Source of the DNA: Alphaproteobacteria bacterium
GTDB taxonomy: Bacteria > Pseudomonadota > Alphaproteobacteria > Rs-D84
NCBI GenBank assembly: GCA_017443235.1
Contig: JAFSOV010000016.1
Location: forward strand, 9,525-73,524
Direction of reading: 5' to 3'
DNA length: 64,000 nt
Positions within the stretch are counted from its first letter, which is position 1. Each line of letters opens with the position of its first letter. The notes under the pieces were generated by a model, which did not search any database, was not told the DNA's origin, and worked only from the letters and a program-made list of their open reading frames with translations. Both the position numbers and the translations under genes were made by a program. Positions 1-64,000 of the stretch are shown piece after piece.

Positions 1-1
1 T

Positions 2-481
2 TTCAGGTGTATCGAACGTGATTCACGTTTGTCCTATGCGGTGGCGGTGGCGATTATTGATACTTTGGCCGCGTACGGGATTGACGCAACAATTAAATGG
101 CCCAATGATATACTTATCGATGGGAAAAAGGTTGCCGGTGTGTTGATAGAATACGCGGGCCGATTCGTTATTGTGGGGATTGGGATAAATGTGCATTCAA
201 ATCCAACGGTGGATGAATATAAAACAACCAAGTTGGATAAATACGCCGATGTGGAATTGCCGGACCTGATGGCGCGATTGGCCAAGAAATTAGACAAATG
301 GATGGCGGCGGAATTCGATTCGGTGCGTCTGCGATGGATGGAATCGGCGGCGGGATTAAATGGTTTGGTAAAATATCGTGGCGAAATGGTCGAATTGATT
401 GGCATAAACGACAGCGGTGCATTGGTTGTTCGGCGCGGCGCGGAATATTTCTTGGTTCACGGCGATGAAATTTTGATGTGA
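2..481 (+). CDS. birA: biotin--[acetyl-CoA-carboxylase] ligase BirA, C-terminal part (5' end lies outside the window)
   Basis: The frame is open from position 2. The KWPNDIL...GKKVAGVL motif and the C-terminal domain are typical of BirA. Confidence 0.7.
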   Translation, partial: FRCIERDSRLSYAVAVAIIDTLAAYGIDATIKWPNDILIDGKKVAGVLIEYAGRFVIVGIGINVHSNPTVDEYKTTKLDKYADVELPDLMARLAKKLDKWMAAEFDSVRLRWMESAAGLNGLVKYRGEMVELIGINDSGALVVRRGAEYFLVHGDEILM

Positions 482-603
482 TGAACACCGCGGTTTTCTG
501 GTGTTTTTTATAAAATGCTTGACTTTTGATGCAATTTGTGATACCATGCTGGACGTCAAAAGAGAGATTTGTGTTCACACGTTGGTGTGAATTTTTTTTA
601 TGC

Positions 604-630
604 CGCACGTCTGTGCGGTTTTTTTCTTGG
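604..630 (+). terminator. hairpin gccgcacgtctgtgcggt followed by a T-run, downstream of birA
   Basis: A GC-stem inverted repeat followed by TTTTTTT. Confidence 0.4.
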
Positions 631-646
631 CACAAAAGGAAGGAAT

Positions 647-1057
647 ATGAATTTTAGCGTGAAAGAATCGCCCAGCAAAACTATGGCGTTGGCGTATCGC
701 ATTGCACGTGTTGTTTATGCGGAAACATATGCGCGTTCTTTGATTGTTGTCGAGGCATTGACATCTATGATTGCAAATTGTGCACGGAAAAATAATCGTG
801 ATATTTGTGATGTAATAACTGATGCGAATATATTCGAATCGCTGAATCCCGATTCGATGCGTCATATGGAGATGAATATCGATTCGAATCGACGCGAATT
901 TCAAATGTGTGTGCGAATCGCGGTGCGTATGTTGCACGGGCATTTGCCGGATATGTGCCGTGGCGCGACAATGTTTCATCGCGCAGAATTATTACCCGGT
1001 TGGGCAATCGCACGCGGATATATCGCAGACATAGATGGAATTTTATTTTACGCATAA
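647..1057 (+). CDS. cell wall hydrolase (SleB/CwlJ-like Hydrolase_2 family); probable phage endolysin
   Basis: The AGGAAGGAA RBS precedes the ATG at 647. The motifs ARVVYAE...ALTSMIANCARKN...DICDVI resemble SleB-type hydrolases. It is followed by a small membrane protein, which suggests a lysis cassette. Confidence 0.55.
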   Translation: MNFSVKESPSKTMALAYRIARVVYAETYARSLIVVEALTSMIANCARKNNRDICDVITDANIFESLNPDSMRHMEMNIDSNRREFQMCVRIAVRMLHGHLPDMCRGATMFHRAELLPGWAIARGYIADIDGILFYA

Positions 1058-1069
1058 TCTTTTTAAGGT

Positions 1070-1264
1070 TTGAATATGAGCAAATTCATTAGTGGTGGTT
1101 TTTTTGCGAATCGCAAAACACAAATTATGACGGTTGTTGGTTTTATATCTGCATTGGCCGCGTATTTGGTTGGCGATTCCGATTTATTCGCGCTGATTCA
1201 GGCATTGATTGCGGTTGGCGGAGTATATATGTTGCATAAATCAAAACAAAACAAAGGAAAATAA
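1070..1264 (+). CDS. holin-like small membrane protein (two predicted TM segments)
   Basis: A 64-aa hydrophobic protein lies immediately downstream of the hydrolase, in the position of T7 gp17.5. Confidence 0.35.
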   Translation: MNMSKFISGGFFANRKTQIMTVVGFISALAAYLVGDSDLFALIQALIAVGGVYMLHKSKQNKGK

Positions 1265-1265
1265 T

Positions 1266-1922
1266 ATGGAAAATATACCAGAAAAATTTCGTAAAGACGA
1301 TGGAACATTAAATACAGATGCACTTATAAAATCTTATACGGAATTGGAAAAGAAAATTGGAACGATGATTTCTGTGCCCGATGAAAATGCAGACGAATCG
1401 GCGGTATGCCGCTTTCGCCGTGCGATTGGCGTGCCGGACAGTCCCGATGAATATCCGCAAAATGAAATGTTTGATGATGAAAATGTGCGACAAGAATTTC
1501 ATAAAATTGGTTTAACAAAAAACCAAGTTGAAAAAATTTATGACATCGCACAAAAATTTTTATCGCCTGTGGTTAATGAAATTTTATCTGTGAAACAAGA
1601 ATCAAATGCGATGTCTGAATTAAAAAAATTCTTTGGTGATGATGAAAAAATGTATGATGCGTTTGTTGCAATAAAATCGTTCGGTGAAAGATTTTTACCC
1701 GCCGATGCGTTTAATGAATTGTGCTCTACACCCCAGGGAATTCAAGGTGTGTACAAGATGATGCAATCAATGGAACCATCGGTGCAAACGGATTCGTCCG
1801 ATACGAAAATTTTATCTGATGAAGAATTGCGTCGTATGATGCGTGATCCAAAATATTGGCGTGATCATGATGCGGAATATGTTCGTAAAATTGAAAACGG
1901 TTTCAAAAAATTATATTCGTGA
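1266..1922 (+). CDS. podovirus scaffolding-like protein (gp9 position)
   Basis: AAAGGAAAA RBS. The protein is acidic and helical and begins MENIPEKFRKDDGTLNTDALIKSYTELEKK. It lies upstream of the capsid gene as in T7-like synteny. Confidence 0.4.
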   Translation: MENIPEKFRKDDGTLNTDALIKSYTELEKKIGTMISVPDENADESAVCRFRRAIGVPDSPDEYPQNEMFDDENVRQEFHKIGLTKNQVEKIYDIAQKFLSPVVNEILSVKQESNAMSELKKFFGDDEKMYDAFVAIKSFGERFLPADAFNELCSTPQGIQGVYKMMQSMEPSVQTDSSDTKILSDEELRRMMRDPKYWRDHDAEYVRKIENGFKKLYS

Positions 1923-2041
1923 TGCAATTTTTTTAATAAAAAATAACTTTTCTTCTTTACTAATTTTTTTCTTTAATATAAAATATAAAACAAGAACAAA
2001 AAGAATTTGTTCTATCCAAAAAAAATAAAAAGGAGAGAAGA

Positions 2042-2347
2042 ATGGCATTCACATTCTTGAAGACTGCGGCAAAGAAACCTGCTGCGAAAAAGCCTGCTGC
2101 CAAGAAACCGGCGGCAAAGAAACCAGCCGCGAAAAAACCGGCTGCGAAAAAACCTGCGGTTAAGAAAGTTGCTGCGAAAAAACCGGCTGCGAAAAAAGTA
2201 GCGGTTAAAAAAGTTGCTGCGAAAAAGCCGGCTGCGAAAAAAGTAGCGGTTAAAAAAGTCGCCGCAAAAAAACCGGTTGCAAAGAAAGTCGTTGCGAAAA
2301 AACCGGCTGCAAAAAAAACATGTGCAAAATGTGCCAAAAGAAAATAA
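2042..2347 (+). CDS. histone H1-like lysine/alanine-rich DNA-binding protein (tandem AAKKP repeats)
   Basis: AAAAGGAGAGAAG RBS. A 101-aa protein made of about 18 [10 protein letters not shown] pentapeptide repeats, reflected in a 15-nt DNA periodicity. Confidence 0.7.
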
Positions 2348-2369
2348 TGGTATTGCACTGAGTATATAA

Positions 2370-2397
2370 ATGCCCGCATGTCGGGCATTTTTGTTTT
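2370..2397 (+). terminator. rho-independent terminator after the H1-like gene
   Basis: atgcccgcatgtcgggcat followed by tttttgtttt. A second hairpin, tcagtcagattttttgtctgactga, follows at 2410-2440. Confidence 0.6.
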
Positions 2398-2573
2398 GTG
2401 AAAAATTTCAGTCAGATTTTTTGTCTGACTGAATTTTTTCCTTGGACAATCCACATTGTGGACCCGTTTGAATTTATTTTCGGCGCCGTACGCGGCATAA
2501 CCACAAATAAATTTTTGGTTGGGCGATAATGATTCGCCTGGATTTCAATTTTGATTAAACAAAAGGAATAATA

Positions 2574-3392
2574 ATGTCTGTTTCCATAGATCAAGTATTT
2601 GTGAAACAATTTGAAGCGGATGTTCACCTTGCGTACCAACAGATGGGGACAAAACTGCGTTCAACGATTCGCAGCAAATCGGGCGTTGTCGGTGCATCCA
2701 CAACTTTTCAAAAAATTGGTAAAGGCACGGCCAGTACCAAATCACGTCACGGCATCGTTCCGGTAATGAACCTTAATCACACTCCGGTGGAATGCACATT
2801 GCAAGATTACTATGCCGGCGATTGGGTTGATGCATTGGATGAATTGAAAATCAATATCGATGAACGTCGTGTGGTTGCATCGGCCGGTGCATATGCGTTG
2901 GGTCGCAAAACCGATGAATTGATTGTGAATGCAATGAACAGTGCAACCGGATATGTTGGTGATTATTCAACCGGTCTTACCAAAACATTGATTTTAACCG
3001 CATTGGAAAAACTGAATGAAAATGATGTCCCAGATGATGGCCGCAGATTCGCAGTCGTTGGTGTAAAACAATGGAATGAATTGTTGGGTATCACAGAATT
3101 TTCTTCGGCGGATTATGTCGGTGAAAATATGCCGTTTATCAATGGATGTGAAACAAGAAAGTGGCTTGGTATCACATGGGTTATGTACAACGATTTGCCG
3201 GTTCCGGCCGCTACACATCGTGATTGCTTTATCTATCATGCGTCCAGTGTTGGTCATGCGTGCGGTCAAGAAGTCAAAACGGATATTACATGGCACGGTG
3301 AACGTGCCGCACATTTCATCAGCAACAGTATGTCCCAAGGGGCGGTGCTGATTGATAATGACGGTATTGTTCGTGTCAAGTGCGGTGAATAA
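2574..3392 (+). CDS. T7 gp10-like major capsid protein (short form, 272 aa)
   Basis: The FVKQFEADVHLAYQQ...RSKSG...TFQKIGKGTAS pattern parallels T7 gp10 LKVFGGEVLTAF...RSISSGKSAQFPVLGRTQAA. Its position between the scaffold and tubular protein A matches T7 synteny. Confidence 0.6.
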   Translation: MSVSIDQVFVKQFEADVHLAYQQMGTKLRSTIRSKSGVVGASTTFQKIGKGTASTKSRHGIVPVMNLNHTPVECTLQDYYAGDWVDALDELKINIDERRVVASAGAYALGRKTDELIVNAMNSATGYVGDYSTGLTKTLILTALEKLNENDVPDDGRRFAVVGVKQWNELLGITEFSSADYVGENMPFINGCETRKWLGITWVMYNDLPVPAATHRDCFIYHASSVGHACGQEVKTDITWHGERAAHFISNSMSQGAVLIDNDGIVRVKCGE

Positions 3393-3416
3393 AACAAATA
3401 ATCCAAGGGGTAAAAA

Positions 3417-3647
3417 ATGGCTTTTCAAAATAAAAATTTATCTGTGATTGCGTATGCCAATGGGTTCACACTGTGGCATTATGCCGCCAATGAAACATTG
3501 GCAACGATTACGGCAAGTGGCTACTTTAACGCGGTTAAAACGTTGATGAACACCGGCGATATGGTTTTAATCAATGCATCCGATAAAACGTCAATCAAAA
3601 AAATTGCGGTTGGCGACAGCGCGGTGACCACTGCGGCATTGGATTAA
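3417..3647 (+). CDS. small phage protein between capsid and tail tubular A
   Basis: GGGGTAAAAAATGG RBS. A 76-aa ORF in the operon context. Confidence 0.3.
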   Translation: MAFQNKNLSVIAYANGFTLWHYAANETLATITASGYFNAVKTLMNTGDMVLINASDKTSIKKIAVGDSAVTTAALD

Positions 3648-3713
3648 TACCTTGTTTGTTTGTATGTTGATAAAGGGGTCGATTTCGGCCCCTTGTATTT
3701 TTCTTGGGGGGAA

Positions 3714-4235
3714 ATGATGCTAACAAAAATAGATTTATGTTCAATGGCGTTGTTAAAATTGGGTGAAAACCCGATTCAATCTTTGTCGGACGATACAACG
3801 GCCGCAAAATTGGGACGTACATTGATTGATTTTGTAATAGATACTTTATTGGCGATGCACCCGTGGCGTTTCGCGTGTCATACATACACGGTTGTCAAAG
3901 ACGAAAATGGTGATTTGAATATACCGGCGGATGTTTTGCGTATTCTTAAAACAAATGCGCGTGTTGTTGATAATAAGATTATATCGGATTCGTCTGCGGT
4001 GGATGTTACGGCAATTCGGCGTGTTTCGCCCGATAGTTTTCCAAGTTATTTTTCATCGTTGGTGGCAACAAAACTGGCCGTGGAATTTTGTATTCCGTTG
4101 ACATCAGATCAAACCGTATTTCGGACATTGGTTGCATTATATGAAACAGAATTACAAACGGCGAAATTCATAGACAGTACAACTTCGATAAATCCTGCGA
4201 TAGAAAACTTTTCGTTGTTGGACAGTCGCTTTTAA
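3714..4235 (+). CDS. tail tubular protein A (T7 gp11-like)
   Basis: The N-terminus LCSMALLKLGENPIQSLSDD..AAKLGRTLIDFVIDTLLAMHPWRF parallels T7 gp11 [55 protein letters not shown] RBS. Confidence 0.6.
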   Translation: MMLTKIDLCSMALLKLGENPIQSLSDDTTAAKLGRTLIDFVIDTLLAMHPWRFACHTYTVVKDENGDLNIPADVLRILKTNARVVDNKIISDSSAVDVTAIRRVSPDSFPSYFSSLVATKLAVEFCIPLTSDQTVFRTLVALYETELQTAKFIDSTTSINPAIENFSLLDSRF

Positions 4236-4252
4236 TACCAAGGGGTGTAAAT

Positions 4253-5959
4253 ATGGGAAACTTTATCAAAACGCAAACGTCGTTTGCCAACGGCGAAGTA
4301 TCACCAAATTTTTTTGCGAATTCCAATATCAACGGACTTTCGCGATTGGAAAATATGGACGTGATACCCGGGGGCGGCCTGCGTCGTCGGCCCGGATTAA
4401 AAAAGATTGCCAAATTGTCGGCAAATGCGCGATTGGTTCCGTTTTCAATTTCTGAAACGGAACATTATGTGTTGGCGATAATGAATGGCCTGGTTCGCAT
4501 TTTTTCGGGTGATTCGTTTGTCCAAGATGTATTTGCGCCGTGGTCGGGTGCGGATGTGGGACTGGTCCAATACGCACAACGTTTTGGAACGATGATTTTC
4601 GTTCATCCAGATTACAGTCCCAGAATTTTGTACCGTGATAACGGTATTTTTAAGTTTATGAATTTTTCGTTCTCGTCATCCGATGGTGGCGAAAATGTCG
4701 ATATGCCTTTTATGCGTTTTGAAGATTCGAATAACATAAGTATCACAATCACTATGGTGGGCAGTACGGCGCACCTGAATACGAATCAAGATTTTTGGAC
4801 GGCACAAAATGTTGACGGCCATTTATCCCTTTTGGGAAAAACTTGGTTGATAACATCATATATTGGACCGCGCGAGGTCACCGCGGCGTGTAATGGTATT
4901 TTTACAATACCAAATTCACCAATCATCGATTGGCAAGAAGCCGTATTCAGCCCACGTCGTGGATGGCCAACCAGTATAACTTTTCACCAGAATCGGTTAG
5001 TGTTTGGTGGTTCAAAATCTTGGCCGGGTGGTGTGTGGATGTCGCATGTTGGCGAACATAAAAATTTTAATACCGGCACAGGTTTGGATGACGAAGCGAT
5101 ATGTTTCACACTGTTGTCATCACGACGTCAACATATTTGCACATTGGTCAGCAGTGACAATTTGCAAATCCTTACATCCGAAGGTGAATGGGCGGTTTCA
5201 AATAAACCATTGACCCCGGAATCAGTGAACATAAAAATGCATACCACAATCGGGTGCATCGCGGACAGATATTTGCCGCCCCAAGAAATTGACGGTTCAA
5301 CAATATTTGTGTCGAACAATAAACACGATATACGACAAATGGTTTTGGACGATTTGGGTCAAAATTACCGGGCCGATAATTTGTGTGCATTGGCGGAACA
5401 TATAATGAACAATCCAATTGATATTGCATACAATAAAACAGATAAAAAACTGTTTGTTGTTATGTCAAATGGCGAAATGGCCGTGTTAAATCGAAATACT
5501 GAATTGGGAATTTCCGGATGGGGACACTATATAACCGCGGGTGAATTCAAATCTGTTGCGGTGTCCAATGGCAATACATACGTCGTGACGGAACGCGATT
5601 CGGAATTTATGTTTGAAAGATTCGATGATTCAAAAATGATTGATGCAGACGAATATCCATACACTTCACGTGCCTGTGGATTGCCGATAATGACGTCTGG
5701 ACATAACGCGAAATATACAAGGATTAAAAAGATTGTCGCACGTGTACACAATTCGAAAACTTTATTTATAAACAATTTTCGAACCGCATTTCCAAATGAA
5801 GTTTATGTTGATGGCGCATCCGGATTTTCGGGCGATATGTCAGTAAATGTTTTGGGAACACTGCGTGATATGGTGGACAGTCCATGGGAAATATCAACCA
5901 GTGATGAATTACCATTGACCGTATTATCGATAACAATATATGGCCGATATCAAATATAA
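4253..5959 (+). CDS. tail tubular protein B (T7 gp12-like)
   Basis: The N-terminal FANGEVSPNFF..GLSRLENMDVIPGGGLRRRPGL resembles gp12 GGISQQPDILRYPDQGSRQVNGWSSETEGLQKRPPL. It follows gp11 as in T7. Confidence 0.6.
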   Translation: MGNFIKTQTSFANGEVSPNFFANSNINGLSRLENMDVIPGGGLRRRPGLKKIAKLSANARLVPFSISETEHYVLAIMNGLVRIFSGDSFVQDVFAPWSGADVGLVQYAQRFGTMIFVHPDYSPRILYRDNGIFKFMNFSFSSSDGGENVDMPFMRFEDSNNISITITMVGSTAHLNTNQDFWTAQNVDGHLSLLGKTWLITSYIGPREVTAACNGIFTIPNSPIIDWQEAVFSPRRGWPTSITFHQNRLVFGGSKSWPGGVWMSHVGEHKNFNTGTGLDDEAICFTLLSSRRQHICTLVSSDNLQILTSEGEWAVSNKPLTPESVNIKMHTTIGCIADRYLPPQEIDGSTIFVSNNKHDIRQMVLDDLGQNYRADNLCALAEHIMNNPIDIAYNKTDKKLFVVMSNGEMAVLNRNTELGISGWGHYITAGEFKSVAVSNGNTYVVTERDSEFMFERFDDSKMIDADEYPYTSRACGLPIMTSGHNAKYTRIKKIVARVHNSKTLFINNFRTAFPNEVYVDGASGFSGDMSVNVLGTLRDMVDSPWEISTSDELPLTVLSITIYGRYQI

Positions 5960-5978
5960 AAAAACAAAAGGATAAAAA

Positions 5979-6326
5979 ATGGGACAAGTTATTTCAGATG
6001 TGAAAGATATTTTGAATTACCAAGAGGGCAAGAAAAAAACTGCATCGACCCGCAAAAAAATTTTAAGACAAATGGCCACGGACGAAAATACCAAACAAAA
6101 CCTTGTAAAAAAAGTCTTGGCAACCCAACGCGCAAAATATGGGGCGTCGGGGATGAAAACCCGTGGCCAAACCGAAGATGCGGTTTTGACACGGTTAAAA
6201 CAAGAAACAGAACAACCATATAATGAAAAAAAGCAATCCAATTTGAACAAATTAAAAAATACGCGTGCCAAGAAAAAGAATCTGTTATTGTCGGCATTGG
6301 AACATATGGAAAAATTGGTCGGGTAA
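5979..6326 (+). CDS. small basic protein (possible internal virion protein, gp13 position)
   Basis: A 115-aa lysine-rich protein following tubular B. Confidence 0.3.
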   Translation: MGQVISDVKDILNYQEGKKKTASTRKKILRQMATDENTKQNLVKKVLATQRAKYGASGMKTRGQTEDAVLTRLKQETEQPYNEKKQSNLNKLKNTRAKKKNLLLSALEHMEKLVG

Positions 6327-6327
6327 G

Positions 6328-6921
6328 ATGACGGAATATAACCAATTTTTGGATTCTTGGAATTCAGTATTGGGATTGGTCACGCCCGCGCATCACCATC
6401 GTATGACAAATTTTTTGACCGATGTGTTAGAAGGTGAAAATCATCGTGGTTTGTTGATGGCATTCCGGCATTCGGGAAAATCCACGATAGTCGGGATTTT
6501 TGCAACGTGCGTCCTGTTTCTGCGCCCCCAAACGCGTATTCTTATTTTGTCGGCCCAGACACACCAGGCCGCCCGAATGGTTATGCATATAAGAAACATT
6601 TTGGAAAATCATCCATGGTGCCAAGATATGATTCCAAAAAATCGTCGTGAATGGGCAGAAAATAAAATAACCATAAATCGCCCAATTGGCATTCGCGAAC
6701 CATCGGTACTGTGCCAAGGAATATACGGAAATATAACCGGTATGCGTGCAGATTTGATAATTTGTGATGATGTCGAGGTTCCAAATACATGCAACACCGC
6801 ACGAAAACGTGCGGCGTTGCGTGAAAGATTGCGTGAATTGGATTTCGTGCTGTCCCCAAATGGTACAATGATTTATATCGGGACACCGCACACATTGGAT
6901 ACCATATATCGTACGGTTTAG
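6328..6921 (+). CDS. terminase large subunit, N-terminal ATPase fragment (split gene)
   Basis: Walker A FRHSGKST and Walker B ADLIICDDVE. The fragment ends LDTIYRTV* after motif III, and no nuclease domain follows in this ORF. Confidence 0.7.
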   Translation: MTEYNQFLDSWNSVLGLVTPAHHHRMTNFLTDVLEGENHRGLLMAFRHSGKSTIVGIFATCVLFLRPQTRILILSAQTHQAARMVMHIRNILENHPWCQDMIPKNRREWAENKITINRPIGIREPSVLCQGIYGNITGMRADLIICDDVEVPNTCNTARKRAALRERLRELDFVLSPNGTMIYIGTPHTLDTIYRTV

Positions 6922-7583
6922 TCCGCAGAATCGGTATGTGGTAAAGAACTGGTAATCTTGTGCAATCGGCGCAGTAATTTTTGTCCTTCGTCACCGAACA
7001 TCGGCAGGTATGTTTCATAATCCAACATATCAACCTGAAGCTGTGCACGTGCGCGTTCGTTTATCGGTTTTGCCAAGATTTCGTTTGCATTGTCCCAAAG
7101 TTTATATGCCCTCTGGGTGCGGATAATCATATCAAATTTCTTCAATGCTTCGGGATTGTTATTCAATATGTTCTTGATGGAATTTGCCCAATCAGGACCA
7201 AATTTTTTAACAACCGGGTTTTGCATAAATTCATTCAATTTATCTTGGTCCGGTTCAAAATCATCAATTGCATTTATAAGTTCTGCCATATCCGCAAACG
7301 GCACATCGGTCGCATTTGCGCCTTCGTTCATCATACCACCATAGGGCAATAATTCGCGTGCAATTGAATTCATGGGCGTTTTGCCATCACGCAAATTTTT
7401 TATGTGTTGCGCCAACATTTTGCCGGTGGGTAAATCGGCCATTTCATTCAATACTTCATCGGTGGCCTCGTCAACAAAGACACGATTCACCGCGCCCCAC
7501 CCGCCGACAATAACGTGCGCCTGGCGATACAGATTCAGTAATTTTTGTGCGATTACGCTTGCTTTGGCTTTCATCTCGTTCAA
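6918..7583 (-). CDS. hypothetical protein (221 aa) inside the terminase-interrupting insert
   Basis: A clean ORF ending 4 bp inside the terminase-N stop. I recognise no family for it. Confidence 0.45.
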   Translation of the reverse strand: MNEMKAKASVIAQKLLNLYRQAHVIVGGWGAVNRVFVDEATDEVLNEMADLPTGKMLAQHIKNLRDGKTPMNSIARELLPYGGMMNEGANATDVPFADMAELINAIDDFEPDQDKLNEFMQNPVVKKFGPDWANSIKNILNNNPEALKKFDMIIRTQRAYKLWDNANEILAKPINERARAQLQVDMLDYETYLPMFGDEGQKLLRRLHKITSSLPHTDSAD

Positions 7584-7601
7584 TCCCTCCGTTGGATGGT
7601 G

Positions 7602-8612
7602 TTATTCTGTGGTGACCATAATAACCTTGTGCATAGTTTGCGCAGAAATTTTTTCTTCGGGCGACACTATTTGGCCATAAATTTTGCCTTTGGAATCTTG
7701 ACGTACTATGGCGATTTGTGCGACCAACGTTTTATCATCACTCAGCGTTTTGAAATCGGTATCAACAAACACCGCCAAATCACCAACCGCGGGCACCGAT
7801 TTAACATCTGCAAAAACATAGGAACGTGCCGGAATAAACCCGCCCAGACGTTTAGAATTTGGAATAAGGGCATATACGCCGCGGCGGCCTTCAAGATTTG
7901 CCGGCGCCGCAATCATTGTTGAATCAGATTTTTTGAATGCAATTCCTTTGCCTTCGGGTTTGCCGAAGACCGGAACCAATTTTTTGCGCGCATTATCATA
8001 CAATTTGGCACCATACAAATGTCCCTGCATATCGCCCAAATCGGCAGCGGAATCCCCAGGAACCAGAACGGCCCGTACGCGTTCTTTGACCTTGTTCATT
8101 TGTTTGGTCAGTTCGCCAGATTTATATAAATCTGCGATTTTATCGAACATACTGTCCACAGAATGCGCAAATGAGCGCGCCAATGGTTCAATTTCATTTT
8201 TATATACTTCGCGTTGGCCGACCTCTATCTTGTGATACACAGACAGTGTCATTCCCGCATCTTTGGCGGCCTGGGCAATGGTTTTGCCGGCCTGTTGACG
8301 TATTTTGCGCAGACCACTGCCGAATACTTTCAATCCGCTGTCTTCATTATCGTTCATACGGCGTTTGATTTCATTTTGCCATTTTGCGGCGACTTCGTCT
8401 GTGTCCTTGATGAATATATCGGACAATTTGCACCCCAATATATTGCATATATTTAACAATTGTTTTTGGTTCAGGCGGCGCACACCTTTTTCAATCTTGG
8501 AAACCGCCGACAACGACAATCCCGACCGGCGTGCCAGTTCTGTCATCTTCATACCCGCGGCCAGACGAATGTTGCGAATGTTATTTGGAAAAATGATTTC
8601 TTCTTGGGCCAT
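7602..8612 (-). CDS. XRE-family repressor with two N-terminal HTH domains and a C-terminal LexA/CI (S24)-like beta domain
   Basis: Two HTH_XRE-like segments: IRNIRLAAGMKMTELARRSGLSLSAVSKIEKG and LRKIRQQAGKTIAQAAKDAGMTLSVYHKIEVG. The C-terminal VGDLAVFV...KTLVAQIAIV resembles the LexA C-domain, but I do not see a GDSM catalytic Ser motif. Confidence 0.6.
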   Translation of the reverse strand: MAQEEIIFPNNIRNIRLAAGMKMTELARRSGLSLSAVSKIEKGVRRLNQKQLLNICNILGCKLSDIFIKDTDEVAAKWQNEIKRRMNDNEDSGLKVFGSGLRKIRQQAGKTIAQAAKDAGMTLSVYHKIEVGQREVYKNEIEPLARSFAHSVDSMFDKIADLYKSGELTKQMNKVKERVRAVLVPGDSAADLGDMQGHLYGAKLYDNARKKLVPVFGKPEGKGIAFKKSDSTMIAAPANLEGRRGVYALIPNSKRLGGFIPARSYVFADVKSVPAVGDLAVFVDTDFKTLSDDKTLVAQIAIVRQDSKGKIYGQIVSPEEKISAQTMHKVIMVTTE

Positions 8613-8683
8613 ATAAAACTCCTTGGGATAAATCTTGACAAAATCATAGTCAATTTTAGAAAACTTGGCAAGGAAAAAGTTTA

Positions 8684-8725
8684 ATGGTGGTTAGTGTTAG
8701 TGATTAGTGTAAGTGGTTAGTAACA
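8684..8725. repeat. TTAGTGG heptad repeat block (inverted partial copy of the 62521-62625 element)
   Basis: ggtggttagtgttagtgattagtgtaagtggttagtaacactaa. Its reverse complement contains actaaccacttacactaa, which is identical to 62608-62625. Confidence 0.6.
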
Positions 8726-10267
8726 CTAATTCATATCGTCGGGTATTTCGTTCAGGTCGATAGGCATTGCATCATTGGTTTGCGGTACGGGTGCGCCTTC
8801 TTCGGCAAATTGGATGCCACCACGGTTCGCCATATCGTTCAGGTTATCAAACAAACTGAATTCCGGCAAGAACGCCAATTTAATGGTATCTGTTTTTCCG
8901 TGGCGGTTTTTGCCGATAATGACATCGGCTTTGCCTTTGGATTTTTCCATACGATTTTGCCACGAATCAACAGACCTTTCATTCGGGGCACCCGAAAGAC
9001 GGTGCGACGGGTCGCGATTCGCCAAATAATATTCTTCACGATACGTGAACATAACAATGTCCGCGTCTTGTTCAATAGAACCGGATTCACGCAAATCCGA
9101 CAATTGCGGGCGTTTATCATCACGCATTTCAACACTGCGCGATAACTGCGACAGGGCGATAACCGGAACCTCAAATTCCTTGGCCAACATTTTAAGGGCG
9201 CGCGTTATTTCGGACAGTTCTTGGACACGATTATCTTTGTTTTTCCCGCCCGGCGAAGTCAATAATTGCAGGTAATCAATCACAATCAGCGCAATTCCGT
9301 TATATTTGCGCGCCAATCTCCGCACGCGCGTGCGAATCATTGGCACCGACATCCCCGGTGTATCGTCAATGAACAATGGAATACGACTTATCGCATCGGA
9401 AAATTGCGTCATTTTAAGAAAGTCTTCATCGGTCAATGAACCTTCGCGCATCGCACTGGACGGGATGCGTGATTGCGAAGACAAAACACGTGCCGCCAAT
9501 TCGGATGCACCCATTTCCAGGCTGAAAAACGCGACCGCGCCGGTATACTGCGGGTTGGCGCGGCCCGAAAATATCGCGTTTGCCGCATTGAATGCAATAT
9601 TCATGGCCAATGTCGTTTTACCCATACCCGGACGCCCCGCGATAATCAACAGGTTTGATTTGTGCATACCACTTATTGCGGAATCTAAATCGGTCAATCC
9701 CGTTGTCAATCCGGACAATTTGCCGTCCGCCTTGTATGCGATTTCGGCCTCAACCAGTGCGCTTTTTAACGCGTTGGCAATCGGTGTGACATCACGCCCG
9801 GAATCACCACTTGTCGCCATATTGAACAGCATTTGTTCCGCATTTTCGATTTGGGTCGTCACCGGTTTGTCCAAATCTTCGACAAATGCGTCATCGGTTA
9901 TATTTTGTCCAATTTGAATCAGTTCGCGGCGCATCGCATTTTCATGCACGATTCGTCCATATTGTTCAACGTTCACAACCGTTGCGCCCGCGCCCGCCAA
10001 TTGTGTCAAATAATCGATTCCGCCCACAGATTCCAATGTTCCCTGTTGGTCCAGATAGTTTTTAACGGTAATTATGTCGAACGGTATTCCGGCCGCAAAT
10101 TGGCGCATCGCCAAACGATATATTTCTTGGTGGGCGGGATGGGAAAAATCTTCGGCTTTCAAAAATTCGGAAATTTTTTCCAGTGCGCGGTTGTTGATAA
10201 GCACCGCCGCCAAGACGGCCTGTTCGGCCTCCATATTCGTTGGTAAAGTTTTGGGAGTAAAGTCCAT
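8726..10267 (-). CDS. dnaB: DnaB-family replicative DNA helicase
   Basis: A full DnaB N-domain plus the RecA-like domain with Walker A GRPGMGKTT and the SLEMGASELAARVL and IDYLQLL motifs. At 513-515 aa there is no room for an intein. Confidence 0.85.
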   Translation of the reverse strand: MDFTPKTLPTNMEAEQAVLAAVLINNRALEKISEFLKAEDFSHPAHQEIYRLAMRQFAAGIPFDIITVKNYLDQQGTLESVGGIDYLTQLAGAGATVVNVEQYGRIVHENAMRRELIQIGQNITDDAFVEDLDKPVTTQIENAEQMLFNMATSGDSGRDVTPIANALKSALVEAEIAYKADGKLSGLTTGLTDLDSAISGMHKSNLLIIAGRPGMGKTTLAMNIAFNAANAIFSGRANPQYTGAVAFFSLEMGASELAARVLSSQSRIPSSAMREGSLTDEDFLKMTQFSDAISRIPLFIDDTPGMSVPMIRTRVRRLARKYNGIALIVIDYLQLLTSPGGKNKDNRVQELSEITRALKMLAKEFEVPVIALSQLSRSVEMRDDKRPQLSDLRESGSIEQDADIVMFTYREEYYLANRDPSHRLSGAPNERSVDSWQNRMEKSKGKADVIIGKNRHGKTDTIKLAFLPEFSLFDNLNDMANRGGIQFAEEGAPVPQTNDAMPIDLNEIPDDMN

Positions 10268-11111
10268 GTCCAATATACTATATGAAAAAAATGTTTTTTC
10301 AACGCCTTTTTTATGCGGGTATGCCGAATTAAAAATTCCAATACTGGATTCAAGCGGAAATTCGGCATGGCCGGCGGTTTTTCCGCCTGAAAAAATTGCC
10401 CAAATCAGGGATACGGTCGGTGAAAGGCATTTTTCGGCGCAAATGATGCTGGATTATGTGTCGCCTGAAAAAATCCGCCTGGATCCCGGGACAATACATT
10501 TTTATGAAGACGAATTTGACCCACACACCGCCCGCATCGGGGACGATTTAATGTCGGGTGCGGCAATTTATTGGGACCCATCGGGTGGCCGCCGCGGCGC
10601 CGATAACAGTGTTTGTGCATTGATTTATCGTGACGATAAAAATCGCCGCGTCTTTATACACGATATTATCTATGTTGTTGTGCCAGATGAAATAGATTAT
10701 CCATTGGCATATCAATGTGACCGGATTATCGAATTTGTGCGTCACAGCAATATGCACCAAATTGCATTGGAAACAAATGGTCTTGGGGCGGCATTACCCG
10801 AAATTATGCGTGACATCATAAAGCGTAATGGTGGCGGAATAAATCTGCGCCCAATAACAAATTCGCGGCGCAAAGAAGACCGTATATTGGACGCATTGGA
10901 ACCATTAATGTCAACGGGTCGATTGTTCGCCCATCGGCGAATCACCCAAACCCCATTTATTACAGAAATGTTGGCATGGTCGCCATTAGGCGGATGCGAA
11001 CACGATGACGGTTTGGATGCGGTTGCCGGTGCAATTACGTGTCCGCCGGTACCTGTGCGCCCAACCTTTGGTGGTGCGCGGTATATGGCAAACACAGATT
11101 TCAAAATTTAA
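10266..11111 (+). CDS. terminase large subunit, C-terminal nuclease fragment (split gene)
   Basis: It starts exactly at the dnaB start on the other strand. The AIYWDPSGGRRGADNSVCAL...HDIIYVV...ETNGLG...DDGLDA pattern is the RNaseH-like nuclease domain of large terminases. Confidence 0.65.
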   Translation: MSNILYEKNVFSTPFLCGYAELKIPILDSSGNSAWPAVFPPEKIAQIRDTVGERHFSAQMMLDYVSPEKIRLDPGTIHFYEDEFDPHTARIGDDLMSGAAIYWDPSGGRRGADNSVCALIYRDDKNRRVFIHDIIYVVVPDEIDYPLAYQCDRIIEFVRHSNMHQIALETNGLGAALPEIMRDIIKRNGGGINLRPITNSRRKEDRILDALEPLMSTGRLFAHRRITQTPFITEMLAWSPLGGCEHDDGLDAVAGAITCPPVPVRPTFGGARYMANTDFKI

Positions 11112-11132
11112 TACATAACAAAAGGAAAAAAT

Positions 11133-12359
11133 ATGAAATATGATTTACAACAAATGTACAATCGCGCGATAAATATGCGTGAACCTTGGTTGCGTCGTTG
11201 GGCGGATGCGCGCCGTTATACCATGCCATCAACCGATGAAGATTTGGCGACACTGTTTGATGCGACCGCATCGGACGCGGCCGACAATTTGGCGGCGTGT
11301 ATGTATTCGCTGTTGACGCCCCCAGAATCTTTGTGGTTAAACCTTGTTCGTGAAAGCGATGATTCGCCCGACCCAGAAATCGCAACCGCGGCATTGCGTG
11401 CGAATTTGAATGATTCGAATTTTTACACAACGATTCATCAATGCTATATGGATTTAGTGACATTGGGGACGGCGTGCCTGTTTATGGCGGAATCGCCCAT
11501 TGGCACGGCCAGTGCGTTTTCATTTACGGCAATTCCAATTTCTGATATTGCAATTTTACCGGATGCGATATTTCATACAACAACGCTTTCGGCGGCGGAA
11601 ATTTCGCGCCGTTATCCTGAATGGACACCGCCACGCGATATAATGAAAAAAATGCAGCAAGATGCGGAATACAGACTTCGCCTGGTCCAATCTTTGGTGG
11701 GTACTGAATTTACCGCGTGGATTGACGTTGGCGGCGACTTTGAAAACAACATAGTGTCGCGTGGGACATTCGAAACGAATCCTTATTTGATTTTCCGTTG
11801 GTCGGTGGCCAGTGGTGAATTATACGGTCGTGGCCCGATTTTGCGCGCTTTGCCGGACATCAAAACCGCAAACAAAGTTGTCGAATTGGTTTTGAAAAAT
11901 GCAACAATCGCGGTCAGTGGCATATGGCAGGCCGATGATGACGGCGTCATAAACCTTGGCAATATCAATTTAACACCGGGTGCGATAATACCAAAAGCCG
12001 TGGGCAGTTCGGGCCTGACGCCACTTGCGTCGGGTGCAAATTTTGATGTGTCGCAAATTATTTTGAAAGATTTGCGCGAACGTATCCGGCACACTTTATT
12101 GGCGGACAGAATCGGTTTGTTATCTGAAAAAGAAATGACCGCAACAGAAATCTTGGCGCGCAATGCGGATATGCTGCGCATTTTGGGTGCGACATATGGG
12201 CGTCTGTTGCATGAATTTATACGGCCACTGTGCGACCGCGGATTGCAAATATTGGCACGGCGGGGCGTGATTGACAAGATATCATTGCACGGTGATGCAG
12301 AATTGAAATACATCGCGCCCATCGCGCAAATGGTTGCAGAAAATAATACAATAATTTAG
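11133..12359 (+). CDS. head-tail connector (portal) protein, T7 gp8-like
   Basis: ELYGRGPILRALPDIK and TATEILARNADMLRILGATYGRLLHEFIRPLCDRGLQILARRG parallel the T7 gp8 central and C-terminal regions. Confidence 0.6.
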   Translation: MKYDLQQMYNRAINMREPWLRRWADARRYTMPSTDEDLATLFDATASDAADNLAACMYSLLTPPESLWLNLVRESDDSPDPEIATAALRANLNDSNFYTTIHQCYMDLVTLGTACLFMAESPIGTASAFSFTAIPISDIAILPDAIFHTTTLSAAEISRRYPEWTPPRDIMKKMQQDAEYRLRLVQSLVGTEFTAWIDVGGDFENNIVSRGTFETNPYLIFRWSVASGELYGRGPILRALPDIKTANKVVELVLKNATIAVSGIWQADDDGVINLGNINLTPGAIIPKAVGSSGLTPLASGANFDVSQIILKDLRERIRHTLLADRIGLLSEKEMTATEILARNADMLRILGATYGRLLHEFIRPLCDRGLQILARRGVIDKISLHGDAELKYIAPIAQMVAENNTII

Positions 12360-12370
12360 TGGTGATAAAT

Positions 12371-12577
12371 ATGGAACGTATAGAAATCGCATATGCGCGC
12401 ACGTTCGGCGGCGCATCGGGTGCGGTCGTTTTGGAACATCTGCGCAAGATTACGATTGAACGGTCGTTGGGACCAAATGCGTCTGAATCAGAACTGCGCA
12501 GTATCGAAGCCCAACGTGCATTGGTTCATAAAATAGAACAATTGGTATTACGGGGGCGTGAAAATGCAAAAACATAA
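12371..12577 (+). CDS. small phage-associated protein
   Basis: A 68-aa ORF overlapping the next ORF. It belongs to the module by context. Confidence 0.3.
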   Translation: MERIEIAYARTFGGASGAVVLEHLRKITIERSLGPNASESELRSIEAQRALVHKIEQLVLRGRENAKT

Positions 12578-12821
12578 TGGACTGGCAAATATAATTGATA
12601 CACTGCGCAGTGGATGGTTTTTAATTGCGTTTATTGGTGGTATGATTTATTGGGTCGCGCGCCAAGATAATGCATTGGTGGAACTGGACCGATTGACGGT
12701 TCGTATGACAACACTGGAAAATCGCACAACGGTGTTGGAAACCGGAATAGGCCAATTACAATTAAAAATAGACGGCATCAAAGAAGACGTCACTTTGATA
12801 AAAACTGCGGTTATAAAGTAA
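12558..12821 (+). CDS. small membrane/coiled-coil protein (phage module end)
   Basis: An 87-aa protein with an N-terminal TM helix and a coiled coil. It is followed by a strong terminator. Confidence 0.3.
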   Translation: MKMQKHNGLANIIDTLRSGWFLIAFIGGMIYWVARQDNALVELDRLTVRMTTLENRTTVLETGIGQLQLKIDGIKEDVTLIKTAVIK

Positions 12822-12827
12822 AAGAAA

Positions 12828-12866
12828 ATCCCGCGCATTTATGTGTGCGGGATAATTTTTGTTTTT
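12828..12866. terminator. bidirectional rho-independent terminator
   Basis: atcccgcgcatttatgtgtgcgggat followed by aatttttgttttt. Confidence 0.65.
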
Positions 12867-13014
12867 AGCAACCACCGGTCGCGGCGCCAATCCATTTAGA
12901 AACAGAAATATCTTTGTGTAACAAGAAATGATATTCGCAATTTCCAGATTTATATGCACCTGTGCAGGCGGCCAAAGTCAAAACAGCAAACAATGCCAAG
13001 ATAACTTTTTTCAT
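12865..13014 (-). CDS. small cysteine-containing lipoprotein (49 aa; entericidin-like architecture)
   Basis: Not in the ORF track because it is under 60 aa. It translates as MKKVILALFAVLTLAACTGAYKSGNCEYHFLLHKDISVSKWIGAATGGC, with a lipobox LAAC and an AAAGGAGAA RBS. Confidence 0.4.
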   Translation of the reverse strand: MKKVILALFAVLTLAACTGAYKSGNCEYHFLLHKDISVSKWIGAATGGC

Positions 13015-13092
13015 TTGTTCTCCTTTTATGCTTTTAACGCATTTATGATTATATTCATATATTGGGATTTTACAAGTATTTTTTATTGGTTG

Positions 13093-13434
13093 CTAAAATG
13101 CCTGTTTAATCCATTTGATATGAAATCCGTGGATTATTATTACGTCGAAACGTGCATCGCCCATCCACCGTTTTTGCAACAGGTATGTTTCCGCCGCCGC
13201 GCGCAGACGCTTTATTTGTGTCCATGTAATTGCATCAAATCCCGCCGATATGGTTTTGCGTTTTTTGACCTCAACAAAAATAATTAAATTTCCGCGTTTG
13301 GCAATTATATCTATCTCGGCGCGGCCCGTGTGGCGCCCCGTTGTGTATCGCCGCCGGACAATTCGAAACCCGTGCAGCATTAAATATGCGCACGCAACGA
13401 TTTCTGCAAAAATCCCGATTTTATAAGAATCCAT
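13093..13434 (-). CDS. yraN: YraN-family (UPF0102) endonuclease
   Basis: KIGIFAEIVACAYLMLHGFRIV...EIDIIAKRGNLIIFVEVKKR are typical YraN motifs. Confidence 0.75.
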   Translation of the reverse strand: MDSYKIGIFAEIVACAYLMLHGFRIVRRRYTTGRHTGRAEIDIIAKRGNLIIFVEVKKRKTISAGFDAITWTQIKRLRAAAETYLLQKRWMGDARFDVIIIHGFHIKWIKQAF

Positions 13435-13440
13435 TTTTTA

Positions 13441-14262
13441 TCAAAACGCATAAGATTTTGCCGCAAAATTATCGGTCGCACTTTGCATATTTGCCGCGTT
13501 GTCTTCCGTCATACGTCCGCAATCAACCAATTCCAATTCGCCGTAATATGCGGTCATCATCGGGTCATATGCGTTGTCCGAACTGACCCATTTGTCGGTG
13601 CCTGAATTTGGATTCCCGTATTTGTCCAATACGTTTTGCCACCAAGACCAAATTTTCTTGTCGCGTTGGTTTGCAAATTTTTCTGCATCGCCTTCGATTT
13701 CATCAACATCGTTTTTATAAACAATTTTCCATACGACGTTGTCGGTGGCGTTGCTGGTAAAATAAACGTCAATTGTTTCACCGGTCACATTCCGTACCAA
13801 ATGCAATTCGGCCGCATACAAAACACCACGATTCCGCGCCAAAGAATTTATACACGCATTTAATTTTGCGGGTACATAAACCCCACTGCGCCGGCATTCA
13901 TAATCCAGGTTATATTTCCAATCTGGATGCATAGAATAAACAACACTGTCCTTTGGGCGATTTGTGTACAGCCCATTTTCGCGTGCGACCAATTGGGCCT
14001 CGTCAAAATTCATACCCAACATTATACCCGCGATATCAAACCCGGAAACCGCGGTGGGCCCATCGCCGGTGTTTATCGATACGGCGTCCATACGGCACGC
14101 GGCATCGGTATAATCATTTGTTTCAATCGCATATTCATCAAAATTGTCGTATTCATCTGTTTCGGGAAATTCTTCATAATTAAATACATCGTCATCCGGT
14201 GCAAACGCCGGATTTGCCAAGGCACAGCATATAACACACAATAATATCCACAAACGTTTCAT
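13441..14262 (-). CDS. secreted acidic hypothetical protein
   Basis: A signal peptide MKRLWILLCVICCALANPAFA. I see no recognisable domain. Confidence 0.5.
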   Translation of the reverse strand: MKRLWILLCVICCALANPAFAPDDDVFNYEEFPETDEYDNFDEYAIETNDYTDAACRMDAVSINTGDGPTAVSGFDIAGIMLGMNFDEAQLVARENGLYTNRPKDSVVYSMHPDWKYNLDYECRRSGVYVPAKLNACINSLARNRGVLYAAELHLVRNVTGETIDVYFTSNATDNVVWKIVYKNDVDEIEGDAEKFANQRDKKIWSWWQNVLDKYGNPNSGTDKWVSSDNAYDPMMTAYYGELELVDCGRMTEDNAANMQSATDNFAAKSYAF

Positions 14263-14267
14263 ATCAT

Positions 14268-14921
14268 CTATTCCCCATCAAACATTACATCGGTCACGTG
14301 AAATACGAACACCAGTGCCGGGTCAATACCACTTAACAGTGCCTTTTGAACCTCGTCAATGTTGCTGTACAATCGACCAACCGTGCCGGCATCTTGAATT
14401 TTTATGTACATTGTGCCGCGCGTGATTGTTGGGACCGCGTTCATATCATTTGGTTTATACCACGTTTTTAATTCATAATCAACATGCCAATAATTACTGT
14501 CCACCGGTTTGAAAATTTCATTAAAAACACGCACAGTCCTGCGTGCACCGTTCGATGCCAATTCCCGAATTTCCGGCACAAAGTCCCGTTCCCATCCGTT
14601 CATAACGTTTGAATTTGACATTTGTCTAATAATTGCGGTGTTTCCGCGTGTACGCTGGGCAACATTTTCAACGTCCGGGATAACATAGAAATATTCCGTG
14701 ACAAATTTTTGAATCAACCAATTGCGCATCTTGCTTTCACCCACCTCATATGTGGTGCGTGGCATTCCGGTTTGGTTGGTTGCACTTAAACCCGTGCGAA
14801 AGAAATATGGTTCAATGGTTTCTTGATTAATTGTATTATACATTACGCCCGCGATATATATCATCGCGAACACTGCGAATATCGTGGCCAATCCAATAAT
14901 GTATCCAACCAGTTTTTTCAT
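14268..14921 (-). CDS. membrane-anchored periplasmic protein, paralog A (possible NTF2-fold, VirB8/Tim44-like; speculative)
   Basis: One N-terminal TM segment followed by a soluble domain. It shares an ...W..Q.F.TE.F.V... pattern with the next gene. Confidence 0.45.
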   Translation of the reverse strand: MKKLVGYIIGLATIFAVFAMIYIAGVMYNTINQETIEPYFFRTGLSATNQTGMPRTTYEVGESKMRNWLIQKFVTEYFYVIPDVENVAQRTRGNTAIIRQMSNSNVMNGWERDFVPEIRELASNGARRTVRVFNEIFKPVDSNYWHVDYELKTWYKPNDMNAVPTITRGTMYIKIQDAGTVGRLYSNIDEVQKALLSGIDPALVFVFHVTDVMFDGE

Positions 14922-14922
14922 A

Positions 14923-15657
14923 TTATTCCCTGTATGCATTGAACCCCGCTATATAGTATCCCAAGGTTTGCGGATAACGTGATGCGTCATATGCAACCTT
15001 GACATACGCAATGATATCAAAATTTCCGTTTGTGTTGGAATAAACCCGCCCCCGTGCAACCCACGTGCCGCCGTTTTGCGTTATCGTGCCACCGGGAAAT
15101 ACGGTGATTTTATTTGGGTCAATATACAACCGCTCGCCGGCCGATTCGTATGCACGGTATTGCGGTAATACATCTGTCACAAACTTTTGATACATACTTT
15201 CCCCAGAAACGCAATATATATCACACCCGCCAACACTTGCAAAAGTATTCGGTACGCGCCGCGTGCATTCAGTTTCACGGTTGCAACGTTCCCAATTTCG
15301 CGCATTTTTTTCTGTATTGCCGGTCACGGTGAACCATTTTTCGGTAAATATGCCAACCAATGCACGCTGCACAGATTGATAATACGGAATATTTTTTTCA
15401 CCCCTTGGCCGACCAATCAATTGCCATTCGCCGCGCGCACTGTCCACATAAATCACAAAAGGATTAATTGTTTGATTGCGCCGCATCCACGGCAACGCAA
15501 CACAGGCACAAATAATAACAATGAATGCGATAGCAGACCATATTCCCATCGTCCGGGAAACGGCAACCCGCTTTCCCGCCGGAAAGGCCGACGTGTCAAA
15601 ATCGTCTGGGTAATCCAATGCTCTCTCCTTGGGCGTGTATGGTGCGCCGTTATGCAC
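14923..15657 (-). CDS. membrane-anchored periplasmic protein, paralog B
   Basis: A TM segment IWSAIAFIVIICACVALPW followed by a soluble domain. It is co-oriented and tightly packed downstream of bamA. Confidence 0.45.
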   Translation of the reverse strand: MHNGAPYTPKERALDYPDDFDTSAFPAGKRVAVSRTMGIWSAIAFIVIICACVALPWMRRNQTINPFVIYVDSARGEWQLIGRPRGEKNIPYYQSVQRALVGIFTEKWFTVTGNTEKNARNWERCNRETECTRRVPNTFASVGGCDIYCVSGESMYQKFVTDVLPQYRAYESAGERLYIDPNKITVFPGGTITQNGGTWVARGRVYSNTNGNFDIIAYVKVAYDASRYPQTLGYYIAGFNAYRE

Positions 15658-15796
15658 GATATACCATAATGCATGCGCACGGACTAAGTTTTAATTCATT
15701 TGTGTCGTAACCAACACCAACCGGTTCGCGGTCGTAAATCTGGCCACAACCCGCCAATGCCAATCCAACAAACAATCCAATAATAATTTTTTTCAT
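15650..15796 (-). CDS. small lipoprotein (48 aa)
   Basis: MKKIIIGLFVGLALAGCGQ lipobox with a GGGGGAAAGGA RBS. It lies directly downstream of bamA. Confidence 0.4.
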   Translation of the reverse strand: MKKIIIGLFVGLALAGCGQIYDREPVGVGYDTNELKLSPCACIMVYRA

Positions 15797-15864
15797 ATCC
15801 TTTCCCCCATGTTTATTTCGATTATAAGAAAATTTTGCACAACGGGTCAAGTGCAAATAATACA

Positions 15865-18123
15865 CTAAAACTGGGTTTCAAATGATAACAGGAAACGCCG
15901 TTCACGGTCATGTTTGCCCATCTTTAATGGCCAACCCCAACTGAAATTCATTGGGCCCATTGGCGTGTTCCAATAAATACCGAACCCGGCGGATGTGCGA
16001 ATACCGCTGTCGATATAATTGGGTCGCCCAAGGTACGTGTCTTCACGGGATGGCGGTTTGCCCAAAACACCATAGTCCGCAAACACAAAACCCTTTATCT
16101 GGTATTCATCGGGAATAAATATCGGGAAATTTAATTGGGTTGAACCGTTGACCTTCCACATACCACCAAGTGCATAGGAATTATAGTACCAATTACGACT
16201 GCCTATGCCGGCAATTTCAAACCCGCGCATTGATTCGCCGCCCAAGAAATACCGATACACACGCGGGACATAATCATCACCAATCGATTGAATATATCCA
16301 AAATCCAGTGATGTTTTTAATTGCCACCGGTCATCCAAGAATTTCACCATTGCGGTTGCATCCGCACTGTATCGCATAAATGTTTCGGTGCCACCGAATC
16401 CAGTGTACGCCACACCCAAATTCCCGACCAAACCGGTATGGGTATTTTGTTCAAAATTCGTATCCAGGTTATAGTACTTCAAATATGTTCCCAATGTGTA
16501 CAGGCGCGCATTTTGCCATCCACCAATTTGTAAATCATAGTTTTGATCAAAAGATGCCGACAAACGCAGGGTCTGGGACCAATGGTCGGTCAATTGCCAC
16601 CCAAGCCGCCCCGCAATGGTAAGTGAATCGCGGTCATAACCAAATCCACCCAAATGTTTATAGTTATACATTGTGTATGAAACATCAAACCCGGCGGACA
16701 ACGCACGCCCAAACAGGAACGGTTCGGTAAAACTGAATAATGCCTGTTTTTGATATTGTGCGATGGAACCACGCAATTGCACCGTTTGGCCACGTCCCAT
16801 AAAATTATTTTCTGTGATACCGGCATCCAACATAAATCCGTTTATATTTGACCAACCAAAACCGCCCGACAATTCGCCGGTGGGTTGTTCTTCAACCTTG
16901 ATATCCAAATTCATCATATTGGCATCGGCGATGCGACTTGGTACCATTTGCACATCTTTGAAATAACGTGTCCGCATCAAACGTTGGCGTCCCTGTTCAA
17001 TTGTTTGTAAAGAAAATGGGTCGCCCGCGCGCATAGGAATCAATTGATTTATCACCGAATCAAACGTCCGTACATTTCCCAAAATGTTTATAGAATTCAA
17101 ATAAATTCTGTTTGTTTTTTGAATTTTGAAATCTAAATCTATGGTGCGCGCATCATCATTTTTTGTTGGCACTGGTTCAACATTTATAAACGCGTACCCA
17201 TAATCTGCAACCGCACCACGCAGGGCCGAAATACTGGATTCCACTTTATCAACATTATATGTATCGCCATTGGAAATGGTCAACGCATCATATAAAACAT
17301 CATCCGGCACATCGTCAAACGGATTATCAATACTCAATTTTCCAATTTTGTATTTTGGGCCTTCTTCAACATTAAATACCACAGAATAATACTCGCGGTC
17401 GGGTGTAAAAGTTCCCTTGGCATTTTTTACCTGGAAATCGACATAACCATTACGCAGGTAAAATTGGCGCAACATTTGTTGGTCGTATAATATACGATCT
17501 TCATCGTACACGTCAAATTGTGACATAAAACGCCACCATGCGTGTTCGCGTGACAATATTTCACCGCGCAGTGTTCGTGAACTGAATTTTTCATTGCCTT
17601 CGAAATCAATGTCACGAATATATGTCGGGTGACCTTCGGTAATTTCATAAACAACATTCACACGATTATCATCCAACGATATTTTCTTGGGTTCGATTTT
17701 CGTCCCGAAAAAGCCCTTGCGTTGATATACGGTCAACATCCGTCCAACATCAGCGCCAATCACAGATTGATCAAATGCAGAACGCTCTTTTAATTTTATC
17801 TCTTTTTTCAAATCATCGGTTGAAACCTCGTCATTACCTTCGACCGTCACCATATTCACAATTGGTGCCTCGGTAATATTTATTTTCATTACGTTTCCAT
17901 TCATTTGAACCGAAACATTTGAAAAATATCCGCTTTCTTGTAATTGCTTGGCAATTTTGTTTGTGCGTTCGGTCGTGATGTTTTCGCCAATTTTGACATC
18001 GGCCAATATTCGCACAGATTCCGCATCCATACGATTGTTGCCCACCACATCAACGCGCGAAAGCGTCGCCGCGCCCGCGGGCAATGCAAAAATCATCAAA
18101 AACAGGAACAAATATTTCTTCAT
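15865..18123 (-). CDS. bamA: outer membrane protein assembly factor BamA (Omp85)
   Basis: A signal peptide, POTRA repeats, and a C-terminal barrel ending ...LLSFETQF. Confidence 0.9.
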   Translation of the reverse strand: MKKYLFLFLMIFALPAGAATLSRVDVVGNNRMDAESVRILADVKIGENITTERTNKIAKQLQESGYFSNVSVQMNGNVMKINITEAPIVNMVTVEGNDEVSTDDLKKEIKLKERSAFDQSVIGADVGRMLTVYQRKGFFGTKIEPKKISLDDNRVNVVYEITEGHPTYIRDIDFEGNEKFSSRTLRGEILSREHAWWRFMSQFDVYDEDRILYDQQMLRQFYLRNGYVDFQVKNAKGTFTPDREYYSVVFNVEEGPKYKIGKLSIDNPFDDVPDDVLYDALTISNGDTYNVDKVESSISALRGAVADYGYAFINVEPVPTKNDDARTIDLDFKIQKTNRIYLNSINILGNVRTFDSVINQLIPMRAGDPFSLQTIEQGRQRLMRTRYFKDVQMVPSRIADANMMNLDIKVEEQPTGELSGGFGWSNINGFMLDAGITENNFMGRGQTVQLRGSIAQYQKQALFSFTEPFLFGRALSAGFDVSYTMYNYKHLGGFGYDRDSLTIAGRLGWQLTDHWSQTLRLSASFDQNYDLQIGGWQNARLYTLGTYLKYYNLDTNFEQNTHTGLVGNLGVAYTGFGGTETFMRYSADATAMVKFLDDRWQLKTSLDFGYIQSIGDDYVPRVYRYFLGGESMRGFEIAGIGSRNWYYNSYALGGMWKVNGSTQLNFPIFIPDEYQIKGFVFADYGVLGKPPSREDTYLGRPNYIDSGIRTSAGFGIYWNTPMGPMNFSWGWPLKMGKHDRERRFLLSFETQF

Positions 18124-19175
18124 AATCCAAATACCCGTACCAAATCATTCCACATTGTCAATGCGAATACAAATGCCAAGAACACCCATCCGCAAATGAT
18201 AACAATTTCCATTCCTTTGCCACCCAATTTTTTGCGGGTTATGCCTTCTATTATCAAAATCAGTAAATATCCACCATCCAACACCGGTAACGGCAACAGG
18301 TTTATAACACCCAAATTCACCGACAGCAATGCGATAATTGCCATCAATGCAAAGAACCCGTTGGCCATGGCCTGGCCGGAAACCTGGGCAATGGTGATGA
18401 ATGAACCCAATTGCCGCGAAGAACGGTCACCGGTAATAATCTGCTTTAATACGGTCAGTAATGTCTTAGATTGATAATATGTTTCGCGTGCACCGGAATA
18501 CAACGCGCCAAAGAATCCTTTTTTGCGGAATTCGGTCTTGCTGCCATCTGCGACCAGGCCCCAACGTTCTGCGGGTGCCAATGCAACCTCGACAATTTTA
18601 CCCTGGCGGGCGACCGTTACGCGCGCCGGCCGCGAACCCGCCAATTCTTTGGCAATGACCAATTCACCCCAATTTGTGATTTTCGCGCCATCAATTTGAA
18701 CGATTACATCGCCCGAACGCACGCCGGCATTGAACGCGACACTTTCACGAATAACTTGGCCCACCACAGGCAATTGAACGGTGCGCGGTTTGAACATAAA
18801 AATGCTGGAATAAATCGACCATGCCAAAATAAAATTCATAACCACACCGGCGGCAATAATAATAAATTGCTTCCACGCGGGCGCAGAAAGATAGTGCCCA
18901 ACCTTTTTATCCGCAGGCAATTCATTGTATTTTTTGCGGTTGAACATATCTTCTTGGCCATAAATGGAAACATAACCACCCAACGGCAAACAGGAAATTT
19001 TCCAAACGGTTCCGCGCCGGTCGGTCCATTTTACAATTGCGGGTCCAAACCCAATAGAAAACGCATCAACACGAACGCCCGCCCAACGCGCCGCCAAAAA
19101 ATGTCCCAATTCATGTATAAAAACCACCACACCCAAAACAATCAACAGTGCAATAATGGTCGTTATCGTATGCAT
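18120..19175 (-). CDS. rseP: RIP metalloprotease RseP (site-2 protease)
   Basis: HELGHFLAARWAG HExxH motif in a TM region, a PDZ domain, and a C-terminal LDGG motif. Confidence 0.85.
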   Translation of the reverse strand: MHTITTIIALLIVLGVVVFIHELGHFLAARWAGVRVDAFSIGFGPAIVKWTDRRGTVWKISCLPLGGYVSIYGQEDMFNRKKYNELPADKKVGHYLSAPAWKQFIIIAAGVVMNFILAWSIYSSIFMFKPRTVQLPVVGQVIRESVAFNAGVRSGDVIVQIDGAKITNWGELVIAKELAGSRPARVTVARQGKIVEVALAPAERWGLVADGSKTEFRKKGFFGALYSGARETYYQSKTLLTVLKQIITGDRSSRQLGSFITIAQVSGQAMANGFFALMAIIALLSVNLGVINLLPLPVLDGGYLLILIIEGITRKKLGGKGMEIVIICGWVFLAFVFALTMWNDLVRVFGL

Positions 19176-19194
19176 TTCCTTCCGTCCTTTCTTT

Positions 19195-19845
19195 TTATGC
19201 CAAAACCGCCCAGATTATGGGCAACACGTAAATCCAACCGTCAAATCGGTCAATAATTCCACCGTGGCCACCCAAAATATGGCTGTAATCTTTGATATGC
19301 AATTTGCGCTTTACAAAACTTGCGGTCAAATCGCCATATTGCGACAACAACGCAATTCCAATTCCAATCCAAACCAATTGCGAAACAAAAGTTCCCAATA
19401 CCCAATGACCGTATGCAATTGCCGCAGCGGTTCCGCCAATTATGCCAAAAATCTGTCCCGCCCATGTTTTGTGTTCTGAAATTCTTTCCCACATTTTATC
19501 GCCACCAATTTGTCCGCCAAAGAACCACGCGCAAATATCGGTCGCGCATACAATTACCAAAATCATCAAAATCAACATAGGCCGCCGCGCCAATGTCAAC
19601 AAAGACACAAAATCAAATCCCAACAGGCCCAAGAATAACAAAAATATCGCGATGTTTGTGCCATTAAACATCACATCGCGTGGTGCACGCCAAAGGCAAG
19701 CCAAAAATTCCACAATCATCGCCAACGCAATGCCGATGCAAAGCCAATAAACGCCCGGGATGCCGATGCGTTCCAATAACGCCGCAATGACGATAACCGC
19801 AAAAATTCCACCCGCCACTAAAATCCTGTTCATTGTTTCTGACAT
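19195..19845 (-). CDS. cdsA: phosphatidate cytidylyltransferase CdsA
   Basis: The C-terminal signature KRKLHIKDYSHILGGHGGIIDRFD. The start chosen is the MSETMNRIL Met immediately after the uppS stop. Confidence 0.8.
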   Translation of the reverse strand: MSETMNRILVAGGIFAVIVIAALLERIGIPGVYWLCIGIALAMIVEFLACLWRAPRDVMFNGTNIAIFLLFLGLLGFDFVSLLTLARRPMLILMILVIVCATDICAWFFGGQIGGDKMWERISEHKTWAGQIFGIIGGTAAAIAYGHWVLGTFVSQLVWIGIGIALLSQYGDLTASFVKRKLHIKDYSHILGGHGGIIDRFDGWIYVLPIIWAVLA

Positions 19846-19855
19846 TTTGATTCCT

Positions 19856-20623
19856 CTATTTTTTACGTCCAGAATAATTTGCCTTCTTCCCGCCCCCGAA
19901 ACGGCGATTGCGTTTGGCATATTCATCCAAAACAAATTGCCACAGTTTTGTGGATTTTACCAATTCCGGCCAATGCTCTGGCACAAACAGTAATTCCGCA
20001 TACGCCAATTTCCACAGCAAGAAGTTTGAAATTCTAAATTCATTGCTTGTTCGCACCATAAGGTCAATAGGTAATAAATCCCCGGTATCCAAAAACGTTT
20101 CAAATGTTTCGCGTGTGACGGATTCGCCCGCGGCAATTGCGGCATTGGCGGCATTCACAATTTCGTCTTGTCCGCCATAATTCAATGCAAAAACAACCGT
20201 TCCACCGGTGTTTTCCGCGGATTCAGCCTCTAACCGGTCGCACATATCGGCCAATTTTTTTGGCAACCGTTCGCGGGTTCCAATTACGCGATAACGCAGA
20301 TTTTTTTCAATCGCGTGTTTCAAATTCTTTTTCAATTCCGAATAGAACAAATCCATCAAGAAATCGACTTCTTCTTTGGAACGATTCCAATTTTCGGTTG
20401 AAAATATAAAGAAAGTAATTGTCGTGACACCGCGCGCAATAAACCAATCAACCAAGTTTTCAAAATTCGATATACCCGCGCGATGCCCCATCAGTGGCGG
20501 CAAACCGCGCGATTCTGCCCAACGGCGGTTGCCATCGCAAATGAACGCGATATGCTTTGGAACCTTGACCGGTGTGGCCGACACAGACTTTTTCTTGAAT
20601 AATCTTAACATTTTTATACCCAA
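19856..20623 (-). CDS. uppS: undecaprenyl-diphosphate synthase UppS
   Basis: HIAFICDGNRRWA...FSTENW...RLPKK motifs. Confidence 0.85.
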   Translation of the reverse strand: MGIKMLRLFKKKSVSATPVKVPKHIAFICDGNRRWAESRGLPPLMGHRAGISNFENLVDWFIARGVTTITFFIFSTENWNRSKEEVDFLMDLFYSELKKNLKHAIEKNLRYRVIGTRERLPKKLADMCDRLEAESAENTGGTVVFALNYGGQDEIVNAANAAIAAGESVTRETFETFLDTGDLLPIDLMVRTSNEFRISNFLLWKLAYAELLFVPEHWPELVKSTKLWQFVLDEYAKRNRRFGGGKKANYSGRKK

Positions 20624-20653
20624 TGTTTAATATTAAATGATGCGCCACAAATA

Positions 20654-21214
20654 CTACACAGACATAATATCTGCTTCTTTTTGTTTTGCAATAGAATCAA
20701 CCTCGGCCCCGCGGGTATCGAATACTTTTTGCAAATCGGTTTCATATTTGCGTTGGTCGTCTTCGGAAATTTCTTTGTCGGTGACGGCGCGTTTGATTTT
20801 TCCCATCGCATCTTGGCGAATGTTGCGCATAGAAATCTTGGCTTCTTCGGCGTATTTACCGGCAACCTTGGTAAGCTCGCGCCGACGTTCTTCGGTCAGT
20901 GGCGGCATATTCAGGCGAATAACCGCACCCGCGCTCATTGGGTTTAATCCCAATCCAGAATCACGAATCGCCTTTTCAACGGCGCCAACATTCGACATAT
21001 CCCACACGGTCACGGCCAACGTTTGATTGTCGGGCGTTGAAACGGTCGCCAATTGATTCAACGGCATATCAGAACCGTACGTATTCACACGCACCCCGTC
21101 CAGCAGGTGTACAGATGCGCGTCCGGTACGCAAACCGGCGTATTCGCCCCGCAAAACTTCGATTGTCTGGGCGGTTTTTTGTTCGACTTCGGCCTTTAAA
21201 GATTGATAATCCAT
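20654..21214 (-). CDS. frr: ribosome recycling factor
   Basis: A 186-aa protein that is clearly Frr. It lies upstream of uppS-cdsA as in the conserved cluster. Confidence 0.9.
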   Translation of the reverse strand: MDYQSLKAEVEQKTAQTIEVLRGEYAGLRTGRASVHLLDGVRVNTYGSDMPLNQLATVSTPDNQTLAVTVWDMSNVGAVEKAIRDSGLGLNPMSAGAVIRLNMPPLTEERRRELTKVAGKYAEEAKISMRNIRQDAMGKIKRAVTDKEISEDDQRKYETDLQKVFDTRGAEVDSIAKQKEADIMSV

Positions 21215-21256
21215 ATATAAAACTCCTTATGCTTAAGTTTAGGTTAGCAAATCTAT

Positions 21257-21285
21257 TTGACATTTGGCAAGAAGAAATATAGAAT
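21257..21285 (+). promoter_or_regulatory. sigma70-like promoter for tRNA-Ala
   Basis: TTGACA, a 17-nt spacer, then TAGAAT. The tRNA 5' end lies 13 nt downstream. Confidence 0.45.
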
Positions 21286-21298
21286 ATCTTTCCGTTAT

Positions 21299-21374
21299 GG
21301 GGTTGTAGCTCAGTTGGTAGAGCACTTGCATGGCATGCAAGGGGTCGTCGGTTCGAGTCCGATCAGCTCCACCA
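21299..21374 (+). tRNA. tRNA-Ala (anticodon GGC)
   Basis: A cloverleaf with a G3:U70 identity pair, the anticodon loop ATGGCAT, a GGTTCGAGTCC T-arm and encoded CCA. Confidence 0.9.
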
Positions 21375-21520
21375 CGAAATTTTGTTAGCCTGCGCGAAAA
21401 AGCGCAGGCTTAAAAAATTTCAGTGTCTCGCCGTAGCATTGTTCGGAATGCAACCGAATATTTCCGTATTTATCGGCGAAGGCGGACAGAATTCTAGAGA
21501 GTTTATTTCGTTAGCAAAAA

Positions 21521-21547
21521 TCCGCCACTCGGCGGATTTTTGGTTAA
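21521..21547 (+). terminator. hairpin with T-run (aaaatccgccactcggcggattttt)
   Basis: A perfect 9-bp stem followed by TTTTT. It is one of two hairpin-containing tandem units downstream of the tRNA. Confidence 0.4.
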
Positions 21548-21709
21548 GAAAATTGAGTGTCTCGCCGTTCCGCTTACGCTATCGCCCCGGCAAGATTTGG
21601 CATAATTGGCGCTTGCGCCACGAAGCCTTGGCGAAGTGGCGGAGGCGGACCAAATATATAATGTGCTATAAAATTTGACATCTATCTTATTTTATCCTAT
21701 ACTGCCCGT

Positions 21710-22330
21710 ATGCTTTACATCGTACGCCATGGACAAACCGATTGGAACCTTGAAGACAAAATTCAGGGTGTTGCCGATGTGCCATTAAACGCAACCGGAC
21801 GGGCCCATGCATATAAAGTCGCGGAAAAATTGAACATTTTCCAAATTCAAAACATTGTTTCATCTAACCTGGGGCGGGCGCGTGAAACGGCGCAAATAAT
21901 CGGCGATAGATTGCACATTACGGTTGATTATGATGCGCGCCTGCGTGAATATGATTTTGGAAAATTGACGGGGTTAAAACGCGCGGAAATTGACCCATTG
22001 GCCGTGCAAATGTTCTTTACCAACCCGGCCAAATTTGACGCAGAAAGATTGGAAGATGCCTTTGCACGTGTTGCGGGTTTTATGAAAGAAAATGATTATA
22101 ATAAAAATACTTTGGTTGTCACGCATGGTGGGGTTATAAACTTTATAATGTGTTATTTGGAAAATCGGGACACTTTCCACGCGCATTCATACCTTGATAA
22201 ATGTCTGAATGTGAAAATCGATAATGCGGCCGTGTTGCGCATCAAAGATTATAAATCTGGTATGACAATACTTAAAAACACAAGGTTTTTCAAATTGCCC
22301 CAGTTTTATAAATTACCAAAATCACGCTAA
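21710..22330 (+). CDS. histidine phosphatase family protein (phosphoglycerate mutase-like)
   Basis: N-terminal LYIVRHGQTDWN catalytic motif and an internal TLVVTHGGVI motif. Confidence 0.6.
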   Translation: MLYIVRHGQTDWNLEDKIQGVADVPLNATGRAHAYKVAEKLNIFQIQNIVSSNLGRARETAQIIGDRLHITVDYDARLREYDFGKLTGLKRAEIDPLAVQMFFTNPAKFDAERLEDAFARVAGFMKENDYNKNTLVVTHGGVINFIMCYLENRDTFHAHSYLDKCLNVKIDNAAVLRIKDYKSGMTILKNTRFFKLPQFYKLPKSR

Positions 22331-23097
22331 TTCCCGGCCGGCAGATATATTTTATACGGCACATATTCATGGGGCGTTGCCGATATTTCTACCATAGGCT
22401 CGACTATGTCATTAGGTGAAAACCTGGCAGTTTGTGCCCATAGCCCTCGAACATATCCATCCGTCCCTATTCTAAATTGATATCCCACATGATCACCAAC
22501 GGTTATCTGGGTTCCTGTCTGTCGCTTTACAAACGCGTTTTCTGTGGGTGCGCTATACAGGAATGAAGCACTATGAACTGGTGGAGTGCCACTTTTAGAT
22601 GTTATATTTATAATATCGCCACTTTTTACATGAATATAATCAAAATAGCAACGATTGCCAGCCGTCTCTACCTTTCCGTCTACCCCACGAATTGTTCCCT
22701 GATGAATGTTTGATTTATTTAAAATATTTTTCGGACGTTGCGACATTAATTCCATTAGCAAACAATCTTTGGTCGGGTCATCATCAACCCAAGATATACA
22801 TTGAAACTCACTGTCTATTGCGTTTTGAACCCCTGTGTTCATTGTTTGTGCGTCAATCAGAGCGTTGCTTTGTTCGACGTATGCGCCAGCGGAATCATAG
22901 ATTTCTTTTGTACCAACTTCACCCTCCGTGCCGGTGTTGGTAAGGACCTGAGATGCGCCCGTCGTGCGTTCAATTGTGTCTTGTTTTTGCGTTAGTGCCG
23001 AATCGACATATGATTTTGTTGTTGGTACAGTTTCCCCCGCCGCACCCGCAGAAAACACCGCCAATGCACCGATTATTGATATAAAAAAACGCCGCAT
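22327..23097 (-). CDS. secreted hypothetical protein
   Basis: A signal peptide MRRFFISIIGALAVFSAGAAG. The N-terminal TKSYVDSAL motif is shared with the 36466 protein. Confidence 0.45.
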   Translation of the reverse strand: MRRFFISIIGALAVFSAGAAGETVPTTKSYVDSALTQKQDTIERTTGASQVLTNTGTEGEVGTKEIYDSAGAYVEQSNALIDAQTMNTGVQNAIDSEFQCISWVDDDPTKDCLLMELMSQRPKNILNKSNIHQGTIRGVDGKVETAGNRCYFDYIHVKSGDIINITSKSGTPPVHSASFLYSAPTENAFVKRQTGTQITVGDHVGYQFRIGTDGYVRGLWAQTARFSPNDIVEPMVEISATPHEYVPYKIYLPAGN

Positions 23098-23126
23098 ATT
23101 CCCACCCCTTTTCATGGAAACAGTCT

Positions 23127-23322
23127 ACAAAAAAGGTACGTTTTTTGTGGCCACCCATAAGGTTTTAAAAAATCAAGTAATTTCAATGCTCGAATTTTCG
23201 GGAAAAAAGCCTGGACAAAAACGTACGTTTATGTCCATCACTTTTTTTAGAAATTGCGATTCAGTAAAATCAATTACTTACAAAACGTGACCCCTGGTCA
23301 CAAAAAACGTACCTTTTTTATG
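23127..23322. repeat. palindrome-flanked non-coding repeat element, copy 1
   Basis: ACAAAAAAGGTACGTTTTTTGT at 23127 and its reverse complement at 23297, plus a central palindrome GGACAAAAACGTACGTTTATGTCC. The core TTTTTTTAGAAATTGCGATTCAGTAAAATCAA is shared with 36133-36175. Confidence 0.6.
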
Positions 23323-23355
23323 GCCAGGTCAGGCAGAAAAACTGCGGAATATCTA

Positions 23356-24276
23356 CTAAATCAAATACCAAACATACGCCACATAGGAAACCAAGAATAT
23401 TATTCCGCCCACGCGGGTCAGTTTTGCGCCACGCGCCGTGAACATCATCAACATTACAACCGCCATCATCGCAATTGCACCGTCGAATATAAACGCCGGA
23501 TTAAATGGCAACGGGTGTATCGCCGCCGCCGTTCCCAAAACAAACAGTATGTTAAATATATTCGACCCAACAATATTACCAACCGCCATATCATATTCGC
23601 GCTTTAACGCGGCGGCAACGCAAACCGCCAATTCGGGCAAACTGGTGCCCAACGCGACCAATGTCAATCCAATAACGCGATCGGACACACCCACGCGTGT
23701 CGCGATATCCATTGCGGAATCTACGGTCAAATTGCTGCCCAGAACAATGGCGGAAATACCCACAATTATCATCAATATTGTCATCGGTATGGAAAATTGT
23801 TTGATTTCAGGTTCCGGTTCATTTGAACGTCGCGCCATAATAACAGTATAGGTAATAAACCCGGCGAACATTGCCAAGAATATAAATGCGGCAATTCGCG
23901 ATACAGACCCAAACCATATCCCAAACCCAACCAGCAATAATGTTATCAGTCCAACAAACGGTAATTCATACTTCTTGGTGTTTTTATGTATCGGCAATGC
24001 GCCAATCAACGCCGTTATGCCCAGTATCAGGAAAATGTTCGTAATATTACTGCCTATGACATTACCAATTGAAACGCCGTCTGAGCCCTTTAATGCGGCG
24101 GCGATACTGATTGCGGCCTCGGGCGCACTGGTACCAATGGCGACAAGCGTTGTTCCAATTATGATTGCCGGAATATGGAACCTGCGCGCAACGCCTGCGG
24201 CGGCATCTACAAACGCGTCCGCCCCGCGCACCAATAACACAAACCCGATAATCAACAAAATCAAAGATTCAATCAT
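23356..24276 (-). CDS. CaCA-family Na+/Ca2+ antiporter (YrbG-like)
   Basis: Two alpha-repeats with GTSAPE/GTSLPE motifs and about 10 TM segments. Confidence 0.75.
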   Translation of the reverse strand: MIESLILLIIGFVLLVRGADAFVDAAAGVARRFHIPAIIIGTTLVAIGTSAPEAAISIAAALKGSDGVSIGNVIGSNITNIFLILGITALIGALPIHKNTKKYELPFVGLITLLLVGFGIWFGSVSRIAAFIFLAMFAGFITYTVIMARRSNEPEPEIKQFSIPMTILMIIVGISAIVLGSNLTVDSAMDIATRVGVSDRVIGLTLVALGTSLPELAVCVAAALKREYDMAVGNIVGSNIFNILFVLGTAAAIHPLPFNPAFIFDGAIAMMAVVMLMMFTARGAKLTRVGGIIFLVSYVAYVWYLI

Positions 24277-24369
24277 ACCAAATAATGTATCATAAATTCA
24301 CTTTGTTTGAAAGACTTTTTGTGATAGAATATATGTCGATAAATTAAAACTTTGGGGGAGATAAAAATT

Positions 24370-27300
24370 ATGCCAGAAAATAATGTTCGTGATAACAATG
24401 CCCGTCGTACGACCGATGATAACTTGATTGCGTTGGCCAAGAATATAGCACGCGCATATCGTGAAATTGGTATTTTGACTGAACGTGAATATAACGTGGT
24501 TCGGCGCACAAACAATCTTGATGCAATAAACGATATTATTGGCGATATTCCCAATATGGAATCGGAACAAAAATTGCAATTCTGCAAAAGCTTTGTCGCC
24601 GATGATACAGAAAACTTTAATGGCGCAACCCCGGCAATATTGGCATATGCGTATATGGCGACGCGTAATGAAAATACGCCGATGGCACGTGCATTGGCCG
24701 CGCGCATTGATGATATGTCCGCAGATTTTGCAAATTCCGGTGGTATGGTTTTGGAAACCGGAACAAAATGGCCGTTGGTTGATATTACGAACATTGCCGA
24801 TGTATACGAAGGTTTTTCTGATGCGTTAAATGCGCGTATTGCGGATTTAGATGCGGGGGCGGATGCCGAAAAAATTGCCCAGATGAAATCTAACCTGGCG
24901 CAAATGGAAACGGTGATTGCCGATTACGACCGTGCGTGGGGATTGGACAAAGTTCATGATACCGAAGCCCTGGAATATGGTAAACGTTGGGATAAATTGA
25001 ACGATGCGTTAAATCGTGCCGGATTGTTCGCGGCGACCAAGGATGCCGTAAAGAAATATAATTTTACAGATGAACACGGTGATGTTATTCCACAAATCTT
25101 GGAAAACGGTGAATTGGACCAAGAAGGTCGTGCGGCGGCGATTTTGGATTTGGCGCGCGGTGATATTGCGCGTCGCCGCATTAGTACCGCAAACAAAAAA
25201 CTTGATGCGAACGAAATTGAACAAGAATTAAACGATGAATTTTTGTTCAAATTGTACGAAACGGCAAATGCCGACAAAATCGTCAAAATGGCCCAAGAAA
25301 ATCCAGAGGTCTTTACAGACCAGCAAAGGCGGAATGATTTTGTTCGTGAAATGATGTCCCAAGGTGGCGATATTTCAAATACGGCGTACAATGCGGCGTT
25401 GGATTCGAATGCAAATGCCGTTGCCGGTTGGGCGCCGCGGTTAAAGGCAAAATTGGGCACGGCCGCAGACAATGTTGGTGGATTATGGAATAAGATTTTT
25501 AACAAGAATCACGATGTTGATAGATTAAACAATGTTCGCATTGCGCCCCAAACCATTGATAAACGTCAAAAACGCATTGAATTGTTCAAACGTGTGTTAA
25601 AGGGATTCGCCAGTGGTTTTGTCGCCAGTATGATTATTACAACAATCGCGACTGCGGCGGCGGCAACGGCCGGAATATCGATGGCGGCATCTATGGCGGC
25701 AATTGGGATTGTGACCGCGATTGGTATGGGCGTTGTCCAGGTTAATCGTTGGCGTCGTCGTCAACAAGATGCGGGTTTGCCAACCGATATTCACGCATTT
25801 TTGGCGGATAAACGTCTTGTTACATCGCTTGGTGTGTCGGCAATCGCCGTTGTTGCGATGTGCTTTGGTGCCGGCGGGATGGCGGATGCCGCAATGGCAT
25901 TGGGTTACGGCGCGTTGGCGGCGGGTGGCGCCAAGAACGCAATCGAATCATATCGTGATGCGCGTGATTCGCGTATGTCGGTTGCGGAATCTGTTGCGTG
26001 GGCAATCGCAAATGCGGGCGCGGTTGTTGCCGGTGGTTTAACGGGTCGATATACTGCAAACGCGGCAATAAATGCATACAATAATGCAAACCCAGAAAAC
26101 ACAATTTTCCAAAACCAGGAAACGCGAACAATTGAACATACGAATACTACAACCGAAACGCGGACTGAATATACCCAAGATGCATTGGATAACGCAGAAA
26201 AAATCGCACGTATGTGGTATCGTGATAACCCGGATATATTGCAACAACGTGTTGATGCAATAAATGCGTATAACGCGGAACACGGGACAAGCATTGATCC
26301 GTATCGTGCAATTATGATAAATGGCGATGCGGGCGGTCAAACATTTGATAATATGCGTCTGCATGTGAACAACAGTCATCTGGATGCAAATATCAATGAT
26401 GTGTACAGTCACGGTCACCATCGTGTCTTGACCGATGCATGGGGGCGCGCACATGGTTTTACCGGCGAAGAATTGAATGCGGCGGCACGTCTGTTTAATG
26501 CCGATGGTTCGGTTAACGCAAACGGTATGGATGTGGTGTCGCGTCTTGATGGCGTGGTAAGTGAAACCAACACGGTGGGTGCTGTCCCGGGACGCCCGGT
26601 TCAAACAGATGGTTATTTCAAACCAAATGACCCAGAGGGATGGACAACATATACCGATGGTCGTCCGGCAACGGTTGAAAATATATATGATACAACCGAA
26701 ACCACATATGAAAATCTAACAGATTATACGCGTGCGCGCGGTGACGGTATGGCGGCGTTTGGAAATTATAATCCGCGTGAACGCAAAACCACACTGCGTG
26801 ACCGTATCGGTGCGTTCTGGGATAAAATAAATCAAGACAAAAAAGAGAATCCGGTCATAGAACCCGTCTTGACCGATGAACCAAAGGACGAATCACGGGA
26901 TGATAATCCATTTATTCCTGTTGTATCGTTTGTTAACGATAAAGACAAAGATAAAGCAGAAACACCGGTCATAGAACCCGTCTTGACCGATGAACCCAAA
27001 GATGAAAAGGTCGATTTTGACGATGTGTTTCCTGGGCCGGGTGATGTGGTTGATACAGAAACGGTTTATACATTGGACCCGGAAAATACCCCGGTCATTG
27101 AACCTGTGATTGAAAACGTGGAACAACCGGTTGCCCCGGTGGCGGACGACAAAATATTGGCAATCACTCGGTCCCAGGCGAAATCTTGGCATGATTTACA
27201 TGCGCGTTTAGAAAAAAATCAAAAGAAATTAAGCAAGAGTCCACACGGTTCCAAGGCGGACAAACTGCACGCCGAAGAATCAAAATTGCAGTATCTTATC

Positions 27301-28614
27301 AATAAACTGCGCAATGAATTGGGACATTATGATGATGATACAATAGAACGCGCTGCGCGCGAGGCTTTGCTGCGTGAAGACCTGAATGCAAAACAGGCGT
27401 TGGTTGCCGCGGGTCCGGGTGCGGGCGCGACCAAGTGGGACGAATTGGATTGGCGCGGTGAAATTGCAAAACTGGACCATAAAATAAATAAAAAGATAGA
27501 ACAATGGGGCGATGACATAGAATCTGGCGCGCGTGCGGATAAATCCAAATTGCGTTTCCCGACACCGGTTCCGGGCGTGCAACGCCAAAAGAAAGATGCA
27601 CGCGGGTATGTGAAATTGCCGACCGAAAATGAATTGCATCCACGCGCGGATGAAATTGTTGTTGAACCACGCAATGAAAAACCGATTCAGGTCAAAGATG
27701 CGGAACCTAAGCCGACACGTGCAGAACGCAGGGCGGCCCGCCGTGAACAAAAAATGGAACAAAAGGCCAAACGGCGCGCGGAACACGAAAGAATTGCCGC
27801 ATCTTTACCGCAAAAGGTCGAACGGTTCAATTTGTTTGGTGCATTAAAGCGCGCATTGGGCAAAGTTTCAAAAAATGACAAGCCTGAACGCGAATACTTT
27901 GTCCCGGAATCGTTGGAACAATTGGTGTATGATGCGAACCTTATCGCGGAACCCATTACAACGATTCGTGGTGTGCCGGTGCGACTGATTGATTTGGGTG
28001 GCAATGACAATCCAATCACACAAAATTACGAGAGGCCGATTGTTGTTGTTGAAATTAAACAAAATGTCGTTCGTGACGGTATGCCCCAGACGGATTTAGT
28101 GCGTGTGCCGTTCTATCTTGCAACCGGGACGGAATATCATTCTTATCGTCCAACCGGACATTGGTATCCGTTGTCCATGCTTCGTTCCGATAAAAGTACC
28201 AGAATTGAACAGGATTACAATGCCCCGGAATTAGAGCATATTGCCAAAGCGTTGGATAAAAAAATTGGCGACGTACGTAACTGGCGTGATAATACGTTGA
28301 CGCAAAAACGCGAATCGGCGGGTCGGGTCGGCTTTGTCGGTGGTGCAGACGCAATGCAACATGTTAACCCAGAATTGGTAAATAAAATTGTCGCAGAATC
28401 TGTGTGTGGTACCAGGTCGCTGTATAATTACAGTCCGGAATACGTTGCGGTTGCACGCGATTGGATGTTGGACGCATTGGCGGACATTGAATCGCCGGAT
28501 TGGGCGGAACGCAAACGCAAGTTTGGCGGTGGTATCAAAAACATTGCCCATCGTGCATTAAATCGTTTTGGGTTTGGACGTGACGATTACGAAGATGACG
28601 AATACGAACATTAA
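24370..28614 (+). CDS. giant hypothetical protein (about 1415 aa), candidate secreted effector
   Basis: GGGGGAG RBS. A central cluster of hydrophobic/TM segments, C-terminal tandem PVIEPVLTDEPKDE repeats, and an acidic tail. Confidence 0.6.
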   Translation: MPENNVRDNNARRTTDDNLIALAKNIARAYREIGILTEREYNVVRRTNNLDAINDIIGDIPNMESEQKLQFCKSFVADDTENFNGATPAILAYAYMATRNENTPMARALAARIDDMSADFANSGGMVLETGTKWPLVDITNIADVYEGFSDALNARIADLDAGADAEKIAQMKSNLAQMETVIADYDRAWGLDKVHDTEALEYGKRWDKLNDALNRAGLFAATKDAVKKYNFTDEHGDVIPQILENGELDQEGRAAAILDLARGDIARRRISTANKKLDANEIEQELNDEFLFKLYETANADKIVKMAQENPEVFTDQQRRNDFVREMMSQGGDISNTAYNAALDSNANAVAGWAPRLKAKLGTAADNVGGLWNKIFNKNHDVDRLNNVRIAPQTIDKRQKRIELFKRVLKGFASGFVASMIITTIATAAAATAGISMAASMAAIGIVTAIGMGVVQVNRWRRRQQDAGLPTDIHAFLADKRLVTSLGVSAIAVVAMCFGAGGMADAAMALGYGALAAGGAKNAIESYRDARDSRMSVAESVAWAIANAGAVVAGGLTGRYTANAAINAYNNANPENTIFQNQETRTIEHTNTTTETRTEYTQDALDNAEKIARMWYRDNPDILQQRVDAINAYNAEHGTSIDPYRAIMINGDAGGQTFDNMRLHVNNSHLDANINDVYSHGHHRVLTDAWGRAHGFTGEELNAAARLFNADGSVNANGMDVVSRLDGVVSETNTVGAVPGRPVQTDGYFKPNDPEGWTTYTDGRPATVENIYDTTETTYENLTDYTRARGDGMAAFGNYNPRERKTTLRDRIGAFWDKINQDKKENPVIEPVLTDEPKDESRDDNPFIPVVSFVNDKDKDKAETPVIEPVLTDEPKDEKVDFDDVFPGPGDVVDTETVYTLDPENTPVIEPVIENVEQPVAPVADDKILAITRSQAKSWHDLHARLEKNQKKLSKSPHGSKADKLHAEESKLQYLINKLRNELGHYDDDTIERAAREALLREDLNAKQALVAAGPGAGATKWDELDWRGEIAKLDHKINKKIEQWGDDIESGARADKSKLRFPTPVPGVQRQKKDARGYVKLPTENELHPRADEIVVEPRNEKPIQVKDAEPKPTRAERRAARREQKMEQKAKRRAEHERIAASLPQKVERFNLFGALKRALGKVSKNDKPEREYFVPESLEQLVYDANLIAEPITTIRGVPVRLIDLGGNDNPITQNYERPIVVVEIKQNVVRDGMPQTDLVRVPFYLATGTEYHSYRPTGHWYPLSMLRSDKSTRIEQDYNAPELEHIAKALDKKIGDVRNWRDNTLTQKRESAGRVGFVGGADAMQHVNPELVNKIVAESVCGTRSLYNYSPEYVAVARDWMLDALADIESPDWAERKRKFGGGIKNIAHRALNRFGFGRDDYEDDEYEH

Positions 28615-28666
28615 AAATCACGGGTACATACCCGTGATTTTTTTAGAATAAAATCTGTTTTATCTT

Positions 28667-29641
28667 ATGAAGATTTGTGATATAATGTCCAGTATGAAAA
28701 GAGGGATTTTAAGTTTTTTGATTGCGTCTGTTGTGCTGAATGCCGCGCCCGCGGTGGCGAATTGGCAATATTCCGGTGAATATACGTATGATATGAATTC
28801 GTACGACAATGGCGGCCGCGCAAGTGTTTCTGTTCGTGGCGGTATGACGTACGCAATGTCAAAAATGCATAATGATGTTGGATCTGTGGTTTATTCATAT
28901 TGTGTGGATCCCGCAACCGGTGAATTATCCGCAACGGAATCTGATGGTTCGTGTGCATCGGGATTGGAATACGCCGGCACGGGCAGTTTGGGCTCGCTAG
29001 GTATGGGCAAATTGGATGAAATCGCGTTCAGTGGCGGGGCCAGTATCGGTTGGATTTTGCCCGAACATCCACAATGGCGTATGGAATTGGGTTGGGACCA
29101 TTTTGCCGAGGTTGATTATAACGAAACCCCGCTGTTTCATGGTGATATGAAGGTAAGCAATGGTTCGGTCGATCGTGGGTTTGCCGCCGGGTCTGTGCAA
29201 TCGACCATGTCCACAGATTTGATAAGTGTGATGGCGTTCTATGATTTCTTTGATGGGTATGTCAAACCGTTGCGAACGATGATTCCGTACGTTGGAATCG
29301 GGTTTGGTTATGCCGATACAAAAACCGTTATGAATTTTGCCGATTTGTATGGAAACCTGTCGGATTTTGAAGATTTGACCAACTTTGGCGAATTGGATGG
29401 TGGCGTTATTCATTTCTATAAATCAACAACCAATACGTCAAATATCGCAGGTGTTGCGGCGTTGGGATTTTCATATGGACTGATTGATAATTTGTTCTTG
29501 GATTTTGGCGCGCGCGTTTCTTATATTCCGCGGGTTAAATACCGTCTGGTCAATTCAGACGACAGTCGCCATATGGATTGGTTCAGCGCCAAAAATCTAA
29601 TCTATGCCAATGTTATGATTGGTGTGCGTTTGGAATTCTAA
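28667..29641 (+). CDS. outer-membrane beta-barrel protein
   Basis: A signal peptide, alternating amphipathic strands, and a C-terminal ...GVRLEF aromatic terminus. Confidence 0.5.
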   Translation: MKICDIMSSMKRGILSFLIASVVLNAAPAVANWQYSGEYTYDMNSYDNGGRASVSVRGGMTYAMSKMHNDVGSVVYSYCVDPATGELSATESDGSCASGLEYAGTGSLGSLGMGKLDEIAFSGGASIGWILPEHPQWRMELGWDHFAEVDYNETPLFHGDMKVSNGSVDRGFAAGSVQSTMSTDLISVMAFYDFFDGYVKPLRTMIPYVGIGFGYADTKTVMNFADLYGNLSDFEDLTNFGELDGGVIHFYKSTTNTSNIAGVAALGFSYGLIDNLFLDFGARVSYIPRVKYRLVNSDDSRHMDWFSAKNLIYANVMIGVRLEF

Positions 29642-29647
29642 TCGTTT

Positions 29648-31177
29648 TTATTTTACGCCGTATTTGCCACGATTGATGGGACGGTATGATAATGCTTCGG
29701 CCAAATCGGGCATTTCGATATTGGGCGCCCCGCGCAGGTCGGCAATCGTGCGCGCAATGCGTTTGATGCGGTTATACCCACGTGCAGACATCCCCATCTT
29801 TTCCGCCGCGGTATTAAGAAAGTTTGTCATTTCGTTAGAAAGCGCGGCGTATTTTTCCAAATCTGCCCCGTCCAGGCGTGCGTTCACATAACCTTGACGT
29901 GAAATCTGGGCGGCGCGTGCACGCGCGACACGTTCGCGTATTGTTGCACTGGATTCCGCCGGTGTGGAATCACCCGTTTTCATTTCCCATGGATTTACCG
30001 CATCAACATCAACGTGCAAATCAATTCTGTCCAACAACGGCCCGGAAATCTTGTTTTGATACGCCTCGGCACAACGGGGCGCGCGGGAACAAGACAATGC
30101 GGCATTGCCCAAATGCCCGCACGGACATGGATTCATTGCTGCAATCAATTGAAATTGGGCCGGGTATGTGGCATTGCGGCGCGCACGTGAAATCATAATC
30201 TTGCCAGATTCCATTGGTTGCCGCAGTATTTCCAACGTCGCGCGATTAAATTCCGGCAATTCGTCCAAAAACAAAACGCCATTGTGTGCCAAAGATATTT
30301 CGCCCGGTCGCGCATCGGACCCGCCACCCGCCAATGCGACGGGACTTGCCGTGTGATGGACACTGCGGAACGGACGATGCGACATCAATGTCTTGCTGTC
30401 CAATCCGCCGGCAATAGAATAAATAATCGATGTTTCCAACATTTCGTCTGCGGTCGGCTTTGGCATAATTGTCGCCAATCGCGATGCCAACATTGTTTTG
30501 CCCGACCCCGGGGGGCCAACCATCAACATTGCGTGTCCGCCCGCCGCGGCGATTTCCAATGCGCGTTTGGCGGCCGCCTGGCCATGAACTTCGGCCATAT
30601 CAATGTTGGTTTCGTTTGATTCGTTTATCTGGGGCATATCGGGCGCGCAAAGTGGGCATTTGCCATTAAAATGATTTATCAATTCCAACACATGATGCGG
30701 CGCCAAAATATTCTCGTGTCCGGCCAGGCGTGCTTCGCCGCCCTGGTCGCCGGGACATATAATTCCAAATTTATTCTTGCCGGCCCAAACACTGGCCGCC
30801 AAGACGGCGTTTGTTTTAACGATTGCGCCGTTAAGGCCGACTTCGCCGATAATGATGTATTTAGACAATTCGTTTTGGGGCAATATATCAAACGCGCACA
30901 GAATTCCGCACAATATGGGTAAATCAAAATGTGCGCCACTTTTTTCCACGTCCGCCGGCGACAGGTTCACCGTCAAACGTTTGGGCGGCAATTGCAACCC
31001 CAACGCAGAAAGAACGTTCACAATGCGTTCCGCGGATTCTTTGACCGCCCGATCGGCCAGACCGATAATCTTAAAATCTTGTTTCCCCAGGCCGGCGGAA
31101 ATCTGCACCTGGACATCGATTTTTGTCGCGTCCATTCCGTTAAAGATAATAGAATTCAAAGAAATCATGATTTTCAC
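29648..31177 (-). CDS. comM: YifB/ComM-family Mg-chelatase-like AAA+ ATPase
   Basis: Walker A GPPGSGKT, Walker B VLFLDELPEF, and a C-terminal ChlI-like domain. Confidence 0.85.
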   Translation of the reverse strand: MKIMISLNSIIFNGMDATKIDVQVQISAGLGKQDFKIIGLADRAVKESAERIVNVLSALGLQLPPKRLTVNLSPADVEKSGAHFDLPILCGILCAFDILPQNELSKYIIIGEVGLNGAIVKTNAVLAASVWAGKNKFGIICPGDQGGEARLAGHENILAPHHVLELINHFNGKCPLCAPDMPQINESNETNIDMAEVHGQAAAKRALEIAAAGGHAMLMVGPPGSGKTMLASRLATIMPKPTADEMLETSIIYSIAGGLDSKTLMSHRPFRSVHHTASPVALAGGGSDARPGEISLAHNGVLFLDELPEFNRATLEILRQPMESGKIMISRARRNATYPAQFQLIAAMNPCPCGHLGNAALSCSRAPRCAEAYQNKISGPLLDRIDLHVDVDAVNPWEMKTGDSTPAESSATIRERVARARAAQISRQGYVNARLDGADLEKYAALSNEMTNFLNTAAEKMGMSARGYNRIKRIARTIADLRGAPNIEMPDLAEALSYRPINRGKYGVK

Positions 31178-31251
31178 ATTATAGACTTGCCATAATTGAA
31201 TTCAAGTTCTAAAATGCGAAACGTAAAATTTTTGAAAAGAAAGGAAAGATT

Positions 31252-32130
31252 ATGCCAACTAAACCTAAAAATCGTGCACGTGAATGGTTTGATACACTGT
31301 TTTACGGTATTCTTATTGCCGTTGTATTTCGCAGTTTGTTTTTGGAACCGTTTAATATTCCATCGGGTTCAATGATACCGTCTTTGCACATTGGGGACCA
31401 TATTTTTGTGACCAAATGGTCGTATGGATATTCGCGTTATTCTTTCCCGTTTGGTTCGTGGCGGCTTTGGAATGGCCGCGTATTCAAGAAAATGCCCAAG
31501 GTTGGCGATGTTATTGTCTTTCGTAATCCAAAAAATGAATCTGTGGATTTTGTAAAAAGATTGGTTGGATTGCCGGGTGACCGCGTTCAGGTCAAAAATG
31601 GCCGCCTGCACATAAATGGGCAAATTTTGGAACGCAAAAATCCGCGGCCGTATATCGTTGCGGTTTTGCCACGTTCTTTGCGCCGTGTTGGATATTTCCG
31701 CGATAATATGACGGTGCGTGGCAACAAGATTTTGGTTGATAATAAACCGGTGGATTTTAATTACACCATTGAATACAAAGATGACCGGGTATGTCGTGCA
31801 AATGAACGTTTGTGCGGTGTTTTCCCCGCCACCGAATATACCGAGGTTTTACCAAACGGTGTCGAACACAGTATCATAGAATTTTCGGACAGCGAGTATA
31901 TGGATAACACCGCAGAATACACCGTTCCAGAAAATCATTTGTTCTTTATGGGCGATAACCGCGATAACAGCAATGACAGTCGCGCCGATGTTGGCTTTGT
32001 ACCAATGGAAAACGTGTTGGGACGCGTGTGGTTTATTTGGTATTCGCACAATTATGCGTCACCAATGATTGCATTTTGGAATTGGGATGCTAAGATGCGT
32101 TTTGACCGGTTCGGCCAAGGTGTACATTAA
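31252..32130 (+). CDS. lepB: signal peptidase I
   Basis: IPSGSMIPSL catalytic Ser box and a GDNRDNSNDSR box. Confidence 0.85.
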   Translation: MPTKPKNRAREWFDTLFYGILIAVVFRSLFLEPFNIPSGSMIPSLHIGDHIFVTKWSYGYSRYSFPFGSWRLWNGRVFKKMPKVGDVIVFRNPKNESVDFVKRLVGLPGDRVQVKNGRLHINGQILERKNPRPYIVAVLPRSLRRVGYFRDNMTVRGNKILVDNKPVDFNYTIEYKDDRVCRANERLCGVFPATEYTEVLPNGVEHSIIEFSDSEYMDNTAEYTVPENHLFFMGDNRDNSNDSRADVGFVPMENVLGRVWFIWYSHNYASPMIAFWNWDAKMRFDRFGQGVH

Positions 32131-32141
32131 AAGGACAAAAA

Positions 32142-32774
32142 ATGAAGTTAAAATATAAATTCAAAGATGATGCATTACTGGATTTGGCAATGACCCAAAG
32201 TGGTGCAAATATCGGTCATAATAACGAAAAATTGGAATTTGTTGGCGACCGCGTGTTGGGCCTTTCGGTGGCGACATTGCTGTATAAAATGTTCCCAACG
32301 GAAACCGAAGGTGAATTGGCGCGTCGCTTTGCGGTTTTGGTTTCGACCGATACATTGGCGGCCGTCGCGATGAAGATGGAATTGGATAAATCTTTGCGCC
32401 ACGGTCATTTCACGGGCGGCCGCAAACGTCACCTGATTGCGAATGCGATGGAGGCGGTCCTTGGCGCCATGTATTTCGACAGTGGCTTTGAAGAAACATC
32501 CAAATTTATCGCGGAAATTTGGCGCCCATTGGCCGCGGCCGAGGCCGAAGCCCCCAAAGATTCAAAAACTAAATTGCAAGAATATGTGCAAAAACACGAC
32601 AATGGCGCATTGCCGGTATACGAATTTCTGGATGTCACTGGTCCGGCGCACAGCCCGATTTTCACCGCAAATGTGACGGCAATGGGGCAAAGTGCGACCG
32701 GTTCAGGCACATCAAAAAAGGCGGCCAGTATCGCGGCCGCGGCGGGATTGTTCAAAAAACTTGCAATTTCGTAA
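32142..32774 (+). CDS. rnc: ribonuclease III
   Basis: EKLEFVGDRVLGL signature plus a C-terminal dsRBD. It is adjacent to lepB. Confidence 0.85.
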   Translation: MKLKYKFKDDALLDLAMTQSGANIGHNNEKLEFVGDRVLGLSVATLLYKMFPTETEGELARRFAVLVSTDTLAAVAMKMELDKSLRHGHFTGGRKRHLIANAMEAVLGAMYFDSGFEETSKFIAEIWRPLAAAEAEAPKDSKTKLQEYVQKHDNGALPVYEFLDVTGPAHSPIFTANVTAMGQSATGSGTSKKAASIAAAAGLFKKLAIS

Positions 32775-32816
32775 TTTGGTAATTACAATCGAACGGACAT
32801 AAACAAAGGAATAAAG

Positions 32817-33176
32817 ATGTTTTCAATTTTATTGGTTTTATTGATTATTGTGGCTGTATTTATGACGGGTATTATCCTGTTGCAAAAATCTGAGGGCAGT
32901 GGTATGTCCGGTTCGGCCGCGGCGTCTATGTTTGGCGGGGCGTTGACCGGTGCGGCGGCGGGAAATTTCCTGACGAAACTGACCACTTGGTTGGCGGTTT
33001 TGTTCTTTGTTTTGTGCGCGGCGTTGGCGATTGTTTCGGCCAAATCCGGAATCGGTGATGTGCAAAGCGGTCTGCGTGAAGAATTGGCGGCGGATGAATT
33101 GGCGGGTGAACCGACACCGGCACCGCAATCAAACGTTCCGGCCACGCCGGCCGAACCTGTATCGGTTGATAAATAA
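32817..33176 (+). CDS. secG: preprotein translocase subunit SecG
   Basis: Two TM helices, an LLQKSEGSGM motif, and a Pro/Ala-rich tail. Confidence 0.7.
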   Translation: MFSILLVLLIIVAVFMTGIILLQKSEGSGMSGSAAASMFGGALTGAAAGNFLTKLTTWLAVLFFVLCAALAIVSAKSGIGDVQSGLREELAADELAGEPTPAPQSNVPATPAEPVSVDK

Positions 33177-33191
33177 CAATTTTACGGTTAA

Positions 33192-33217
33192 AAAAACGCC
33201 CAATCGGGCGTTTTTTT
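33192..33217. terminator. bidirectional terminator aaaaaacgcccaatcgggcgttttttt
   Basis: A perfect hairpin flanked by an A-run and a T-run, between convergent genes. Confidence 0.65.
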
Positions 33218-34382
33218 ATATCGAGACACGACCCTGTTCCATATTGTTTTTAAGTTTTTGTATCTGTTCCAATATATCTTTGCGAATATTTACCACACCA
33301 CCGTTTGCACGTGTTTCGGCATCCATAATAAATGTGTTAACGGTCGCGCGCAGTGTATTGTTCTTGGATTTTTCGGTGTCCAATCTGCTTTCTAATTTTG
33401 CAATTTTATCTTCTAATTCACGAATCTGGCGCAATTGTTCATCATATGCGCTGCGCATTTCGCGTTGCGATTTTTCTGCCGCGCCTAAATCGCGTTCCAT
33501 TTTTTCATATTGTTGTTCCATTTTCGCCAACCTCAAAGATGCCGCATCTTCAAATTGCTGGGTATAGTTTCTAAATTCAAGGTTTAAGATTTTTTCCATA
33601 GAATATTTTTGTTTTAACGCCCGTTCAACTTCAAACAATTGTTCTACGTCTTGGGCGGTTATGCCGGAACCCGGGCGCGCAGACAAATTCCGGGCAATGT
33701 CACACATTATGTGCGCGATTTCCGGCAAAGTTGCTGCCCCAGATTTTTGTATGTTTTCGATATTTGGAAAATCTTTTGACATTTCGGCATCAATTGCTGA
33801 ATCGACGCGCACCATTTGGTCATTTAGCATTTTCATCAATTCCGTTGGGGCATCTTGATAGTATTTTGATTGTTTGTTATCGCCAATGATACGTGCAAAT
33901 GTGTACACGTCAACCGGTTTTGCCGCGGGATTTGTCGCAATCATATAATTTATATCTGTTCTAAGCGAACTATCGCCTTGCATTTGTGATTCAATGCATT
34001 TAAGTAACCGCAAAGCAAATGTCGGATTTTTTATCTTGCCATTCTGGCACAGCATCATAATATTTTGGCAATAATTTTTTAAGTTCTGGCGGCCATAACT
34101 ATCTGCATACCAAACGGTAATGGTTTTGACCATATTCAAGAAATCGACCGCCGCCGGCGAATTATCATTCCGTGCATCCCAATATTGTTTAAATAATTTT
34201 CTACTGTTGGGGCCCATGCTCTGGGCAATGTGCGAAATTTGTTGTTGCAAATTCTGGACGTTCAAATCGTCTTTCACCATATTTGGGAAATAACCGACAT
34301 GGTCTTCACGATTATCTTGGGCCGTAAAGAATGTTTGCAAAAATTCGTTCAGGTCCATATATTTTGCTTGTTCGTTTGGCAT
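33216..34382 (-). CDS. hypothetical protein with C-terminal coiled coil (effector-like)
   Basis: A 388-aa protein with no recognised domain and a long C-terminal heptad region. Confidence 0.5.
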   Translation of the reverse strand: MPNEQAKYMDLNEFLQTFFTAQDNREDHVGYFPNMVKDDLNVQNLQQQISHIAQSMGPNSRKLFKQYWDARNDNSPAAVDFLNMVKTITVWYADSYGRQNLKNYCQNIMMLCQNGKIKNPTFALRLLKCIESQMQGDSSLRTDINYMIATNPAAKPVDVYTFARIIGDNKQSKYYQDAPTELMKMLNDQMVRVDSAIDAEMSKDFPNIENIQKSGAATLPEIAHIMCDIARNLSARPGSGITAQDVEQLFEVERALKQKYSMEKILNLEFRNYTQQFEDAASLRLAKMEQQYEKMERDLGAAEKSQREMRSAYDEQLRQIRELEDKIAKLESRLDTEKSKNNTLRATVNTFIMDAETRANGGVVNIRKDILEQIQKLKNNMEQGRVSI

Positions 34383-34403
34383 TAAACCCTCCTGTTTATC
34401 TAA

Positions 34404-34769
34404 TTATTTCACTTTTCTACCAAACATACGCGCGAACAGTCCGGCCTTCTTGGGCAATTTAACCCATTCGCCTTTGTCGTTCCTGAAATAATGATTATCA
34501 CGATACCCATAACAGTTATTTTTTATCGTGTGCAATGCCCTGAAATTTTTAGAATACACATCGTTAAAAGTTGCTTCTTTGCCATTCGCGTTCACATAGA
34601 TTTTATTTTTATCAAATACAATTTTGAAATCGCCTGCATTAGATTTTCCCATGATTGTTTCCAATTGGTTTTGCCCGACCGGTTGAATGTCAACATCAAA
34701 ATTGCGTCCTTCCATAACAGACCGAACGGTTGCGACAATAAATTTTTCAAATTTTTCTTGTGCGTTCAT
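34404..34769 (-). CDS. hypothetical protein (121 aa)
   Basis: A clean ORF with an RBS. No family assigned. Confidence 0.4.
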   Translation of the reverse strand: MNAQEKFEKFIVATVRSVMEGRNFDVDIQPVGQNQLETIMGKSNAGDFKIVFDKNKIYVNANGKEATFNDVYSKNFRALHTIKNNCYGYRDNHYFRNDKGEWVKLPKKAGLFARMFGRKVK

Positions 34770-35191
34770 TTTGTATGACTCCTTTTTTTCAACGATATTG
34801 TATCACAAAGTGGCAAAAAGTTCAATTAAAATGGCGTATGTGCATTTTTTCTGGCGCACCCAAACATTGCCTTGATAAACAATAAATAAAATCAAAAAAA
34901 TCTCCATCTGTCGATTTTTTAAGATTTTCTTAATTGTTCATCTGCGTATTGTGTGCTGCGCCGATACCGGGCTCGCACACATCCTTCTGGGTGCGCGTGC
35001 AACAGAAATTAAAAACCGACCACAAATGGTCGGTTTTGAATTTCTGGCGCGCCCTAGTGGACGATTTCCGAATTTTACATTATGAAAAACTGCGGAATTT
35101 GGCGGTAAATTGGAATTGGGCGTTGCCAATGGCGGCATAGTTTGTCTATACAAGTATTAAAAAAATCGTTATAAAAAATATTATATTTTTC

Positions 35192-35220
35192 TTGACAAAG
35201 TGTATACAATCGTATACAAT
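35192..35220 (+). promoter_or_regulatory. sigma70 promoter with direct-repeat operator (GTATACAAT x2) for the TA operon
   Basis: TTGACA, a 17-nt spacer, then TACAAT. The spacer and the -10 contain tgtatacaatcgtatacaat. Confidence 0.5.
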
Positions 35221-35244
35221 ACAAACATATAAAGAAGGTAAACT

Positions 35245-35529
35245 ATGATATTGCAACAACATGAAGTGTTCAGTAAATGGTTAAAGAAACAAACTGTTGA
35301 TGTTCGAACAGCGGTTTTTATGAGATTGACCCGTGTTGCAGAAGGTAATATCGGTGATAGTAAATCTGTTGGTGATGGTGTCTTTGAGTTAAGGATATTT
35401 CATCGTCCTGGATACAGAATTTATTATGTAACACGCGGTGAAGAAATAATCATACTTTTATGTGCTGGTGATAAATCATCACAAAAAAGTGATATAGCAA
35501 AAGCAAAACAATTAGCAAAGGAGGTATAG
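35245..35529 (+). CDS. addiction-module killer protein (HigB/RelE-ParE superfamily toxin)
   Basis: A 94-aa protein. VFELRIFHRPGYRIYYVTRGEEIIILLCAGDKSSQKSDIAKAKQLAK is typical of the TIGR02683-type toxin. It lies upstream of an HTH antitoxin and overlaps it by spacing. Confidence 0.65.
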   Translation: MILQQHEVFSKWLKKQTVDVRTAVFMRLTRVAEGNIGDSKSVGDGVFELRIFHRPGYRIYYVTRGEEIIILLCAGDKSSQKSDIAKAKQLAKEV

Positions 35530-35531
35530 AT

Positions 35532-35843
35532 ATGGCAAAAGCAAATGTAACTAATTTTGATGTTGCTGAATATTTGGACAGCGAAGAAGCGATCGCAGCA
35601 TATCTTTCTGCCGAATTAGCCGAAGGTGACCCAAAGTATATTAAAATTGCATTGGCAAACATTGCGCGTGCGCGCAACATGTCTGCTTTGGCAAAAAAAG
35701 CGGGGTTGAGTCGTGCCGGGCTGTATCGGGCATTGGAACCAGATAGTCGTGCTGAATATGCAACAATTCAGAAAATAATGAATGCGTTAGATGTTCAATT
35801 GGTTGTTAAACCGCGTTCAAATCCTATGCGCTTAGCGGCGTAA
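35532..35843 (+). CDS. addiction-module antidote protein (HigA-family HTH antitoxin)
   Basis: A 103-aa protein. The AEYLDSEEAIAAYL...IARARNMSALAKKAGLSRAGLYRAL HTH matches TIGR02684-like antitoxins. Confidence 0.65.
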   Translation: MAKANVTNFDVAEYLDSEEAIAAYLSAELAEGDPKYIKIALANIARARNMSALAKKAGLSRAGLYRALEPDSRAEYATIQKIMNALDVQLVVKPRSNPMRLAA

Positions 35844-35873
35844 TTTGTCTATACAACGTCAAACTTCCGAACT

Positions 35874-35900
35874 AAAAAGCCCCGGATTTTCGGGGCTTTT
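35874..35900. terminator. bidirectional terminator aaaaagccccggattttcggggctttt
   Basis: A perfect GC hairpin flanked by A-runs and T-runs, between higA and tRNA-Arg. Confidence 0.6.
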
Positions 35901-35918
35901 ATGTGTTCTAAAAATAGA

Positions 35919-35995
35919 TGGCGCACCCAGAAGGATTCGAACCCTCAGTCTTCTGATCCGTAGTCAGACGCTTTATCCAGTTGAGCTATGGGTGC
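35919..35995 (-). tRNA. tRNA-Arg (anticodon ACG)
   Basis: The reverse complement folds as a cloverleaf with acceptor GCACCCA/TGGGTGC, anticodon loop CTACGGA, T-arm GGTTCGAATCC, and CCA. Confidence 0.85.
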
Positions 35996-36103
35996 AACGC
36001 ACATTATTTTATATCAAAATATTACGATTGCAAGAAAAAATTTATTTTCTGGCTTTTTCATCATTGTTCGGGATAACCAGCCTGTGAATTTGGTCAAATT
36101 TTT

Positions 36104-36220
36104 TTATGCGAACTGGTCAAAAAAAACGAACGTTTTTGTCCAGTGTTTTTTTAGAAAAAATTATTCAGTAAAATCAACAAATCTAAAACCCGCAAAATGG
36201 GGGGACAAAAACGTTCGTTT
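36104..36220. repeat. palindrome-flanked non-coding repeat element, copy 2 (next to tRNA-Arg)
   Basis: CTGGTCAAAAAAAACGAACGTTTTTGTCCAG, then TTTTTTTAGAAAAAATTATTCAGTAAAATCAA, then GGGACAAAAACGTTCGTTTTTTGT. The architecture matches 23211-23322. Confidence 0.6.
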
Positions 36221-36465
36221 TTTGTTATCATTATAAACATAAAACAACACCGTCAGGCACGACAAGAGAGTCGTCATCCCGCGGAAAAAAGCCGTCATCC
36301 CGTTGTAAAACGGGATCTGGTGGTTCACGACGAGACTGACAAGATCCCGGCCTGGACCACCCAAAAAATGCATTCGCATTTTTCGGGGCCCGGTGCGCCG
36401 GGATGACGAGAGAAAGGCGGTATGACGGTGGAGAGATTAACAAGCAAGCAAAAAGGAAGGGAAAT

Positions 36466-36978
36466 ATGAGGATTTCAATTCTTACCATTGGTGCGGTTGC
36501 ATCAATTATCGCAATCAATTCAGTTTCGGCGGATACAACATCAACCGTTACATCACGGGGATATGTTGATGCCGAAGTCGCAAAAAAGCAAAACATTATC
36601 CCAGAAGCATATATGAATTACGAAGAAAATGGCACTGGTGAAACCGTTGTCACATATACCAATAATGCCGGCGTACTTGGTGAACGTGAAATTATGAATA
36701 GTATTTACGATTATGATTATACTATGCCCAAACATAGTGACTGGTTGGTTAGCGCCGGCGCACTGGATGAAGCAATAAAACGGAACAAGTACGGGGTGTA
36801 CAATGTGGCGCAGAAGATTTGCACAGAATGGGTTGCCGGTCAGGCACAAACAGATGCAAATTGTCTACTTTGGGATTTGGTGCCGGTTAATATCAATTAT
36901 GAAAAATGTTACAGTAATCATGACTGCGCAATTAACGCGTGTTGTAGAAATAATGTTTGTGGTGATTGTCCAACTTAA
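36466..36978 (+). CDS. secreted cysteine-rich hypothetical protein
   Basis: AAGGAAGGG RBS. A signal peptide MRISILTIGAVASIIAINSVSA and a C-terminal Cys cluster CYSNHDCAINACCRNNVCGDC. Confidence 0.5.
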   Translation: MRISILTIGAVASIIAINSVSADTTSTVTSRGYVDAEVAKKQNIIPEAYMNYEENGTGETVVTYTNNAGVLGEREIMNSIYDYDYTMPKHSDWLVSAGALDEAIKRNKYGVYNVAQKICTEWVAGQAQTDANCLLWDLVPVNINYEKCYSNHDCAINACCRNNVCGDCPT

Positions 36979-36979
36979 T

Positions 36980-37546
36980 TTACCGCCCGCGATAGAGTTT
37001 GTTAAAATGCATTCTGCATACGGATTTATAATTTGAATCACCCAGGGCGAATTGTTCGCCGGCGCGCACAACGCGGCCGTTTGCATCGAACCGCAAATGG
37101 TGCGTTGCCATATGCAAACACCCCGGCATTTGACAGTTGGATTTCAGCAGGTGTAATTTCGCGCCCACTTCTACCAATCGTTTTGATGCCGGGAACATTT
37201 GTTCGTTGCTGTCCACCATTAAACCATAGCACATAACAATTTTACCCTTGGCATCGGCAATATATACCAACCTGTCGATGTCGGCGGGCGTAAAGAATTG
37301 AACTTCGTCCACCAATAACACCTGGGTTTCCGGTTTTATTGTGTATTCATCCAGTCCCCTTAACGCCAATGCGTCCACGTTCAATCCAATTCGCGATGTT
37401 ATCTTGGTTGCGCCGAAACGCGTGTCCATTGCGGGTTTTATAACCTCGGTCGCGATGCCGTTTTGCTTATAGTTATATGCGTTTATAATCAGTGCCGCCG
37501 ATTTTGAACTGCTCATCACGCCATAATGAAAATGCAGGTTTGCCAT
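36980..37546 (-). CDS. tdk: thymidine kinase
   Basis: P-loop GVMSSSKS, a DEVQFF motif, and C-terminal zinc-ribbon cysteines. Confidence 0.85.
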   Translation of the reverse strand: MANLHFHYGVMSSSKSAALIINAYNYKQNGIATEVIKPAMDTRFGATKITSRIGLNVDALALRGLDEYTIKPETQVLLVDEVQFFTPADIDRLVYIADAKGKIVMCYGLMVDSNEQMFPASKRLVEVGAKLHLLKSNCQMPGCLHMATHHLRFDANGRVVRAGEQFALGDSNYKSVCRMHFNKLYRGR

Positions 37547-37572
37547 TTCTTTTTCTCCTTTCATAAAACCCG

Positions 37573-38505
37573 TTAGATAACCATAGATTCCAATTTTTTA
37601 ATTCTTTTATCCACGGGCGGGTGTGTCGCCAATATTTCGCCCAGGAACGCCCGCCGGCCCAACGGGTTCGCAATGCAAACCGATGCCATCGCGCTTTGCC
37701 CCGCCAAAGATTTTACATTTGAATTGCCCGATATCTTTCGCAATGCGTTTGCCAATGCAATCGGGTTGCGCGTTATATAGGCGCCGGTCGCATCCGCCGC
37801 ATATTCGCGCCGACGTGAAATTGCCATGCGCAATATGGGCGTGATAATTACATTAAATACAGTAAACGCCAACCAAACCATCATTATAACCGCGGCACTG
37901 TTATTTTTTTCATCACTGCGCGGGGTGTGATATGTTATGCCGCGCAGAATCGCGTCTGCGATAAACACCGTGACACCAATACCCGTTATTATAAACATAT
38001 CCAATCGTATATCGCGATTGCCAATATGTGCCATTTCGTGTGCAATTACACCCTCCAGTTCCGTGCGGTCCAACTTTTGAATAATTCCGCGGGTCAGTGC
38101 AACCGTTGCATCACGCGGGGTGCGCCCCGTTGCAAATGCGTTCAGGCCATTATCATTCATCACATACACACGTGGCGTGGGCAACCCGGCCGCCAACGCA
38201 ACATTTTCAACCGATTTATAGATATATTTATAATCTGGGTCGGTTTCGTTTATCTGTTTGGCACCGGCCATAGAAAGCATCATAGAATCGCCAAACGCCC
38301 ATGATATAAGTGTCCATATTATACACACCGCAAACGTAGGCACCGCAACCGCAATCGCGGTATTTGCCGCGTCATTCGCCGGTTGCACAATCCAAGTGAA
38401 CAAAAACACCAATGCGACAAATATAACCGGAAACAAAATCACCAAGATTGCGGTCTTGATATTGTTCGCGCGAATATGGTCATAAACTGTTTTGATTTTC
38501 TTCAT
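37573..38505 (-). CDS. htpX: protease HtpX (M48 family)
   Basis: HEMAHIGNRD zinc motif and N-terminal TM helices. Confidence 0.85.
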   Translation of the reverse strand: MKKIKTVYDHIRANNIKTAILVILFPVIFVALVFLFTWIVQPANDAANTAIAVAVPTFAVCIIWTLISWAFGDSMMLSMAGAKQINETDPDYKYIYKSVENVALAAGLPTPRVYVMNDNGLNAFATGRTPRDATVALTRGIIQKLDRTELEGVIAHEMAHIGNRDIRLDMFIITGIGVTVFIADAILRGITYHTPRSDEKNNSAAVIMMVWLAFTVFNVIITPILRMAISRRREYAADATGAYITRNPIALANALRKISGNSNVKSLAGQSAMASVCIANPLGRRAFLGEILATHPPVDKRIKKLESMVI

Positions 38506-38564
38506 AGTGAAAATGGTATTAAAAAAAATAATCTATATCAACACATTTATTTTTTTACAAAAAT

Positions 38565-39443
38565 ATGATAAAATGCAGTATGCGATTAAAAATGATGGCG
38601 TTTTTATCGGTCTGCCTTTTTTGCGCGGTGGTTGCGCATGCCGGTTTTTTGCAACCAACGGAATTCCCCAAGGTTGTTGATGATTTGTCTTTTGTTGACC
38701 GAATGATGTTAAGAAGCGCAGATTACGATACACTGGAAAGTGTGTATGATGCAAATGGAAATTGTGTGTCGGGATGCGCATACGTTATGCCAAAATGGGA
38801 AGACCAATTGGCCGCGACCGAACGTTGGAATCGTATGGTGCATCAAGAATTGATAGACGAACATGGATACACCGAAAATGACGATGGTTCGTTGACCCCG
38901 CCACCGACAGATTATGAATATTATGATGAACAACCAACGGTTGAATTTCCATCGGGTTCGCCCGATACATCATACGTCGTGGAAAATTCAAATTGTGCAA
39001 CCCGAAATTCGTCTTTTGCCGCGGTTGATATTCCACGCGGCAATCCGTTGGGGTATATCGCATGTATAACATCCCCATATGGCCCACGCAGTCTTTTTGG
39101 TCGCAGTTTTCATCATGGTATGGATTTTAATACAAGAAGGGGAACACCCGTCTATGCGCCGGCAAACGGTGTTGTGGAATGGGTGTGCCGCGGCAGTAAA
39201 TCATGTGGAAACGGTCTGCAAATCAAACACGCCAATGGTTATTCTACGCGATATTGTCATTTCGATTATGTGGCGGTAAAGCAGGGTGACACTGTGTCGG
39301 CGGGCTGTTTAATTGGAAAAAGTGGCAACACCGGCCAAAGTACCGGGCCGCACCTGCATTATGCGGTTTTGAAAAACGGGACCGCCGTCAATCCCATTGA
39401 TTATATCGAGGCCGGTCATAAAAGTTGTTATGCTAAGAATTGA
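38565..39443 (+). CDS. M23-family metallopeptidase
   Basis: HHGMDF...TPVYAPANG...GNTGQSTGPHLHYAV motifs and a signal peptide. Confidence 0.75.
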   Translation: MIKCSMRLKMMAFLSVCLFCAVVAHAGFLQPTEFPKVVDDLSFVDRMMLRSADYDTLESVYDANGNCVSGCAYVMPKWEDQLAATERWNRMVHQELIDEHGYTENDDGSLTPPPTDYEYYDEQPTVEFPSGSPDTSYVVENSNCATRNSSFAAVDIPRGNPLGYIACITSPYGPRSLFGRSFHHGMDFNTRRGTPVYAPANGVVEWVCRGSKSCGNGLQIKHANGYSTRYCHFDYVAVKQGDTVSAGCLIGKSGNTGQSTGPHLHYAVLKNGTAVNPIDYIEAGHKSCYAKN

Positions 39444-39801
39444 TTTGCCGGAATTTAACGGCGAAACTGCCATTATTTAACGGGGTACACGATATTATAT
39501 AAGGGCTAAGCACACTGTCGCGAACCCAATCTTGGAATTTTATTTTCAATATACCACTGGCGCCGGTAATAATGGTCGCGCTTTTAGTGCCGGAACGCGC
39601 AATTTCCATAATTTCACCCCATGCCTGTTCAATGGTGTGCATATGCAAATCCAATGTCGTATGCGATGGAATTTTGACCGGCTTTGGAATCCGCTGTGAC
39701 AGGTGCAATTCACCGCGCACACGCCGGCGTGTGTCGTTATCATCGGGCGCAAATGGCGCGCCAATCATATCAGCAATATCTTGATCGGTAAGTTTTCGCA
39801 T
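39433..39801 (-). CDS. Smr-domain protein
   Basis: LDLHMHTIEQAW (LDLHG-type) Smr motif. Confidence 0.7.
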   Translation of the reverse strand: MRKLTDQDIADMIGAPFAPDDNDTRRRVRGELHLSQRIPKPVKIPSHTTLDLHMHTIEQAWGEIMEIARSGTKSATIITGASGILKIKFQDWVRDSVLSPYIISCTPLNNGSFAVKFRQINS

Positions 39802-39802
39802 A

Positions 39803-40528
39803 TTATTTGTCTAACTTTTTGGCCCAATCGCTTTCGGGAAAGTTCAATTTCAACATTTCCGCATACCCATCCGCTTGCTGCGGCAGGCCGATTGCCGTAT
39901 ATGCCTCGGTCAGTCTGTACATTGCTTCGGCCGGCATAACGGTCTCTGGTGCATCGGTAATAATGGATTGGAATTTTGTAATCGCCGCGCCCCAATTTTC
40001 TTTCTTCATATCGTTGCGCGCAGAATACATAACTTTGCCGGCAATATAGTTCTTTAAGATATTGATTTTATTTTTTGCGTTTTGTGCATACGGCGAACGG
40101 GGAAACCGGTCAACCAATTGTTGAAATTGTTGCAACGCATATACCGACATTCCCGGTTCGCGGCGAACATCACTGACCTGGCGATAATAACACATTCCGC
40201 GCAGGTATAATACATATGGAACATCACTGTGCCCGGGGTGGAACCGCATAAACCGGTCGGTGGTAAGCAATGCGCCGGCAAAATCATCGTCCAGATATTG
40301 CGAATATGCCGCCATAACCAGGGCATCTGCGGCCCAGGGACTGGCCGGGTATTGGGTCTCGATGGTTAAGAATTTTTCCGCCGCGTCATCATAGTCTTTA
40401 TCTTCGAATTCCGCATACGCCGCGTCATACAGGTCTGCCAACGGTTCTTGGGGAACGATTTTTTGTGTGTCGCCGGCGCATCCCGCCAGAATTCCCCCCA
40501 CCAAAGTCGCAAAAAATATTTTTTTCAT
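39803..40528 (-). CDS. bamD: outer membrane assembly lipoprotein BamD (YfiO)
   Basis: Lipobox LAGCAG and TPR-like repeats. Confidence 0.75.
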   Translation of the reverse strand: MKKIFFATLVGGILAGCAGDTQKIVPQEPLADLYDAAYAEFEDKDYDDAAEKFLTIETQYPASPWAADALVMAAYSQYLDDDFAGALLTTDRFMRFHPGHSDVPYVLYLRGMCYYRQVSDVRREPGMSVYALQQFQQLVDRFPRSPYAQNAKNKINILKNYIAGKVMYSARNDMKKENWGAAITKFQSIITDAPETVMPAEAMYRLTEAYTAIGLPQQADGYAEMLKLNFPESDWAKKLDK

Positions 40529-40563
40529 TTCTTTTAATCCTGTCTTGATTTTGTTATACCCGG

Positions 40564-42045
40564 ATGAGTATAATCCAAACTATGAAACTTGGCAAACATA
40601 TTTTCGGGGTCGGCGTTATGACCGGGATAAGTCGCGTATTTGGGTTCGTCCGCGATATGCTGATTGCGCGCGTGTTGGGGGCGGGGCGGCTGTCTGATAT
40701 ATTTTTGGCGGCGTTCAAATTGCCGAACCTTTTTCGCGATTTATTGGGCGAAGGCGCATTGTCCGCGATATTTATTCCTATGTACGCCGATTCACGGCAC
40801 GACGAATCGTTTGCGAAAAATGTGTTTTCTTGGTTGGCGGTTGTGTTGCTTGGCATAACCATCATATTTGAAATGTTTATGCCGATTGTGGTTTGGATTT
40901 TGGCGCCGGGCTTTGCAGACGTGCCGGGTAAAATGGAATTGACGGTCGTTATATCGCGCATAATGTTTTTCTATGTGATATTTATTTGCAGTGCGGCATT
41001 TTTGTCCGCGGTATTAAACGCATTCTCGCGGTTTATGTTGGCGGCATTTATGCCGGTAATGTTAAATATAATGTTGATTGGGGCGTTATTGGTGTCTATG
41101 CACATCGGCGCTTCAAATACTGTTTTGTATATAATGGCGGGAACGGTCGTTGCATCCGGGATAATCCAATGTTTGGTATTGTTGGCGCGCATACGGCATA
41201 AACACTTTGGATTGCATTTGGTTGTGCCGCGTATGACGCCGGGAATCAAGACGATGTTCAAACGATTCGGGGTCAGTATTATTGGCAATGGTTTTTATCA
41301 AATAACAATTATTCTGGGGACATTGGTGGCAAGTTTCGAAAGCGGCGCGGTTTCGTGGCTTTATTATTCTGACCGTATTGTTCAATTGCCGTTCGCAATG
41401 ATTGGTTTGGCGGTTGGAACGGTTTTGATGTCTTCGATTTCAAACGCGTTGGCGGATAAAAATATGCGCAGTGTTTATATTCAACAGAATTCGTCTATGC
41501 GGCAATCTATGATGTTGATAATGCCGTGCGTGGCGGGATTGTTCGTGTTGGCGGAACCAATTATAAAATACCTGTTTGAATATGGGGTGTGGACACCGGA
41601 ATCAACCCACGCGGTCGCCATTGCAATAATGATTCAGGTTTTTGTTTTGCCGGCCATGTTGATAAGCCAAATTTACAGTAAAACCCTGTACGCATCCCAA
41701 GATGTCAAAACACCGGTTAAAACCAGTATAACGTCATTGGCGGTTGCGTCTGTGATATATGTTGCGCTGTTCTGGTTTGTTGGATATTTGGCGATACCAA
41801 TTGGCGTGGTGGCCAGTGGTTATGTTAAAAACTATTTATTGGGACGTGCGTGTCGTCGGCGTGGCCTGACGCGGATGGATTCGCGGACCGTACGTGCGAT
41901 AGTATTGTTTGGGGGACTGTCGGCGGTGCTGGGGGTGGCGTTGTGGTTTGTGCCGATAACCGGGATTATTTCATTGGGATTGGCGATTGTGGGCTTTGGT
42001 GTTATTTATTTGCCAATTGCATTTTTGATGAACAGAAAAATATAA
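40564..42045 (+). CDS. murJ: lipid II flippase MurJ
   Basis: The N-terminus GVMTGISRVFGFVRDMLIARVLGAG...FLAAFKLPNLFR is canonical MurJ/MviN. Confidence 0.85.
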   Translation: MSIIQTMKLGKHIFGVGVMTGISRVFGFVRDMLIARVLGAGRLSDIFLAAFKLPNLFRDLLGEGALSAIFIPMYADSRHDESFAKNVFSWLAVVLLGITIIFEMFMPIVVWILAPGFADVPGKMELTVVISRIMFFYVIFICSAAFLSAVLNAFSRFMLAAFMPVMLNIMLIGALLVSMHIGASNTVLYIMAGTVVASGIIQCLVLLARIRHKHFGLHLVVPRMTPGIKTMFKRFGVSIIGNGFYQITIILGTLVASFESGAVSWLYYSDRIVQLPFAMIGLAVGTVLMSSISNALADKNMRSVYIQQNSSMRQSMMLIMPCVAGLFVLAEPIIKYLFEYGVWTPESTHAVAIAIMIQVFVLPAMLISQIYSKTLYASQDVKTPVKTSITSLAVASVIYVALFWFVGYLAIPIGVVASGYVKNYLLGRACRRRGLTRMDSRTVRAIVLFGGLSAVLGVALWFVPITGIISLGLAIVGFGVIYLPIAFLMNRKI

Positions 42046-42114
42046 CAAAATAAAGTTGAAACTTCGCTTTTTATATGATAGAATACATTGCATAAGAATG
42101 TAAGGAGTCCCATA

Positions 42115-42969
42115 ATGAAAAAATTGGTATCATTGGCGGTATTGACCGCTTTGCTTGCGGCATGTGCCGAAACGACTAAACCGGCCGAATATGGAACGGA
42201 TGGGTTTGGTGAAGAAACACTTGCCACAGAATCTTTTAATGACACATATTTGATGGCGGCCGCGCCCCGTTACTATATCGGTAATGCGTACAAGGTTGAA
42301 GATATTCAATATATTCCAACCGAAGATTATGCATATAATCAAACCGGTATGGCGGGTATAATTCCAACCGAATTAAACGGCACCAAGACCAGTAATGGCG
42401 AAACATACGATATGAATCAAATGGTCGCAACAAGTAAGACTTTGCCATTGCCAACAATTGCCAAGGTCACGAATTTAGAAAATGGTCAATCGGTTACGGT
42501 TCGTGTGAACAATCGTGGGCCATTTGTGAATACACGTATTATGGACTTGTCGCCGGCGGCGGCGGGTAAAATTGGGCTGACCAATCAATCCAAGGTCCAA
42601 GTTCAGGTTTTGCCGGAACAATCCATTGCGGTTAAAAATGCAACAATTGGTGACAAGGTGACAACCGCGGTCGAAGAAGAAACAACAACAACCGTTACCG
42701 CGCAACCGGCACCGGTCGCAAGCGCTTCCGGCGATTACAGTGTCCAAGTCGCGGCATTCTATGCCGAAGACAGTGCCAACGCATTGGTTCAAAAAATGCG
42801 TGCATATGGTGACGCAACCGTCGTCAAAGAAGGCGATATGTTCAAGGTTCGCATTGTGAACCTGGATGCGCCGTCTGCCCGTCGTGTTATCGATACATTA
42901 CGCAGCAACGAAGGTATGGCACCGGGTCTGTTAAAGAACGGTCGTTGGATAAATGCGGACAGCATTTAA
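42115..42969 (+). CDS. rlpA: septal ring lytic transglycosylase RlpA-like lipoprotein (DPBB + SPOR domains)
   Basis: AAGGAG RBS and a lipobox LLAAC. The DPBB region is TSNGETYDMNQMVATSKTLPLPTIAKVTNLENGQSVTVRVNNRGPF, and there is a C-terminal SPOR-like domain. Confidence 0.75.
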   Translation: MKKLVSLAVLTALLAACAETTKPAEYGTDGFGEETLATESFNDTYLMAAAPRYYIGNAYKVEDIQYIPTEDYAYNQTGMAGIIPTELNGTKTSNGETYDMNQMVATSKTLPLPTIAKVTNLENGQSVTVRVNNRGPFVNTRIMDLSPAAAGKIGLTNQSKVQVQVLPEQSIAVKNATIGDKVTTAVEEETTTTVTAQPAPVASASGDYSVQVAAFYAEDSANALVQKMRAYGDATVVKEGDMFKVRIVNLDAPSARRVIDTLRSNEGMAPGLLKNGRWINADSI

Positions 42970-43017
42970 CCCATAAAATTTTGGTTATTCAATCCCCATC
43001 ACGCGATGGGGATTTTT

Positions 43018-43536
43018 TTAACGCGAATTTTCGCCCATTTGATGTAATTTTGCAATGCTTTGCATCATATCTTGGGCGGTGCCAAGTGATTTGTATTTTA
43101 CACCGGCCTCGTCAAACATTTGAAACGATATACTAAGTGAATCGCGCCATCCCGGAATCTGCCTGTCGGGGTCGGGATCCAAATAAATTATTTCCCGAAT
43201 CCCACTTTGAATTATGGAACCCGCACAACGTGTGCATGGTGCCATTGTTGCATATAAAATTCCCCCGTCCAATCTGGTCCCATTTCGGCCCGCATTTAGC
43301 AGTGCGTTTTCTTCGGCATGAACAACAAAGTCATATTTTGTTGGGCGCGTCCATCTGGTTGGAACGTTATCTTTGATGCCACGCGGAAATCCGTTATACC
43401 CCATGGACAGTATCGTTTTATTTGGGCCAACAATTACACAACCAACCTTGGTACTGTTATCTTTGGACCATGTGGCGATAAGTTGCGCCATCTGCATAAA
43501 TCTGTAATTCCATTTATCATTGAACGTAAATTCCAT
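43018..43536 (-). CDS. dCMP deaminase (ComEB-type cytidine/deoxycytidylate deaminase)
   Basis: HAEENAL...PCTRCA zinc-binding motifs. Confidence 0.8.
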   Translation of the reverse strand: MEFTFNDKWNYRFMQMAQLIATWSKDNSTKVGCVIVGPNKTILSMGYNGFPRGIKDNVPTRWTRPTKYDFVVHAEENALLNAGRNGTRLDGGILYATMAPCTRCAGSIIQSGIREIIYLDPDPDRQIPGWRDSLSISFQMFDEAGVKYKSLGTAQDMMQSIAKLHQMGENSR

Positions 43537-43647
43537 AATGGTGCCTTTTTATGTTACGTTCTCTCTCTAATGATACAACTTACAATAACTCGGCGAATTT
43601 TCAAGTTTTTTGTTCACTTTTGAAATTTGTGTGTTATGCTTGTCGCT

Positions 43648-44541
43648 ATGACAAAGACATATTCTGGATTTATCGCAATTATTGGCCCGACAAATGCCGG
43701 GAAAAGTACCCTTATGAACCAAATTATGGGGCGCAAGGTGTCGATTGTTTCGCACAAGGTTCAAACCACGCGAACAAACCTGCGTGCCATTAAAATGGTG
43801 GGCGCGCGGCAATTGATATTTGTGGATACCCCGGGTATTTTTCGCCCCAATCGGCGACTGGACCGGGCGATGGTGGGTGCGGCGATGGACGCGTTGTCGG
43901 ATGCCGATGCGGTATTGCTGATTATCGATGCGACCAAGGGATTGACCGATACGGTGTGCGGTTTAATTGAAAAAATTCGCGAACATAAAAACCTGTTTGT
44001 GGCATTGAACAAGACGGACCGGGTGAAAAAGCCTGAATTGTTGCCGATTGCCGCAGAATTAAATAAAATGGCGCAATTTCGTGAAATATTTATGATTTCT
44101 GCCTTAAAGAACGATGGGGTCGCGGAAATGTTAAAATCTTTGGCATCCGTTATGCCGGAATCCCCATATTTGTTTGATGCGGTGGACAGTGTCGATGTGC
44201 CGGATAACCTGTATCTGGCGGAATTGACGCGGGAAAAGATATATCGATTTATTCACCAAGAATTGCCGTATCACATAAATGTTGTGACTGAACGCGTTGA
44301 TGTCGATGATGATGGCGTTTTGGACATATACCAAAAAATAGTGGTGGCCAGTGATACCCACAAAAAGATTGTTGTCGGGCGCGGCGGCGCGCAATTAAAG
44401 CAAATTGGAACGGCCGCCCGTCACGATATCCAAAACCAATGGGGGGTAAATGCACGTCTGCATTTGTTTGTGCGGGTCGAGGAAAATTGGGAAGACACGG
44501 CGGAAAATTACACCGACCAAGGTCTGGAATTCAAAAAATAA
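43648..44541 (+). CDS. era: GTPase Era
   Basis: GPTNAGKSTL G1 motif, a DTPG motif, and a C-terminal KH domain. Confidence 0.85.
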   Translation: MTKTYSGFIAIIGPTNAGKSTLMNQIMGRKVSIVSHKVQTTRTNLRAIKMVGARQLIFVDTPGIFRPNRRLDRAMVGAAMDALSDADAVLLIIDATKGLTDTVCGLIEKIREHKNLFVALNKTDRVKKPELLPIAAELNKMAQFREIFMISALKNDGVAEMLKSLASVMPESPYLFDAVDSVDVPDNLYLAELTREKIYRFIHQELPYHINVVTERVDVDDDGVLDIYQKIVVASDTHKKIVVGRGGAQLKQIGTAARHDIQNQWGVNARLHLFVRVEENWEDTAENYTDQGLEFKK

Positions 44542-44552
44542 AGGAATAAAAA

Positions 44553-44948
44553 ATGAAAAAAAATGTAAAAAATTTAACTTTGTTGTCGCTGTTGGCGTTG
44601 ATGGGTTGTGCAAACAACAAAAATATTGTGACCGATGCAACAATGAAACGTGCGGTTTTGCGCGATGTTAAAACGGGTCGCGAACGTGTGTATGATGCAT
44701 CCAATGATGATGCGATGAAGATGGTTTTAATATGGTTGGCACCGGGCGATACGGTGACATTAAGGTCACACGATTATGCGCGTGGTACGTTCTTTACACC
44801 GGAAAATTCGCAACTGTTATACAATGATGCCGAATTGGCCCGCAGAAAAGATTTGTTCGAACGTGAAAAAATCAGACAAATGGTTAAAATTGAATTTGCA
44901 AAACAAGAAGAAATGAGACGCCAAATACGGAATAACAATCAAAAATAA
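44553..44948 (+). CDS. lipoprotein, hypothetical
   Basis: Lipobox LALMGCAN. Confidence 0.45.
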   Translation: MKKNVKNLTLLSLLALMGCANNKNIVTDATMKRAVLRDVKTGRERVYDASNDDAMKMVLIWLAPGDTVTLRSHDYARGTFFTPENSQLLYNDAELARRKDLFEREKIRQMVKIEFAKQEEMRRQIRNNNQK

Positions 44949-46597
44949 TGCTGCATACATCGGATTTTGATTTTGAATTGCCAACGGAATTGATAGCATC
45001 GCATCCATTGGAACGGCGCGATGCTTCGCGTATGTTGGTGGTCGTGCCAAATTCCCCTCTGACCAGAGGGGTGGTGGGTGAAACCCACCGGGGTGTCGCA
45101 CTAGAAGATAAACACATCCGGGATTTTTTGGATTACATTCAACCCGGCGATGTTGTTGTGTTTAATAATTCGCGTGTTATACCGGCGCGCTTTGATGCGG
45201 ATGGTCACGAAATCACGTTGCACACCGCGGTCGATGATAAAAATTGGTGGGGGCTGTGCAAGAAATTTAATAAAATACATATCGGCGACACATTGACTAT
45301 GTGTGACGGTACGACAATAACCGTTATGGATAAAGACGATGAAAGTGGCCTGTTGCTGCGCTTTAATTGTGACAATGTTTTTGATGTGTTGGGGCGGGTT
45401 GGAAAAATGCCGTTGCCACCATATATGAAACGCGAAGCCGAAATCGCGGACAGCGCACGTTATCAAACCGTCTATGCCGACCCGTTGGGGTCAATGGCGG
45501 CGCCAACCGCGGGTTTGCACTTTACCGATGAATTGATGCGCGAAATAGAATCGCGTGGCGCGAAAATTGTAAAGATAACTTTACATGTTGGTGCGGGCAC
45601 ATGGATGCCGGTCAAGACGGAAAATTTAAATGAACATAAAATGCACAGTGAATGGTGCTGTATCACGCCGGCCCAGGCGGAAATTATAAACAACGCCACG
45701 CGTGTAATCGCGGTCGGCACAACAACACTTCGCACCTTGGAATCCGCCGCCAAAGTTCCCCTCCCCGGAGGGGTGGCGGGTAGCACCCGCCGGGGAGGGG
45801 GTAAAAAGGATATTTGTATGAATTTGCCTGCAAACCACAAATTAAAATCTCGTGCGCGCGAATTACGCAAGGCCGGCAGTTTGCCCGAGGCATTATTGTG
45901 GAATGAAATAAAGGGCAAGCGCATATGCGGATTAGATTTTGATAGACAACATGTAATTGGTAACTATATCGTAGATTTCTTTTGTTCAGCCACAGGTTTC
46001 ATTATTGAAATTGATGATAAAACACACGAACTGAAAGGCGAATACGATGAGAAACGTGACGCATATCTTAAAAGTCTTGGGTTAACGATTATGCATATCC
46101 CGGCCTCGGATGTTTTGCAAAATCCTGCGGCGGTGGCCCATTGGATAGAAAATACTGTATCAAATACCCCCACCCCGTCGCCGTTCGGCGCCACCCCTCC
46201 GCCGGAGGGGAACTTGCCACATATGGAAAAAAATAAATTTTCAATCGCCTGTGGGTCATTGCAGACCGGGATGTGTGCGGAATTTGCAGAAACCAAAGTT
46301 CCCCTCCCCGGAGGGGTGGCGGGTGAAACCCGCCGGGGTGGGGCGCGTGTTGCACCGATTTGCCAAACCACCGATATTTTTATCACACCGGGATATAAAT
46401 TCCGTGCGGTTGATGTGTTGTTGACCAATTTTCACTTGCCAAAAAGTACACTGTTTATGTTGGTGTCGGCGTTTTCGGGGCTTAGTGAAATGAAGGCGGC
46501 GTACCGGCACGCCATCGCCGAAAAGTATCGTTTTTTCAGTTATGGCGATTGCTGTTTATTATTTAGAAAGGATTGCGAAAATGTCGTTAAAATTTAA
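44948..46597 (+). CDS. queA: S-adenosylmethionine:tRNA ribosyltransferase-isomerase QueA carrying in-frame insertions (549 aa against about 350)
   Basis: DFDFELP...VVFNNSRVIPAR...MAAPTAGLHFT...VIAVGTTTLRTLESAA | about 196 inserted aa | ICQTTDIFITPGYKFRAVDVLLTNFHLPKSTLFMLVSAF...KYRFFSYGD. Confidence 0.8.
   Translation: MLHTSDFDFELPTELIASHPLERRDASRMLVVVPNSPLTRGVVGETHRGVALEDKHIRDFLDYIQPGDVVVFNNSRVIPARFDADGHEITLHTAVDDKNWWGLCKKFNKIHIGDTLTMCDGTTITVMDKDDESGLLLRFNCDNVFDVLGRVGKMPLPPYMKREAEIADSARYQTVYADPLGSMAAPTAGLHFTDELMREIESRGAKIVKITLHVGAGTWMPVKTENLNEHKMHSEWCCITPAQAEIINNATRVIAVGTTTLRTLESAAKVPLPGGVAGSTRRGGGKKDICMNLPANHKLKSRARELRKAGSLPEALLWNEIKGKRICGLDFDRQHVIGNYIVDFFCSATGFIIEIDDKTHELKGEYDEKRDAYLKSLGLTIMHIPASDVLQNPAAVAHWIENTVSNTPTPSPFGATPPPEGNLPHMEKNKFSIACGSLQTGMCAEFAETKVPLPGGVAGETRRGGARVAPICQTTDIFITPGYKFRAVDVLLTNFHLPKSTLFMLVSAFSGLSEMKAAYRHAIAEKYRFFSYGDCCLLFRKDCENVVKI
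45054..45100. repeat. GC-rich palindromic element, diverged copy (in-frame in the queA N-terminal region)
   Basis: CCCCTCTGACCAGAGGGG TGGTGGGTGAAACCCACC GGGGTGTCGC encodes an extra SPLTRGVVGETHRGVA. Confidence 0.6.
45757..46342 (+). mobile_element. in-frame insertion in queA: a nested DUF559/Vsr-like endonuclease domain flanked by GC-rich palindromic elements
   Basis: Palindromic elements at 45757-45801 and 46300-46342 (CCCCTCCCCGGAGGGG TGGCGGGT-GAA/AGC-ACCCGCC GGGG...), with a partial copy at 46194-46210. An internal RBS AAAAAGGA and an ATG at 45818 start the DUF559-like sequence ARELRKAGSLPEALLWNEIKGKRICGLDFDRQHVIGNYIVDFFCSATGFIIEIDDKTHE...LGLTIMHIPASDV. Confidence 0.65.
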
Positions 46598-47693
46598 TTT
46601 GATTGCAACCGATGGAAATGCGCGGCGCGGATGCGTGGAGACCGCGCACGGAACATTTCAAACCCCAAGCTTTATGGCGGTTGGCACGGCGGCAACGGTC
46701 AAGGCACTTACCATGGACCAGGTTCGCGCGACCGGAACCGAAGTTATTTTGGGCAACACATATCATTTAATGATGCGCCCGGGCGGTGATTTGGTGGAAA
46801 GAATGGGCGGTCTGCACAAATTCGGTGGTTGGCACGGCCCGATTTTGACCGACAGTGGCGGGTTCCAGGTTATGTCGCTGTCTAATCTGGTCAAGATGAA
46901 AGAGCAGGGTGTAGAATTTACATCGCACATTGACGGCGGAATAAAACATTTCCTGCGCCCCGAAGATTCTGTGCATATTCAACATCAACTTGATTCAAAT
47001 ATCACAATGGTTTTGGATGAATGTTTACACCTGCCGACTACGCGGGAACGTGCGGAAAAAAATGTAGATATGGTGACGCGTTGGGCGGCGCGCAGTAAAA
47101 ACGCGTTCGTTGACCGACCGGGTTATGGAATTTTTGGCATTGTCCAAGGTGCAGATTTCCCAGACCTGCGCGAAAAATCTGCGCGGGAATTGACCGCAAT
47201 TGGTTTTGACGGATATGCGATTGGCGGCCTGGCCGTGGGTGAACCCCAGGAAGTCATGTTCAAAATGATTGAAACCGTTGCGCCAATGTTGCCAACCGAC
47301 AAACCGCGGTATTTAATGGGCGTTGGCACACCACTTGATATTTTGGGTGCGGTGGAACGCGGGGTTGATATGTTTGATTGTGTTATGCCAACACGCGCAG
47401 GCCGTACGGCAATGGCATTTACGCGCCATGGCACAATGAATATGCGCAACGCGAAATATCGTGATGACGCGTCTCCAATCGATGACAAATGTGGTTGTCC
47501 GGCGTGTAAACTTTCGCGCGCGTATTTGCATCACTTGATAAAGTGCAATGAAATTTTGGGCGCGACATTGTTGACACAACATAACCTTTGGTTCTATCAA
47601 GACCTGATGCGTGGCATCCGCGAAAGCATAGAGCAGGGGCGTTTCGCCGAATTTAAGGCGGAGTTTATAAAAAATTACACAGGGGAAAACTAA
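46581..47693 (+). CDS. tgt: queuine tRNA-ribosyltransferase
   Basis: ATDGNARRG...TPSFMAVGT... and a zinc site CGCPAC...H. It overlaps the queA end. Confidence 0.85.
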   Translation: MSLKFNLIATDGNARRGCVETAHGTFQTPSFMAVGTAATVKALTMDQVRATGTEVILGNTYHLMMRPGGDLVERMGGLHKFGGWHGPILTDSGGFQVMSLSNLVKMKEQGVEFTSHIDGGIKHFLRPEDSVHIQHQLDSNITMVLDECLHLPTTRERAEKNVDMVTRWAARSKNAFVDRPGYGIFGIVQGADFPDLREKSARELTAIGFDGYAIGGLAVGEPQEVMFKMIETVAPMLPTDKPRYLMGVGTPLDILGAVERGVDMFDCVMPTRAGRTAMAFTRHGTMNMRNAKYRDDASPIDDKCGCPACKLSRAYLHHLIKCNEILGATLLTQHNLWFYQDLMRGIRESIEQGRFAEFKAEFIKNYTGEN

Positions 47694-47752
47694 ATTGTTG
47701 ATTTAATTTTTCAAATGTTGAAATATTCTTTCATAAAACGAAAGGATTCAAC

Positions 47753-48736
47753 ATGGCAAAAAAAGAAATCGAAGTAATTGACCGCGGTGGCGCAAAAACC
47801 GTCGCGAAAAAAACATCTGTGGTGACGCATGCAAAACGTGTGTTTTTAATTGTTAGTGTTTTATGGCTGACATTCGTTGCGATATTCCCGTTATATGTAA
47901 AATCGCACTATGCGTCGCCGATAAAGAAATCGATTGTTGTGTCAATGTTCTTTGATTTGCAACGCAACATTGTCGAACAGTATGAAAAATTACTTGGCGG
48001 AATCAAGAATGCAATCAATTTGGAAAAACCGGTTGGCATCGCGATTCAAAAGGTAAAAATTGTTGAATCCCAGGTTGATAAAGTGACCGATACCACGGCA
48101 CGCGCCAAAGAACAAACCGCCAAGGTCAAAGAACAAACATCCGGCGTGCGCGCATTGACCGGTTTGGCAAATAAATTTGGCGTGAAAACCGACGCGGTTG
48201 ATAATGTTGTTGATAAAGCCGACGGCGCCGTTGACAAGGCGAATGCCGCGGTGGACAAGGTTGACAATGTCGCAAAAATGGTGAACGAAAAATTGGACAC
48301 CGTTGAAAAAGAATTGGTCAAAGTCACACAAATCGAAGTCGATAAAATGATTGATGAGGCCGTCAAGAAACAAATCGACAAAAACACCGGCGGATTGGGA
48401 ACGACATTATTGACCAATTATGGAATCAAACACGTGTATCCATGGCGTCCGTCATCGTGGCCGGTTGCGGTTAAAATCTATAACGATTTGGAAAAATCCA
48501 ATGTTGGCGTGGTGCAAATTTTGACCCGCACAGTGAACAAATATTTCGGCTATGTTGCGTGGGGATTGGTAATTGCGGCATGGGCATTGGGCCTTTATAT
48601 CTGGATGTTTATATACAAGAAATACAAGGCCACAATTGCACCGTTCATTGTTTGCCCACGTTGCGGTCACGCGTTTGCCGACCGTCGTACGGCAATGAGT
48701 ATGTTGAAAATGCTGCAACCGTGGAAATGGTTTTAG
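47753..48736 (+). CDS. membrane protein with repetitive VDKAxxAVDKV coiled-coil region
   Basis: N-terminal and C-terminal TM segments, central KEQT/VDKA repeats, and a C-terminal CPRCGH motif. Confidence 0.5.
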   Translation: MAKKEIEVIDRGGAKTVAKKTSVVTHAKRVFLIVSVLWLTFVAIFPLYVKSHYASPIKKSIVVSMFFDLQRNIVEQYEKLLGGIKNAINLEKPVGIAIQKVKIVESQVDKVTDTTARAKEQTAKVKEQTSGVRALTGLANKFGVKTDAVDNVVDKADGAVDKANAAVDKVDNVAKMVNEKLDTVEKELVKVTQIEVDKMIDEAVKKQIDKNTGGLGTTLLTNYGIKHVYPWRPSSWPVAVKIYNDLEKSNVGVVQILTRTVNKYFGYVAWGLVIAAWALGLYIWMFIYKKYKATIAPFIVCPRCGHAFADRRTAMSMLKMLQPWKWF

Positions 48737-48766
48737 TAAAACGCCCCACATGGGGCGTTTTTCGGA
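48737..48766 (+). terminator. rho-independent terminator aaaacgccccacatggggcgttttt
   Basis: A perfect hairpin plus a T-run. Confidence 0.65.
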
Positions 48767-48822
48767 ATATTTATTTTTTACTTGCAAAAAAGAAATTTGT
48801 ATGTAAAAATATCCCACGCAAT

Positions 48823-48899
48823 GCGAGCGTAGCTCAGTTGGCTAGAGCGCAACCTTGCCAAGGTTGAGGTCGAGGGTTCGAGCCCCTTTGCTCGCACCA
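48823..48899 (+). tRNA. tRNA-Gly (anticodon GCC)
   Basis: A cloverleaf with acceptor GCGAGCG/TGCTCGC, anticodon loop TTGCCAA, T-arm GGGTTCGAGCCCC, and CCA. Confidence 0.9.
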
Positions 48900-49104
48900 G
48901 ATATTTTGGAACCACCCGAAAGGGTGGTTTCTTAAATATCTCGTGCAAAGGGGCGAGAACCCGCAGGGTTGCGAGGCGAGGTGGCGACGCCACCGAAGTA
49001 CTTTGCTCGCACCAAAATTTTAAAAACCACCGTTAGGTCGGTTTTTTATTTTATGGCAATGGTGGGATTTTTATTCTAAGATTTGATTATCTAAAGGGGT
49101 TTTT

Positions 49105-50214
49105 ATGACACAGATATTATCAGAAGTTAATTTGGATTACAGCGATATTTTAATTCGACCAAAAATGGGTATAAACCTGAATTCGCGACGCGATGTGAAC
49201 CTGACGCGGGTTTTCAAATTCAAACACGGACAAACGCGCACCGGCCTGGGGGTGTTCAATGCCAATATGGCGACGGTTGGGAACTTTGTTATTGCCAAGA
49301 AATTGTTGGCGCGCGGTATGTTCGCAACGCTGCATAAACATTATGGTGTTGATGAAATTGGTGCGTTTCTTGAATCTTGCCGGGCAGACAATGTTTCGTG
49401 TGATAATCTGTTTGTAACAATTGGACTTAAAAATGCCGACTTGGAAATTCAAAAACTGAAAGATTTGGAATCAAAATATAAATGGGGTGCGCCACGTAAT
49501 ATTTGTATTGATGCGCCGAATTTCTATATTCCAAATGCGTTGGATGTTTTGGCACGTGTGCGCTACGAATTTCCGGACAGTGTTATTATGGCGGGTAATA
49601 TCGCCAGTGGTGATATATGCCTGAAACTGCTGGATTATGCGGACATTATTAAATGCGGTATTGGGTCTGGGTCTGCGTGTTTGACGCGCCGGCAAACGGG
49701 TTGCGGAACACCGATGGTATCACTGATTTTGGAATGTGCCGATATTGCGCATTCTGTGAACGGGCATATTTGTGCAGATGGTGGCATTGTTGATGTCGGT
49801 GATATATGCAAGGCATTTTGCCTTAATGCAGATTTTGTTATGGCGGGCGGAATGTTTGCCGGCACGGACGAGGCCGCGGGCGACATCATTGAAAAACACT
49901 TTGAAACGAACGAAATAATTGATGGCGCGCGCGCCGTTCAAACAAAATATTTCAAGGCGTACTATGGTATGTCATCTGAATATGCGAACAATAAATTCGC
50001 CGGTGGCATGGCGGACTATAAAACATCCGAAGGGCGCGAATTATTGATACCATACACCGGCCCAATTGATAAAATCTTGCAAGATATTACCGGCGGAATC
50101 GCATCGTGTTGCACGTATGTCGGCGCGACATCGGTTAAACACCTGTCAAAGTGCGCCACAATTATTCAGGTTCACAATCAATTAAATCGCGTATTTGAAA
50201 AATATTCTGTATAA
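49105..50214 (+). CDS. guaC: GMP reductase (IMPDH/GuaC family)
   Basis: DILIRPK...ANMATVGNF...GIGSGSACLTR...GMSSE parallels E. coli GuaC throughout. Confidence 0.8.
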   Translation: MTQILSEVNLDYSDILIRPKMGINLNSRRDVNLTRVFKFKHGQTRTGLGVFNANMATVGNFVIAKKLLARGMFATLHKHYGVDEIGAFLESCRADNVSCDNLFVTIGLKNADLEIQKLKDLESKYKWGAPRNICIDAPNFYIPNALDVLARVRYEFPDSVIMAGNIASGDICLKLLDYADIIKCGIGSGSACLTRRQTGCGTPMVSLILECADIAHSVNGHICADGGIVDVGDICKAFCLNADFVMAGGMFAGTDEAAGDIIEKHFETNEIIDGARAVQTKYFKAYYGMSSEYANNKFAGGMADYKTSEGRELLIPYTGPIDKILQDITGGIASCCTYVGATSVKHLSKCATIIQVHNQLNRVFEKYSV

Positions 50215-50286
50215 CACTGGGCAATATTTATAATTGTCAAATTTGATTTTTTGTGATAAAATACGCCATAGAAATAGGGGCGTATT

Positions 50287-51796
50287 ATGAAACAGGCACG
50301 GAAAACAAAACTTACGAAATCTGCGTTGGGGATTGCAACGGCCGCATTGGTTGCGGGCGGGGTCGCGGTGCACGGTGGCAAACAAAAAGCACGCGCCAAA
50401 TCAACCGTGCCGAATGAACAAGACGCTACGCCCAATCGGGGGGAAATACAGAAAAATTTGACATTTGGTGAATACAAAGAAATGTTGGCACCGGTCACGC
50501 CTTATATTATGTTGGAATTGATTTTGAATGAAGGAATAAAATTGGATAAATCCGGCAAATACTGCATCCCATATAAAGATTCACGCGGTGTTTGGACAAT
50601 TGCGTTTGGCGTCACCACAACACGTGACGGTAAAAAGGTCACCAAGAAAACAAAACCGATTCCAATTGAACGTGCGTGGGATGAATCTATACACTTTTTG
50701 GAATCGCGCGAGACATATTTTTTTAATGTATTGCTATGATGTCGGGTGTGAAAATTTGCATTTGGATAATGCGGCGCGTGCGTGCGCGTTTGCGTCGGTG
50801 TTCTATAATTCCGGAACAAAACTTATGGAAGAACCAAGTGATAAAAATCACCGTGAACGCAATGAAACCCTGCGCAATTTATACAAAGAATACGGCGATA
50901 ATATCACCGCGGATATGGTACGCGAATGCTTTTCTAAATATCCAATTGTTGCGCCACGTTCATTTGGCGCGCGCGCAATTGCCGGTGCGTCGGACAAAGA
51001 ATTGGCGGACATCCTTGGAATCTATACGGTTGGTGGTCGTGGCCTGTGGTCGCGGCGTTGGCTAGAAGGTCAAATCTTGATGGGAAATATTACGCCCGAA
51101 GACTTTTTGAATTTGCCCGAACAAAGTCTTTATGAATTCTTTCGGTTGATGGGCGAAACACGTGAAGTGTTTTGGATTGGTAAAGACCAAGATACAAAAA
51201 TAAATATGCAAACTTTGCCTGCATTTAAGCAATGGATAAAAAATCCGGTCACGCACGATGGCAAAACAAAGTTTTCCGGTAAAACAATTGGGCAGATGTT
51301 GGAACGTATGAACCCAACCATATTGGCCCAGTTTGATGACGGCAAATATGAATTGGGCGATATCAAACAATTTGATGGACGCCCGAATGTGAAATCAATG
51401 ATGGATTCGTTATATTTCTTGGCAAATGCGGATTTCTTGGCGGGTGATTATGAATCCGCCGCGGAAAAGTTCGAAACTTTGGCGGAAAAAAATCCAAACA
51501 ATGCGCAAATCTTTAATGATTTGGCCGCGACATATAACAATATGGGTGAACACGAACGCGCATTGGCCGCGGTAAATCATATTATCAAAGAAATCAAAGA
51601 CAAATCCGCATTTGCGGCGGCATATTATAATGCCGGTGTTGCGCGCGAATCATTGGGTGAATTGGACAAGGCATTGATAAATTATAATAAAGCAATCGAA
51701 AACGGAAATAAATCGCCACGCGTTCCCGATGCAATTAAACGTGTTGAATTGAATAAAAACCTGGCAAGGCGAAATACCGGTCAAATCCACGTTTAA
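50287..51796 (+). pseudogene. lysozyme (GH24, phage-type) with C-terminal TPR domain, reading frame broken at a T7 homopolymer
   Basis: Frame 1 reads LNEGIKLDKSGKYCIPYKDSRGVWTIAFGVT up to a stop at 50739. The +1 frame continues LMYCYDVGCENL...AFASVFYNSG followed by TPR repeats. The T-run is at 50718-50724. Confidence 0.55.
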
Positions 51797-51903
51797 TCAA
51801 TAAGATGTTAACGGTTTTTATGTTTGCAGTACATTGCATAATATGATACAATATACATCATAGATTTTATACAACAAGCAACAAATTAAAATGGAGGAAT
51901 AAA

Positions 51904-53502
51904 ATGAGAAAACTAACAATCTTAACATCTATATTGGCATTGGCCGCATGCAGCAGTGGCGGCGGCGGTGGACATAACCCTGGATATGCCCACGGCGCAG
52001 CCAGCACCCCAGTGACAGGGCCAACATTTACGGATGGTATTTATACAAATACTGAAAATAATGACAATGTCACGCAAATGAAAACCCAGGTTATAGTCGA
52101 TTCTAATGGGCATTCCGTTGCCCCGACATTGTCACGTGGTGGCAGTATTCGTTCAGGATCTATTCAAGACACAAACGGAAATTCATACAATGTCTATGAT
52201 TTGGAAGATGTAAAATTAAATGTTGCAGATGAAAATGCTGGTTGGTTAAAGATTGGATTGGCGGATGATGGGGCCATCAAAGATATCACTTTGTCCAGTG
52301 GCGGTGTAGAATCGCAATTGGCGCGTGAAGGCACAACAAATCAATTCCGTGGACCAATTTTTGAATATGTTCCAAACGATGACGACAGAGCGTCGTATCG
52401 CATAGTCGATGGTACAGATTTTGGGGAATTTGTAAATATAGAAGGTTTTGCTGATACATTGGATGACAACGGTCACGCAACAATGGCTACATTGGAATTG
52501 ATTGCGTCCAACAAGAATTTAACCGGTGGCCATTGGAATTATATTGATGAAAGAATGGATGTCACAACAAATAAACATATTACCGCAGGTAATTCAAACG
52601 CCGTGGCATTGCAATATTCTGATTTTGGACATTTTAACCCAGTGTACAGAAGTAAACATACGGAATTGGATGCAGATGTCTTGGCGGCCATACGTGAATA
52701 TGGTGCGGATATCGAGGCGGCATTATTGGCGGGTAATACGACCGAGTTTAATAATTTATTAGAAACATCTGGGCTTGACCGGGATGGCAAAGACAAATAC
52801 CGTGATAATGACGAATTTGCCGCGAAATTGGGTCAGGCAAATTATCAACTGTTCGCCGGTGGATACGCAATTGGCGCCGATGGTCAATTGATAGAAGGCG
52901 GATCATTTGATGCGCCGGTTGGTGCAACGTTTACCGGAACAGGCGTTGGGCGTGTTTATACCAGTATTCATGCAAATGCCGATGGAACCGAAGATGAATA
53001 TAAAAATGCCGTGTTGGCGCAATATGGCATCACCGGTGATGGTCATGATATAGTGAAAAGTTTCACGACCAGTTCGGCACAATTAGAAATTGATGCAAAC
53101 GGAAACCAGACTTTGGAAATGGTGTTTCCAGATTTTTATACCGTAACTGCAACCCAAACCGCCGGTGGAGTTTCAAATGTGACATTAACGGCCGATAATG
53201 ACAAACTTGCGCAGATAGAAAAACAATACAGAAAAACAAGTGATGTTGCGTTGCCGGATTATGGTGAAACGCCCCCGACACACCAGGTCACCAGTAATGG
53301 CACCACAGACGCGCCAGAAACGGCATTTATTCCCGGATACTATGGCGTTGGATCTGTATCCGAAGCGGCCGGTTTGGTGCGATATGCTGAAGAAACAAAT
53401 GATATCGAGGTCACAAACACAACTGACCCGGATAACCCGGAAATCAAAACCTTTACGCGTGAATTTGAATTCCAAGGCGCGTACGGTATGAAGAAAGACT
53501 AG
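51904..53502 (+). CDS. surface lipoprotein (SLP-type; Slam substrate candidate)
   Basis: Lipobox LAACSSGGGGGHNPG, a poly-Gly linker as in TbpB/fHbp, and a beta-rich protein ending FEFQGAYGMKKD. Confidence 0.5.
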   Translation: MRKLTILTSILALAACSSGGGGGHNPGYAHGAASTPVTGPTFTDGIYTNTENNDNVTQMKTQVIVDSNGHSVAPTLSRGGSIRSGSIQDTNGNSYNVYDLEDVKLNVADENAGWLKIGLADDGAIKDITLSSGGVESQLAREGTTNQFRGPIFEYVPNDDDRASYRIVDGTDFGEFVNIEGFADTLDDNGHATMATLELIASNKNLTGGHWNYIDERMDVTTNKHITAGNSNAVALQYSDFGHFNPVYRSKHTELDADVLAAIREYGADIEAALLAGNTTEFNNLLETSGLDRDGKDKYRDNDEFAAKLGQANYQLFAGGYAIGADGQLIEGGSFDAPVGATFTGTGVGRVYTSIHANADGTEDEYKNAVLAQYGITGDGHDIVKSFTTSSAQLEIDANGNQTLEMVFPDFYTVTATQTAGGVSNVTLTADNDKLAQIEKQYRKTSDVALPDYGETPPTHQVTSNGTTDAPETAFIPGYYGVGSVSEAAGLVRYAEETNDIEVTNTTDPDNPEIKTFTREFEFQGAYGMKKD

Positions 53503-53519
53503 GTGTTGTTTGGTTCTGT

Positions 53520-54896
53520 ATGGTAAAAAAACTTATTGTTTTATTGATGTTGATTCAGCCCATGTTTGCGTGGGCTGAATCGCATAATGATGGTGCGATT
53601 GATGATTCGGACGAACAAAAATCCATTATGGAAATCACGATGTCGCCAGTTGATGCTGTAAAAATTGCCGGAAATTTGGTTTATGAAGGCAAATACAATA
53701 GCGCTTTACAGATTTTGACTAAAATGCCACAAACCGGTCAAAACGCGGTGGAAATTGAACGGTGGTATTTGATTGCGCAAATCGAGCAACGGCGTGGCAA
53801 TATTGATGAAGCAATTAAAATCTATCGCAAATTGTTGGACGAGCAACCCGATTTGGTCAAGATTCGTTATGAATTGGCTCAGTGCTATATGTTGCAAGAA
53901 AAATGGTATCGTGCCGATTATCATTTGCGCCTTGCGATGGCGGGAAACGATATTCCCGATGGTGTAAAACGCAGTATGATGTATTATCGATATGTTATTC
54001 GGCAAAATAAAAATTGGAATGTGTGGTTTAACTTTGGCGCCGCCCCCGATAATAATATAAACCAGGTTGCCGGTGGTGAAGAATGTATCACTAACGAATG
54101 GGGCGTGTTTTGCCGCCAATTACCCGAACCGATTTCTGCGGTTGGATACAATATGACTTTGGGTGGCGATTATGAATTTAAATTAAGCGATCATTGGCGC
54201 TGGAAAAACGACGCGAATTTATACGCAAACGTTTATAATAAACACGAATACGATGATTTATACTTTGGGGTATCGTCTGGCCCGCGCTATGTGTGGCAAA
54301 ACGGCGATATTTGGTTGGCGGGAATCGGTTTGCGGCGACTTTATGGTTGGGATGGGTACAATTGGTCATATGGTGGCAAGATAGATTTTAATTACGATTT
54401 ATCACGCCGTTGGGCAACGGGATTAAACCTTAGTTTTACGAATAATGTGTATGATGAATTTGCAGATTATATGAACGGTCAAACATATTCTGCAAATCAA
54501 AGAATTTCTTATTCGTTTGATGCATCAAAATATTTAATTCTGCGCGGCGGGGTTGCACGTGAAAATGCGGCCAGTGATATATATAAAAATTGGCGATATA
54601 TGGCGTCTTTGGGTTTCGGCGCAGAATTGCCGTGGGGATTTCACGTATATCTGGAACCGTCCGTTTCGTGGACAAATTATGATGGGGCGCGTTGGGCGGT
54701 TAAGAAAAATCATTTTACACAAATTACCGAACACGATGTAACGCAAAGATATACGATATCATTGTCAAACAATAAATTCGATATATGGGGATTTGTGCCG
54801 ACAATAACATTCGGCTATACGCGGCGCGATTCAAATATTAAAAATCGTGGGTACGACAAAATGGTGGTGGAATTTACTATGCGCCAAAGATTTTAG
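53520..54896 (+). CDS. Slam-family (surface lipoprotein assembly modulator) outer membrane protein: TPR plus a DUF560-like barrel
   Basis: A signal peptide, N-terminal TPR repeats (IERWYLIAQIEQRRGNIDEAIKIYRKLL...), and a C-terminal barrel ending ...VVEFTMRQRF. It lies immediately downstream of the lipoprotein. Confidence 0.6.
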   Translation: MVKKLIVLLMLIQPMFAWAESHNDGAIDDSDEQKSIMEITMSPVDAVKIAGNLVYEGKYNSALQILTKMPQTGQNAVEIERWYLIAQIEQRRGNIDEAIKIYRKLLDEQPDLVKIRYELAQCYMLQEKWYRADYHLRLAMAGNDIPDGVKRSMMYYRYVIRQNKNWNVWFNFGAAPDNNINQVAGGEECITNEWGVFCRQLPEPISAVGYNMTLGGDYEFKLSDHWRWKNDANLYANVYNKHEYDDLYFGVSSGPRYVWQNGDIWLAGIGLRRLYGWDGYNWSYGGKIDFNYDLSRRWATGLNLSFTNNVYDEFADYMNGQTYSANQRISYSFDASKYLILRGGVARENAASDIYKNWRYMASLGFGAELPWGFHVYLEPSVSWTNYDGARWAVKKNHFTQITEHDVTQRYTISLSNNKFDIWGFVPTITFGYTRRDSNIKNRGYDKMVVEFTMRQRF

Positions 54897-55060
54897 CGCG
54901 ATTGTTGTGATATGAATTTCTTGAATTCGATTAGGTAATTTTCCAGTGCAATTTTTTCATCGGCCAACACATTTTGCACGTTGCCACCGGTGGTCACATA
55001 TTGTAATAACCATTTACCATTTTTATCGTCCCATCTTATTGGATAGATGTTTTTAACCAT
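54893..55060 (-). CDS. small hypothetical protein (55 aa)
   Basis: Not in the ORF track. It translates as MVKNIYPIRWDDKNGKWLLQYVTTGGNVQNVLADEKIALENYLIEFKKFISQQSR, with an AAAGGAAAAAAG RBS. Confidence 0.25.
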   Translation of the reverse strand: MVKNIYPIRWDDKNGKWLLQYVTTGGNVQNVLADEKIALENYLIEFKKFISQQSR

Positions 55061-55081
55061 TTCTTTTTTCCTTTCATTTTT

Positions 55082-55645
55082 TTATTCTTGGATGATGCCG
55101 CGCCGGGCCAATGCCGTGACCAAATCCGGATAATGTTCCACGCGCCCCCTCAGGTGATGATTATACGGCGTATCCGGATTAGAAATCATCGCAACATCGA
55201 TACCGTTTGCCAAGCAATCCGCAACCACAATCGGTGAATCATCAAAGCATAAATCAATTCCGTAATTGCGCAGGGCATCAATCTTGGGTTTATAATTCAC
55301 GACCTGATTTCTGGCGCATTTGATACCGGCGCAGTTTAATTGACCAATATCCATATCCGCCGTGGCAATCGGGCGTTCGGTGATAAAATATACATCTGTA
55401 TCGGGCCGCGCCATTATCATATTTAGCATTTTTGGCAATTCCTTGTTCAACACCGGCATATCGCGTAATTCCACGGAATCAAATGCCGCCATTATTTCAT
55501 CTGCGACATGTTCAGGGACACATTGGTATGGGTCATATGATGTCAATAAATTAAAATCGACCCCGCTGCGCGCGCATATATTGCGTATCATAATTGCTGT
55601 ATTGAAAACCGTGTTATCTAAATCGATTGCGATTTTTAATATCAT
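55082..55645 (-). CDS. HAD-superfamily 5'(3')-deoxyribonucleotidase-like protein (NT5C family)
   Basis: The N-terminal KIAIDLDNTV DxD motif, which is typical of NT5C. Confidence 0.5.
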   Translation of the reverse strand: MILKIAIDLDNTVFNTAIMIRNICARSGVDFNLLTSYDPYQCVPEHVADEIMAAFDSVELRDMPVLNKELPKMLNMIMARPDTDVYFITERPIATADMDIGQLNCAGIKCARNQVVNYKPKIDALRNYGIDLCFDDSPIVVADCLANGIDVAMISNPDTPYNHHLRGRVEHYPDLVTALARRGIIQE

Positions 55646-55889
55646 ATCGCTTCCTTGGTTTGCGCCATTATACATACGGAACAGGGCGCCGCCAAGTAAA
55701 ATTTAAGGTTTTTTTAATAATTACTTTGACAATTGAAATAAAAACATGCATAATGGGCGCGTGCAACGTGGAACAGATATGAAAATGAACGGCAAGAAAT
55801 TTTTGTAACGGCGGTGCGACCATAAAGTAATTTACGGGCGCACCTTTTCGGTGCCCCGTTTTTTTAAGAAAAACAAAAAGGAAAAACGT

Positions 55890-57359
55890 ATGTCAGAAAA
55901 TGCAACAACAATGTCCACAAACGAATTGACGGCCCGTCTGCAAAAGGCTGAAAACATCCGCGCCCGTGATGGCGTTGTATGGAAAGATAAATTTGACCGT
56001 ACGCATACAATTGCGGAATCACGCGAATTGGCGGATGGTACGGCGGTAAAACTTTGTGGACGTGTAACGGCGTTGCGGTGGCTTGGTAAATTAATGTTTG
56101 GGCGCATTTATGACATAAATGGTGAAATTCAGTTTTCTATGTCGCGCGAAGAACTGGGTGAAGAAAACTATAAATTTATGAAGGCCAATGTTGATATGGG
56201 CGACTTTATCGGCATTACCGGTGAATTGTACCATACAACCGCCGGTGAATTGACGGTGCGTGTGTCGCAATATGAAATCTTGGCCAAGGCGTTGCGTCCG
56301 TTGCCGGAAAAATTCCACGGTTTAACCGATATGGAAACGCGTTATCGCCAACGTTATTTGGATATTATTTCGAATCCGGAATCGCGCGCGGCACTGCTGG
56401 GGCGGTTCAAAATGACGCAACATCTGCGTGACTTTATGAACGACCATGGATTTTTAGAAATTGAAACTCCGATTATGCAAAATATCGCGTCCGGTGCGGC
56501 GGCGCGCCCATTTACAACACACCACAATGCGTTGGATGCGGATTTCCAATTACGTATTTCGCCGGAATTATTCTTAAAGATGGCGATTGGTGCGGGATTT
56601 GACCGTGTCTATGAAGTGGCCAAGGATTTCCGTAACGAAGGCATGGATGCGATGCACCTGCAAGAATTCACTATGATTGAATGGTATGCCGCATATTGGG
56701 ATTACAAACGTAATATTGAATTTACCTGGGCATTGGTTCAAGATTTGATTATGCGCGCACGTGGCACATTGCAAATTGAATACCAAGGAACCAAACTGGA
56801 CTTTTCAAAATATGAAATGATAGATTACACCGCAAAAATGAACGAATTTTTCGGGTGCAACATTTTGGACTTTGACGATGTGGACGTTTTGCGTCAAAAA
56901 TTGGTTGATGAAGGCATGTTCCCAATGGATGAATTGGAAGACTTAAAGTCATTGGCGACATTGGTTGACTATGTGTATAAACGCAAAATCCGCGACAAAA
57001 TTGTTCAGCCAACAATCCTGTACAATTATCCAACGTATATGGTACCATTGGCGCGGCACAACAATGATGACGACCGCCGTTTGGATATGTATCAATTATT
57101 GGTTGCCGGCGGCGAATTGTGCAAGGGTTATTCAGAGTTGGTGAATCCAATTCAGCAAGCCAAGGCATTTGAAGACCAGGCAAAAAGTATCGAAGGGGGC
57201 GAACAGGAAGCATTTAATCCCGACAACGACTTTGTTCGTGCGATGGAACATGGTTTCCCGCCGATTTCCGGTGTGGGTATGGGAATTGACCGACTGGCCG
57301 CGATTGTTTTTGACCAACCAACACTGCGCGATGTCATATTGTTCCCGATTATGAAATAA
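55890..57359 (+). CDS. lysS: lysine--tRNA ligase (class II)
   Basis: An N-terminal OB fold, then class II motifs ...FLEIETPIM..., ...EFTMIEWY... and ...GGELCKGYSEL...GMGIDRL. Confidence 0.9.
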   Translation: MSENATTMSTNELTARLQKAENIRARDGVVWKDKFDRTHTIAESRELADGTAVKLCGRVTALRWLGKLMFGRIYDINGEIQFSMSREELGEENYKFMKANVDMGDFIGITGELYHTTAGELTVRVSQYEILAKALRPLPEKFHGLTDMETRYRQRYLDIISNPESRAALLGRFKMTQHLRDFMNDHGFLEIETPIMQNIASGAAARPFTTHHNALDADFQLRISPELFLKMAIGAGFDRVYEVAKDFRNEGMDAMHLQEFTMIEWYAAYWDYKRNIEFTWALVQDLIMRARGTLQIEYQGTKLDFSKYEMIDYTAKMNEFFGCNILDFDDVDVLRQKLVDEGMFPMDELEDLKSLATLVDYVYKRKIRDKIVQPTILYNYPTYMVPLARHNNDDDRRLDMYQLLVAGGELCKGYSELVNPIQQAKAFEDQAKSIEGGEQEAFNPDNDFVRAMEHGFPPISGVGMGIDRLAAIVFDQPTLRDVILFPIMK

Positions 57360-57363
57360 GAAA

Positions 57364-58746
57364 ATGAAACCAGATATAAATCTTTTGACCGCAGACCACG
57401 ACCGACATAATATTGCCTTTATTGACAAGGCGCGCGCCGTGGGTCGTATAAATGACGAGGCGGCGGAATATATGACGCGACTTTACAGTGACGGTATGCG
57501 TTCCTATCGCGAGGTTTTTCATGTCTTGGGCAAATGTTTCGGCGCGCCCAAGGCGGCGGTGACGGAATACGACCCCGTGACGGATTTGCCCGTTGATAAA
57601 CCGATTAAGATTGCGGACATAAACCCACTGTCATCGTATTTGGTGAATCACCGTTTGGACGCAGACCCAATGCGAAACCAATTCTTTACGTCGGGTGCAT
57701 CGCATAAAATTGATTTGTCTGTGTCATCAATTGTGACGGTCATTGTCGCCGCCCAGAAAGACGTCGAACGTGCGATGGACAAGGTCACCGGTAAATATTA
57801 TCGTTTCTTTACCGAAGATGTTATCGATTCTGTGTGGCATGTTTTGTCGGGCGCGCGTGGTGAAAAATATGCGGGTGCGGTAATCGAAAGAATTCGTAAA
57901 TATTTTGCCACGCGGTATGTGACAGACGCGTCTGAGGCGGTTTTGTCCATCGTAGATGACGCAGATAAAAAATTGATTGCAAACCTGGTGCGCGAATTGG
58001 ACCAGATTAAAAAACCGCATCACCACTTAAACGATGTTTGGCGCGTAAAATGTTTATTTGATTTGATACCCCAGGCACGCACCTTTATCGAACGGTTGAA
58101 TGTTATGATGCCGGAACGGGTGCTGACGGTGCGTGACAAATTCTATGACATTGGCAATCCGCGCAATTATCGTGATTCCAAGGTTATCGTGAACATCGGC
58201 ACACCGGATTGTGTTATCCCCATGGAGATTATATGCCAGGTTCGCACGTTCTTTGAATTTGAACGCAAAACGCACGAATATTATGCACTGATTCGCGAAA
58301 ACCCAAATATGGAAAATGCCAAAATTGAAAAAGAATTGGCGGAATTTATGGAAAACGGAATCCGTGAATACAACCTTATGATATGTAATTGCTTGGACGA
58401 TTTGTTTGACCGCGTTGGGTGGAATATTTTATACAGTCGCGCCGGCGATGTCACATTGTTCGAAGGTTTCCCGCGCGAATGCAAGTTATATTACCCCGCA
58501 AATATGTTGGAAACTATATTCAGCAAATTGGACCGTGCGGTCAAGAATGAGATTTTTCATATCACCAATTCATCATCAAAATTGGATTTGACCCAACAAA
58601 TTGCCATTTTCCGTTTTATGGCGCGTTTTATCTTGGTTTCGGCACTGCCGCGTGCGCGTGCGGGTGCGAATATTCCGGGCGACGGTTTGGCGGCCCGTCT
58701 GTTTAATTTTGTTATGAACGAAGTTTATCGGTATTACAAGAAGTAG
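57364..58746 (+). CDS. hypothetical protein (460 aa), effector-like
   Basis: A clean ORF with no recognised domain. It is co-oriented immediately after lysS. Confidence 0.45.
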   Translation: MKPDINLLTADHDRHNIAFIDKARAVGRINDEAAEYMTRLYSDGMRSYREVFHVLGKCFGAPKAAVTEYDPVTDLPVDKPIKIADINPLSSYLVNHRLDADPMRNQFFTSGASHKIDLSVSSIVTVIVAAQKDVERAMDKVTGKYYRFFTEDVIDSVWHVLSGARGEKYAGAVIERIRKYFATRYVTDASEAVLSIVDDADKKLIANLVRELDQIKKPHHHLNDVWRVKCLFDLIPQARTFIERLNVMMPERVLTVRDKFYDIGNPRNYRDSKVIVNIGTPDCVIPMEIICQVRTFFEFERKTHEYYALIRENPNMENAKIEKELAEFMENGIREYNLMICNCLDDLFDRVGWNILYSRAGDVTLFEGFPRECKLYYPANMLETIFSKLDRAVKNEIFHITNSSSKLDLTQQIAIFRFMARFILVSALPRARAGANIPGDGLAARLFNFVMNEVYRYYKK

Positions 58747-58878
58747 GGCGGGCCGGGGACAAATATCCTTTTGGTCACATATGATATTTTCTTGATTTTA
58801 CATTTTTATTGTGACAAGATTTAACCAGATGCAACTGGGCTCGGTTGAATCATAACAAAGGTAGCAAAGGAAAAAAAG

Positions 58879-59223
58879 ATGCGCCAAGGTAAAGTAAAAT
58901 GGTATAACGGCAAAAAATGTTTCGGCTTTATTGCGCCGGACACGCCAAATGAAGACGGCAATACAGATGATGTTTTTGTTCATTCCAGTTCTTTGAAAAA
59001 TGCAGATTTGCGTTTCCTGAACGAAGGCGATATTGTTGAATTTGAAGAAGAAGTTCGTAATGGCAAATTGTCTGTGACAACAATTAAATTGATTCAACGC
59101 GATGAAGAATCTGCAAAAAGATTCCAAGAACGTCGCGCCGAACGCAGACGCGCCCGCGAAGAAAGAAAAAGTCGCGAAGAACACAAAGAAAAAAAATCCG
59201 GCTTTGCGTTTTGGAAAAAATAA
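58879..59223 (+). CDS. cold-shock domain protein with basic C-terminal tail
   Basis: GKVKWYNGKKCFGFI...DVFVHSSSL CSD motifs and an Arg/Glu/Lys-rich tail. Confidence 0.8.
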   Translation: MRQGKVKWYNGKKCFGFIAPDTPNEDGNTDDVFVHSSSLKNADLRFLNEGDIVEFEEEVRNGKLSVTTIKLIQRDEESAKRFQERRAERRRAREERKSREEHKEKKSGFAFWKK

Positions 59224-59230
59224 AAATTTT

Positions 59231-59258
59231 AATCCCGCCTATGCGGGATTTTTTTACG
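59231..59258 (+). terminator. rho-independent terminator aatcccgcctatgcgggattttttt
   Basis: A perfect hairpin plus T7. Confidence 0.65.
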
Positions 59259-59280
59259 GACATCCCCGCCCACCAATAAC

Positions 59281-59370
59281 ACCCGTCGCGGCCGCGGCAT
59301 ATCTCGCTGTGGCGCAAGCGTAAGCGGATGCCGGGACGGACCGACCACTAACACTAACCACTATTTATTT
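59281..59370. repeat. dispersed element copy: CCCGTCGCGGCCGCGGCA...GCCGGGACGG hairpin plus a CCACTAACACTAACCACTATTT heptad tail
   Basis: It shares its 5' 19 nt, GCCGGGACGGAC and the CACTAACCACTATTT tail with 62627-62680. Confidence 0.6.
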
Positions 59371-59422
59371 GATTTTATAACATCTTGGTGTAAAATATGC
59401 TTATACAACAAAGGAGTTTTAT

Positions 59423-59968
59423 ATGTGGACGGCAATTGGTATTGTGGCGGTTTTGGTTTTGTATATTATCGCGGTTTATAATGGTCTTGTTTCCCGCCGG
59501 AACCAGGCGCGCGAGGCATGGGCAACAATCGACACGCAATTAAAACGGCGGTATGATTTGATACCGAATTTGGTGGAAACGGTACGTGGCGCGGCGGCAC
59601 ATGAAAAAGATACTTTATCTGCGGTAATTGCGGCCCGCAACAGCGCGATGTCCACAAATCCATTGGATGGTGCGTCGGCCGAACGTGGATTGACCGGTGC
59701 ATTGAATAAGTTGTTCGCGTTGGGGGAAGCATACCCGACACTGCGTGCAAATGAAAATTTCTTGGAATTGCAACGCGAATTGACGGATACAGAAACCAAG
59801 ATTCAATCGGCACGTCAATTTTATAATACGGTGGTAATGGCACTGAATACCCAAATTCAACAGTTCCCATCAAACATTGTTGCGCGTATGTTTGGTATCA
59901 CGCCGGAAAAACTATTTGAAATGGATGAAACCGAACGTCACGCCCCAAAGGTCAGTTTTAATAAATAA
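59423..59968 (+). CDS. lemA: LemA family protein
   Basis: An N-terminal TM segment plus a conserved LemA core (YNGLVSRRNQAREAWATIDTQLKRRYDLIPNLV). Confidence 0.8.
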   Translation: MWTAIGIVAVLVLYIIAVYNGLVSRRNQAREAWATIDTQLKRRYDLIPNLVETVRGAAAHEKDTLSAVIAARNSAMSTNPLDGASAERGLTGALNKLFALGEAYPTLRANENFLELQRELTDTETKIQSARQFYNTVVMALNTQIQQFPSNIVARMFGITPEKLFEMDETERHAPKVSFNK

Positions 59969-59991
59969 CTTTTTATTAAGCAAAAATAAAA

Positions 59992-60017
59992 ACACCCGCA
60001 ATTGCGGATGTTTTTTT
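59992..60017. terminator. bidirectional terminator acacccgcaattgcggatgttttttt
   Basis: A hairpin with a T-run. It lies between convergent genes. Confidence 0.6.
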
Positions 60018-60033
60018 ATCGTAACATCTTGGA

Positions 60034-60423
60034 TTAAAATTCGGGACGTTCGCGCATATCACGGCGCATCGCACGTTTCACCGCGCGGAATTCTTGTTCG
60101 GTCACGCATCCATTTGCATCAGCGTCCGCAACCGCCAATGCTTCCTGCATTTTTGGACATTTAACAGACGTCGTATCCAAACACCCATTCACAAATACCG
60201 AATGCATATGCGGCATTTTTGGACCGTGTTTGTGACATGGGCACACAAAAAAGAATGCGACCAAGAATCCCAATATAAACATTCCGCCCAAATAGAACGC
60301 CTTTTTCATTGGGGTGCATTTGCAACCGCAATGCATTTCATGCAGTTCTGGTGCCGGCGCGACGGCGGGTTTTACGACCCGTTTTGTCGTGGTGCGTTTA
60401 GTTGTTTTTGTTGTCTTTGGCAT
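60034..60423 (-). CDS. Cys/His-rich membrane protein with C-terminal EF-hand-like loop
   Basis: AAAGGAAGGA RBS. It has a TM helix, HCGCKC and CPCHKHGPKMPHMH motifs, and a DADANGCVTEQEF motif that fits the EF-hand loop consensus. Confidence 0.4.
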   Translation of the reverse strand: MPKTTKTTKRTTTKRVVKPAVAPAPELHEMHCGCKCTPMKKAFYLGGMFILGFLVAFFFVCPCHKHGPKMPHMHSVFVNGCLDTTSVKCPKMQEALAVADADANGCVTEQEFRAVKRAMRRDMRERPEF

Positions 60424-60488
60424 ATTTCCTTCCTTTGGTTTTGACGAATTCATTCTATAAAAATTAAATTTTAATGTCCAGAATTTTT

Positions 60489-60510
60489 TTGAAAAATCAA
60501 ACGCCCCAAA
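60489..60510 (-). terminator. terminator hairpin aacgccccgtttggggcgtt downstream of rnj
   Basis: A perfect hairpin with a T-rich tract on the minus strand. Confidence 0.5.
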
Positions 60511-60521
60511 CGGGGCGTTAA

Positions 60522-62354
60522 CTATTTTTGAACGAAATGCACACTGTATTGTGGCTTCTTATCCGCCCCCAGTGATGCCCGCACAACCTTGTTCGCGGCG
60601 GCCTGAACCGCCCGGGCCAGGTTATCTTGTGATTTCCTTTCGGCCTTGGACAATGCGTCAATTGCCCGTGTTATTTCAATCTGGATTTGACGTTTCATAA
60701 ACCCGGTTGTGTCGGATTCGAATATACCGGCACTGGAAACCTCAGGCGTGCCCTTTAGAAATCCGCGCTTATCAACCGGCAAAGTCACGAATATCGCGCC
60801 GTTCGAAGCAATTTTCTTGCGGTTTTTATAGACTTGGTCATTGGCACTGCGCTCGGTTTCGCCCTCCATAACAACGAATCCGGTTTCTATTGTTTCGCAA
60901 ACATATGGTTCTGCGCCGTCCGCCAACGCGACCATTTCGCCGTTGCGAACCAACATCATATGTTTCGCGCCGCCACGTTCCATTGCCATTTTCCCGTTCA
61001 GCATTTCATTGATATAATCGCCATGCATCGGGATTGAAACCTGGGGATGAACCATATCATAGAACCGTTCGAATTCTGGGCGTCCGGCATGGCCACTGGC
61101 GTGGACGTGGTCGGTATCGTAAATCGTGTGTGTGCGAATTCCCATCCGTGCCAATTTGTTATACAGGAACGATACATCCTGTTCGCGGCCCGGAATAATA
61201 ATAGAACTGAACACCACCGTATCGGTCGGCATAAGTTTCATTTCCTTTACCTGGCCACGGCACAGACGTGTCAGCATTGCAAACTTTTCACCCTGGGACC
61301 CGGTCAAGAATATCGCCTGTTTTTCGGCCGGCAAATCTTTGATTTCCGAAAATTGATACACATCGTCTTCGTTCAGGTATTTGAATTCGATTCCAATTTC
61401 GCGGAATTCGGGCAGGCCGACATATGGGACGGGACTTGGGTTGCTGCGTTCTTTGATTGCGGCAACGCGGCCCGCGGCATGTGCGGCATCGGCAAACATT
61501 TTCATCCGGGCCAGGCTTCGCGAATAACCGGTGACAATAACACGCCCCGGGGCATTCCGCATAATTTCGGTCAATGTGTCGCGAACCTGAATCTCGGTCG
61601 TTTGAACGGTTTGTCGCGCAGACGAAGTAGAATCGCACACGCACGCCAACAATTTCGGGTCGGCCCCAATTTCACGCAAACGCGCATAGTCGGTTCCCGG
61701 CTCAATCGGGTTGTCATCGTTGAACGTCCAATCGCCGGTATGCAGAATTTTCCCGGCACCGGTTTTGATAATCAACATTTGCGCCTCGGGCACAGAATGG
61801 CTAACGTGGAAAGTTTCAATTGTAAAAGGTTTCAAATCCAACGTTGCGCCGGCGGCATCAAATTCCACAATGTCGCGCTTTGGGTCAAATTCCAATTCAA
61901 TTCCGCGGAACGTGCGGCGCAGAATTTCCGCCGGGAATCGCGTGCAGTAAATTGGTTTCTTGAACTTTGGCCAAATGTACTTCAATGCACCAATATGGTC
62001 TTCGTGGCCGTGGGTCACAACAAATGCAACCACGTCTTTCTTGCGTTTTTCAAGCCAAGTTGTGTCGCAATATTGCACGTCGCCGGCACCGATTTCTTCT
62101 TCCAGAAATCCCATACCGCAATCGATGACCAAGAATTTACCCTTATATTTATACAGGTACATATTTTGCCCGACGTGTTCCAATCCGCCCAGCGCCATAA
62201 AATAAACCTTGTCATCGTTTTCGTCTGATTCCGGGTTAGTGTGTTTTTTTGAATCATTCGCCCGGTCGGCGGAAACATGAACCGTCAAATCTTCGTCCGC
62301 GGTATCAATATCTTCGACCACTTCTGGTTCAATATGTTTATGTAATTTAACCAT
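60522..62354 (-). CDS. rnj: ribonuclease J (beta-CASP metallo-beta-lactamase RNase)
   Basis: VVTHGHEDHIGAL motif and beta-CASP motifs, with an N-terminal acidic extension. Confidence 0.85.
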   Translation of the reverse strand: MVKLHKHIEPEVVEDIDTADEDLTVHVSADRANDSKKHTNPESDENDDKVYFMALGGLEHVGQNMYLYKYKGKFLVIDCGMGFLEEEIGAGDVQYCDTTWLEKRKKDVVAFVVTHGHEDHIGALKYIWPKFKKPIYCTRFPAEILRRTFRGIELEFDPKRDIVEFDAAGATLDLKPFTIETFHVSHSVPEAQMLIIKTGAGKILHTGDWTFNDDNPIEPGTDYARLREIGADPKLLACVCDSTSSARQTVQTTEIQVRDTLTEIMRNAPGRVIVTGYSRSLARMKMFADAAHAAGRVAAIKERSNPSPVPYVGLPEFREIGIEFKYLNEDDVYQFSEIKDLPAEKQAIFLTGSQGEKFAMLTRLCRGQVKEMKLMPTDTVVFSSIIIPGREQDVSFLYNKLARMGIRTHTIYDTDHVHASGHAGRPEFERFYDMVHPQVSIPMHGDYINEMLNGKMAMERGGAKHMMLVRNGEMVALADGAEPYVCETIETGFVVMEGETERSANDQVYKNRKKIASNGAIFVTLPVDKRGFLKGTPEVSSAGIFESDTTGFMKRQIQIEITRAIDALSKAERKSQDNLARAVQAAANKVVRASLGADKKPQYSVHFVQK

Positions 62355-62520
62355 TTAATAAAATCCTTTATTTATAGTTTAACATTTCCGCAATCACGCG
62401 AATTCATTACCAATAGAGCAGGCGCTTTATTTGCAGTGAATCTGTGATTGCGGGGCTGTGCGGTGCTATATCAACCGCACCACGCGACAAATAATACACG
62501 GTTTTTATCAAAAACACAAG

Positions 62521-62680
62521 GAAAATAGTGATTAGTGGATAGTGTTAGTGGCTAGTGATTTCTGGAATAAGTTCATAATTACAAACTAATTCTAAAACCA
62601 ACTAACCACTAACCACTTACACTAAAACCCGTCGCGGCCGCGGCACCAATGGTGCCGGGACGGACTAACCACTATTTCTG
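62521..62680. repeat. dispersed element, full copy: TTAGTGG heptad palindrome plus CCCGTCGCGGCCGCGGCACCAATGGTGCCGGGACGG hairpin plus a CTAACCACTATTT tail
   Basis: The left arm GTGATTAGTGGATAGTGTTAGTGGCTAGTGATT and the right arm AACCAACTAACCACTAACCACTTACACTAA are inverted heptad arrays. A GC hairpin follows. The element abuts the ackA stop. Confidence 0.65.
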
Positions 62681-63931
62681 CTTTTCGTTCATTTTGGCAA
62701 ACGAATATTGCATTTTCAAATGGTTGGCATCGTATGTTTTGTTCATAATGCCAATTGTGTCTTCCACAATAACAATTTCTTCGTTTGTTGGAATCATAAA
62801 GATTTTTACGCGGCTGTCGGGCGCGGAAATTTCGCATTCGCCGGCATCCAAACGCGCCAGTGCCTTGTCGTTCTTGGCCGGGTCAATTTTGATGCCCAAT
62901 TCTTCCAATCCTTCACAATATTTTGCACGCAGGTAATTATCGTTTTCACCAACGCCCGCGGTAAAGACCAACGCGTCAACATGTCCCAGTTCTGCCATAA
63001 ACGCACCGATATATTTTTTGACATTATGAACTTCGATTTCCAACGCCAATTTACAGTCCGGATTTGTTTCGCGGTTGCTTTCGACATCGCGGCGGTCGGC
63101 AAAGCATTTTGTAATCCCCATCAAACCGGAATCTTTGTTCATATGTTTGGTCATTTGTTCCGGGGTCAGTTTCAATTTCTCCATAACATACAGCAACGCG
63201 CCCGCATCAACGTCACCTGGCCGTGTGCCCATAACCAAACCCGCGGTCGGTGTCATCCCCAGTGTTGTATCAACCGCAATACCGTTTTTAATTGCAACGC
63301 CCGATGCGCCCGAACCAATATGCATAGTAATCAGGTTGCATTTGTCCGCCGGCTTGCCCAGCATTGCCGCCGCGCGTTTAGAAACGTACAGGTGGCTGGT
63401 CCCGTGGAAACCATAGCGTCGCACCCCAAGGTTTTTATACCATGCCTCGGGTATTGCATATCTGTATGAACTTTCCGGCATAGTTTGCAGGAACGCGGTA
63501 TCAAACACGGCGACCTGGGTCGCATTTGGCAACATTTGGCGCGCACTTTCGATTCCCATCAGTGACGCCGGAATATGCAGCGGCATCAAATCGCGCCAGT
63601 TTTGAATTTCACGCATAACTTCGTCGGTAATTTCAACGGAAGACGCAAATTTAGAACCGCCCATAACCACGCGGTGTCCAACACCGCGAATTTCGTTCAT
63701 ATCAACCGATGCATCGCGCAACATGCCCATAACAACACCCAATGCATCGTTATGATTTTTCATAGGTACTTCTTTTTTTTGTTTTGTCCCATCGGGATAT
63801 TTTTGTGTGATAAAAGAATCTGGCGAACCAATTTTTTCGACATTACCGCCGACAACTTGTTTTTTAGAATCCGCATCAAAGATTTGATATTTCAAACTGG
63901 ACGAACCACAGTTCAAGGCCATAATATACAT
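62672..63931 (-). CDS. ackA: acetate kinase
   Basis: MALNCGSSSLKYQIFD, ...HLGNG-like and ...VFTAGVGEN motifs. A C-terminal extension of about 25 aa runs into the repeat element. Confidence 0.85.
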   Translation of the reverse strand: MYIMALNCGSSSLKYQIFDADSKKQVVGGNVEKIGSPDSFITQKYPDGTKQKKEVPMKNHNDALGVVMGMLRDASVDMNEIRGVGHRVVMGGSKFASSVEITDEVMREIQNWRDLMPLHIPASLMGIESARQMLPNATQVAVFDTAFLQTMPESSYRYAIPEAWYKNLGVRRYGFHGTSHLYVSKRAAAMLGKPADKCNLITMHIGSGASGVAIKNGIAVDTTLGMTPTAGLVMGTRPGDVDAGALLYVMEKLKLTPEQMTKHMNKDSGLMGITKCFADRRDVESNRETNPDCKLALEIEVHNVKKYIGAFMAELGHVDALVFTAGVGENDNYLRAKYCEGLEELGIKIDPAKNDKALARLDAGECEISAPDSRVKIFMIPTNEEIVIVEDTIGIMNKTYDANHLKMQYSFAKMNEKQK

Positions 63932-64000
63932 ATTCTTTCCTTTTGGTTGAAATTAAAATGAATTATTACGGGGGCCAGTTTAGCACCCACCCCCATGAAT

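What the first reader, a model, noticed from the sequence alone, without database searches (positions are those of the whole stretch)
500..12870. Miniaturised T7-like structural and lysis module without replication, RNA polymerase, core or fibre genes
Sequence-visible homologs of T7 gp9, gp10, gp11, gp12 and gp8 are present, together with a split gp19 and an endolysin-holin pair. They lie in the order lysis-9-10-11-12-13-19-8, which equals the T7 order opened between portal and scaffold with everything else deleted. Each protein is shorter than its T7 counterpart (capsid 272 aa, tubular B 568 aa, portal 408 aa). No integrase, RNA polymerase or gp14-17 genes are present. This looks either like a decaying Autographiviridae-type prophage or like a domesticated particle of the gene-transfer-agent or tailocin kind, kept by a likely host-associated bacterium. 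The module sits between birA and host envelope genes.
Basis: partly seen in the sequence, partly recalled or inferred. Interest (0 to 1): 0.75.

Follow-up and report, generated by a model that had tools for sequence, protein, structure and literature searches.

The report
Domesticated podovirus module with split terminase
A compact set of phage head, stubby-tail, DNA-packaging and lysis genes has been kept intact, in the same chromosomal place, by hundreds of species of tiny-genome gut alphaproteobacteria (Candidatus Enterousia and relatives). Its packaging enzyme is permanently split in two around the host's essential DnaB helicase gene, which makes it a strong candidate for a new, undescribed gene-transfer-agent-like particle.

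Summary
Window 647-12821 encodes an endolysin, a holin-like protein, a T7 gp9-like scaffold, capsid, tail adaptor, nozzle, a two-piece T7 gp19-like large terminase, portal and small conserved ORFs.

This is not a decaying prophage. The same gene order, including the split and the nested dnaB, is found in all 80 species-level genomes fetched, out of 481 with a capsid relative. These are Candidatus Enterousia, order Rs-D84, with genomes below 1 Mb. The ORFs are intact, dN/dS is 0.05-0.19, and the terminase catalytic motifs are invariant.

Three deeper alphaproteobacterial lineages carry the same module, with TerL ending at the same site. Their gap holds nothing, ftsZ plus the portal gene, or several genes followed by ftsZ. 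Free phage relatives have canonical gene order and, in the two whose terminase gene was examined, an intact TerL.

The best reading is an anciently domesticated podovirus that makes DNA-packaging particles released by lysis, in the manner of a gene transfer agent. Particle formation and DNA transfer are untested. Ejection proteins are absent, and the fibre is minimal or lost. I found no description in the searched literature.

The parts
1..481 (+). 3' part of host birA (biotin protein ligase). Conserved upstream neighbour of the module.
   Evidence: PF03099 9e-8. A birA match lies upstream of the lysis genes in 62 of the 80 GTDB species loci, in most of them directly upstream; the rest are mostly cut at the contig end.
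647..1057 (+). Probable endolysin (SleB-like cell-wall hydrolase), 136 aa.
   Evidence: PF07486 2.2e-5 (25.5 bits, cutoff 27); phrog_938 endolysin 2.5e-8. dN/dS 0.19.
1076..1264 (+). Holin-like small membrane protein, 62 aa.
   Evidence: Two hydrophobic TM-like segments and a basic C-terminus. Conserved position. dN/dS 0.11.
1266..1922 (+). Scaffolding protein (T7 gp9-type).
   Evidence: PF05396 2.9e-13, phrog_3742 1.2e-16. dN/dS 0.16.
2042..2347 (+). Lys/Ala-rich (AKKPA)n histone-H1-like protein, 101 aa, built from 15-nt tandem repeats.
   Evidence: PF07382 HC2 6.6e-16; NF038053 4.8e-13, below cutoff. An ORF of this kind lies between scaffold and capsid in about 38 of 40 species loci inspected. 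Repeats.
2368..2433 (+). Two terminator-like hairpins in a highly structured intergenic region upstream of the capsid gene.
   Evidence: Fold of 2340-2580 gives z = -5.15.
2574..3392 (+). Major capsid protein, 272 aa (HK97-fold family PF19821).
   Evidence: PF19821 5.2e-73, phrog_3437 7e-74. 82-99% identical in 80 species. dN/dS 0.047.
3417..3647 (+). Small conserved virion-module protein (o76). It follows the capsid gene in free phage relatives too.
   Evidence: phrog_18004 3.5e-13. Present after the capsid gene in L134-L161 phage contigs. dN/dS 0.07.
3673..3694 (+). Terminator-like hairpin between o76 and the tail genes.
3714..4235 (+). Tail tubular protein A / adaptor (T7 gp11-like).
   Evidence: PF17212 6.7e-5, phrog_394 5.2e-28. 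dN/dS 0.135.
4253..5959 (+). Tail tubular protein B / nozzle (T7 gp12-like), 568 aa.
   Evidence: phrog_376 4.5e-81. PDB 8ck1 'Tail Nozzle' 9.4e-30. Intact in 79 of 79 loci.
5979..6326 (+). Basic 115-aa protein of unknown role, in the position of T7 gp13, just upstream of terL. In 21 of 80 sister species a 182-aa gp17-N-terminal-like fibre gene follows it; it is absent here.
   Evidence: No family hit. dN/dS 0.155. Fibre-like gene.
6328..6921 (+). Large terminase, N-terminal piece (ATPase core: Walker A FRHSGKST, Walker B DLIICDDVE, C-motif GTPHT), 197 aa, ending in its own stop codon.
   Evidence: PDB 8dgc/4bij T7-type gp19 residues 46-211, E 8.5e-23. Motifs essentially invariant in 77 species. 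dN/dS 0.06. All 120 closest homologues are 177-217 aa.
6918..7574 (-). o221, an acidic protein of unknown function. Last gene of the nested host cassette.
   Evidence: No family hit. Conserved in 75 of 75 loci. dN/dS 0.14. Its stop overlaps the terN stop by 4 nt in 42 of 73 species.
7602..8612 (-). Regulator with two XRE-type HTH domains, 336 aa, in the nested cassette.
   Evidence: PF01381 1.6e-20, two stretches. dN/dS 0.077.
8726..10267 (-). Host replicative DNA helicase DnaB, nested between the terminase halves.
   Evidence: NF006606 replicative DNA helicase equivalog 600.7 bits (cutoff 540). Phage_DnaB TIGR03600 is below its cutoff. The ATG overlaps the terC ATG in CATG in 67 of 68 species.
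10266..11111 (+). Large terminase, C-terminal piece (rest of the ATPase domain plus the RNaseH-like nuclease, with motifs WDPS, ETNG, HDDGLDA), 281 aa, with its own ATG.
   Evidence: PF22530 1.9e-8, phrog_38 8e-37. The catalytic D, E and D are invariant in 74 species. dN/dS 0.148. Aligned to intact phage TerL in A1.
11133..12359 (+). Portal protein (T7 gp8-type), 408 aa.
   Evidence: PF12236 2.9e-78. Full-length weak matches to the T7 portal 6r21/3j4a. dN/dS 0.057.
12371..12577 (+). Bbp19-like small protein. In free phage relatives it lies between portal and scaffold.
   Evidence: PF25181 1.6e-9.
12564..12821 (+). o87, a protein with an N-terminal TM segment and a coiled coil (spanin-like by composition only).
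   Evidence: Sequence inspection. dN/dS 0.084.
12828..12853 (+). Terminator-like hairpin closing the module.

Best explanation
The region is an anciently domesticated podovirus morphogenesis, packaging and lysis module, fixed in the chromosome of the Rs-D84/Enterousia lineage and of related reduced-genome alphaproteobacteria.

**Shown**
- The genes are phage-derived.
- They are chromosomal and flanked by housekeeping genes.
- They have an identical order in every genome examined.
- They are intact and under strong purifying selection.
- They co-diverge with host genes.
- The large terminase exists as two separately translated polypeptides that between them keep every catalytic motif.

**Inferred**
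- Under some signal, perhaps through the nested double-HTH regulator, a subpopulation expresses the module.
- Scaffold, capsid and portal form procapsids.
- TerN and TerC associate non-covalently into a working motor-nuclease that packages host DNA by the headful, since no phage genome is left to recognise.
- The adaptor and nozzle close the portal.
- The holin-like protein and endolysin release the particles, which carry host DNA to sister cells, as a gene transfer agent does.
- Because gp14-16-type ejection proteins are absent and the fibre is minimal or lost, delivery probably stops at the envelope and relies on recipient uptake functions, as described for RcGTA (my own knowledge). A comM/yifB gene is present in the window.
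- The gap created by the terminase split has repeatedly received essential host genes (dnaB here, ftsZ in a sister lineage). This makes the module undeletable and may couple its expression to replication or division.
For: - **Phage identity.** Family assignments for every structural gene.
- **Spread and synteny.** A capsid relative is present in 481 GTDB species genomes. All 80 fetched share the order birA-lys-holin-scaffold-KA-capsid-o76-tubA-tubB-o115-terN-[o221,HTH,dnaB]-terC-portal-bbp19-o87. The same holds for metagenome contigs of GC 35-53%.
- **Intact ORFs.** Capsid 80/80, nozzle 79/79, terN 76/76, terC 73/73, portal 67/68.
- **Selection.** Median dN/dS: capsid 0.047, portal 0.057, terN 0.060, terC 0.148. 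Host genes for comparison: dnaB 0.062, birA 0.127.
- **Slow capsid evolution.** The capsid (median 85% identity) evolves more slowly than DnaB (74%).
- **Co-divergence.** Spearman 0.63-0.83 against dnaB.
- **Catalytic motifs.** The Walker A lysine, Walker B acidic residues, C-motif G-T-P and the nuclease D/E/D are invariant in 74-77 species.
- **Independent translation of terC.** It has its own ATG preceded by GGGAG, at the same position in 67 of 68 species.
- **Free phage relatives.** Canonical order, and an intact TerL of 498-510 aa in the two examined.
- **Deeper lineages.** They share the module and the same split site, with different gap contents.
- **Host setting.** Genomes are below 1 Mb without pseudogene accumulation (PMC12306168), so about 9 kb of useless DNA would not persist.
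- **No mobility or replication functions.** No integrase, RNA polymerase or phage replication genes, and no att-like repeats.
Against: - No particle, packaged DNA or transfer has been observed. All functional steps are inferred.
- There is no recognisable small terminase.
- There are no internal or ejection proteins (gp14-16 equivalents).
- The window's clade has no fibre at all. Sister lineages have only a 182-239-aa gp17-N-terminal-like protein.
- A large terminase split inside its ATPase domain has, to my knowledge, not been shown to work.
- The related phages have genomes of about 34 kb (the cultured pelagiphages). If the capsid still has a full-size geometry it could hold the whole 12-kb locus, unlike classical GTAs.
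- Promoter-like sites are no more frequent than chance, so the operon structure is unproven.
- I could not show that dnaB is single-copy in these genomes.
Confidence: 0.6

Rival explanations
1. Cryptic prophage remnant decaying neutrally. The structural genes are leftovers with no present function.
For: Replication, integration, RNA polymerase, ejection-protein and fibre genes are missing, and the terminase gene is interrupted.
Against: - Identical synteny and intact ORFs in all 80 species fetched, and in deeper lineages.
- dN/dS of 0.05-0.19 with synonymous sites near saturation.
- Invariant catalytic motifs.
- The host genomes are strongly streamlined (PMC12306168).
Confidence: 0.02
2. A domesticated particle whose selected function is not gene transfer. 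Possibilities include altruistic lysis that releases DNA or nutrients, a killing or adhesion particle aimed at partner or competitor cells, or a capsid used as a DNA or cargo container.
For: - No ejection proteins, and a fibre that is minimal or lost.
- Retained lysis genes.
- A polycationic histone-like protein encoded inside the head operon.
- The hosts are thought to be partner-dependent cells (PMC12306168).
Against: - Both terminase activities (ATPase and nuclease motifs), the portal and the nozzle are under strong constraint. This points to DNA packaging and a closed, tail-bearing particle rather than a mere lysis cassette.
- No toxin or effector gene is recognisable in the module.
Confidence: 0.25
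3. A helper-dependent satellite (like a capsid-forming PICI) that still moves horizontally, using fibres and ejection proteins from a co-infecting podovirus.
For: - It encodes its own capsid, portal, terminase and connector but lacks fibre and ejection proteins.
- Related free podophages exist in gut and other samples.
- IMG/VR lists the module as about 50 viral contigs.
Against: - No integrase, replication or excision functions, and no att repeats.
- Always the same chromosomal site.
- Essential dnaB or ftsZ lies nested inside.
- It co-diverges with host genes.
- Unlike cf-PICIs, it has tail adaptor and nozzle genes.
Confidence: 0.04
4. The phage-derived genes have been individually co-opted for unrelated cellular roles and no longer assemble together.
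For: - Host genes are interleaved (dnaB cassette, histone-like gene).
- In the L245 lineage the portal gene sits between ftsZ and terC.
Against: The full interacting set (scaffold, capsid, portal, adaptor, nozzle and both terminase pieces) is co-retained in every lineage examined, largely in order. This is what is expected if the selected unit is the assembled particle.
Confidence: 0.05

Closest known systems
RcGTA-type gene transfer agents of Alphaproteobacteria (Rhodogtaviriformidae), including their retention in reduced endosymbiont genomes (PMC9254644)
   Same: - A phage-derived head, tail and packaging cluster fixed in the chromosome.
- Vertically inherited across a large clade and under purifying selection.
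- No replication or integration genes.
- Retained even in highly reduced genomes.
- Likely dependent on recipient uptake functions.
   Different: - RcGTA derives from an HK97-like siphovirus with a long tail and an intact terminase (my own knowledge).
- Here the ancestor is a podovirus with a T7-type terminase, the tail is only adaptor plus nozzle, TerL is split in two, and lysis genes sit inside the cluster.
- No sequence relationship beyond shared folds was seen in the family searches.
BaGTA of Bartonella (Guy et al. 2013, PMC3610622)
   Same: An independent, lineage-specific domestication in host-associated Alphaproteobacteria. It is highly conserved across the genus.
   Different: The BaGTA genes are different: portal gene 1863 nt (about 620 aa), terminase gene 1344 nt (about 447 aa, intact), and an associated run-off replication origin. 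No such origin or phage helicase module is present here. The helicase in the locus is the host DnaB.
FpGTA of Faecalibacterium prausnitzii (PMC12946183)
   Same: A gut-bacterial GTA-like element proposed to have podovirus-like morphology and to include lysis genes.
   Different: - It is in Firmicutes.
- It has two loci with baseplate, tail fibre and RBP genes.
- It is present in only some strains.
- Packaging has been shown experimentally.
- The present element is alphaproteobacterial, in a single locus, clade-wide, lacks a fibre or RBP, has a split TerL, and is untested.
HTVC010P-type pelagiphages and uncultured podophages (e.g. Pelagibacter phage Hodr OQ414635; IMG/VR contigs L134-L162; MT838907)
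   Same: - Closest sequence relatives: capsid 44-66%, portal 32-42%.
- The same run portal-bbp19-scaffold-capsid-o76-adaptor-nozzle.
   Different: - The complete cultured members are about 34-kb genomes with many further genes, including large ORFs after the nozzle gene.
- Two of the uncultured contigs (L145, L147) carry one intact TerL ORF.
- The Hodr TerL is not similar to this one.
Phage T7 gp19 large terminase (PDB 4BIJ, 8DGC)
   Same: Clear homology of the ATPase core (E 8.5e-23) with Walker A, Walker B and C-motif, plus a T7-type RNaseH-like nuclease domain.
   Different: It is encoded as two ORFs broken after the C-motif, in a linker that varies in sequence and length among intact relatives. 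The pieces are separated by 3.3 kb of host genes on the other strand.

Membership tests
Gene transfer agent / viriform | Phage-derived structural and packaging gene cluster resident in the cellular chromosome and inherited vertically. | tested here: met
   Identical locus and order in 80 of 80 species genomes and in long metagenome contigs, including contigs of 0.35-1.05 Mb. Co-divergence with dnaB, rho 0.63-0.83.
Gene transfer agent / viriform | Genes maintained by purifying selection rather than decaying. | tested here: met
   Median dN/dS of 0.047-0.19 for all module genes. ORFs intact. Catalytic motifs invariant.
Gene transfer agent / viriform | No capacity for autonomous replication, integration or excision. 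| tested here: met
   No integrase, phage polymerase, primase or RNAP in the window ORFs scanned or in the upstream flank of relatives. No att repeats. The only helicase is the host DnaB equivalog.
Gene transfer agent / viriform | Particles package essentially random host DNA, with no preference for their own genes. | not testable with these tools
   Needs sequencing of nuclease-protected DNA from particles.
Gene transfer agent / viriform | Particles deliver DNA to recipient cells. | not testable with these tools
   Needs a transfer assay. The absence of ejection proteins and of a full fibre leaves this open.
Autographiviridae (T7-like) prophage | Phage-encoded single-subunit RNA polymerase, plus a DNA replication module. 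| tested here: not met
   No such gene in the window ORFs scanned or in relatives' flanks.
Autographiviridae (T7-like) prophage | Internal core proteins gp14-16 and a full-length gp17 fibre. | tested here: not met
   Nothing lies between the nozzle gene and terN except a 115-aa ORF. Sister lineages have only a 182-239-aa gp17-N-terminal-domain protein.
T7-type large terminase (gp19) | Walker A, Walker B and C-motif ATPase plus an RNaseH-like nuclease, in one polypeptide. | tested here: not met
   All motifs are present and invariant, but they are distributed over two ORFs, each with its own stop or start codon, in every species examined. This is homology with a changed architecture.
Capsid-forming PICI / phage satellite | Integrase, replication initiator, helper-responsive regulation, and no tail genes. 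| tested here: not met
   No integrase or replication gene. Adaptor and nozzle genes are present. The chromosomal position is fixed.
Tailocin | Tail-only particle without capsid, portal or terminase. | tested here: not met
   Capsid, scaffold, portal and terminase are present and are the most conserved genes.

The most novel reading that the evidence does not exclude
This is a previously unrecognised, independently domesticated family of podovirus-derived gene-transfer particles. It would be shared by a whole radiation of reduced-genome gut alphaproteobacteria. It would work with a naturally two-piece large terminase. The gap between the two terminase genes would act as a harbour for essential genes (dnaB operon, ftsZ), so that the module cannot be lost and its expression is mechanically coupled, through convergent, divergent or antisense transcription, to shutting down replication or division in the producing cell.
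Probability: 0.25. Interest if true: 0.92.

Novelty: new variant of a known kind. Interest (0 to 1): 0.8.

Why it matters
Only a handful of independent phage domestications into gene transfer agents are known. This would add one, with podovirus ancestry, in an abundant but uncultured group of gut and rumen bacteria whose genomes are below 1 Mb.

That such streamlined cells spend about 1% of their genome on a phage particle, and conserve its capsid more tightly than their replicative helicase, implies an important role. DNA exchange and repair in small asexual populations is an obvious candidate.

The permanently split large terminase is a natural experiment on how these packaging motors are built.

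The nesting of dnaB or ftsZ inside the split is an unusual example of host and ex-viral genes becoming physically entangled.

On the practical side, virus databases currently list this chromosomal locus as dozens of separate 'viral genomes' (IMG/VR UViGs). That inflates estimates of rumen viral diversity.

Tried and rejected
- **BaGTA.** This was my first guess from the GC content and 'host-associated'. It is rejected because the BaGTA gene sizes and content differ and the organism is Enterousia.
- **Self-splicing intron joining the terminase halves.** No Rfam match to any intron family in the window's module or in L133, at E up to 1.
- **Excisable cassette restoring terL.** No direct or inverted repeats flank 6921/10266, and the cassette carries no recombinase.
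- **Further phage genes elsewhere in the window.** All ORFs of 31 related phage or phage-like loci were searched against the window by tblastn and gave nothing beyond 12.9 kb. Pfam scans of most larger ORFs up to 54.9 kb found housekeeping genes and some without any match.
- **att sites.** None found.
- **Promoter scan.** Uninformative: 37 sites against 36.4 expected.
- **Hodr TerL as the ancestor of this terminase.** No similarity.
- **Direct T7 gp10 similarity of the capsid.** Not detected.
- **Function of o115, o87, o221, bbp19 and o76.** No informative family hits.
- **Structure prediction.** Not attempted.

Full report
**1. What is in the window**

On the plus strand, downstream of the 3' end of birA, lie:

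- a SleB-like cell-wall hydrolase (647-1057);
- a 62-aa protein with two TM-like segments and a basic tail (1076-1264, holin-like);
- a T7 gp9-type scaffold (1266-1922);
- a Lys/Ala-rich histone-H1-like ORF (2042-2347);
- the capsid (2574-3392);
- a small protein that also follows the capsid gene in phage relatives (3417-3647);
- the tail adaptor (3714-4235);
- the nozzle (4253-5959);
- a basic 115-aa ORF (5979-6326);
- the N-terminal piece of a T7-type large terminase (6328-6921).

Three genes then follow on the minus strand: an unknown 221-aa ORF, a 336-aa protein with two XRE-type HTH domains, and DnaB (6918-10267).

The plus strand resumes with the C-terminal terminase piece (10266-11111), the portal (11133-12359), a Bbp19-like protein and a TM-plus-coiled-coil protein. 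It ends at a terminator-like hairpin at 12828-12853.

DnaB scores 600.7 bits against the replicative-helicase equivalog NF006606 (cutoff 540). It fails the phage_DnaB model. It is therefore the host's replication helicase, not a phage gene.

**2. The terminase split**

TerN aligns to T7-type gp19 residues 46-211 (E 8.5e-23). It carries Walker A, Walker B and the C-motif, and ends '...GTPHTLDTIYRTV*'.

TerC starts at its own ATG, preceded by GGGAG, with 'MSNILYEKNVF...'. It carries the rest of the ATPase domain and the RNaseH-like nuclease, with motifs WDPS, ETNG and HDDGLDA.

I aligned both pieces to the intact 498-510-aa TerL of two related uncultured phages. The break falls in a short linker that varies in sequence and length. 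No conserved segment is missing.

No intron family matches the region. No repeats flank the cassette. The two halves are therefore neither spliced nor rejoined by excision.

**3. Who carries it**

A scan of one genome per GTDB species found capsid relatives in 481 species. The best 80 are all Candidatus Enterousia or unnamed rumen and gut alphaproteobacterial MAGs. This is the order Rs-D84, whose genomes are mostly below 1 Mb, with normal coding density and no sign of pseudogene accumulation (PMC12306168).

In all 80 the gene order is the same as in the window, including the split and the nested o221-HTH-dnaB cassette. Metagenome contigs with GC from 35 to 53%, from rumen, gut and activated sludge, show the same order.

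Upstream of birA the relatives have ordinary host genes: a T2SSE-family ATPase, an outer-membrane beta-barrel protein and a tRNA methyltransferase. Downstream the window has three ORFs without family matches and a weak VirB8-like match, then bamA, rseP, cdsA, uppS, frr and further housekeeping genes. The 'missing' phage genes are therefore not just outside the window.

**4. Selection**

| Gene | Loci with an intact full-length ORF |
|---|---|
| capsid | 80/80 |
| nozzle | 79/79 |
| terN | 76/76 |
| terC | 73/73 |
| portal | 67/68 |

| Gene | Median Nei-Gojobori dN/dS |
|---|---|
| capsid | 0.047 |
| portal | 0.057 |
| terN | 0.060 |
| o76 | 0.070 |
| o87 | 0.084 |
| adaptor | 0.135 |
| terC | 0.148 |
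| scaffold | 0.163 |
| nozzle | 0.167 |
| endolysin | 0.19 |
| dnaB (host) | 0.062 |
| birA (host) | 0.127 |

The dN/dS values were computed over pairs with unsaturated synonymous divergence.

Pairwise identities of the module proteins track those of DnaB (Spearman 0.63-0.83). BirA tracks DnaB no better (0.66).

The capsid is more conserved than DnaB: median identity to the window protein is 85% against 74%.

The Walker A lysine, the Walker B acidic residues, the C-motif G-T-P and the three nuclease acidic residues are invariant in 74-77 species.

The junctions are extraordinarily tight and conserved:
- The dnaB and terC start codons overlap in the palindrome CATG in 67 of 68 species.
- The terN and o221 stop codons overlap by 4 nt in most species.
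- terC is followed by the portal gene after 14-37 nt.

**5. Origin**

The closest cultured phages are HTVC010P-type pelagiphages: Hodr has capsid 44% and portal 32% identity. A 5-kb human-faecal 'Bacteriophage sp.' fragment has capsid 66% identity.

IMG/VR holds two kinds of relative:

- About 50 'viral genomes' of about 4-14 kb, most about 10 kb, that are simply the Enterousia locus cut out of bacterial contigs.
- Genuine phage-like contigs with 59-65% capsid identity. Their order is portal-bbp19-scaffold-capsid-o76-adaptor-nozzle-...-fibre-...-terL. The two in which terL was examined have it as one intact ORF.

Relative to that order, three changes define the bacterial module:
- It is opened between bbp19 and the scaffold gene.
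- Everything between terL and portal has been lost.
- The large genes between nozzle and terL have been lost.

**6. Deeper lineages**

The capsid of IMG/VR contig L133 (65% identical to the window's) is encoded on a 1.05-Mb contig of a 31%-GC alphaproteobacterial MAG. Three deeper lineages were examined.

| Lineage | Gene order around the terminase |
|---|---|
| L243 (31% GC; same module as L133) | lysis-scaffold-capsid-adaptor-nozzle-...-fibre(237 aa)-terN(213 aa)-334 bp-terC(289 aa)-two small ORFs-portal-birA |
| L245 (55% GC; 'Rickettsiales bacterium' MAG) | ...fibre-terN(180 aa)-ftsZ(471 aa)-portal-terC(287 aa) |
| L247 (31% GC; gut lineage) | terN(204 aa) followed by three ORFs and ftsZ; the locus ends before any terC or portal gene |

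In each of them TerN is a separate ORF ending at the same position as in Enterousia.

The split is therefore older than the dnaB insertion and has been kept across a wide radiation. Different essential host genes have settled in or next to the gap in different lineages.

Length data agree that the split is a derived and unusual state:
- All 120 closest TerN homologues in a 5.8-billion-protein collection are 177-217 aa.
- Among 50%-identity cluster representatives, relatives at 40-52% identity are mostly 450-515 aa.

**7. Variable parts**

A 182-aa protein with a weak match to the N-terminal, tail-binding domain of the T7 fibre lies between o115 and terN in 21 of the 80 species, and in many metagenome contigs. 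It is absent from the window's clade. The deeper lineages have a 233-239-aa version that passes the Pfam cutoff.

No lineage examined has gp14-16-like proteins next to the module.

The Lys/Ala-rich ORF between scaffold and capsid is present in about 38 of 40 species inspected. It has conserved termini and a variable repeat number.

**8. Interpretation**

*Shown.* This is a chromosomal, vertically inherited, selectively maintained set of podovirus head, neck, packaging and lysis genes, with a two-piece terminase.

*Inferred.* The genes still build a DNA-filled particle that is released by lysis and serves the host, most plausibly as a gene transfer agent.

Arguments for packaging:
- Both terminase activities and the portal are under strict constraint.

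Arguments for release and a closed particle:
- The holin-like gene, the endolysin, the adaptor and the nozzle are retained.

Arguments against efficient delivery:
- Ejection proteins are missing.
- The fibre is eroding.

A periplasm-stop delivery completed by recipient uptake functions, as reported for RcGTA (my own knowledge), would reconcile these points. A comM/yifB homologue is in the window, but it is a common gene and proves nothing.

A function other than gene transfer cannot be excluded. I give it about one chance in four.

**9. Comparison and novelty**

The element meets the genomic criteria of a GTA or viriform. It is unrelated to RcGTA and, by gene content, to BaGTA. It differs from the recently described podovirus-like FpGTA in host phylum, gene set and distribution.

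It fails the defining features of an Autographiviridae prophage, a capsid-forming PICI and a tailocin.

Searches of the held literature for Enterousia, Rs-D84, podovirus-type GTAs and split terminases found no description of it. The two papers on these bacteria that I could see do not mention phage genes.

I therefore rate it a new variant of a known kind. The split terminase and the nested essential genes are its distinctive, unexplained features.

Noticed in passing
window 29648-31177 (-): A ComM/YifB-type Mg-chelatase-like ATPase (PF01078 1e-92) is retained in this reduced genome. ComM is part of the recipient machinery for GTA and transformation DNA in other alphaproteobacteria (my own knowledge).
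   Followed up: no
window 44948-46597 (+): The queA gene (PF02547 1e-110) carries an inserted DUF559 (Vsr-like endonuclease) domain at residues 298-402, giving a 549-aa fusion. This may be a domesticated or mobile endonuclease insertion.
   Followed up: no
window 24352-28614 (+): A 1420-aa ORF with no Pfam match at E 0.001. The large ORFs at 51904-53502 and 28667-29641 also have no match. They could be surface or partner-interaction proteins of this reduced-genome bacterium.
   Followed up: no
window 2042-2347 (+): A histone-H1-like (AKKPA)n protein is encoded by 15-nt tandem repeats inside the head operon. It has conserved 'MAFTFLK' and 'CAKxCAKKK' ends, and the repeat number varies between species. 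It may be a DNA-condensing cargo or a nucleoid protein that moved in.
   Followed up: partly
window 2340-2580 (+): The intergenic region upstream of the capsid gene is unusually structured (MFE z = -5.15). It has two terminator-like hairpins, and similar strong RBS contexts precede the capsid, o76 and o115 genes. This suggests differential expression of the capsid, as with T7 gene 10.
   Followed up: partly
window 6791-6820: A perfect 13-bp-stem hairpin (9 GC pairs) lies inside the terN coding sequence, about 100 nt downstream of the o221 stop on the minus strand. It was listed by the terminator scan, though its tail is a poor T run. It could end the dnaB operon transcript inside the terminase gene.
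   Followed up: no
window 10264-10268 and 67 of 68 related loci: The divergent start codons of dnaB and terC overlap in the palindrome CATG, leaving no intergenic DNA. Each gene's translation signals, and presumably its promoter, must lie inside the other gene.
   Followed up: partly
window 13441-15657 (-); L003 5-964: Just downstream of the module are two ORFs with no family match and a weak VirB8-like protein (PF04335 6.7e-6). Upstream in relatives is a T2SSE/VirB11-like ATPase. These may be remnants of a secretion or DNA-uptake system.
   Followed up: no
L034 13767-14315 and 20 other GTDB species loci: A 182-aa protein resembling the N-terminal domain of the T7 fibre (PF03906 3.7e-4) lies between o115 and terN in some Enterousia clades. 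It has been lost in the window's clade.
   Followed up: yes
L245 12871-17264: In a 55%-GC 'Rickettsiales bacterium' MAG the same module has ftsZ, followed by the portal gene, between terN and terC. In L247, ftsZ lies a few genes downstream of terN.
   Followed up: partly
L083-L132 (IMG/VR UViGs): About 50 IMG/VR 'viral genomes' of about 4-14 kb (most about 10 kb) are this chromosomal locus, many cut to start exactly at the capsid gene and containing the host dnaB. They are provirus-caller artefacts, not viruses.
   Followed up: yes
L207, L224, L240: In some lineages the portal match lies about 1.7-2.2 kb after the start of terC, against about 0.87 kb elsewhere. This implies roughly 0.9-1.3 kb of extra sequence between terC and portal. 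L243 has two small ORFs there, one with a pilin-like N-methylation motif.
   Followed up: no
L082 (MT838907.1): A 5-kb 'Bacteriophage sp.' fragment from human faeces has the canonical portal-scaffold-capsid-o76-adaptor-nozzle order and a capsid 66% identical to the window's. It may come from a free phage of gut alphaproteobacteria related to the ancestor.
   Followed up: partly

Follow-up and report, generated by a model that had tools for sequence, protein, structure and literature searches.

In a 64,000-nt window, the whole stretch of alphaproteobacterial DNA that was analysed, the T7-type large terminase gene (terL) lies in two pieces on the plus strand, TerN (6328-6921) and TerC (10266-11111). 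Between them are 3.35 kb that encode, all on the minus strand, an unknown gene (Unk), a dual-HTH regulator and dnaB. This split arrangement is an old, vertically inherited trait of a bacterial lineage and not of a single prophage. We consider it probable that the cluster is a domesticated, possibly GTA-like, T7-like particle system with a two-chain terminase, and that the rearrangement is old and fixed. A conserved split with the cell's own dnaB reversed between the halves argues for an old, selected arrangement and against a broken prophage.

Candidatus Enterousia (GTDB order Rs-D84) comprises gut bacteria with tiny genomes. Across evaluable species-representative genomes of Ca. Enterousia and relatives, TerN, Unk, the HTH regulator, DnaB and TerC were all found in 75/75, with the order and orientation of the five genes identical in 74 of the 75. 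The identical repressor protein is encoded on 23 metagenome contigs from independent assemblies, and the gene order was the same in those examined. A chimeric assembly, raised with the original prediction, is thus contradicted by the independent contigs and by the species genomes; the same five genes in 75/75 genomes rule out both misassembly and an insertion of recent date. The genes for scaffold, capsid, tail tubes A and B and a 115-aa protein (p115) are also retained in 63/67 genomes, and because some structural genes have been lost at the remaining four loci (L036, L052, L079 and L088), the cluster is dispensable at least sometimes.

Both TerN and TerC are under purifying selection about as strong as that on bamA or dnaB. 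Omega (NG86) was 0.057 for TerN, which is intact in 73 genomes, and 0.105 for TerC, intact in 81, both without internal stops; the values for bamA and dnaB were 0.060 and 0.062, and those for other cluster genes were 0.067 (capsid), 0.063 (portal), 0.061 (p87) and 0.079 (XRE regulator). GKST, CDD(V/I)E and GTPH are invariant across the 73 TerN sequences. In TerC, the nuclease residues D104, E169, D247, D248 and D251 are invariant. TerC is a stand-alone ORF in >70 protein clusters, and its length mostly stays within 279-283 aa even where identity falls to 53%. A decaying prophage, in which a cassette landed in terL and killed it, leaving the halves as pseudogene remnants, would account for the physical interruption with a stop codon at 6919-6921 and for the partial loss of structural genes in 4/67 loci, but it is already contradicted by the selection, motif and length data, and we hold it to be highly improbable. 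The host genomes are moreover strongly reduced (0.75-1.0 Mb, 90% coding density; PMC12306168), which makes the keeping of about 12 kb of unused phage DNA in a host of <1 Mb unlikely.

TerN (197 aa) was recognised from profile matches and motifs (Walker A GKST at 50-53, Walker B CDDVE at 146-150, motif III GTP at 185-187) and corresponds to columns 273-460 of the TerL profile phrog_38. TerC (281 aa) corresponds to columns 480-701 and also matches Pfam Terminase-T7_RNaseH-like. When joined, the two sequences align to the T7-like TerL of 949 phage records as a single piece covering 95-99% of their length, and the join, located in a variable-length loop, is colinear with 12 intact homologues. The original prediction had placed the split at the ATPase/nuclease domain boundary; the split itself stands, but the break falls inside the ATPase domain, just past motif III and about 80-100 residues ahead of the nuclease fold, which starts at about residue 275-290 of the concatenate. 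TerC supplies the last ATPase strand (217-221) and helices (238-257, concatenate numbering), followed by a linker and the T7-type RNase H-like nuclease. An AF2 model of the artificially fused TerN-TerC chain reached a pLDDT of 84.5, with residues 200-207, at the join, as the sole weak internal segment. The best match in a fold search (Foldseek) was a T7-like TerL (8dgc_E, E 4.6e-27), which sequence-profile search also matched (E 2.8e-39).

With the last ATPase strand on TerC, TerN alone is an incomplete fold. Among the explanations first offered for the insert, a two-polypeptide terminase is the one favoured by the evidence, and from the structural model we infer that TerN and TerC would associate and act as a heterodimeric terminase. 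Exaptation for something other than packaging (a protein shell, a defence decoy or a lysis/secretion device), with TerN and TerC working separately, is unlikely, albeit the least unlikely of the alternatives. In its favour, a working motor would not usually have its ATPase fold split, TerC evolves faster than TerN (median identity 58% against 73%, with the omega values above), and the window's lineage has no recognisable tail-fibre gene, whereas 36/80 other loci carry a T7-fibre-N-terminal-like gene between p115 and TerN. Against it, a full T7-like head, portal, adaptor and nozzle set is co-conserved with both terminase halves, the ATPase and nuclease catalytic residues are all retained, and TerN does not make a complete fold by itself.

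The junctions are flush. The TerN stop codon (6919-6921) overlaps the opposite stop in TTAG (6918-6921), and the start codons of TerC and dnaB overlap in CATG (10265-10268), in agreement with the initial observation that the nuclease half resumes exactly where dnaB starts; the CATG overlap occurs in 49/75 loci. DNA foreign to terL extends further, to about 10305, because the first ~13 codons of TerC are new sequence over the dnaB promoter. Within TerC codons 2-15, synonymous diversity is 0.17 of expectation, and the block ATAGTATATGAAAAAAATGYTTTTTCAACGCCTTTTTTAT hardly varies across 80 loci. This region holds a putative minus-strand dnaB promoter (TTGAAA-16-TAGTAT, consensus TACTAT) at 10275-10302, TerC codons 4-13 or, more broadly, 4-17. 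The conservation pattern indicates that what constrains the TerC N-terminus is a promoter, and not a recombination site. A dnaB SD is present wherever a 16-25-nt spacer exists, and the dnaB mRNA is predicted to be leaderless or nearly so in most species.

Programmed excision, as for the skin or nifD elements, would cut out the 3.35 kb in producer cells, rebuilding terL and removing dnaB. In its favour, the two halves are colinear and share one orientation, and loss of dnaB would suit a terminal, lytic cell fate. This scheme is nonetheless very improbable given the promoter-type constraint on the TerC N-terminus and the following evidence: the three genes of the insert gave no match to any transposase or recombinase family, and neither terminal repeats of the insert nor repeats at the junctions rise above shuffled controls. 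TerN has its own stop codon, and in most species TerC starts at an ATG of its own with a G-rich, SD-like stretch before it, ATG being the most frequent first codon (91% of sequences); in a search of 5.8 billion proteins, no fused TerL above 44% identity occurred among the best 120 of 1739 homologues. The lack of repeats and of a recombinase, together with the intact ORFs, low omega and invariant motifs, also leads us to reject the earlier suggestion of a mobile cassette that had inactivated the terminase.

Rejoining of the halves by RNA or protein splicing, through a group I/II intron or a split intein such as that of cyanobacterial DnaE, is the least probable reading of all. Group I introns with endonuclease genes do occur in terL of Staphylococcus phages (PMC11934314). 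An Rfam scan of the window at gathering thresholds, however, yielded only three tRNAs, and the inserted genes are antisense with conserved promoters of their own. TerN ends 3 residues past the conserved TIY and TerC carries only ~13 extra residues, so that, by the generally known sizes of inteins, there is no room for intein halves.

The content of the insert is as originally described: a full-length DnaB, a protein with two HTH_3 domains and an unknown ORF, all on the minus strand. dnaB (8726-10267 or 10273, 513 aa from the ATG at 10267) encodes a replicative helicase of cellular type, judged by its passing the equivalog models NF006606 (600.7, cutoff 540) and TIGR00665 (511, cutoff 385) and failing phage_DnaB (407, cutoff 499); it is probably the only dnaB of the genome. 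If the cluster were an active temperate phage or satellite, the insert would be its own replication/lysogeny module and dnaB a phage gene. A repressor-like HTH gene and a helicase do adjoin the structural genes, regions of this kind are catalogued in IMG/VR as viral contigs of 10-12 kb, and the flanks, often lipB on one side and yraN/bamA on the other, differ in some species (ackA-lemA in L007, for example). We nevertheless regard this reading as improbable, since family and profile searches found no integrase or replication genes in the particle-gene cluster and neither an integrase nor a polymerase or primase within it or alongside, the lipB ... yraN-p273-bamA neighbourhood recurs among species only 54-60% identical in TerC, and DnaB is of the cellular type and evolves at the rate of bamA. 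The related proposal that a replication/lysogeny module was captured holds insofar as the insert contains a helicase and a regulator, but the helicase is cellular and the arrangement old and vertical.

The regulator gene (7602-8612, minus strand) encodes an XRE-family protein of 336 aa that has, besides two HTH_3 domains, a C-terminal domain of 150 aa that is unassigned; its description as CI-like holds for the HTH domains only, as no S24 peptidase domain was detectable. Its promoter (8635-8671, minus strand; TTGCCA-17-TATGAT, present in all 45 sequences displayed) has a palindrome, TTGAC-N9-GTCAA, across the -10 element. This palindrome was found in 77/77 loci examined and only once in the window, and is presumed to be the autoregulatory operator; on the plus strand, the operator also holds an invariant TTGACA, but the -10 element that goes with it varies. 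Unk (6918-7574, ORF to 7583, minus strand) is an all-helical protein of 218 aa (218/221) without assigned function or a detectable relative of known function, and is the second gene of the regulator operon. Just past the dnaB stop codon, a repeat search located a TTAGTG-type heptad array (8684-8722). Such repeats are indeed shared across the window, at 59344-59364 and 62525-62675 (14 matches against 2.6 expected; 0/100 shuffles reach 14), but since only a subset of species has an array, in some with a hairpin between inverted arrays, it lies outside the conserved architecture.

The particle cluster spans ~12 kb on the plus strand. It has a candidate late promoter (519-547; TTGACT-17-TACCAT, extended TG): the motif CTTGACTTT..TRTGATAYNAT occurs upstream of the hydrolase gene in 35/35 loci reaching that far, and the same design is found in outgroup L097 (3327-3350). 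In the operon 5' leader it is followed by two tandem intrinsic-terminator-like hairpins (573-626), each with a T-run; of the 12 pairs that RNAalifold gave for 35 species, 10 show compensatory changes, and the T-run is invariant. The operon begins with a cell-wall hydrolase (Hydrolase_2, 647-1057), then a T7-type scaffold (capsid assembly) protein (1266-1922; PF05396, E 2.9e-13, with a gene call in L001), the major capsid protein (Phage_capsid_2, 2574-3392; PF19821, E 5e-73), which is 80-98% identical across 73 species, tail tubular protein A, the adaptor (3717-4235; PF17212, phrog_394), and tail tubular protein B, the nozzle (4253-5959; phrog_376, E 4.5e-81). The Lys-rich p115 (5979-6326) matched no family in profile searches; its position directly upstream of terL, occupied in outgroups by genes of 95-112 aa, suggests a small terminase subunit. 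Beyond TerC are the portal (head-to-tail connector, 11133-12359; PF12236, E 2.9e-78) and the last two genes (12359-12821), for a Bbp19-like protein (12359-12577) and a conserved 85-aa protein (12564-12821), and the cluster closes with a terminator-like hairpin of 11 pairs and a T-run (12828-12853).

The terminase shares Walker A/B, motif III and the nuclease acidic residues with T7-family TerL (gp19; PhiV-1 TerL, PDB 8DGC; T7 model 4BIJ), and T7-type scaffold, tube A, tube B and portal genes are likewise its neighbours. It differs in that two ORFs separated by 3.35 kb encode it, the break falling within the ATPase domain, in being only 26-27% identical to TerLs of cultured T7-like phages, and in its setting, a bacterial chromosome that lacks the remainder of a T7 genome. 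Closer are small chromosomal T7-like clusters of other alphaproteobacteria (Magnetospirillum sp. LM-5 CACVCE010000023; L093-L097), of which no published description was found in the literature. Their TerL is 40-44% identical, and they share portal, Bbp19, scaffold, Phage_capsid_2, tube A, tube B and Hydrolase_2, the late promoter with tandem terminators and the lack of an integrase; they differ in having one TerL ORF of 470-502 aa, a portal-first order, no dnaB inside, an S24/LexA-like regulator and often a GTA_holin_3TM protein. GTAs (the RcGTA type of Alphaproteobacteria; FpGTA of Faecalibacterium) are likewise chromosome-fixed, phage-derived structural and packaging clusters with vertical inheritance, purifying selection and no replication or integration functions. 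RcGTA-type clusters are HK97/siphovirus-like, unlike the T7-like Enterousia cluster, and the literature found describes no GTA with a split terminase and an embedded host gene. T4 gp39/gp60 and NrdA of Aeromonas phage Aeh1 are split by a free-standing endonuclease gene, and their pieces work as separate polypeptides. The Enterousia case resembles these and Staphylococcus terL in that inserted genes divide the coding sequence of an essential phage enzyme, but its insert is antisense, has no endonuclease or intron, holds an essential cellular gene and is shared, as a conserved feature, by at least 75 bacterial species.

For the two-chain particle system that we favour, TerN and TerC would complement each other in a single split ATPase fold to give the packaging motor, and the XRE regulator and Unk would form an autoregulated operon inside the insert. 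The genes predict production of GTA-like particles. The strong leader promoter followed by two intrinsic terminators suggests lambda-like antitermination control of the particle genes; lambdoid PR'-tR' with Q likewise combines a consensus-like promoter, intrinsic terminators within ~30-80 nt and a long late operon, although here the terminators are two in tandem, no antiterminator or Q-like protein was recognised and the control is predicted from sequence. No TerC-portal promoter of comparable conservation was found inside the insert, which may hold a less conserved one, and the late transcript therefore probably runs antisense through the regulator operon and dnaB, so that read-through would reach TerC, the portal and the last two genes. 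Overlapping divergent operons of the excludon type are known from Listeria, with promoters within each other's transcribed region, so that one transcript is antisense to the other; in the predicted Enterousia case the start codons themselves overlap and one promoter lies within the partner's coding sequence. If true, such antisense read-through would couple particle production to the shut-off of replication and of the regulator.

The window is a segment of bacterial chromosome (~44% G+C, three tRNA genes) in which the large subunit of a T7-type terminase (terL) is divided between two plus-strand open reading frames. The N-terminal piece (TerN; 6328-6921, 197 aa) matched PF03237 and columns 273-460 of phrog_38, and the C-terminal piece (TerC; 10266-11111, 281 aa) matched columns 480-701 of phrog_38 and the T7-type RNase H-like nuclease PF22530 (34.9 bits against a cutoff of 27). 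Between them lie three minus-strand genes, encoding a 218/221-aa ORF without a family match (Unk), a 336-aa protein with two HTH_3 domains (HTH) and a full-length DnaB. The stop codons of TerN and Unk overlap in TTAG (6918-6921), and the ATG codons of dnaB and TerC overlap in CATG (10265-10268). TerN carries the ASCE ATPase motifs Walker A (GKST, residues 50-53), Walker B with the catalytic Glu (CDDVE, 146-150) and motif III (GTP, 185-187); GKST, CDD(V/I)E and GTPH were invariant across TerN of 73 species, and the acidic nuclease residues D104, E169, D247, D248 and D251 of TerC were invariant as well. ORFs, profiles and junction sequence confirmed the coordinates and descriptions that the original prediction had assigned to the terL pieces and the three minus-strand genes, together with the recurrence of a heptad repeat.

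The alignment of the joined TerN+TerC sequence (concatenate) to T7-family TerL, suggested in the original prediction, was seamless. The sequence across the break (...GTPHTLDTIYRTV / MSNILYEKNVFSTPFL..., with the slash marking the join) was colinear with 12 intact homologues, and the join sits in a variable-length loop, preceded by GTPHxxxTIY and followed by FLxG(F/Y)xxLxIP, with no conserved part lost and only 3 (TerN) and ~13 (TerC) surplus residues at the break. A profile built from this alignment matched the PhiV-1 T7-like terminase (8dgc_E, E 2.8e-39) and the T7 gp19 model. Two unrelated terminase genes were rejected as an explanation because the fragments match complementary, non-overlapping parts of the profile and are colinear with intact TerLs. 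An intron- or intein-interrupted terL was likewise rejected, since an Rfam scan found only tRNAs and the surplus residues are so few; that splicing or an intein rejoins the halves is exceedingly improbable, given that the insert genes run antisense under predicted promoters of their own and that the halves of an intein would not fit at the break.

We computed an AlphaFold2 model of the concatenate (mean pLDDT 84.5), in which the sole low-confidence internal segment was residues 200-207, at the join, followed by a beta strand (217-221) and helices (238-257); its top structural match was again 8dgc_E. The Pfam nuclease domain begins only at ~residue 100 of TerC, and isolated ATPase-domain structures align over ~285 columns, far beyond residue 197. 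Because ATPase elements and the structural alignment extend past the join, the cut lies inside the ATPase domain, directly after motif III, rather than at the ATPase/nuclease domain boundary where it had originally been placed. TerN by itself would, according to the model, be an incomplete fold. The concatenate is a T7-family large terminase in all tested features but the single chain, which ends at a stop codon (6919-6921) and is taken up again from a second start codon (10266), with the two stand-alone ORFs conserved.

Selection was assessed by the Nei-Gojobori method on pairs with dS 0.05-1.5 among closer species. Omega was 0.057 for TerN and 0.105 for TerC, compared with 0.067 for capsid, 0.063 for portal, 0.062 for DnaB, 0.079 for HTH, 0.060 for BamA and 0.197 for Unk, and no internal stops occurred in 73 TerN or 81 TerC sequences. 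Low omega, stop-free ORFs and invariant catalytic motifs led us to reject the earlier suggestion of a mobile cassette that had inactivated the terminase, and on the same grounds it is very improbable that the two halves are decay products in a pseudogene remnant.

The arrangement recurs well beyond the window. The identical repressor protein (HTH) occurs on 23 independently assembled metagenome contigs; the six of these that were displayed had the same neighbouring genes as far as each reached; since the arrangement is also kept in 75 species genomes, the assembly chimera at 6921 or 10266 that had been considered possible was dismissed. When the concatenate was searched against 5.8 billion proteins, the homologues fell into two classes: stand-alone TerC proteins, mostly of 279-283 aa and with 57-99% identity to the query, and intact terminases of 468-524 aa, with just 40-44% identity, covering 95-100% of the concatenate. 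A scan with one genome per GTDB species gave 244 relatives, the best 80 of which all had the split form and came from metagenome-assembled genomes named Candidatus Enterousia or uncultured gut/rumen Alphaproteobacteria. By tblastn mapping, with the count limited to 75 loci with sufficient upstream sequence, TerN, Unk, HTH, DnaB and TerC were all present in 75/75 loci, in the same order and orientation in 74/75; scaffold, capsid, the tail tubular proteins tube A and tube B, and p115 (a 115-aa gene upstream of TerN) were also kept in 63/67. Many loci share flanks, with lipB at one end and yraN, a 273-aa gene and bamA at the opposite end, and these flanks recur even in species with a TerC identity of 54-60%. 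At the level of sequence comparison, the split arrangement points to an ancient event that was then passed on vertically. Enterousia, a member of GTDB order Rs-D84, has genomes of 0.75-1.0 Mb with ~90% coding density (PMC12306168).

A few loci depart from this pattern. L036, L052, L079 and L088 have lost tube and/or capsid genes and retained TerN, the insert, TerC and portal, and the dnaB-containing core may be able to outlast the particle genes at these four loci. L079 (CAVGNU010000006.1), which lacks tube B and p115, is an Enterousia-type cluster in a bin named 'Bacteroides fragilis', probably through a binning error. On a 16.9-kb metagenome contig, one TerC homologue (P0015, 402 aa) has ~120 internal residues duplicated in tandem, which may be genuine or may stem from the assembly.

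A transposon or mobile cassette was rejected because none of the three insert genes matched a transposase or recombinase family, the best junction alignment scored 8 against a shuffle mean of 7.65, and the insert is present in 75/75 genomes. Junction repeats, target-site duplications and inverted repeats were sought, and none exceeded shuffled controls. Programmed excision of the insert, which would rebuild terL, is hardly credible in view of the absence of a recombinase and of junction repeats, and the fused ORF is missing among the top-scoring homologues.

The DnaB of the insert contains full N- and C-terminal domains (PF00772 and PF03796) and scored 600.7 against NF006606 (cutoff 540) and 511.3 against TIGR00665 (cutoff 385), with phage_DnaB below cutoff, so that its profile matches assign it to the cellular type. 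Capture of a replication/lysogeny module, another of the initial suggestions, holds as far as a helicase and a regulator are present and fails in that the helicase is not of phage type. The cross-species conservation of DnaB about equals that of BamA; from this core-gene-like rate and the 0.75-1.0 Mb genomes, with +/-10 kb examined per genome, we infer that it is the sole dnaB. Its predicted promoter lies within TerC codons. Synonymous diversity in TerC codons 2-15 was 0.17 of expectation, compared with 0.6-1.0 in every other window of eight genes, and the block ATAGTATATGAAAAAAATGYTTTTTCAACGCCTTTTTTAT, nearly invariant in 80 loci, reads TTGAAA-16-TACTAT on the dnaB strand and ends 7-8 nt ahead of the dnaB ATG. 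The overlap of dnaB and TerC start codons in 49/75 loci suggests a leaderless dnaB mRNA, and the remaining 26/75 loci have a 16-25-nt spacer with an AAGGA Shine-Dalgarno sequence for dnaB. The first ~13 residues of TerC align to the variable loop of intact TerLs; as they are new sequence over the dnaB promoter, DNA foreign to terL reaches ~10305. At its C-terminus (8726-8830), DnaB has a tail of ~30 residues past the family profile, ending in nearly all species in a conserved acidic IPDDM(P)L-stop, which we take to recall the C-terminal tip of SSB and which may be a docking motif.

The promoter predicted for the HTH gene is conserved, with a TTGAC-N9-GTCAA palindrome that spans the -10 element in 77/77 loci. 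The palindrome occurs once in the window, and this operator was not found at the other promoters of the cluster; judged from the site, the HTH gene looks autoregulated. The description of the regulator as a CI-like dual-HTH repressor was right about the two HTH_3 domains, the N-terminal DNA-binding part of a CI/LexA-type repressor, and wrong in that the S24 peptidase domain of that type is not detectable, with no Pfam match on the C-terminal 158 aa even at E <= 10 and no match of any kind for the C-terminal 150 aa. A BLAST comparison of the regulator with the S24 repressor of outgroups that carry intact TerL was not significant, and orthology of the two is unsupported by BLAST and Pfam. Unk is all-helical and belongs to a small family (79 representatives among 1.84 billion proteins) for which no informative sequence or fold neighbours were found. 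Immediately downstream of its stop codon, within the TerN coding sequence, the minus strand has a 13-bp G+C-rich hairpin (6791-6820) that might end transcription of the regulator operon; a role as conserved terminator was rejected, since the hairpin is confined to the closest relatives of the window.

TTAGTGG/CCACTAA heptad arrays, at times inverted pairs, surround a G+C-rich hairpin (CCCGTCGCGGCCGCGGCA...CCGGGACGG) at 8684-8722, 59281-59364 (recurrence near 59350) and 62525-62675, with 14 TTAGTG-type matches compared with 2.6 expected in shuffles. The element adjoins lemA and ackA in the window, and similar arrays, sometimes inverted around a hairpin, stand between dnaB and the regulator gene in some other species. 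The heptad that had been reported as shared with elements elsewhere in the window does recur there; it is a lineage-specific intergenic repeat outside the conserved design, and a part in the mechanism was rejected because only some species have it. It resembles a REP- or MITE-like element, or a bidirectional terminator, belonging to the rumen clade.

The genes around the insert form a plus-strand cluster (647-12821) in the order cell-wall hydrolase, 62-aa protein, T7-type scaffold, Lys/Ala/Pro-repeat protein, capsid, 76-aa protein, tail tube A, tube B, 115-aa protein (in the small-terminase position), TerN, the insert, TerC, portal, Bbp19-like protein and 85-aa protein. The repeat protein (2042-2347, between scaffold and capsid) is a 101-aa ORF of KKPAA-type pentapeptides (tandem 15-nt repeats, 2064-2317) with a histone H1-like composition and no family match, and might act as a decoration protein or as an internal protein that binds DNA. 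Neither the cluster nor the DNA directly beside it gave a match to an integrase, polymerase or primase family, and the cellular-type dnaB is the only replication gene there. An active phage or satellite carrying its own dnaB is quite unlikely, as the missing integrase, the conserved chromosomal position and the cellular type of DnaB speak against it. Tube A, tube B and portal are present in the window, and no fibre-like gene is recognisable there, though 36/80 Enterousia loci carry a 183-aa T7-fibre-N-terminal-like (tail-attachment) gene between p115 and TerN (e.g. L007, 5501-6052). The lack of a recognisable fibre gene in the lineage of the window speaks for exaptation of the cluster for a function other than packaging, a reading that we regard as unlikely. 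In some Enterousia loci the last cluster gene is also followed by one for an Mtd_N-like tail protein (L007, 12555-13118), which the lineage of the window lacks.

In every species the hydrolase gene is preceded by a near-consensus promoter and, after it, two terminators that each consist of a hairpin and a T-run. Their stems vary between species, and RNAalifold gave 12 pairs, 10 with compensatory changes; an outgroup has the same design ahead of its portal operon. This predicted layout resembles the lambda PR'-tR' type, in which a promoter and intrinsic terminator(s) likewise precede the late genes, and no dedicated antiterminator protein or RNA for the late operon was recognised. We scanned the insert for a conserved plus-strand promoter that could serve TerC and portal: synonymous diversity in DnaB, HTH and Unk never fell below 0.69, and a candidate at the operator was rejected because its -10 element is not conserved.

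Similar ~10-kb chromosomal clusters with intact TerL occur in other Alphaproteobacteria, in the order S24 repressor (minus strand), two small genes, portal, Bbp19, scaffold, capsid, tube A, tube B, one or two further genes, TerL, hydrolase and often a GTA_holin_3TM protein, with host flanks that vary from case to case. Because the Enterousia order departs from this one by more than an insertion, several rearrangements must have occurred. IMG/VR entries for split and intact forms alike are short viral contigs. The loci L093, L094, L095, L096, L097 and L011 represent this widespread ~10-kb T7-like family, which combines intact TerL with an S24/LexA-like repressor, tandem terminators behind a late promoter and often GTA_holin_3TM, lacks an integrase and occupies differing host contexts; it may constitute a GTA-like or satellite family of its own, not yet described.

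The Enterousia cluster resembles gene transfer agents (GTAs), whose defining trait is host DNA carried in particles, in being fixed, vertically inherited and under purifying selection, without replication/integration genes. GTAs described from Alphaproteobacteria belong to another, siphovirus-like type. Textbooks present large terminases as single-chain motors, and T4 gp39/gp60 and Aeh1 NrdA are phage genes split by inserted DNA. In Staphylococcus phages, terL introns are known (PMC11934314). The inserts in these three cases are selfish and on the same strand, whereas that of Enterousia carries a cellular essential gene and is antisense. A literature search of incomplete coverage brought up no account of split terminases combined with dnaB, T7-like GTAs from Alphaproteobacteria or phage-like genes in Enterousia/Rs-D84. 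The Enterousia arrangement is a domesticated phage-derived cluster combined with a split phage enzyme, and is of more interest than a disrupted prophage.

Gene conservation and selection establish, for the predicted products, a conserved two-ORF terminase within a domesticated T7-like particle cluster. Among the original alternatives, a two-polypeptide terminase is favoured, with both ORFs conserved under purifying selection and their motifs kept. TerN and TerC would associate, rebuild the ATPase and serve as the packaging motor, and we hold a two-chain terminase together with a domesticated cluster to be fairly probable. The cluster would produce particles, possibly GTA-like; DNA transfer of that kind is conceivable at somewhat below even chances. 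The late operon would be under antitermination control, and its transcript probably runs through the insert on the strand opposite to the regulator operon and dnaB, because no TerC-portal promoter constrained like the dnaB promoter is detectable there. With such a passage, making particles would go together with losing both regulator and helicase, a coupling that we consider doubtful. Equally tentative is the full proposal of a T7-like GTA-type system kept throughout Rs-D84, an order of gut Alphaproteobacteria with reduced genomes, with a two-chain ATPase and a late transcript running antisense through the only dnaB and its own regulator; if true, switching on the particles would turn off chromosome replication and lead to a terminal producer state.

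A natural two-chain ATPase fold would reveal where a packaging motor tolerates a break, and a natural split terminase would supply mechanistic studies with a split system that already exists. The cluster may represent a new podovirus-type GTA-like system in Alphaproteobacteria, and it probably matters to its uncultured gut/rumen hosts, because genomes of <1 Mb, which normally shed unused DNA, have retained it. An essential replication gene nested in a particle operon, with its predicted promoter within terminase codons, is an unusual case of dual coding, and the nesting suggests a link between replication and particle production.

Follow-up and report, generated by a model that had tools for sequence, protein, structure and literature searches.

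Two copies of a repeated palindromic element lie in the window, by which we mean the whole 64-kb stretch of DNA that was analysed, and each adjoins a gene for a secreted protein. Copy 1 (23127-23321) is found between gene 1 and a gene for a Na/Ca exchanger, and copy 2 (36114-36229) between a tRNA-Arg gene and gene 2. The features of both copies are collected in Table 1. The sequence-only reading had set copy 1 between convergent genes, which is incorrect: its neighbours are in tandem. Because both of them are on the minus strand, copy 1 forms the upstream region of gene 1.

Table 1. Features of the two elements and their neighbours in the window, together with the loci at which the segment between the sites is reversed
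Feature	Position	Strand	Remarks
Family gene 1, secreted 256-aa protein	22327-23097	-	served by copy 1; ORF and gene call
Copy 1, site A, gene-proximal, dyad-symmetric	23127-23148		ACAAAAAAGG TA CGTTTTTTGT (ACAAAAAAGGTACGTTTTTTGT); centre 23137/23138
Copy 1, U1, proximal degenerate promoter-type unit	23149-23212		no direction assignable
Copy 1, site B, central palindrome	23213-23236		GGACAAAAACGTACGTTTATGTCC = GGACAAAAACG TA CGTTTATGTCC; centre 23224/23225
Copy 1, canonical core	23242-23273	+	TTTTTTTAGAAATTGCGATTCAGTAAAATCAA; T-run, AGAAA, -10-like TAAAAT at 23265-23270
Copy 1, site C	23300-23321		ACAAAAAACG TA CCTTTTTTAT (ACAAAAAACGTACCTTTTTTAT); centre 23310/23311; inverted-repeat pair I1
Na/Ca exchanger, other neighbour of copy 1	23356-24276	-	
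tRNA-Arg, other neighbour of copy 2	35919-35995	-	
Copy 2, left site	36114-36143		TGGTCAAAAAAAACG AA CGTTTTTGTCCAG; centre 36129/36130; central dinucleotide AA; pair I9
Copy 2, canonical core	36146-36177	+	-10-like TAAAAT at 36169-36174
Copy 2, right site	36203-36229		GGACAAAAACG TT CGTTTTTTGTTATC; centre 36214/36215
Long 5' leader of gene 2	36230-36465	+	ends with RBS AGGAAGGG
Family gene 2, secreted 170-aa protein (P0034)	36466-36978	+	
OFF locus	L037:6116		same locus seen as L093 in another assembly
OFF locus	L048:331		
OFF locus	L079:16184		seen again in L081 and L083
OFF locus	copy 1 of the window		

The element recurs far above chance. Against a shuffling control of the 64-kb window, the palindrome consensus gave 3 matches at three mismatches or fewer (0.01 expected), and the gapped core gave 2 (0.00 expected). 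The central 14-mer, AAAACGNNCGTTTT, was matched six times with at most one mismatch against an expectation of 1.23, and five of the six matches fall inside the two elements. Additionally, an independent repeat search recovered the inverted-repeat pairs of the element as I1, I2 and I9.

Copy 1 consists of three sites and two units. The centre of site B lies 87 bp from that of site A and 86 bp from that of site C. The distal unit is canonical, and the proximal unit, U1, is degenerate and aligns to canonical units either way round, according to the reference used. The first palindrome, the central palindrome and the AT-rich core that the sequence-only reading had described are all present. The palindrome at the far end, which it gave as an exact reverse complement starting at 23297, also exists, but it starts at 23300 and agrees at 21 of 22 positions. 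The canonical core of copy 1 faces away from gene 1 and runs into the exchanger gene at its 3' end; this we call the OFF orientation.

A second copy had been reported at 36104-36220; it does exist and has the same core frame, although its true span is that given above. The 32-nt core frames of the two copies are identical at 27 bases. In copy 2 the core is directed toward gene 2 (the ON orientation). The centres of its two sites are 85 bp apart, and the central TT of the right site is the inverse of the AA of the left site. The leader of gene 2 is extended by a GC-rich palindromic insertion at about 36268-36410 (GTCATCCCG...CGGGATGAC), which is followed by the RBS.

The proteins encoded by genes 1 and 2 are paralogues with 30% identity (E=1e-7). 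They have in common a signal peptide and two motifs, T..(S/G)YVD....KQ in the N-terminal part and C..W....C.L(W/M) in the C-terminal part; the gene 1 protein reads T..SYVD....KQ and matches the family HMM. The signal peptides of the family are of the signal-peptidase-I type and have no lipobox. A family search identified these two genes as the only members in the 64 kb, each adjoining one cassette. The family as a whole comprises at least 444 clusters at E<=1e-5, every one of them annotated 'hypothetical' and devoid of a Pfam domain, and searches of Pfam, PHROGs and PDB sequences gave no match to its proteins. An AlphaFold model of a family protein reached a moderate pLDDT of 67.7 and had no significant Foldseek match. 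When the window was compared with the related genome RGIG8116, the housekeeping genes showed 86-88% identity, yet the family gene between those flanks could not be aligned at the DNA level, which is consistent with rapid diversification.

To define the distribution of the element, 185,579 species genomes were scanned with the exact pattern TTTAGAAANNNNNATTCAGTAAAAT, yielding 44 loci. Taken with the window, these contain 42 true cassettes: two in the window, 26 in RGIG8116 (the MAG 'Alphaproteobacteria bacterium RGIG8116' from water-buffalo rumen), 13 in JAZQCF01 ('Candidatus Enterousia sp.') and one in RUG585. Thus, the proposal of a dispersed non-coding family of palindromes around a conserved AT-rich core holds, and the genome-wide search extends it beyond two copies and into relatives, where diverged versions of the cassette were also present. 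At least 26 cassettes occur in a single ~0.9 Mb Ca. Enterousia-like MAG (RGIG8116), or roughly one per 35 kb. Seven chance matches to the pattern in genomes (Flavobacteria, Ewingella and others) had no flanking palindromes; the same was true of all 15 chance matches in JGI metagenomes, and IMG/VR gave no match to the pattern. The cassette also had no match in plasmid and phage collections. The element is not a fragment of a tRNA or rRNA, as an Rfam search of the window returned only three tRNAs at the gathering threshold. The genome of the window was seen repeatedly in ENA and Logan gut-type assemblies.

Each cassette is an AT-rich segment of ~60 bp between two dyad-symmetric sites of ~26-30 bp. 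Read toward the gene, a unit usually begins with the rho-independent terminator of the upstream gene, followed by the left site, TGGTCA(C)A5-7(C/G)G-WW-C(C/G)T5GTCCA. Next come a run of six or seven T, AGAAA, ~12 nt, the -10-like TAAAAT (TAATTT in diverged units) and ~35 nt leading to the right site, beyond which lie a leader of ~30 nt, the RBS and the ATG. The T-run and the -10-like element are therefore located between the sites, and the RBS and ATG outside the gene-proximal site. The distance between site centres is 86 bp in 25 cassettes, 85 bp in 11 and 84 bp in two. In a more distant genome (ERZ1104449, locus L088), three cassettes have a spacing of 107 bp, the additional 21-22 bp corresponding to two helical turns. 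Conservation is 0.90-0.96 over both sites and the segment and falls to ~0.54 just beyond each site, an estimate biased by the fact that the set was found by a core pattern which itself fixes 20 core positions. We also noted that the cassette interrupts short-read assemblies of these genomes, whose contigs often end there.

The core has no match to a -35 element, and a simple sigma-70 scan accordingly did not report it as a promoter. We nevertheless infer promoter function from the position of the core, from a conserved TAnnnT found at a fixed place in all lineages and from the lack of any other conserved promoter-like element ahead of these genes. Three other candidate assignments were rejected. 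The core is unlikely to serve as the tRNA-Arg promoter at copy 2, since the tRNA has its own candidate, TTGCAA-16-TAAAAT, and the core reads the opposite way throughout the family. A minus-strand promoter, TTGATT-18-TAAAAA, was discounted because diverged units conserve the plus-direction TAAAAT/TAATTT and not the -10 of this candidate. Lastly, a -10 just past the gene-proximal site (TATAAT in some copies) is unconserved, and its position 2 is often not A.

The association between cassette and gene family is strict and was counted from both sides. Starting from the cassettes, 32 had readable flanks, the other ten being cut by contig or locus ends. A family gene lies downstream of the core in 29 of the 32, mostly 82-96 nt away, and the core is directed away from the family gene in the remaining 3. 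Starting from the genes, the family HMM gave 43 gene matches across all loci: 32 are ON, 4 belong to divergent pairs in which each gene has its own unit, 4 are OFF and 3 have no recognisable cassette. Homology extends past the cassette into the 5' leader and the signal-peptide region, so the cassette duplicates together with its gene. The element is a conserved cis-regulatory cassette of a surface-protein gene family.

Judged by their sequence, the sites look like recombinase crossover sites of the hix/gix/Mpi type, which are imperfect palindromes of two ~12-bp half-sites and a 2-bp core. The published inverted-repeat consensus of the Mpi-controlled promoters of B. fragilis is ARACGTTCGTN, and the capsule promoters of B. 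intestinalis carry the inverted repeat GTTCGTTTAA (PMC8375218). The right site of copy 2 contains AAACGTTCGTT, an exact match to the Mpi consensus; the arms of copy 2 contain it on the appropriate strand, overlapping the B. intestinalis repeat. For phage Mu, we read the gix sites directly at the borders of the G segment, alongside which Gin is encoded, as TTATCCAAAACC-TC-GGTTTACAGGAA and TTCCTGTAAACC-GA-GGTTTTGGATAA. The gix cores used for comparison with L088 were CCAAAACC-TC-GGTTTACA and TGTAAACC-GA-GGTTTTGG. The L088 sites are AAAAAAACC-AA-GGTTT and AAAAAAACC-TT-GGTTT and have an AAACC-NN-GGTTT core in common with Mu gix.

In all lineages the sites have the same design: an A-tract half-site is followed by two core-flanking bases and a 2-bp centre, beyond which the arrangement is mirrored. 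The core-flanking bases vary dyad-symmetrically by lineage (CG..CG, GG..CC or CC..GG), and asymmetric combinations (CG..CC and GG..CG) were also found. In all 14 type-2 cassettes, copy 2 included, the two sites carry their asymmetric centres inverted relative to one another, 13 having AA..TT and one (L056) TT..AA, and the same holds for 3 of 3 L088 cassettes; because the copies are related by descent, these 14 and 3 cases do not amount to 17 independent observations. Type-1 cassettes, copy 1 among them, have TA at the centre, a symmetric dinucleotide that alone defines no site polarity. Mutually inverted asymmetric centres are what a serine invertase requires, but a symmetric looping protein could also impose them.

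The cores of copies 1 and 2 are oppositely oriented relative to their genes, and this observation prompted the hypothesis of inversion. Across the family, four distinct loci carry the segment between the sites reversed with respect to flanks that are homologous to those of ON loci (Table 1). At these loci the outer half-sites remain with the flanks, and the reading frames of the genes are intact. Because the inner half-sites are identical, the point of exchange can be placed only within a 14-nt stretch that includes the centre. Compound arrangements were also found: L015 and L033 each have two back-to-back units between divergent family genes with the middle site in common, and L030 has two units in tandem.

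Seven loci could be followed in 2-6 independent assemblies each, namely copy 1 (5 assemblies), copy 2 (6) and five others. All 27 locus-by-assembly observations gave one orientation per locus. Both orientations thus occur among paralogous loci (4 OFF versus about 32 ON) but at no single locus across assemblies. In B. fragilis, promoter-specific inversion rates lead to reproducible, locus-specific majority orientations with characteristic ON fractions (PMC10403206), and rates of this kind would explain orientations that stay constant across assemblies. Since consensus assemblies give only the majority state, the concordance observed here neither refutes nor demonstrates switching.

Candidate cases of one locus in two states were examined and set aside. 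BLAST shows a reversed cassette between collinear flanks when the window is compared with RGIG8116 (L058), as if the same locus were present in opposite orientations; this case was not counted, as the window has two units against one in L058 and the degenerate proximal unit can be read in either direction. L026 and L037:6116 proved to be paralogues at 83% identity rather than one locus in two states. Breaks of Logan contigs within copy 1 did not have the geometry expected of inversion heterogeneity.

In the search for a recombinase, Hin, gamma-delta resolvase, XerD and FimB served as tblastn queries, and motif regular expressions were also used. No serine recombinase was detected in the window, in extensions of +/-10 kb or in about 590 kb of (partly redundant) related loci. 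Over the same scope, the only catalytically plausible tyrosine recombinase was one XerD-like gene of housekeeping type (L043), with 42% identity to the E. coli XerD query, and an integrase-like protein in L079 is without catalytic residues. A Pfam sweep of the window, the 7-10 kb past each window end and the surroundings of seven family genes from four genomes likewise contained no recombinase. None of the cassettes examined has an invertase gene within 10 kb, and the 85-bp segment leaves no room for a Hin-type enhancer. A serine invertase, if one acts here, would have to be enhancer-independent and work in trans, as Mpi does.

We lean toward the interpretation that each element is an invertible promoter cassette (an inverton) that gives phase variation. 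In this mechanism a trans-acting recombinase, probably a small serine invertase, would pair the two sites and flip the segment between them. In the ON state the promoter would read through the gene-proximal site into the short leader and the family gene, and in the OFF state it would read away from the family gene. By this account copy 2 is probably ON for gene 2, and copy 1 OFF for gene 1. As each gene would have its own switch and a ~0.9 Mb genome would hold about 13-26 or more of them, cells could display combinatorial surface repertoires. This interpretation accounts for the whole anatomy, for sites of the invertase type, for reversed copies whose genes are intact, for the direction of the promoter in copy 1 and for double units with a shared site. 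The anatomy, spacing, site similarity, gene association and the two orientations among family loci are observations; promoter activity, the recombinase and switching in the present day are what we infer. To our knowledge, 85-86 bp between crossover centres is shorter than in any characterised inverton. This spacing demands a very tight DNA loop and counts against inversion.

In the main competing explanation the promoter of each cassette is fixed and lies between two operators, which are found at about -53 and +33 from the inferred start. A regulator acting as a dimer or tetramer would loop the intervening 85-86 bp and co-regulate the whole family, and the few reversed cassettes would be rare accidents of recombination between inverted repeats. 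Repressors such as GalR and LacI offer good physical precedent for loops this short. Each site is dyad-symmetric, as operators would be, and the spacing is strictly conserved, with lineages differing by whole helical turns (85-86 versus 107 bp). Such a model would also accommodate the constant orientation across assemblies and the lack of a recombinase in the window, its extensions and the related loci, and the inverted asymmetric centres could follow from the two-fold symmetry of a looped complex. However, the sites specifically match invertase targets, the Mpi consensus exactly and gix in its core, and at four loci the entire segment between the sites is inverted while cassettes and genes are intact. 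The perfectly conserved promoter of copy 1, which faces the 3' end of an unrelated gene, would have no role in this model, and back-to-back units with a common site between divergent genes also speak against it. No candidate regulator was identified. We consider looping operators unlikely, though a contender to be taken seriously.

The sequence-only reading had compared the element to MITEs and REPs. On such a model it would be a mobile or repetitive element, perhaps with a promoter directed outward, that has become dispersed in the genome. Inverted repeats of about 28 nt at the ends of a short non-coding core, many copies per genome, sharp borders of conservation and frequent contig ends at the element would all suit such an origin. 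Yet all readable copies adjoin genes of one family, from which they keep a fixed distance and, in most cases, the same orientation, and no other contexts were found. The bases outside the two sites are mutually unrelated, with no target-site duplication visible at the cassette borders. Furthermore, the cassette duplicates with its gene, as the homology of the leader and signal-peptide region indicates, and plasmid and phage collections hold no match. REPs are GC-rich and located at gene ends, whereas the element is AT-rich and promoter-proximal. We therefore abandon this comparison and regard a mobile or repetitive element as highly improbable. A small RNA or a cis-acting structured RNA (leader or attenuator), the former of which had also been suggested, deserves hardly any weight. 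The region does fold far better than shuffled sequences (z = -8.1), and when ON the gene-proximal palindrome would lie within the inferred leader. But this z-score is a trivial product of the inverted repeats, since the fold consists only of their pairing, and the individual palindromes would form AU-rich hairpins of little stability. The element has no Rfam family, and the upstream site, which is not expected to be transcribed, is equally conserved. Because the element occurs both ways round relative to the gene, a strand-specific RNA function is incompatible with it.

The putatively invertible cassette of Ca. Enterousia was compared with known systems. In design, the closest are the mpl genes of Mycoplasma penetrans and the Mpi regulon of B. 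fragilis; by the sequence of their sites, the Mpi repeats and hix/gix come nearest. The majority of the 38 mpl genes of M. penetrans each have a small adjacent invertible promoter of their own (PMC2268961). This P35 family offers the closest overall design, with a reduced genome, paralogous surface genes distributed over several loci and independent ON/OFF control. Inversion has been demonstrated experimentally in M. penetrans, where the sites are unrelated short inverted repeats, the candidate recombinases are Xer-like tyrosine enzymes encoded near the genes and the proteins are lipoproteins, unlike the signal-peptidase-I-type proteins of the Enterousia family.

The Mpi (FinA) system of B. 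fragilis resembles the cassettes in having many dispersed promoters of surface molecules, each between short inverted repeats, and the Bacteroides systems share the gut habitat. In B. fragilis the recombinase is known: a single trans-acting serine invertase, Mpi/FinA, flips the promoters. The invertible segments of B. intestinalis measure about 183-186 bp as opposed to 85-86 bp in the Enterousia cassettes. Additionally, the Bacteroides switches control polysaccharide operons from Bacteroidetes-type promoters, whereas the cassettes of Enterousia, an alphaproteobacterium, are tied to single secreted-protein genes.

Similar to the Enterousia sites, those of Hin, Gin, Cin and Pin have two ~12-bp half-sites, an A-tract running into CC-NN-GG and a 2-bp centre that is inverted between partners. 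These enzymes invert kilobase segments at a single locus, compared with 85-107 bp at dozens of loci in Enterousia, and they require a Fis-bound enhancer. In systems of the Hin/Gin type the invertase gene lies beside the segment, but the Enterousia cassettes examined have no adjacent invertase gene. GalR/LacI repression loops are alike in that two dyad-symmetric sites bracket a promoter at a spacing of whole helical turns; the Enterousia sites are of the invertase type rather than the LacI-family type, and unlike the segment in those loops, theirs occurs both ways round. MITEs and REP/BIME elements share with the cassettes a short, non-coding structure with terminal inverted repeats and many copies. 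In contrast to MITEs, the cassettes have no target-site duplication, are strictly promoter-proximal before one family and co-duplicate with the gene. REP/BIME elements are GC-rich palindromes of ~35 bp at gene 3' ends or between convergent genes, while the cassettes are AT-rich and 5' regulatory, with tandem neighbours.

Ca. Enterousia belongs to the order Rs-D84, has genomes of 0.75-1.0 Mb and is a widespread uncultured inhabitant of animal and human guts (PMC12306168). Our literature search found no work linking Enterousia to phase variation. A bolder proposal, to which we give not quite an even chance, is that phase variation is active genome-wide in Ca. Enterousia. Its genomes would then hold dozens of invertible promoters smaller than any seen so far (85-86 bp, and 107 bp in a sister lineage), each gating one orphan, hypervariable secreted-protein gene. 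One invertase descended from the Hin/Mpi group, working in trans and independently of an enhancer, would flip them all; its source may have been gut Bacteroidales or phage. The density of DNA switches per genome would be among the highest known.

What makes this system interesting is the lineage in which it occurs, how many switches a genome would carry and how very small the segment is. The cassette provides a simple sequence signature for locating the regulated genes. If the inverton reading is true, an orphan secreted family of at least 444 clusters, with one switch-like cassette each, would be the main variable surface of Ca. Enterousia, and its switching system would be the first of its kind described in this lineage. 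Cassettes of 85-86 bp with hix/Mpi-like sites would probe the lower size limit of site-specific inversion, and the presence of such sites here would suggest that modules of invertase and site travel between distant gut phyla. The finding would also bear on how gut bacteria with reduced genomes deal with their hosts, phages and neighbours.

Logan contigs from 5–6 samples have ends within the core of cassette copy 1 (the end of L005 and the start of L014; SRR12529382). The gap at these breaks is exactly 31 nt, the k-mer size, and is equivalent to window 23247-23277. Because of this break geometry, the interruptions suggest a local polymorphism, either a GTAA duplication or a difference in poly-A length, rather than inversion. 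Contigs L087 and L094, from two independent assemblies, have their first base at the GGTACC that forms the centre of the gene-proximal site (the dyad-symmetric site nearer the served gene), or one base before it. These starts could be coincidence or an effect of the inverted repeat on the assembly graph, or they could hint at heterogeneity at the presumed crossover point.

Family gene 2, which copy 2 serves, has a 5′ leader of ∼285 nt, lengthened by a GC-rich palindromic insert (GTCATCCCG...CGGGATGAC). Similar elements occur in related genomes, both in L089 and flanking the L020 cassettes. This insert resembles a genuine MITE/REP-type repeat more closely than the studied cassette does.

An integrase-like protein encoded in L079 has arm-binding and central domains, but the catalytic Arg/His/Tyr residues are missing from its C-terminal region. 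Three assemblies conserve this protein, whose gene lies 2.3 kb from a member of the secreted-protein family that the cassettes precede. It may be either a remnant or a DNA-binding protein without catalytic activity.

At the left end of the window, host genes are intermixed with phage-type structural genes, and no integrase was found in the 7 kb beyond the left edge of this region. The genes may represent a podovirus that became domesticated, or else a GTA-like cluster. A 15-nt tandem repeat of ∼20 units, with lysine/alanine/proline-type codons, adjoins the scaffold-like gene.

Runs of TAGTG-NN-TAGTG, heptamer repeats rich in stop codons, lie directly 3′ of stop codons and ahead of terminators. 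The window holds 5 matches versus 0.00 expected, and the motif is seen again at gene ends of related genomes.

Coordinates of the features described (window positions unless a locus is named)
Feature	Position	Remark
Phage-type region	1-13300	
T7-type scaffold	1209-1922	
15-nt tandem repeat	2021-2344	
Capsid	2574-3392	
Tail tube	3660-4235	
Terminase	6265-6921	N-terminal fragment
Double-HTH_3 protein	7602-8612	among phage-type genes
DnaB	8726-10273	among phage-type genes
Portal	11133-12359	
TAGTG-NN-TAGTG runs	8698-8709; 59352-59363 (-); 62526-62557	
TAGTG-NN-TAGTG runs, related loci	L088 ∼9732; L093 ∼2236; L079 ∼15925	
GC-rich palindromic insert	36268-36410	gene 2 leader
Similar element	L089 9620-9790	
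Integrase-like protein	L079 6651-7655	
queA	44948-46597	
GC-rich palindromic repeats	45048; 45750; 46293	∼51 nt each, within queA
Slam-like protein	53520-54896	

In queA, an inserted DUF559 (Vsr-like endonuclease) domain leaves the Queuosine_synth match in two pieces, and the reading frame of this gene also holds three GC-rich palindromic repeats. Lastly, the window encodes an outer-membrane protein of Slam-like type (Slam, surface lipoprotein assembly modifier). It may have a bearing on surface display in the bacterium, although the putatively switched family lacks a lipobox.
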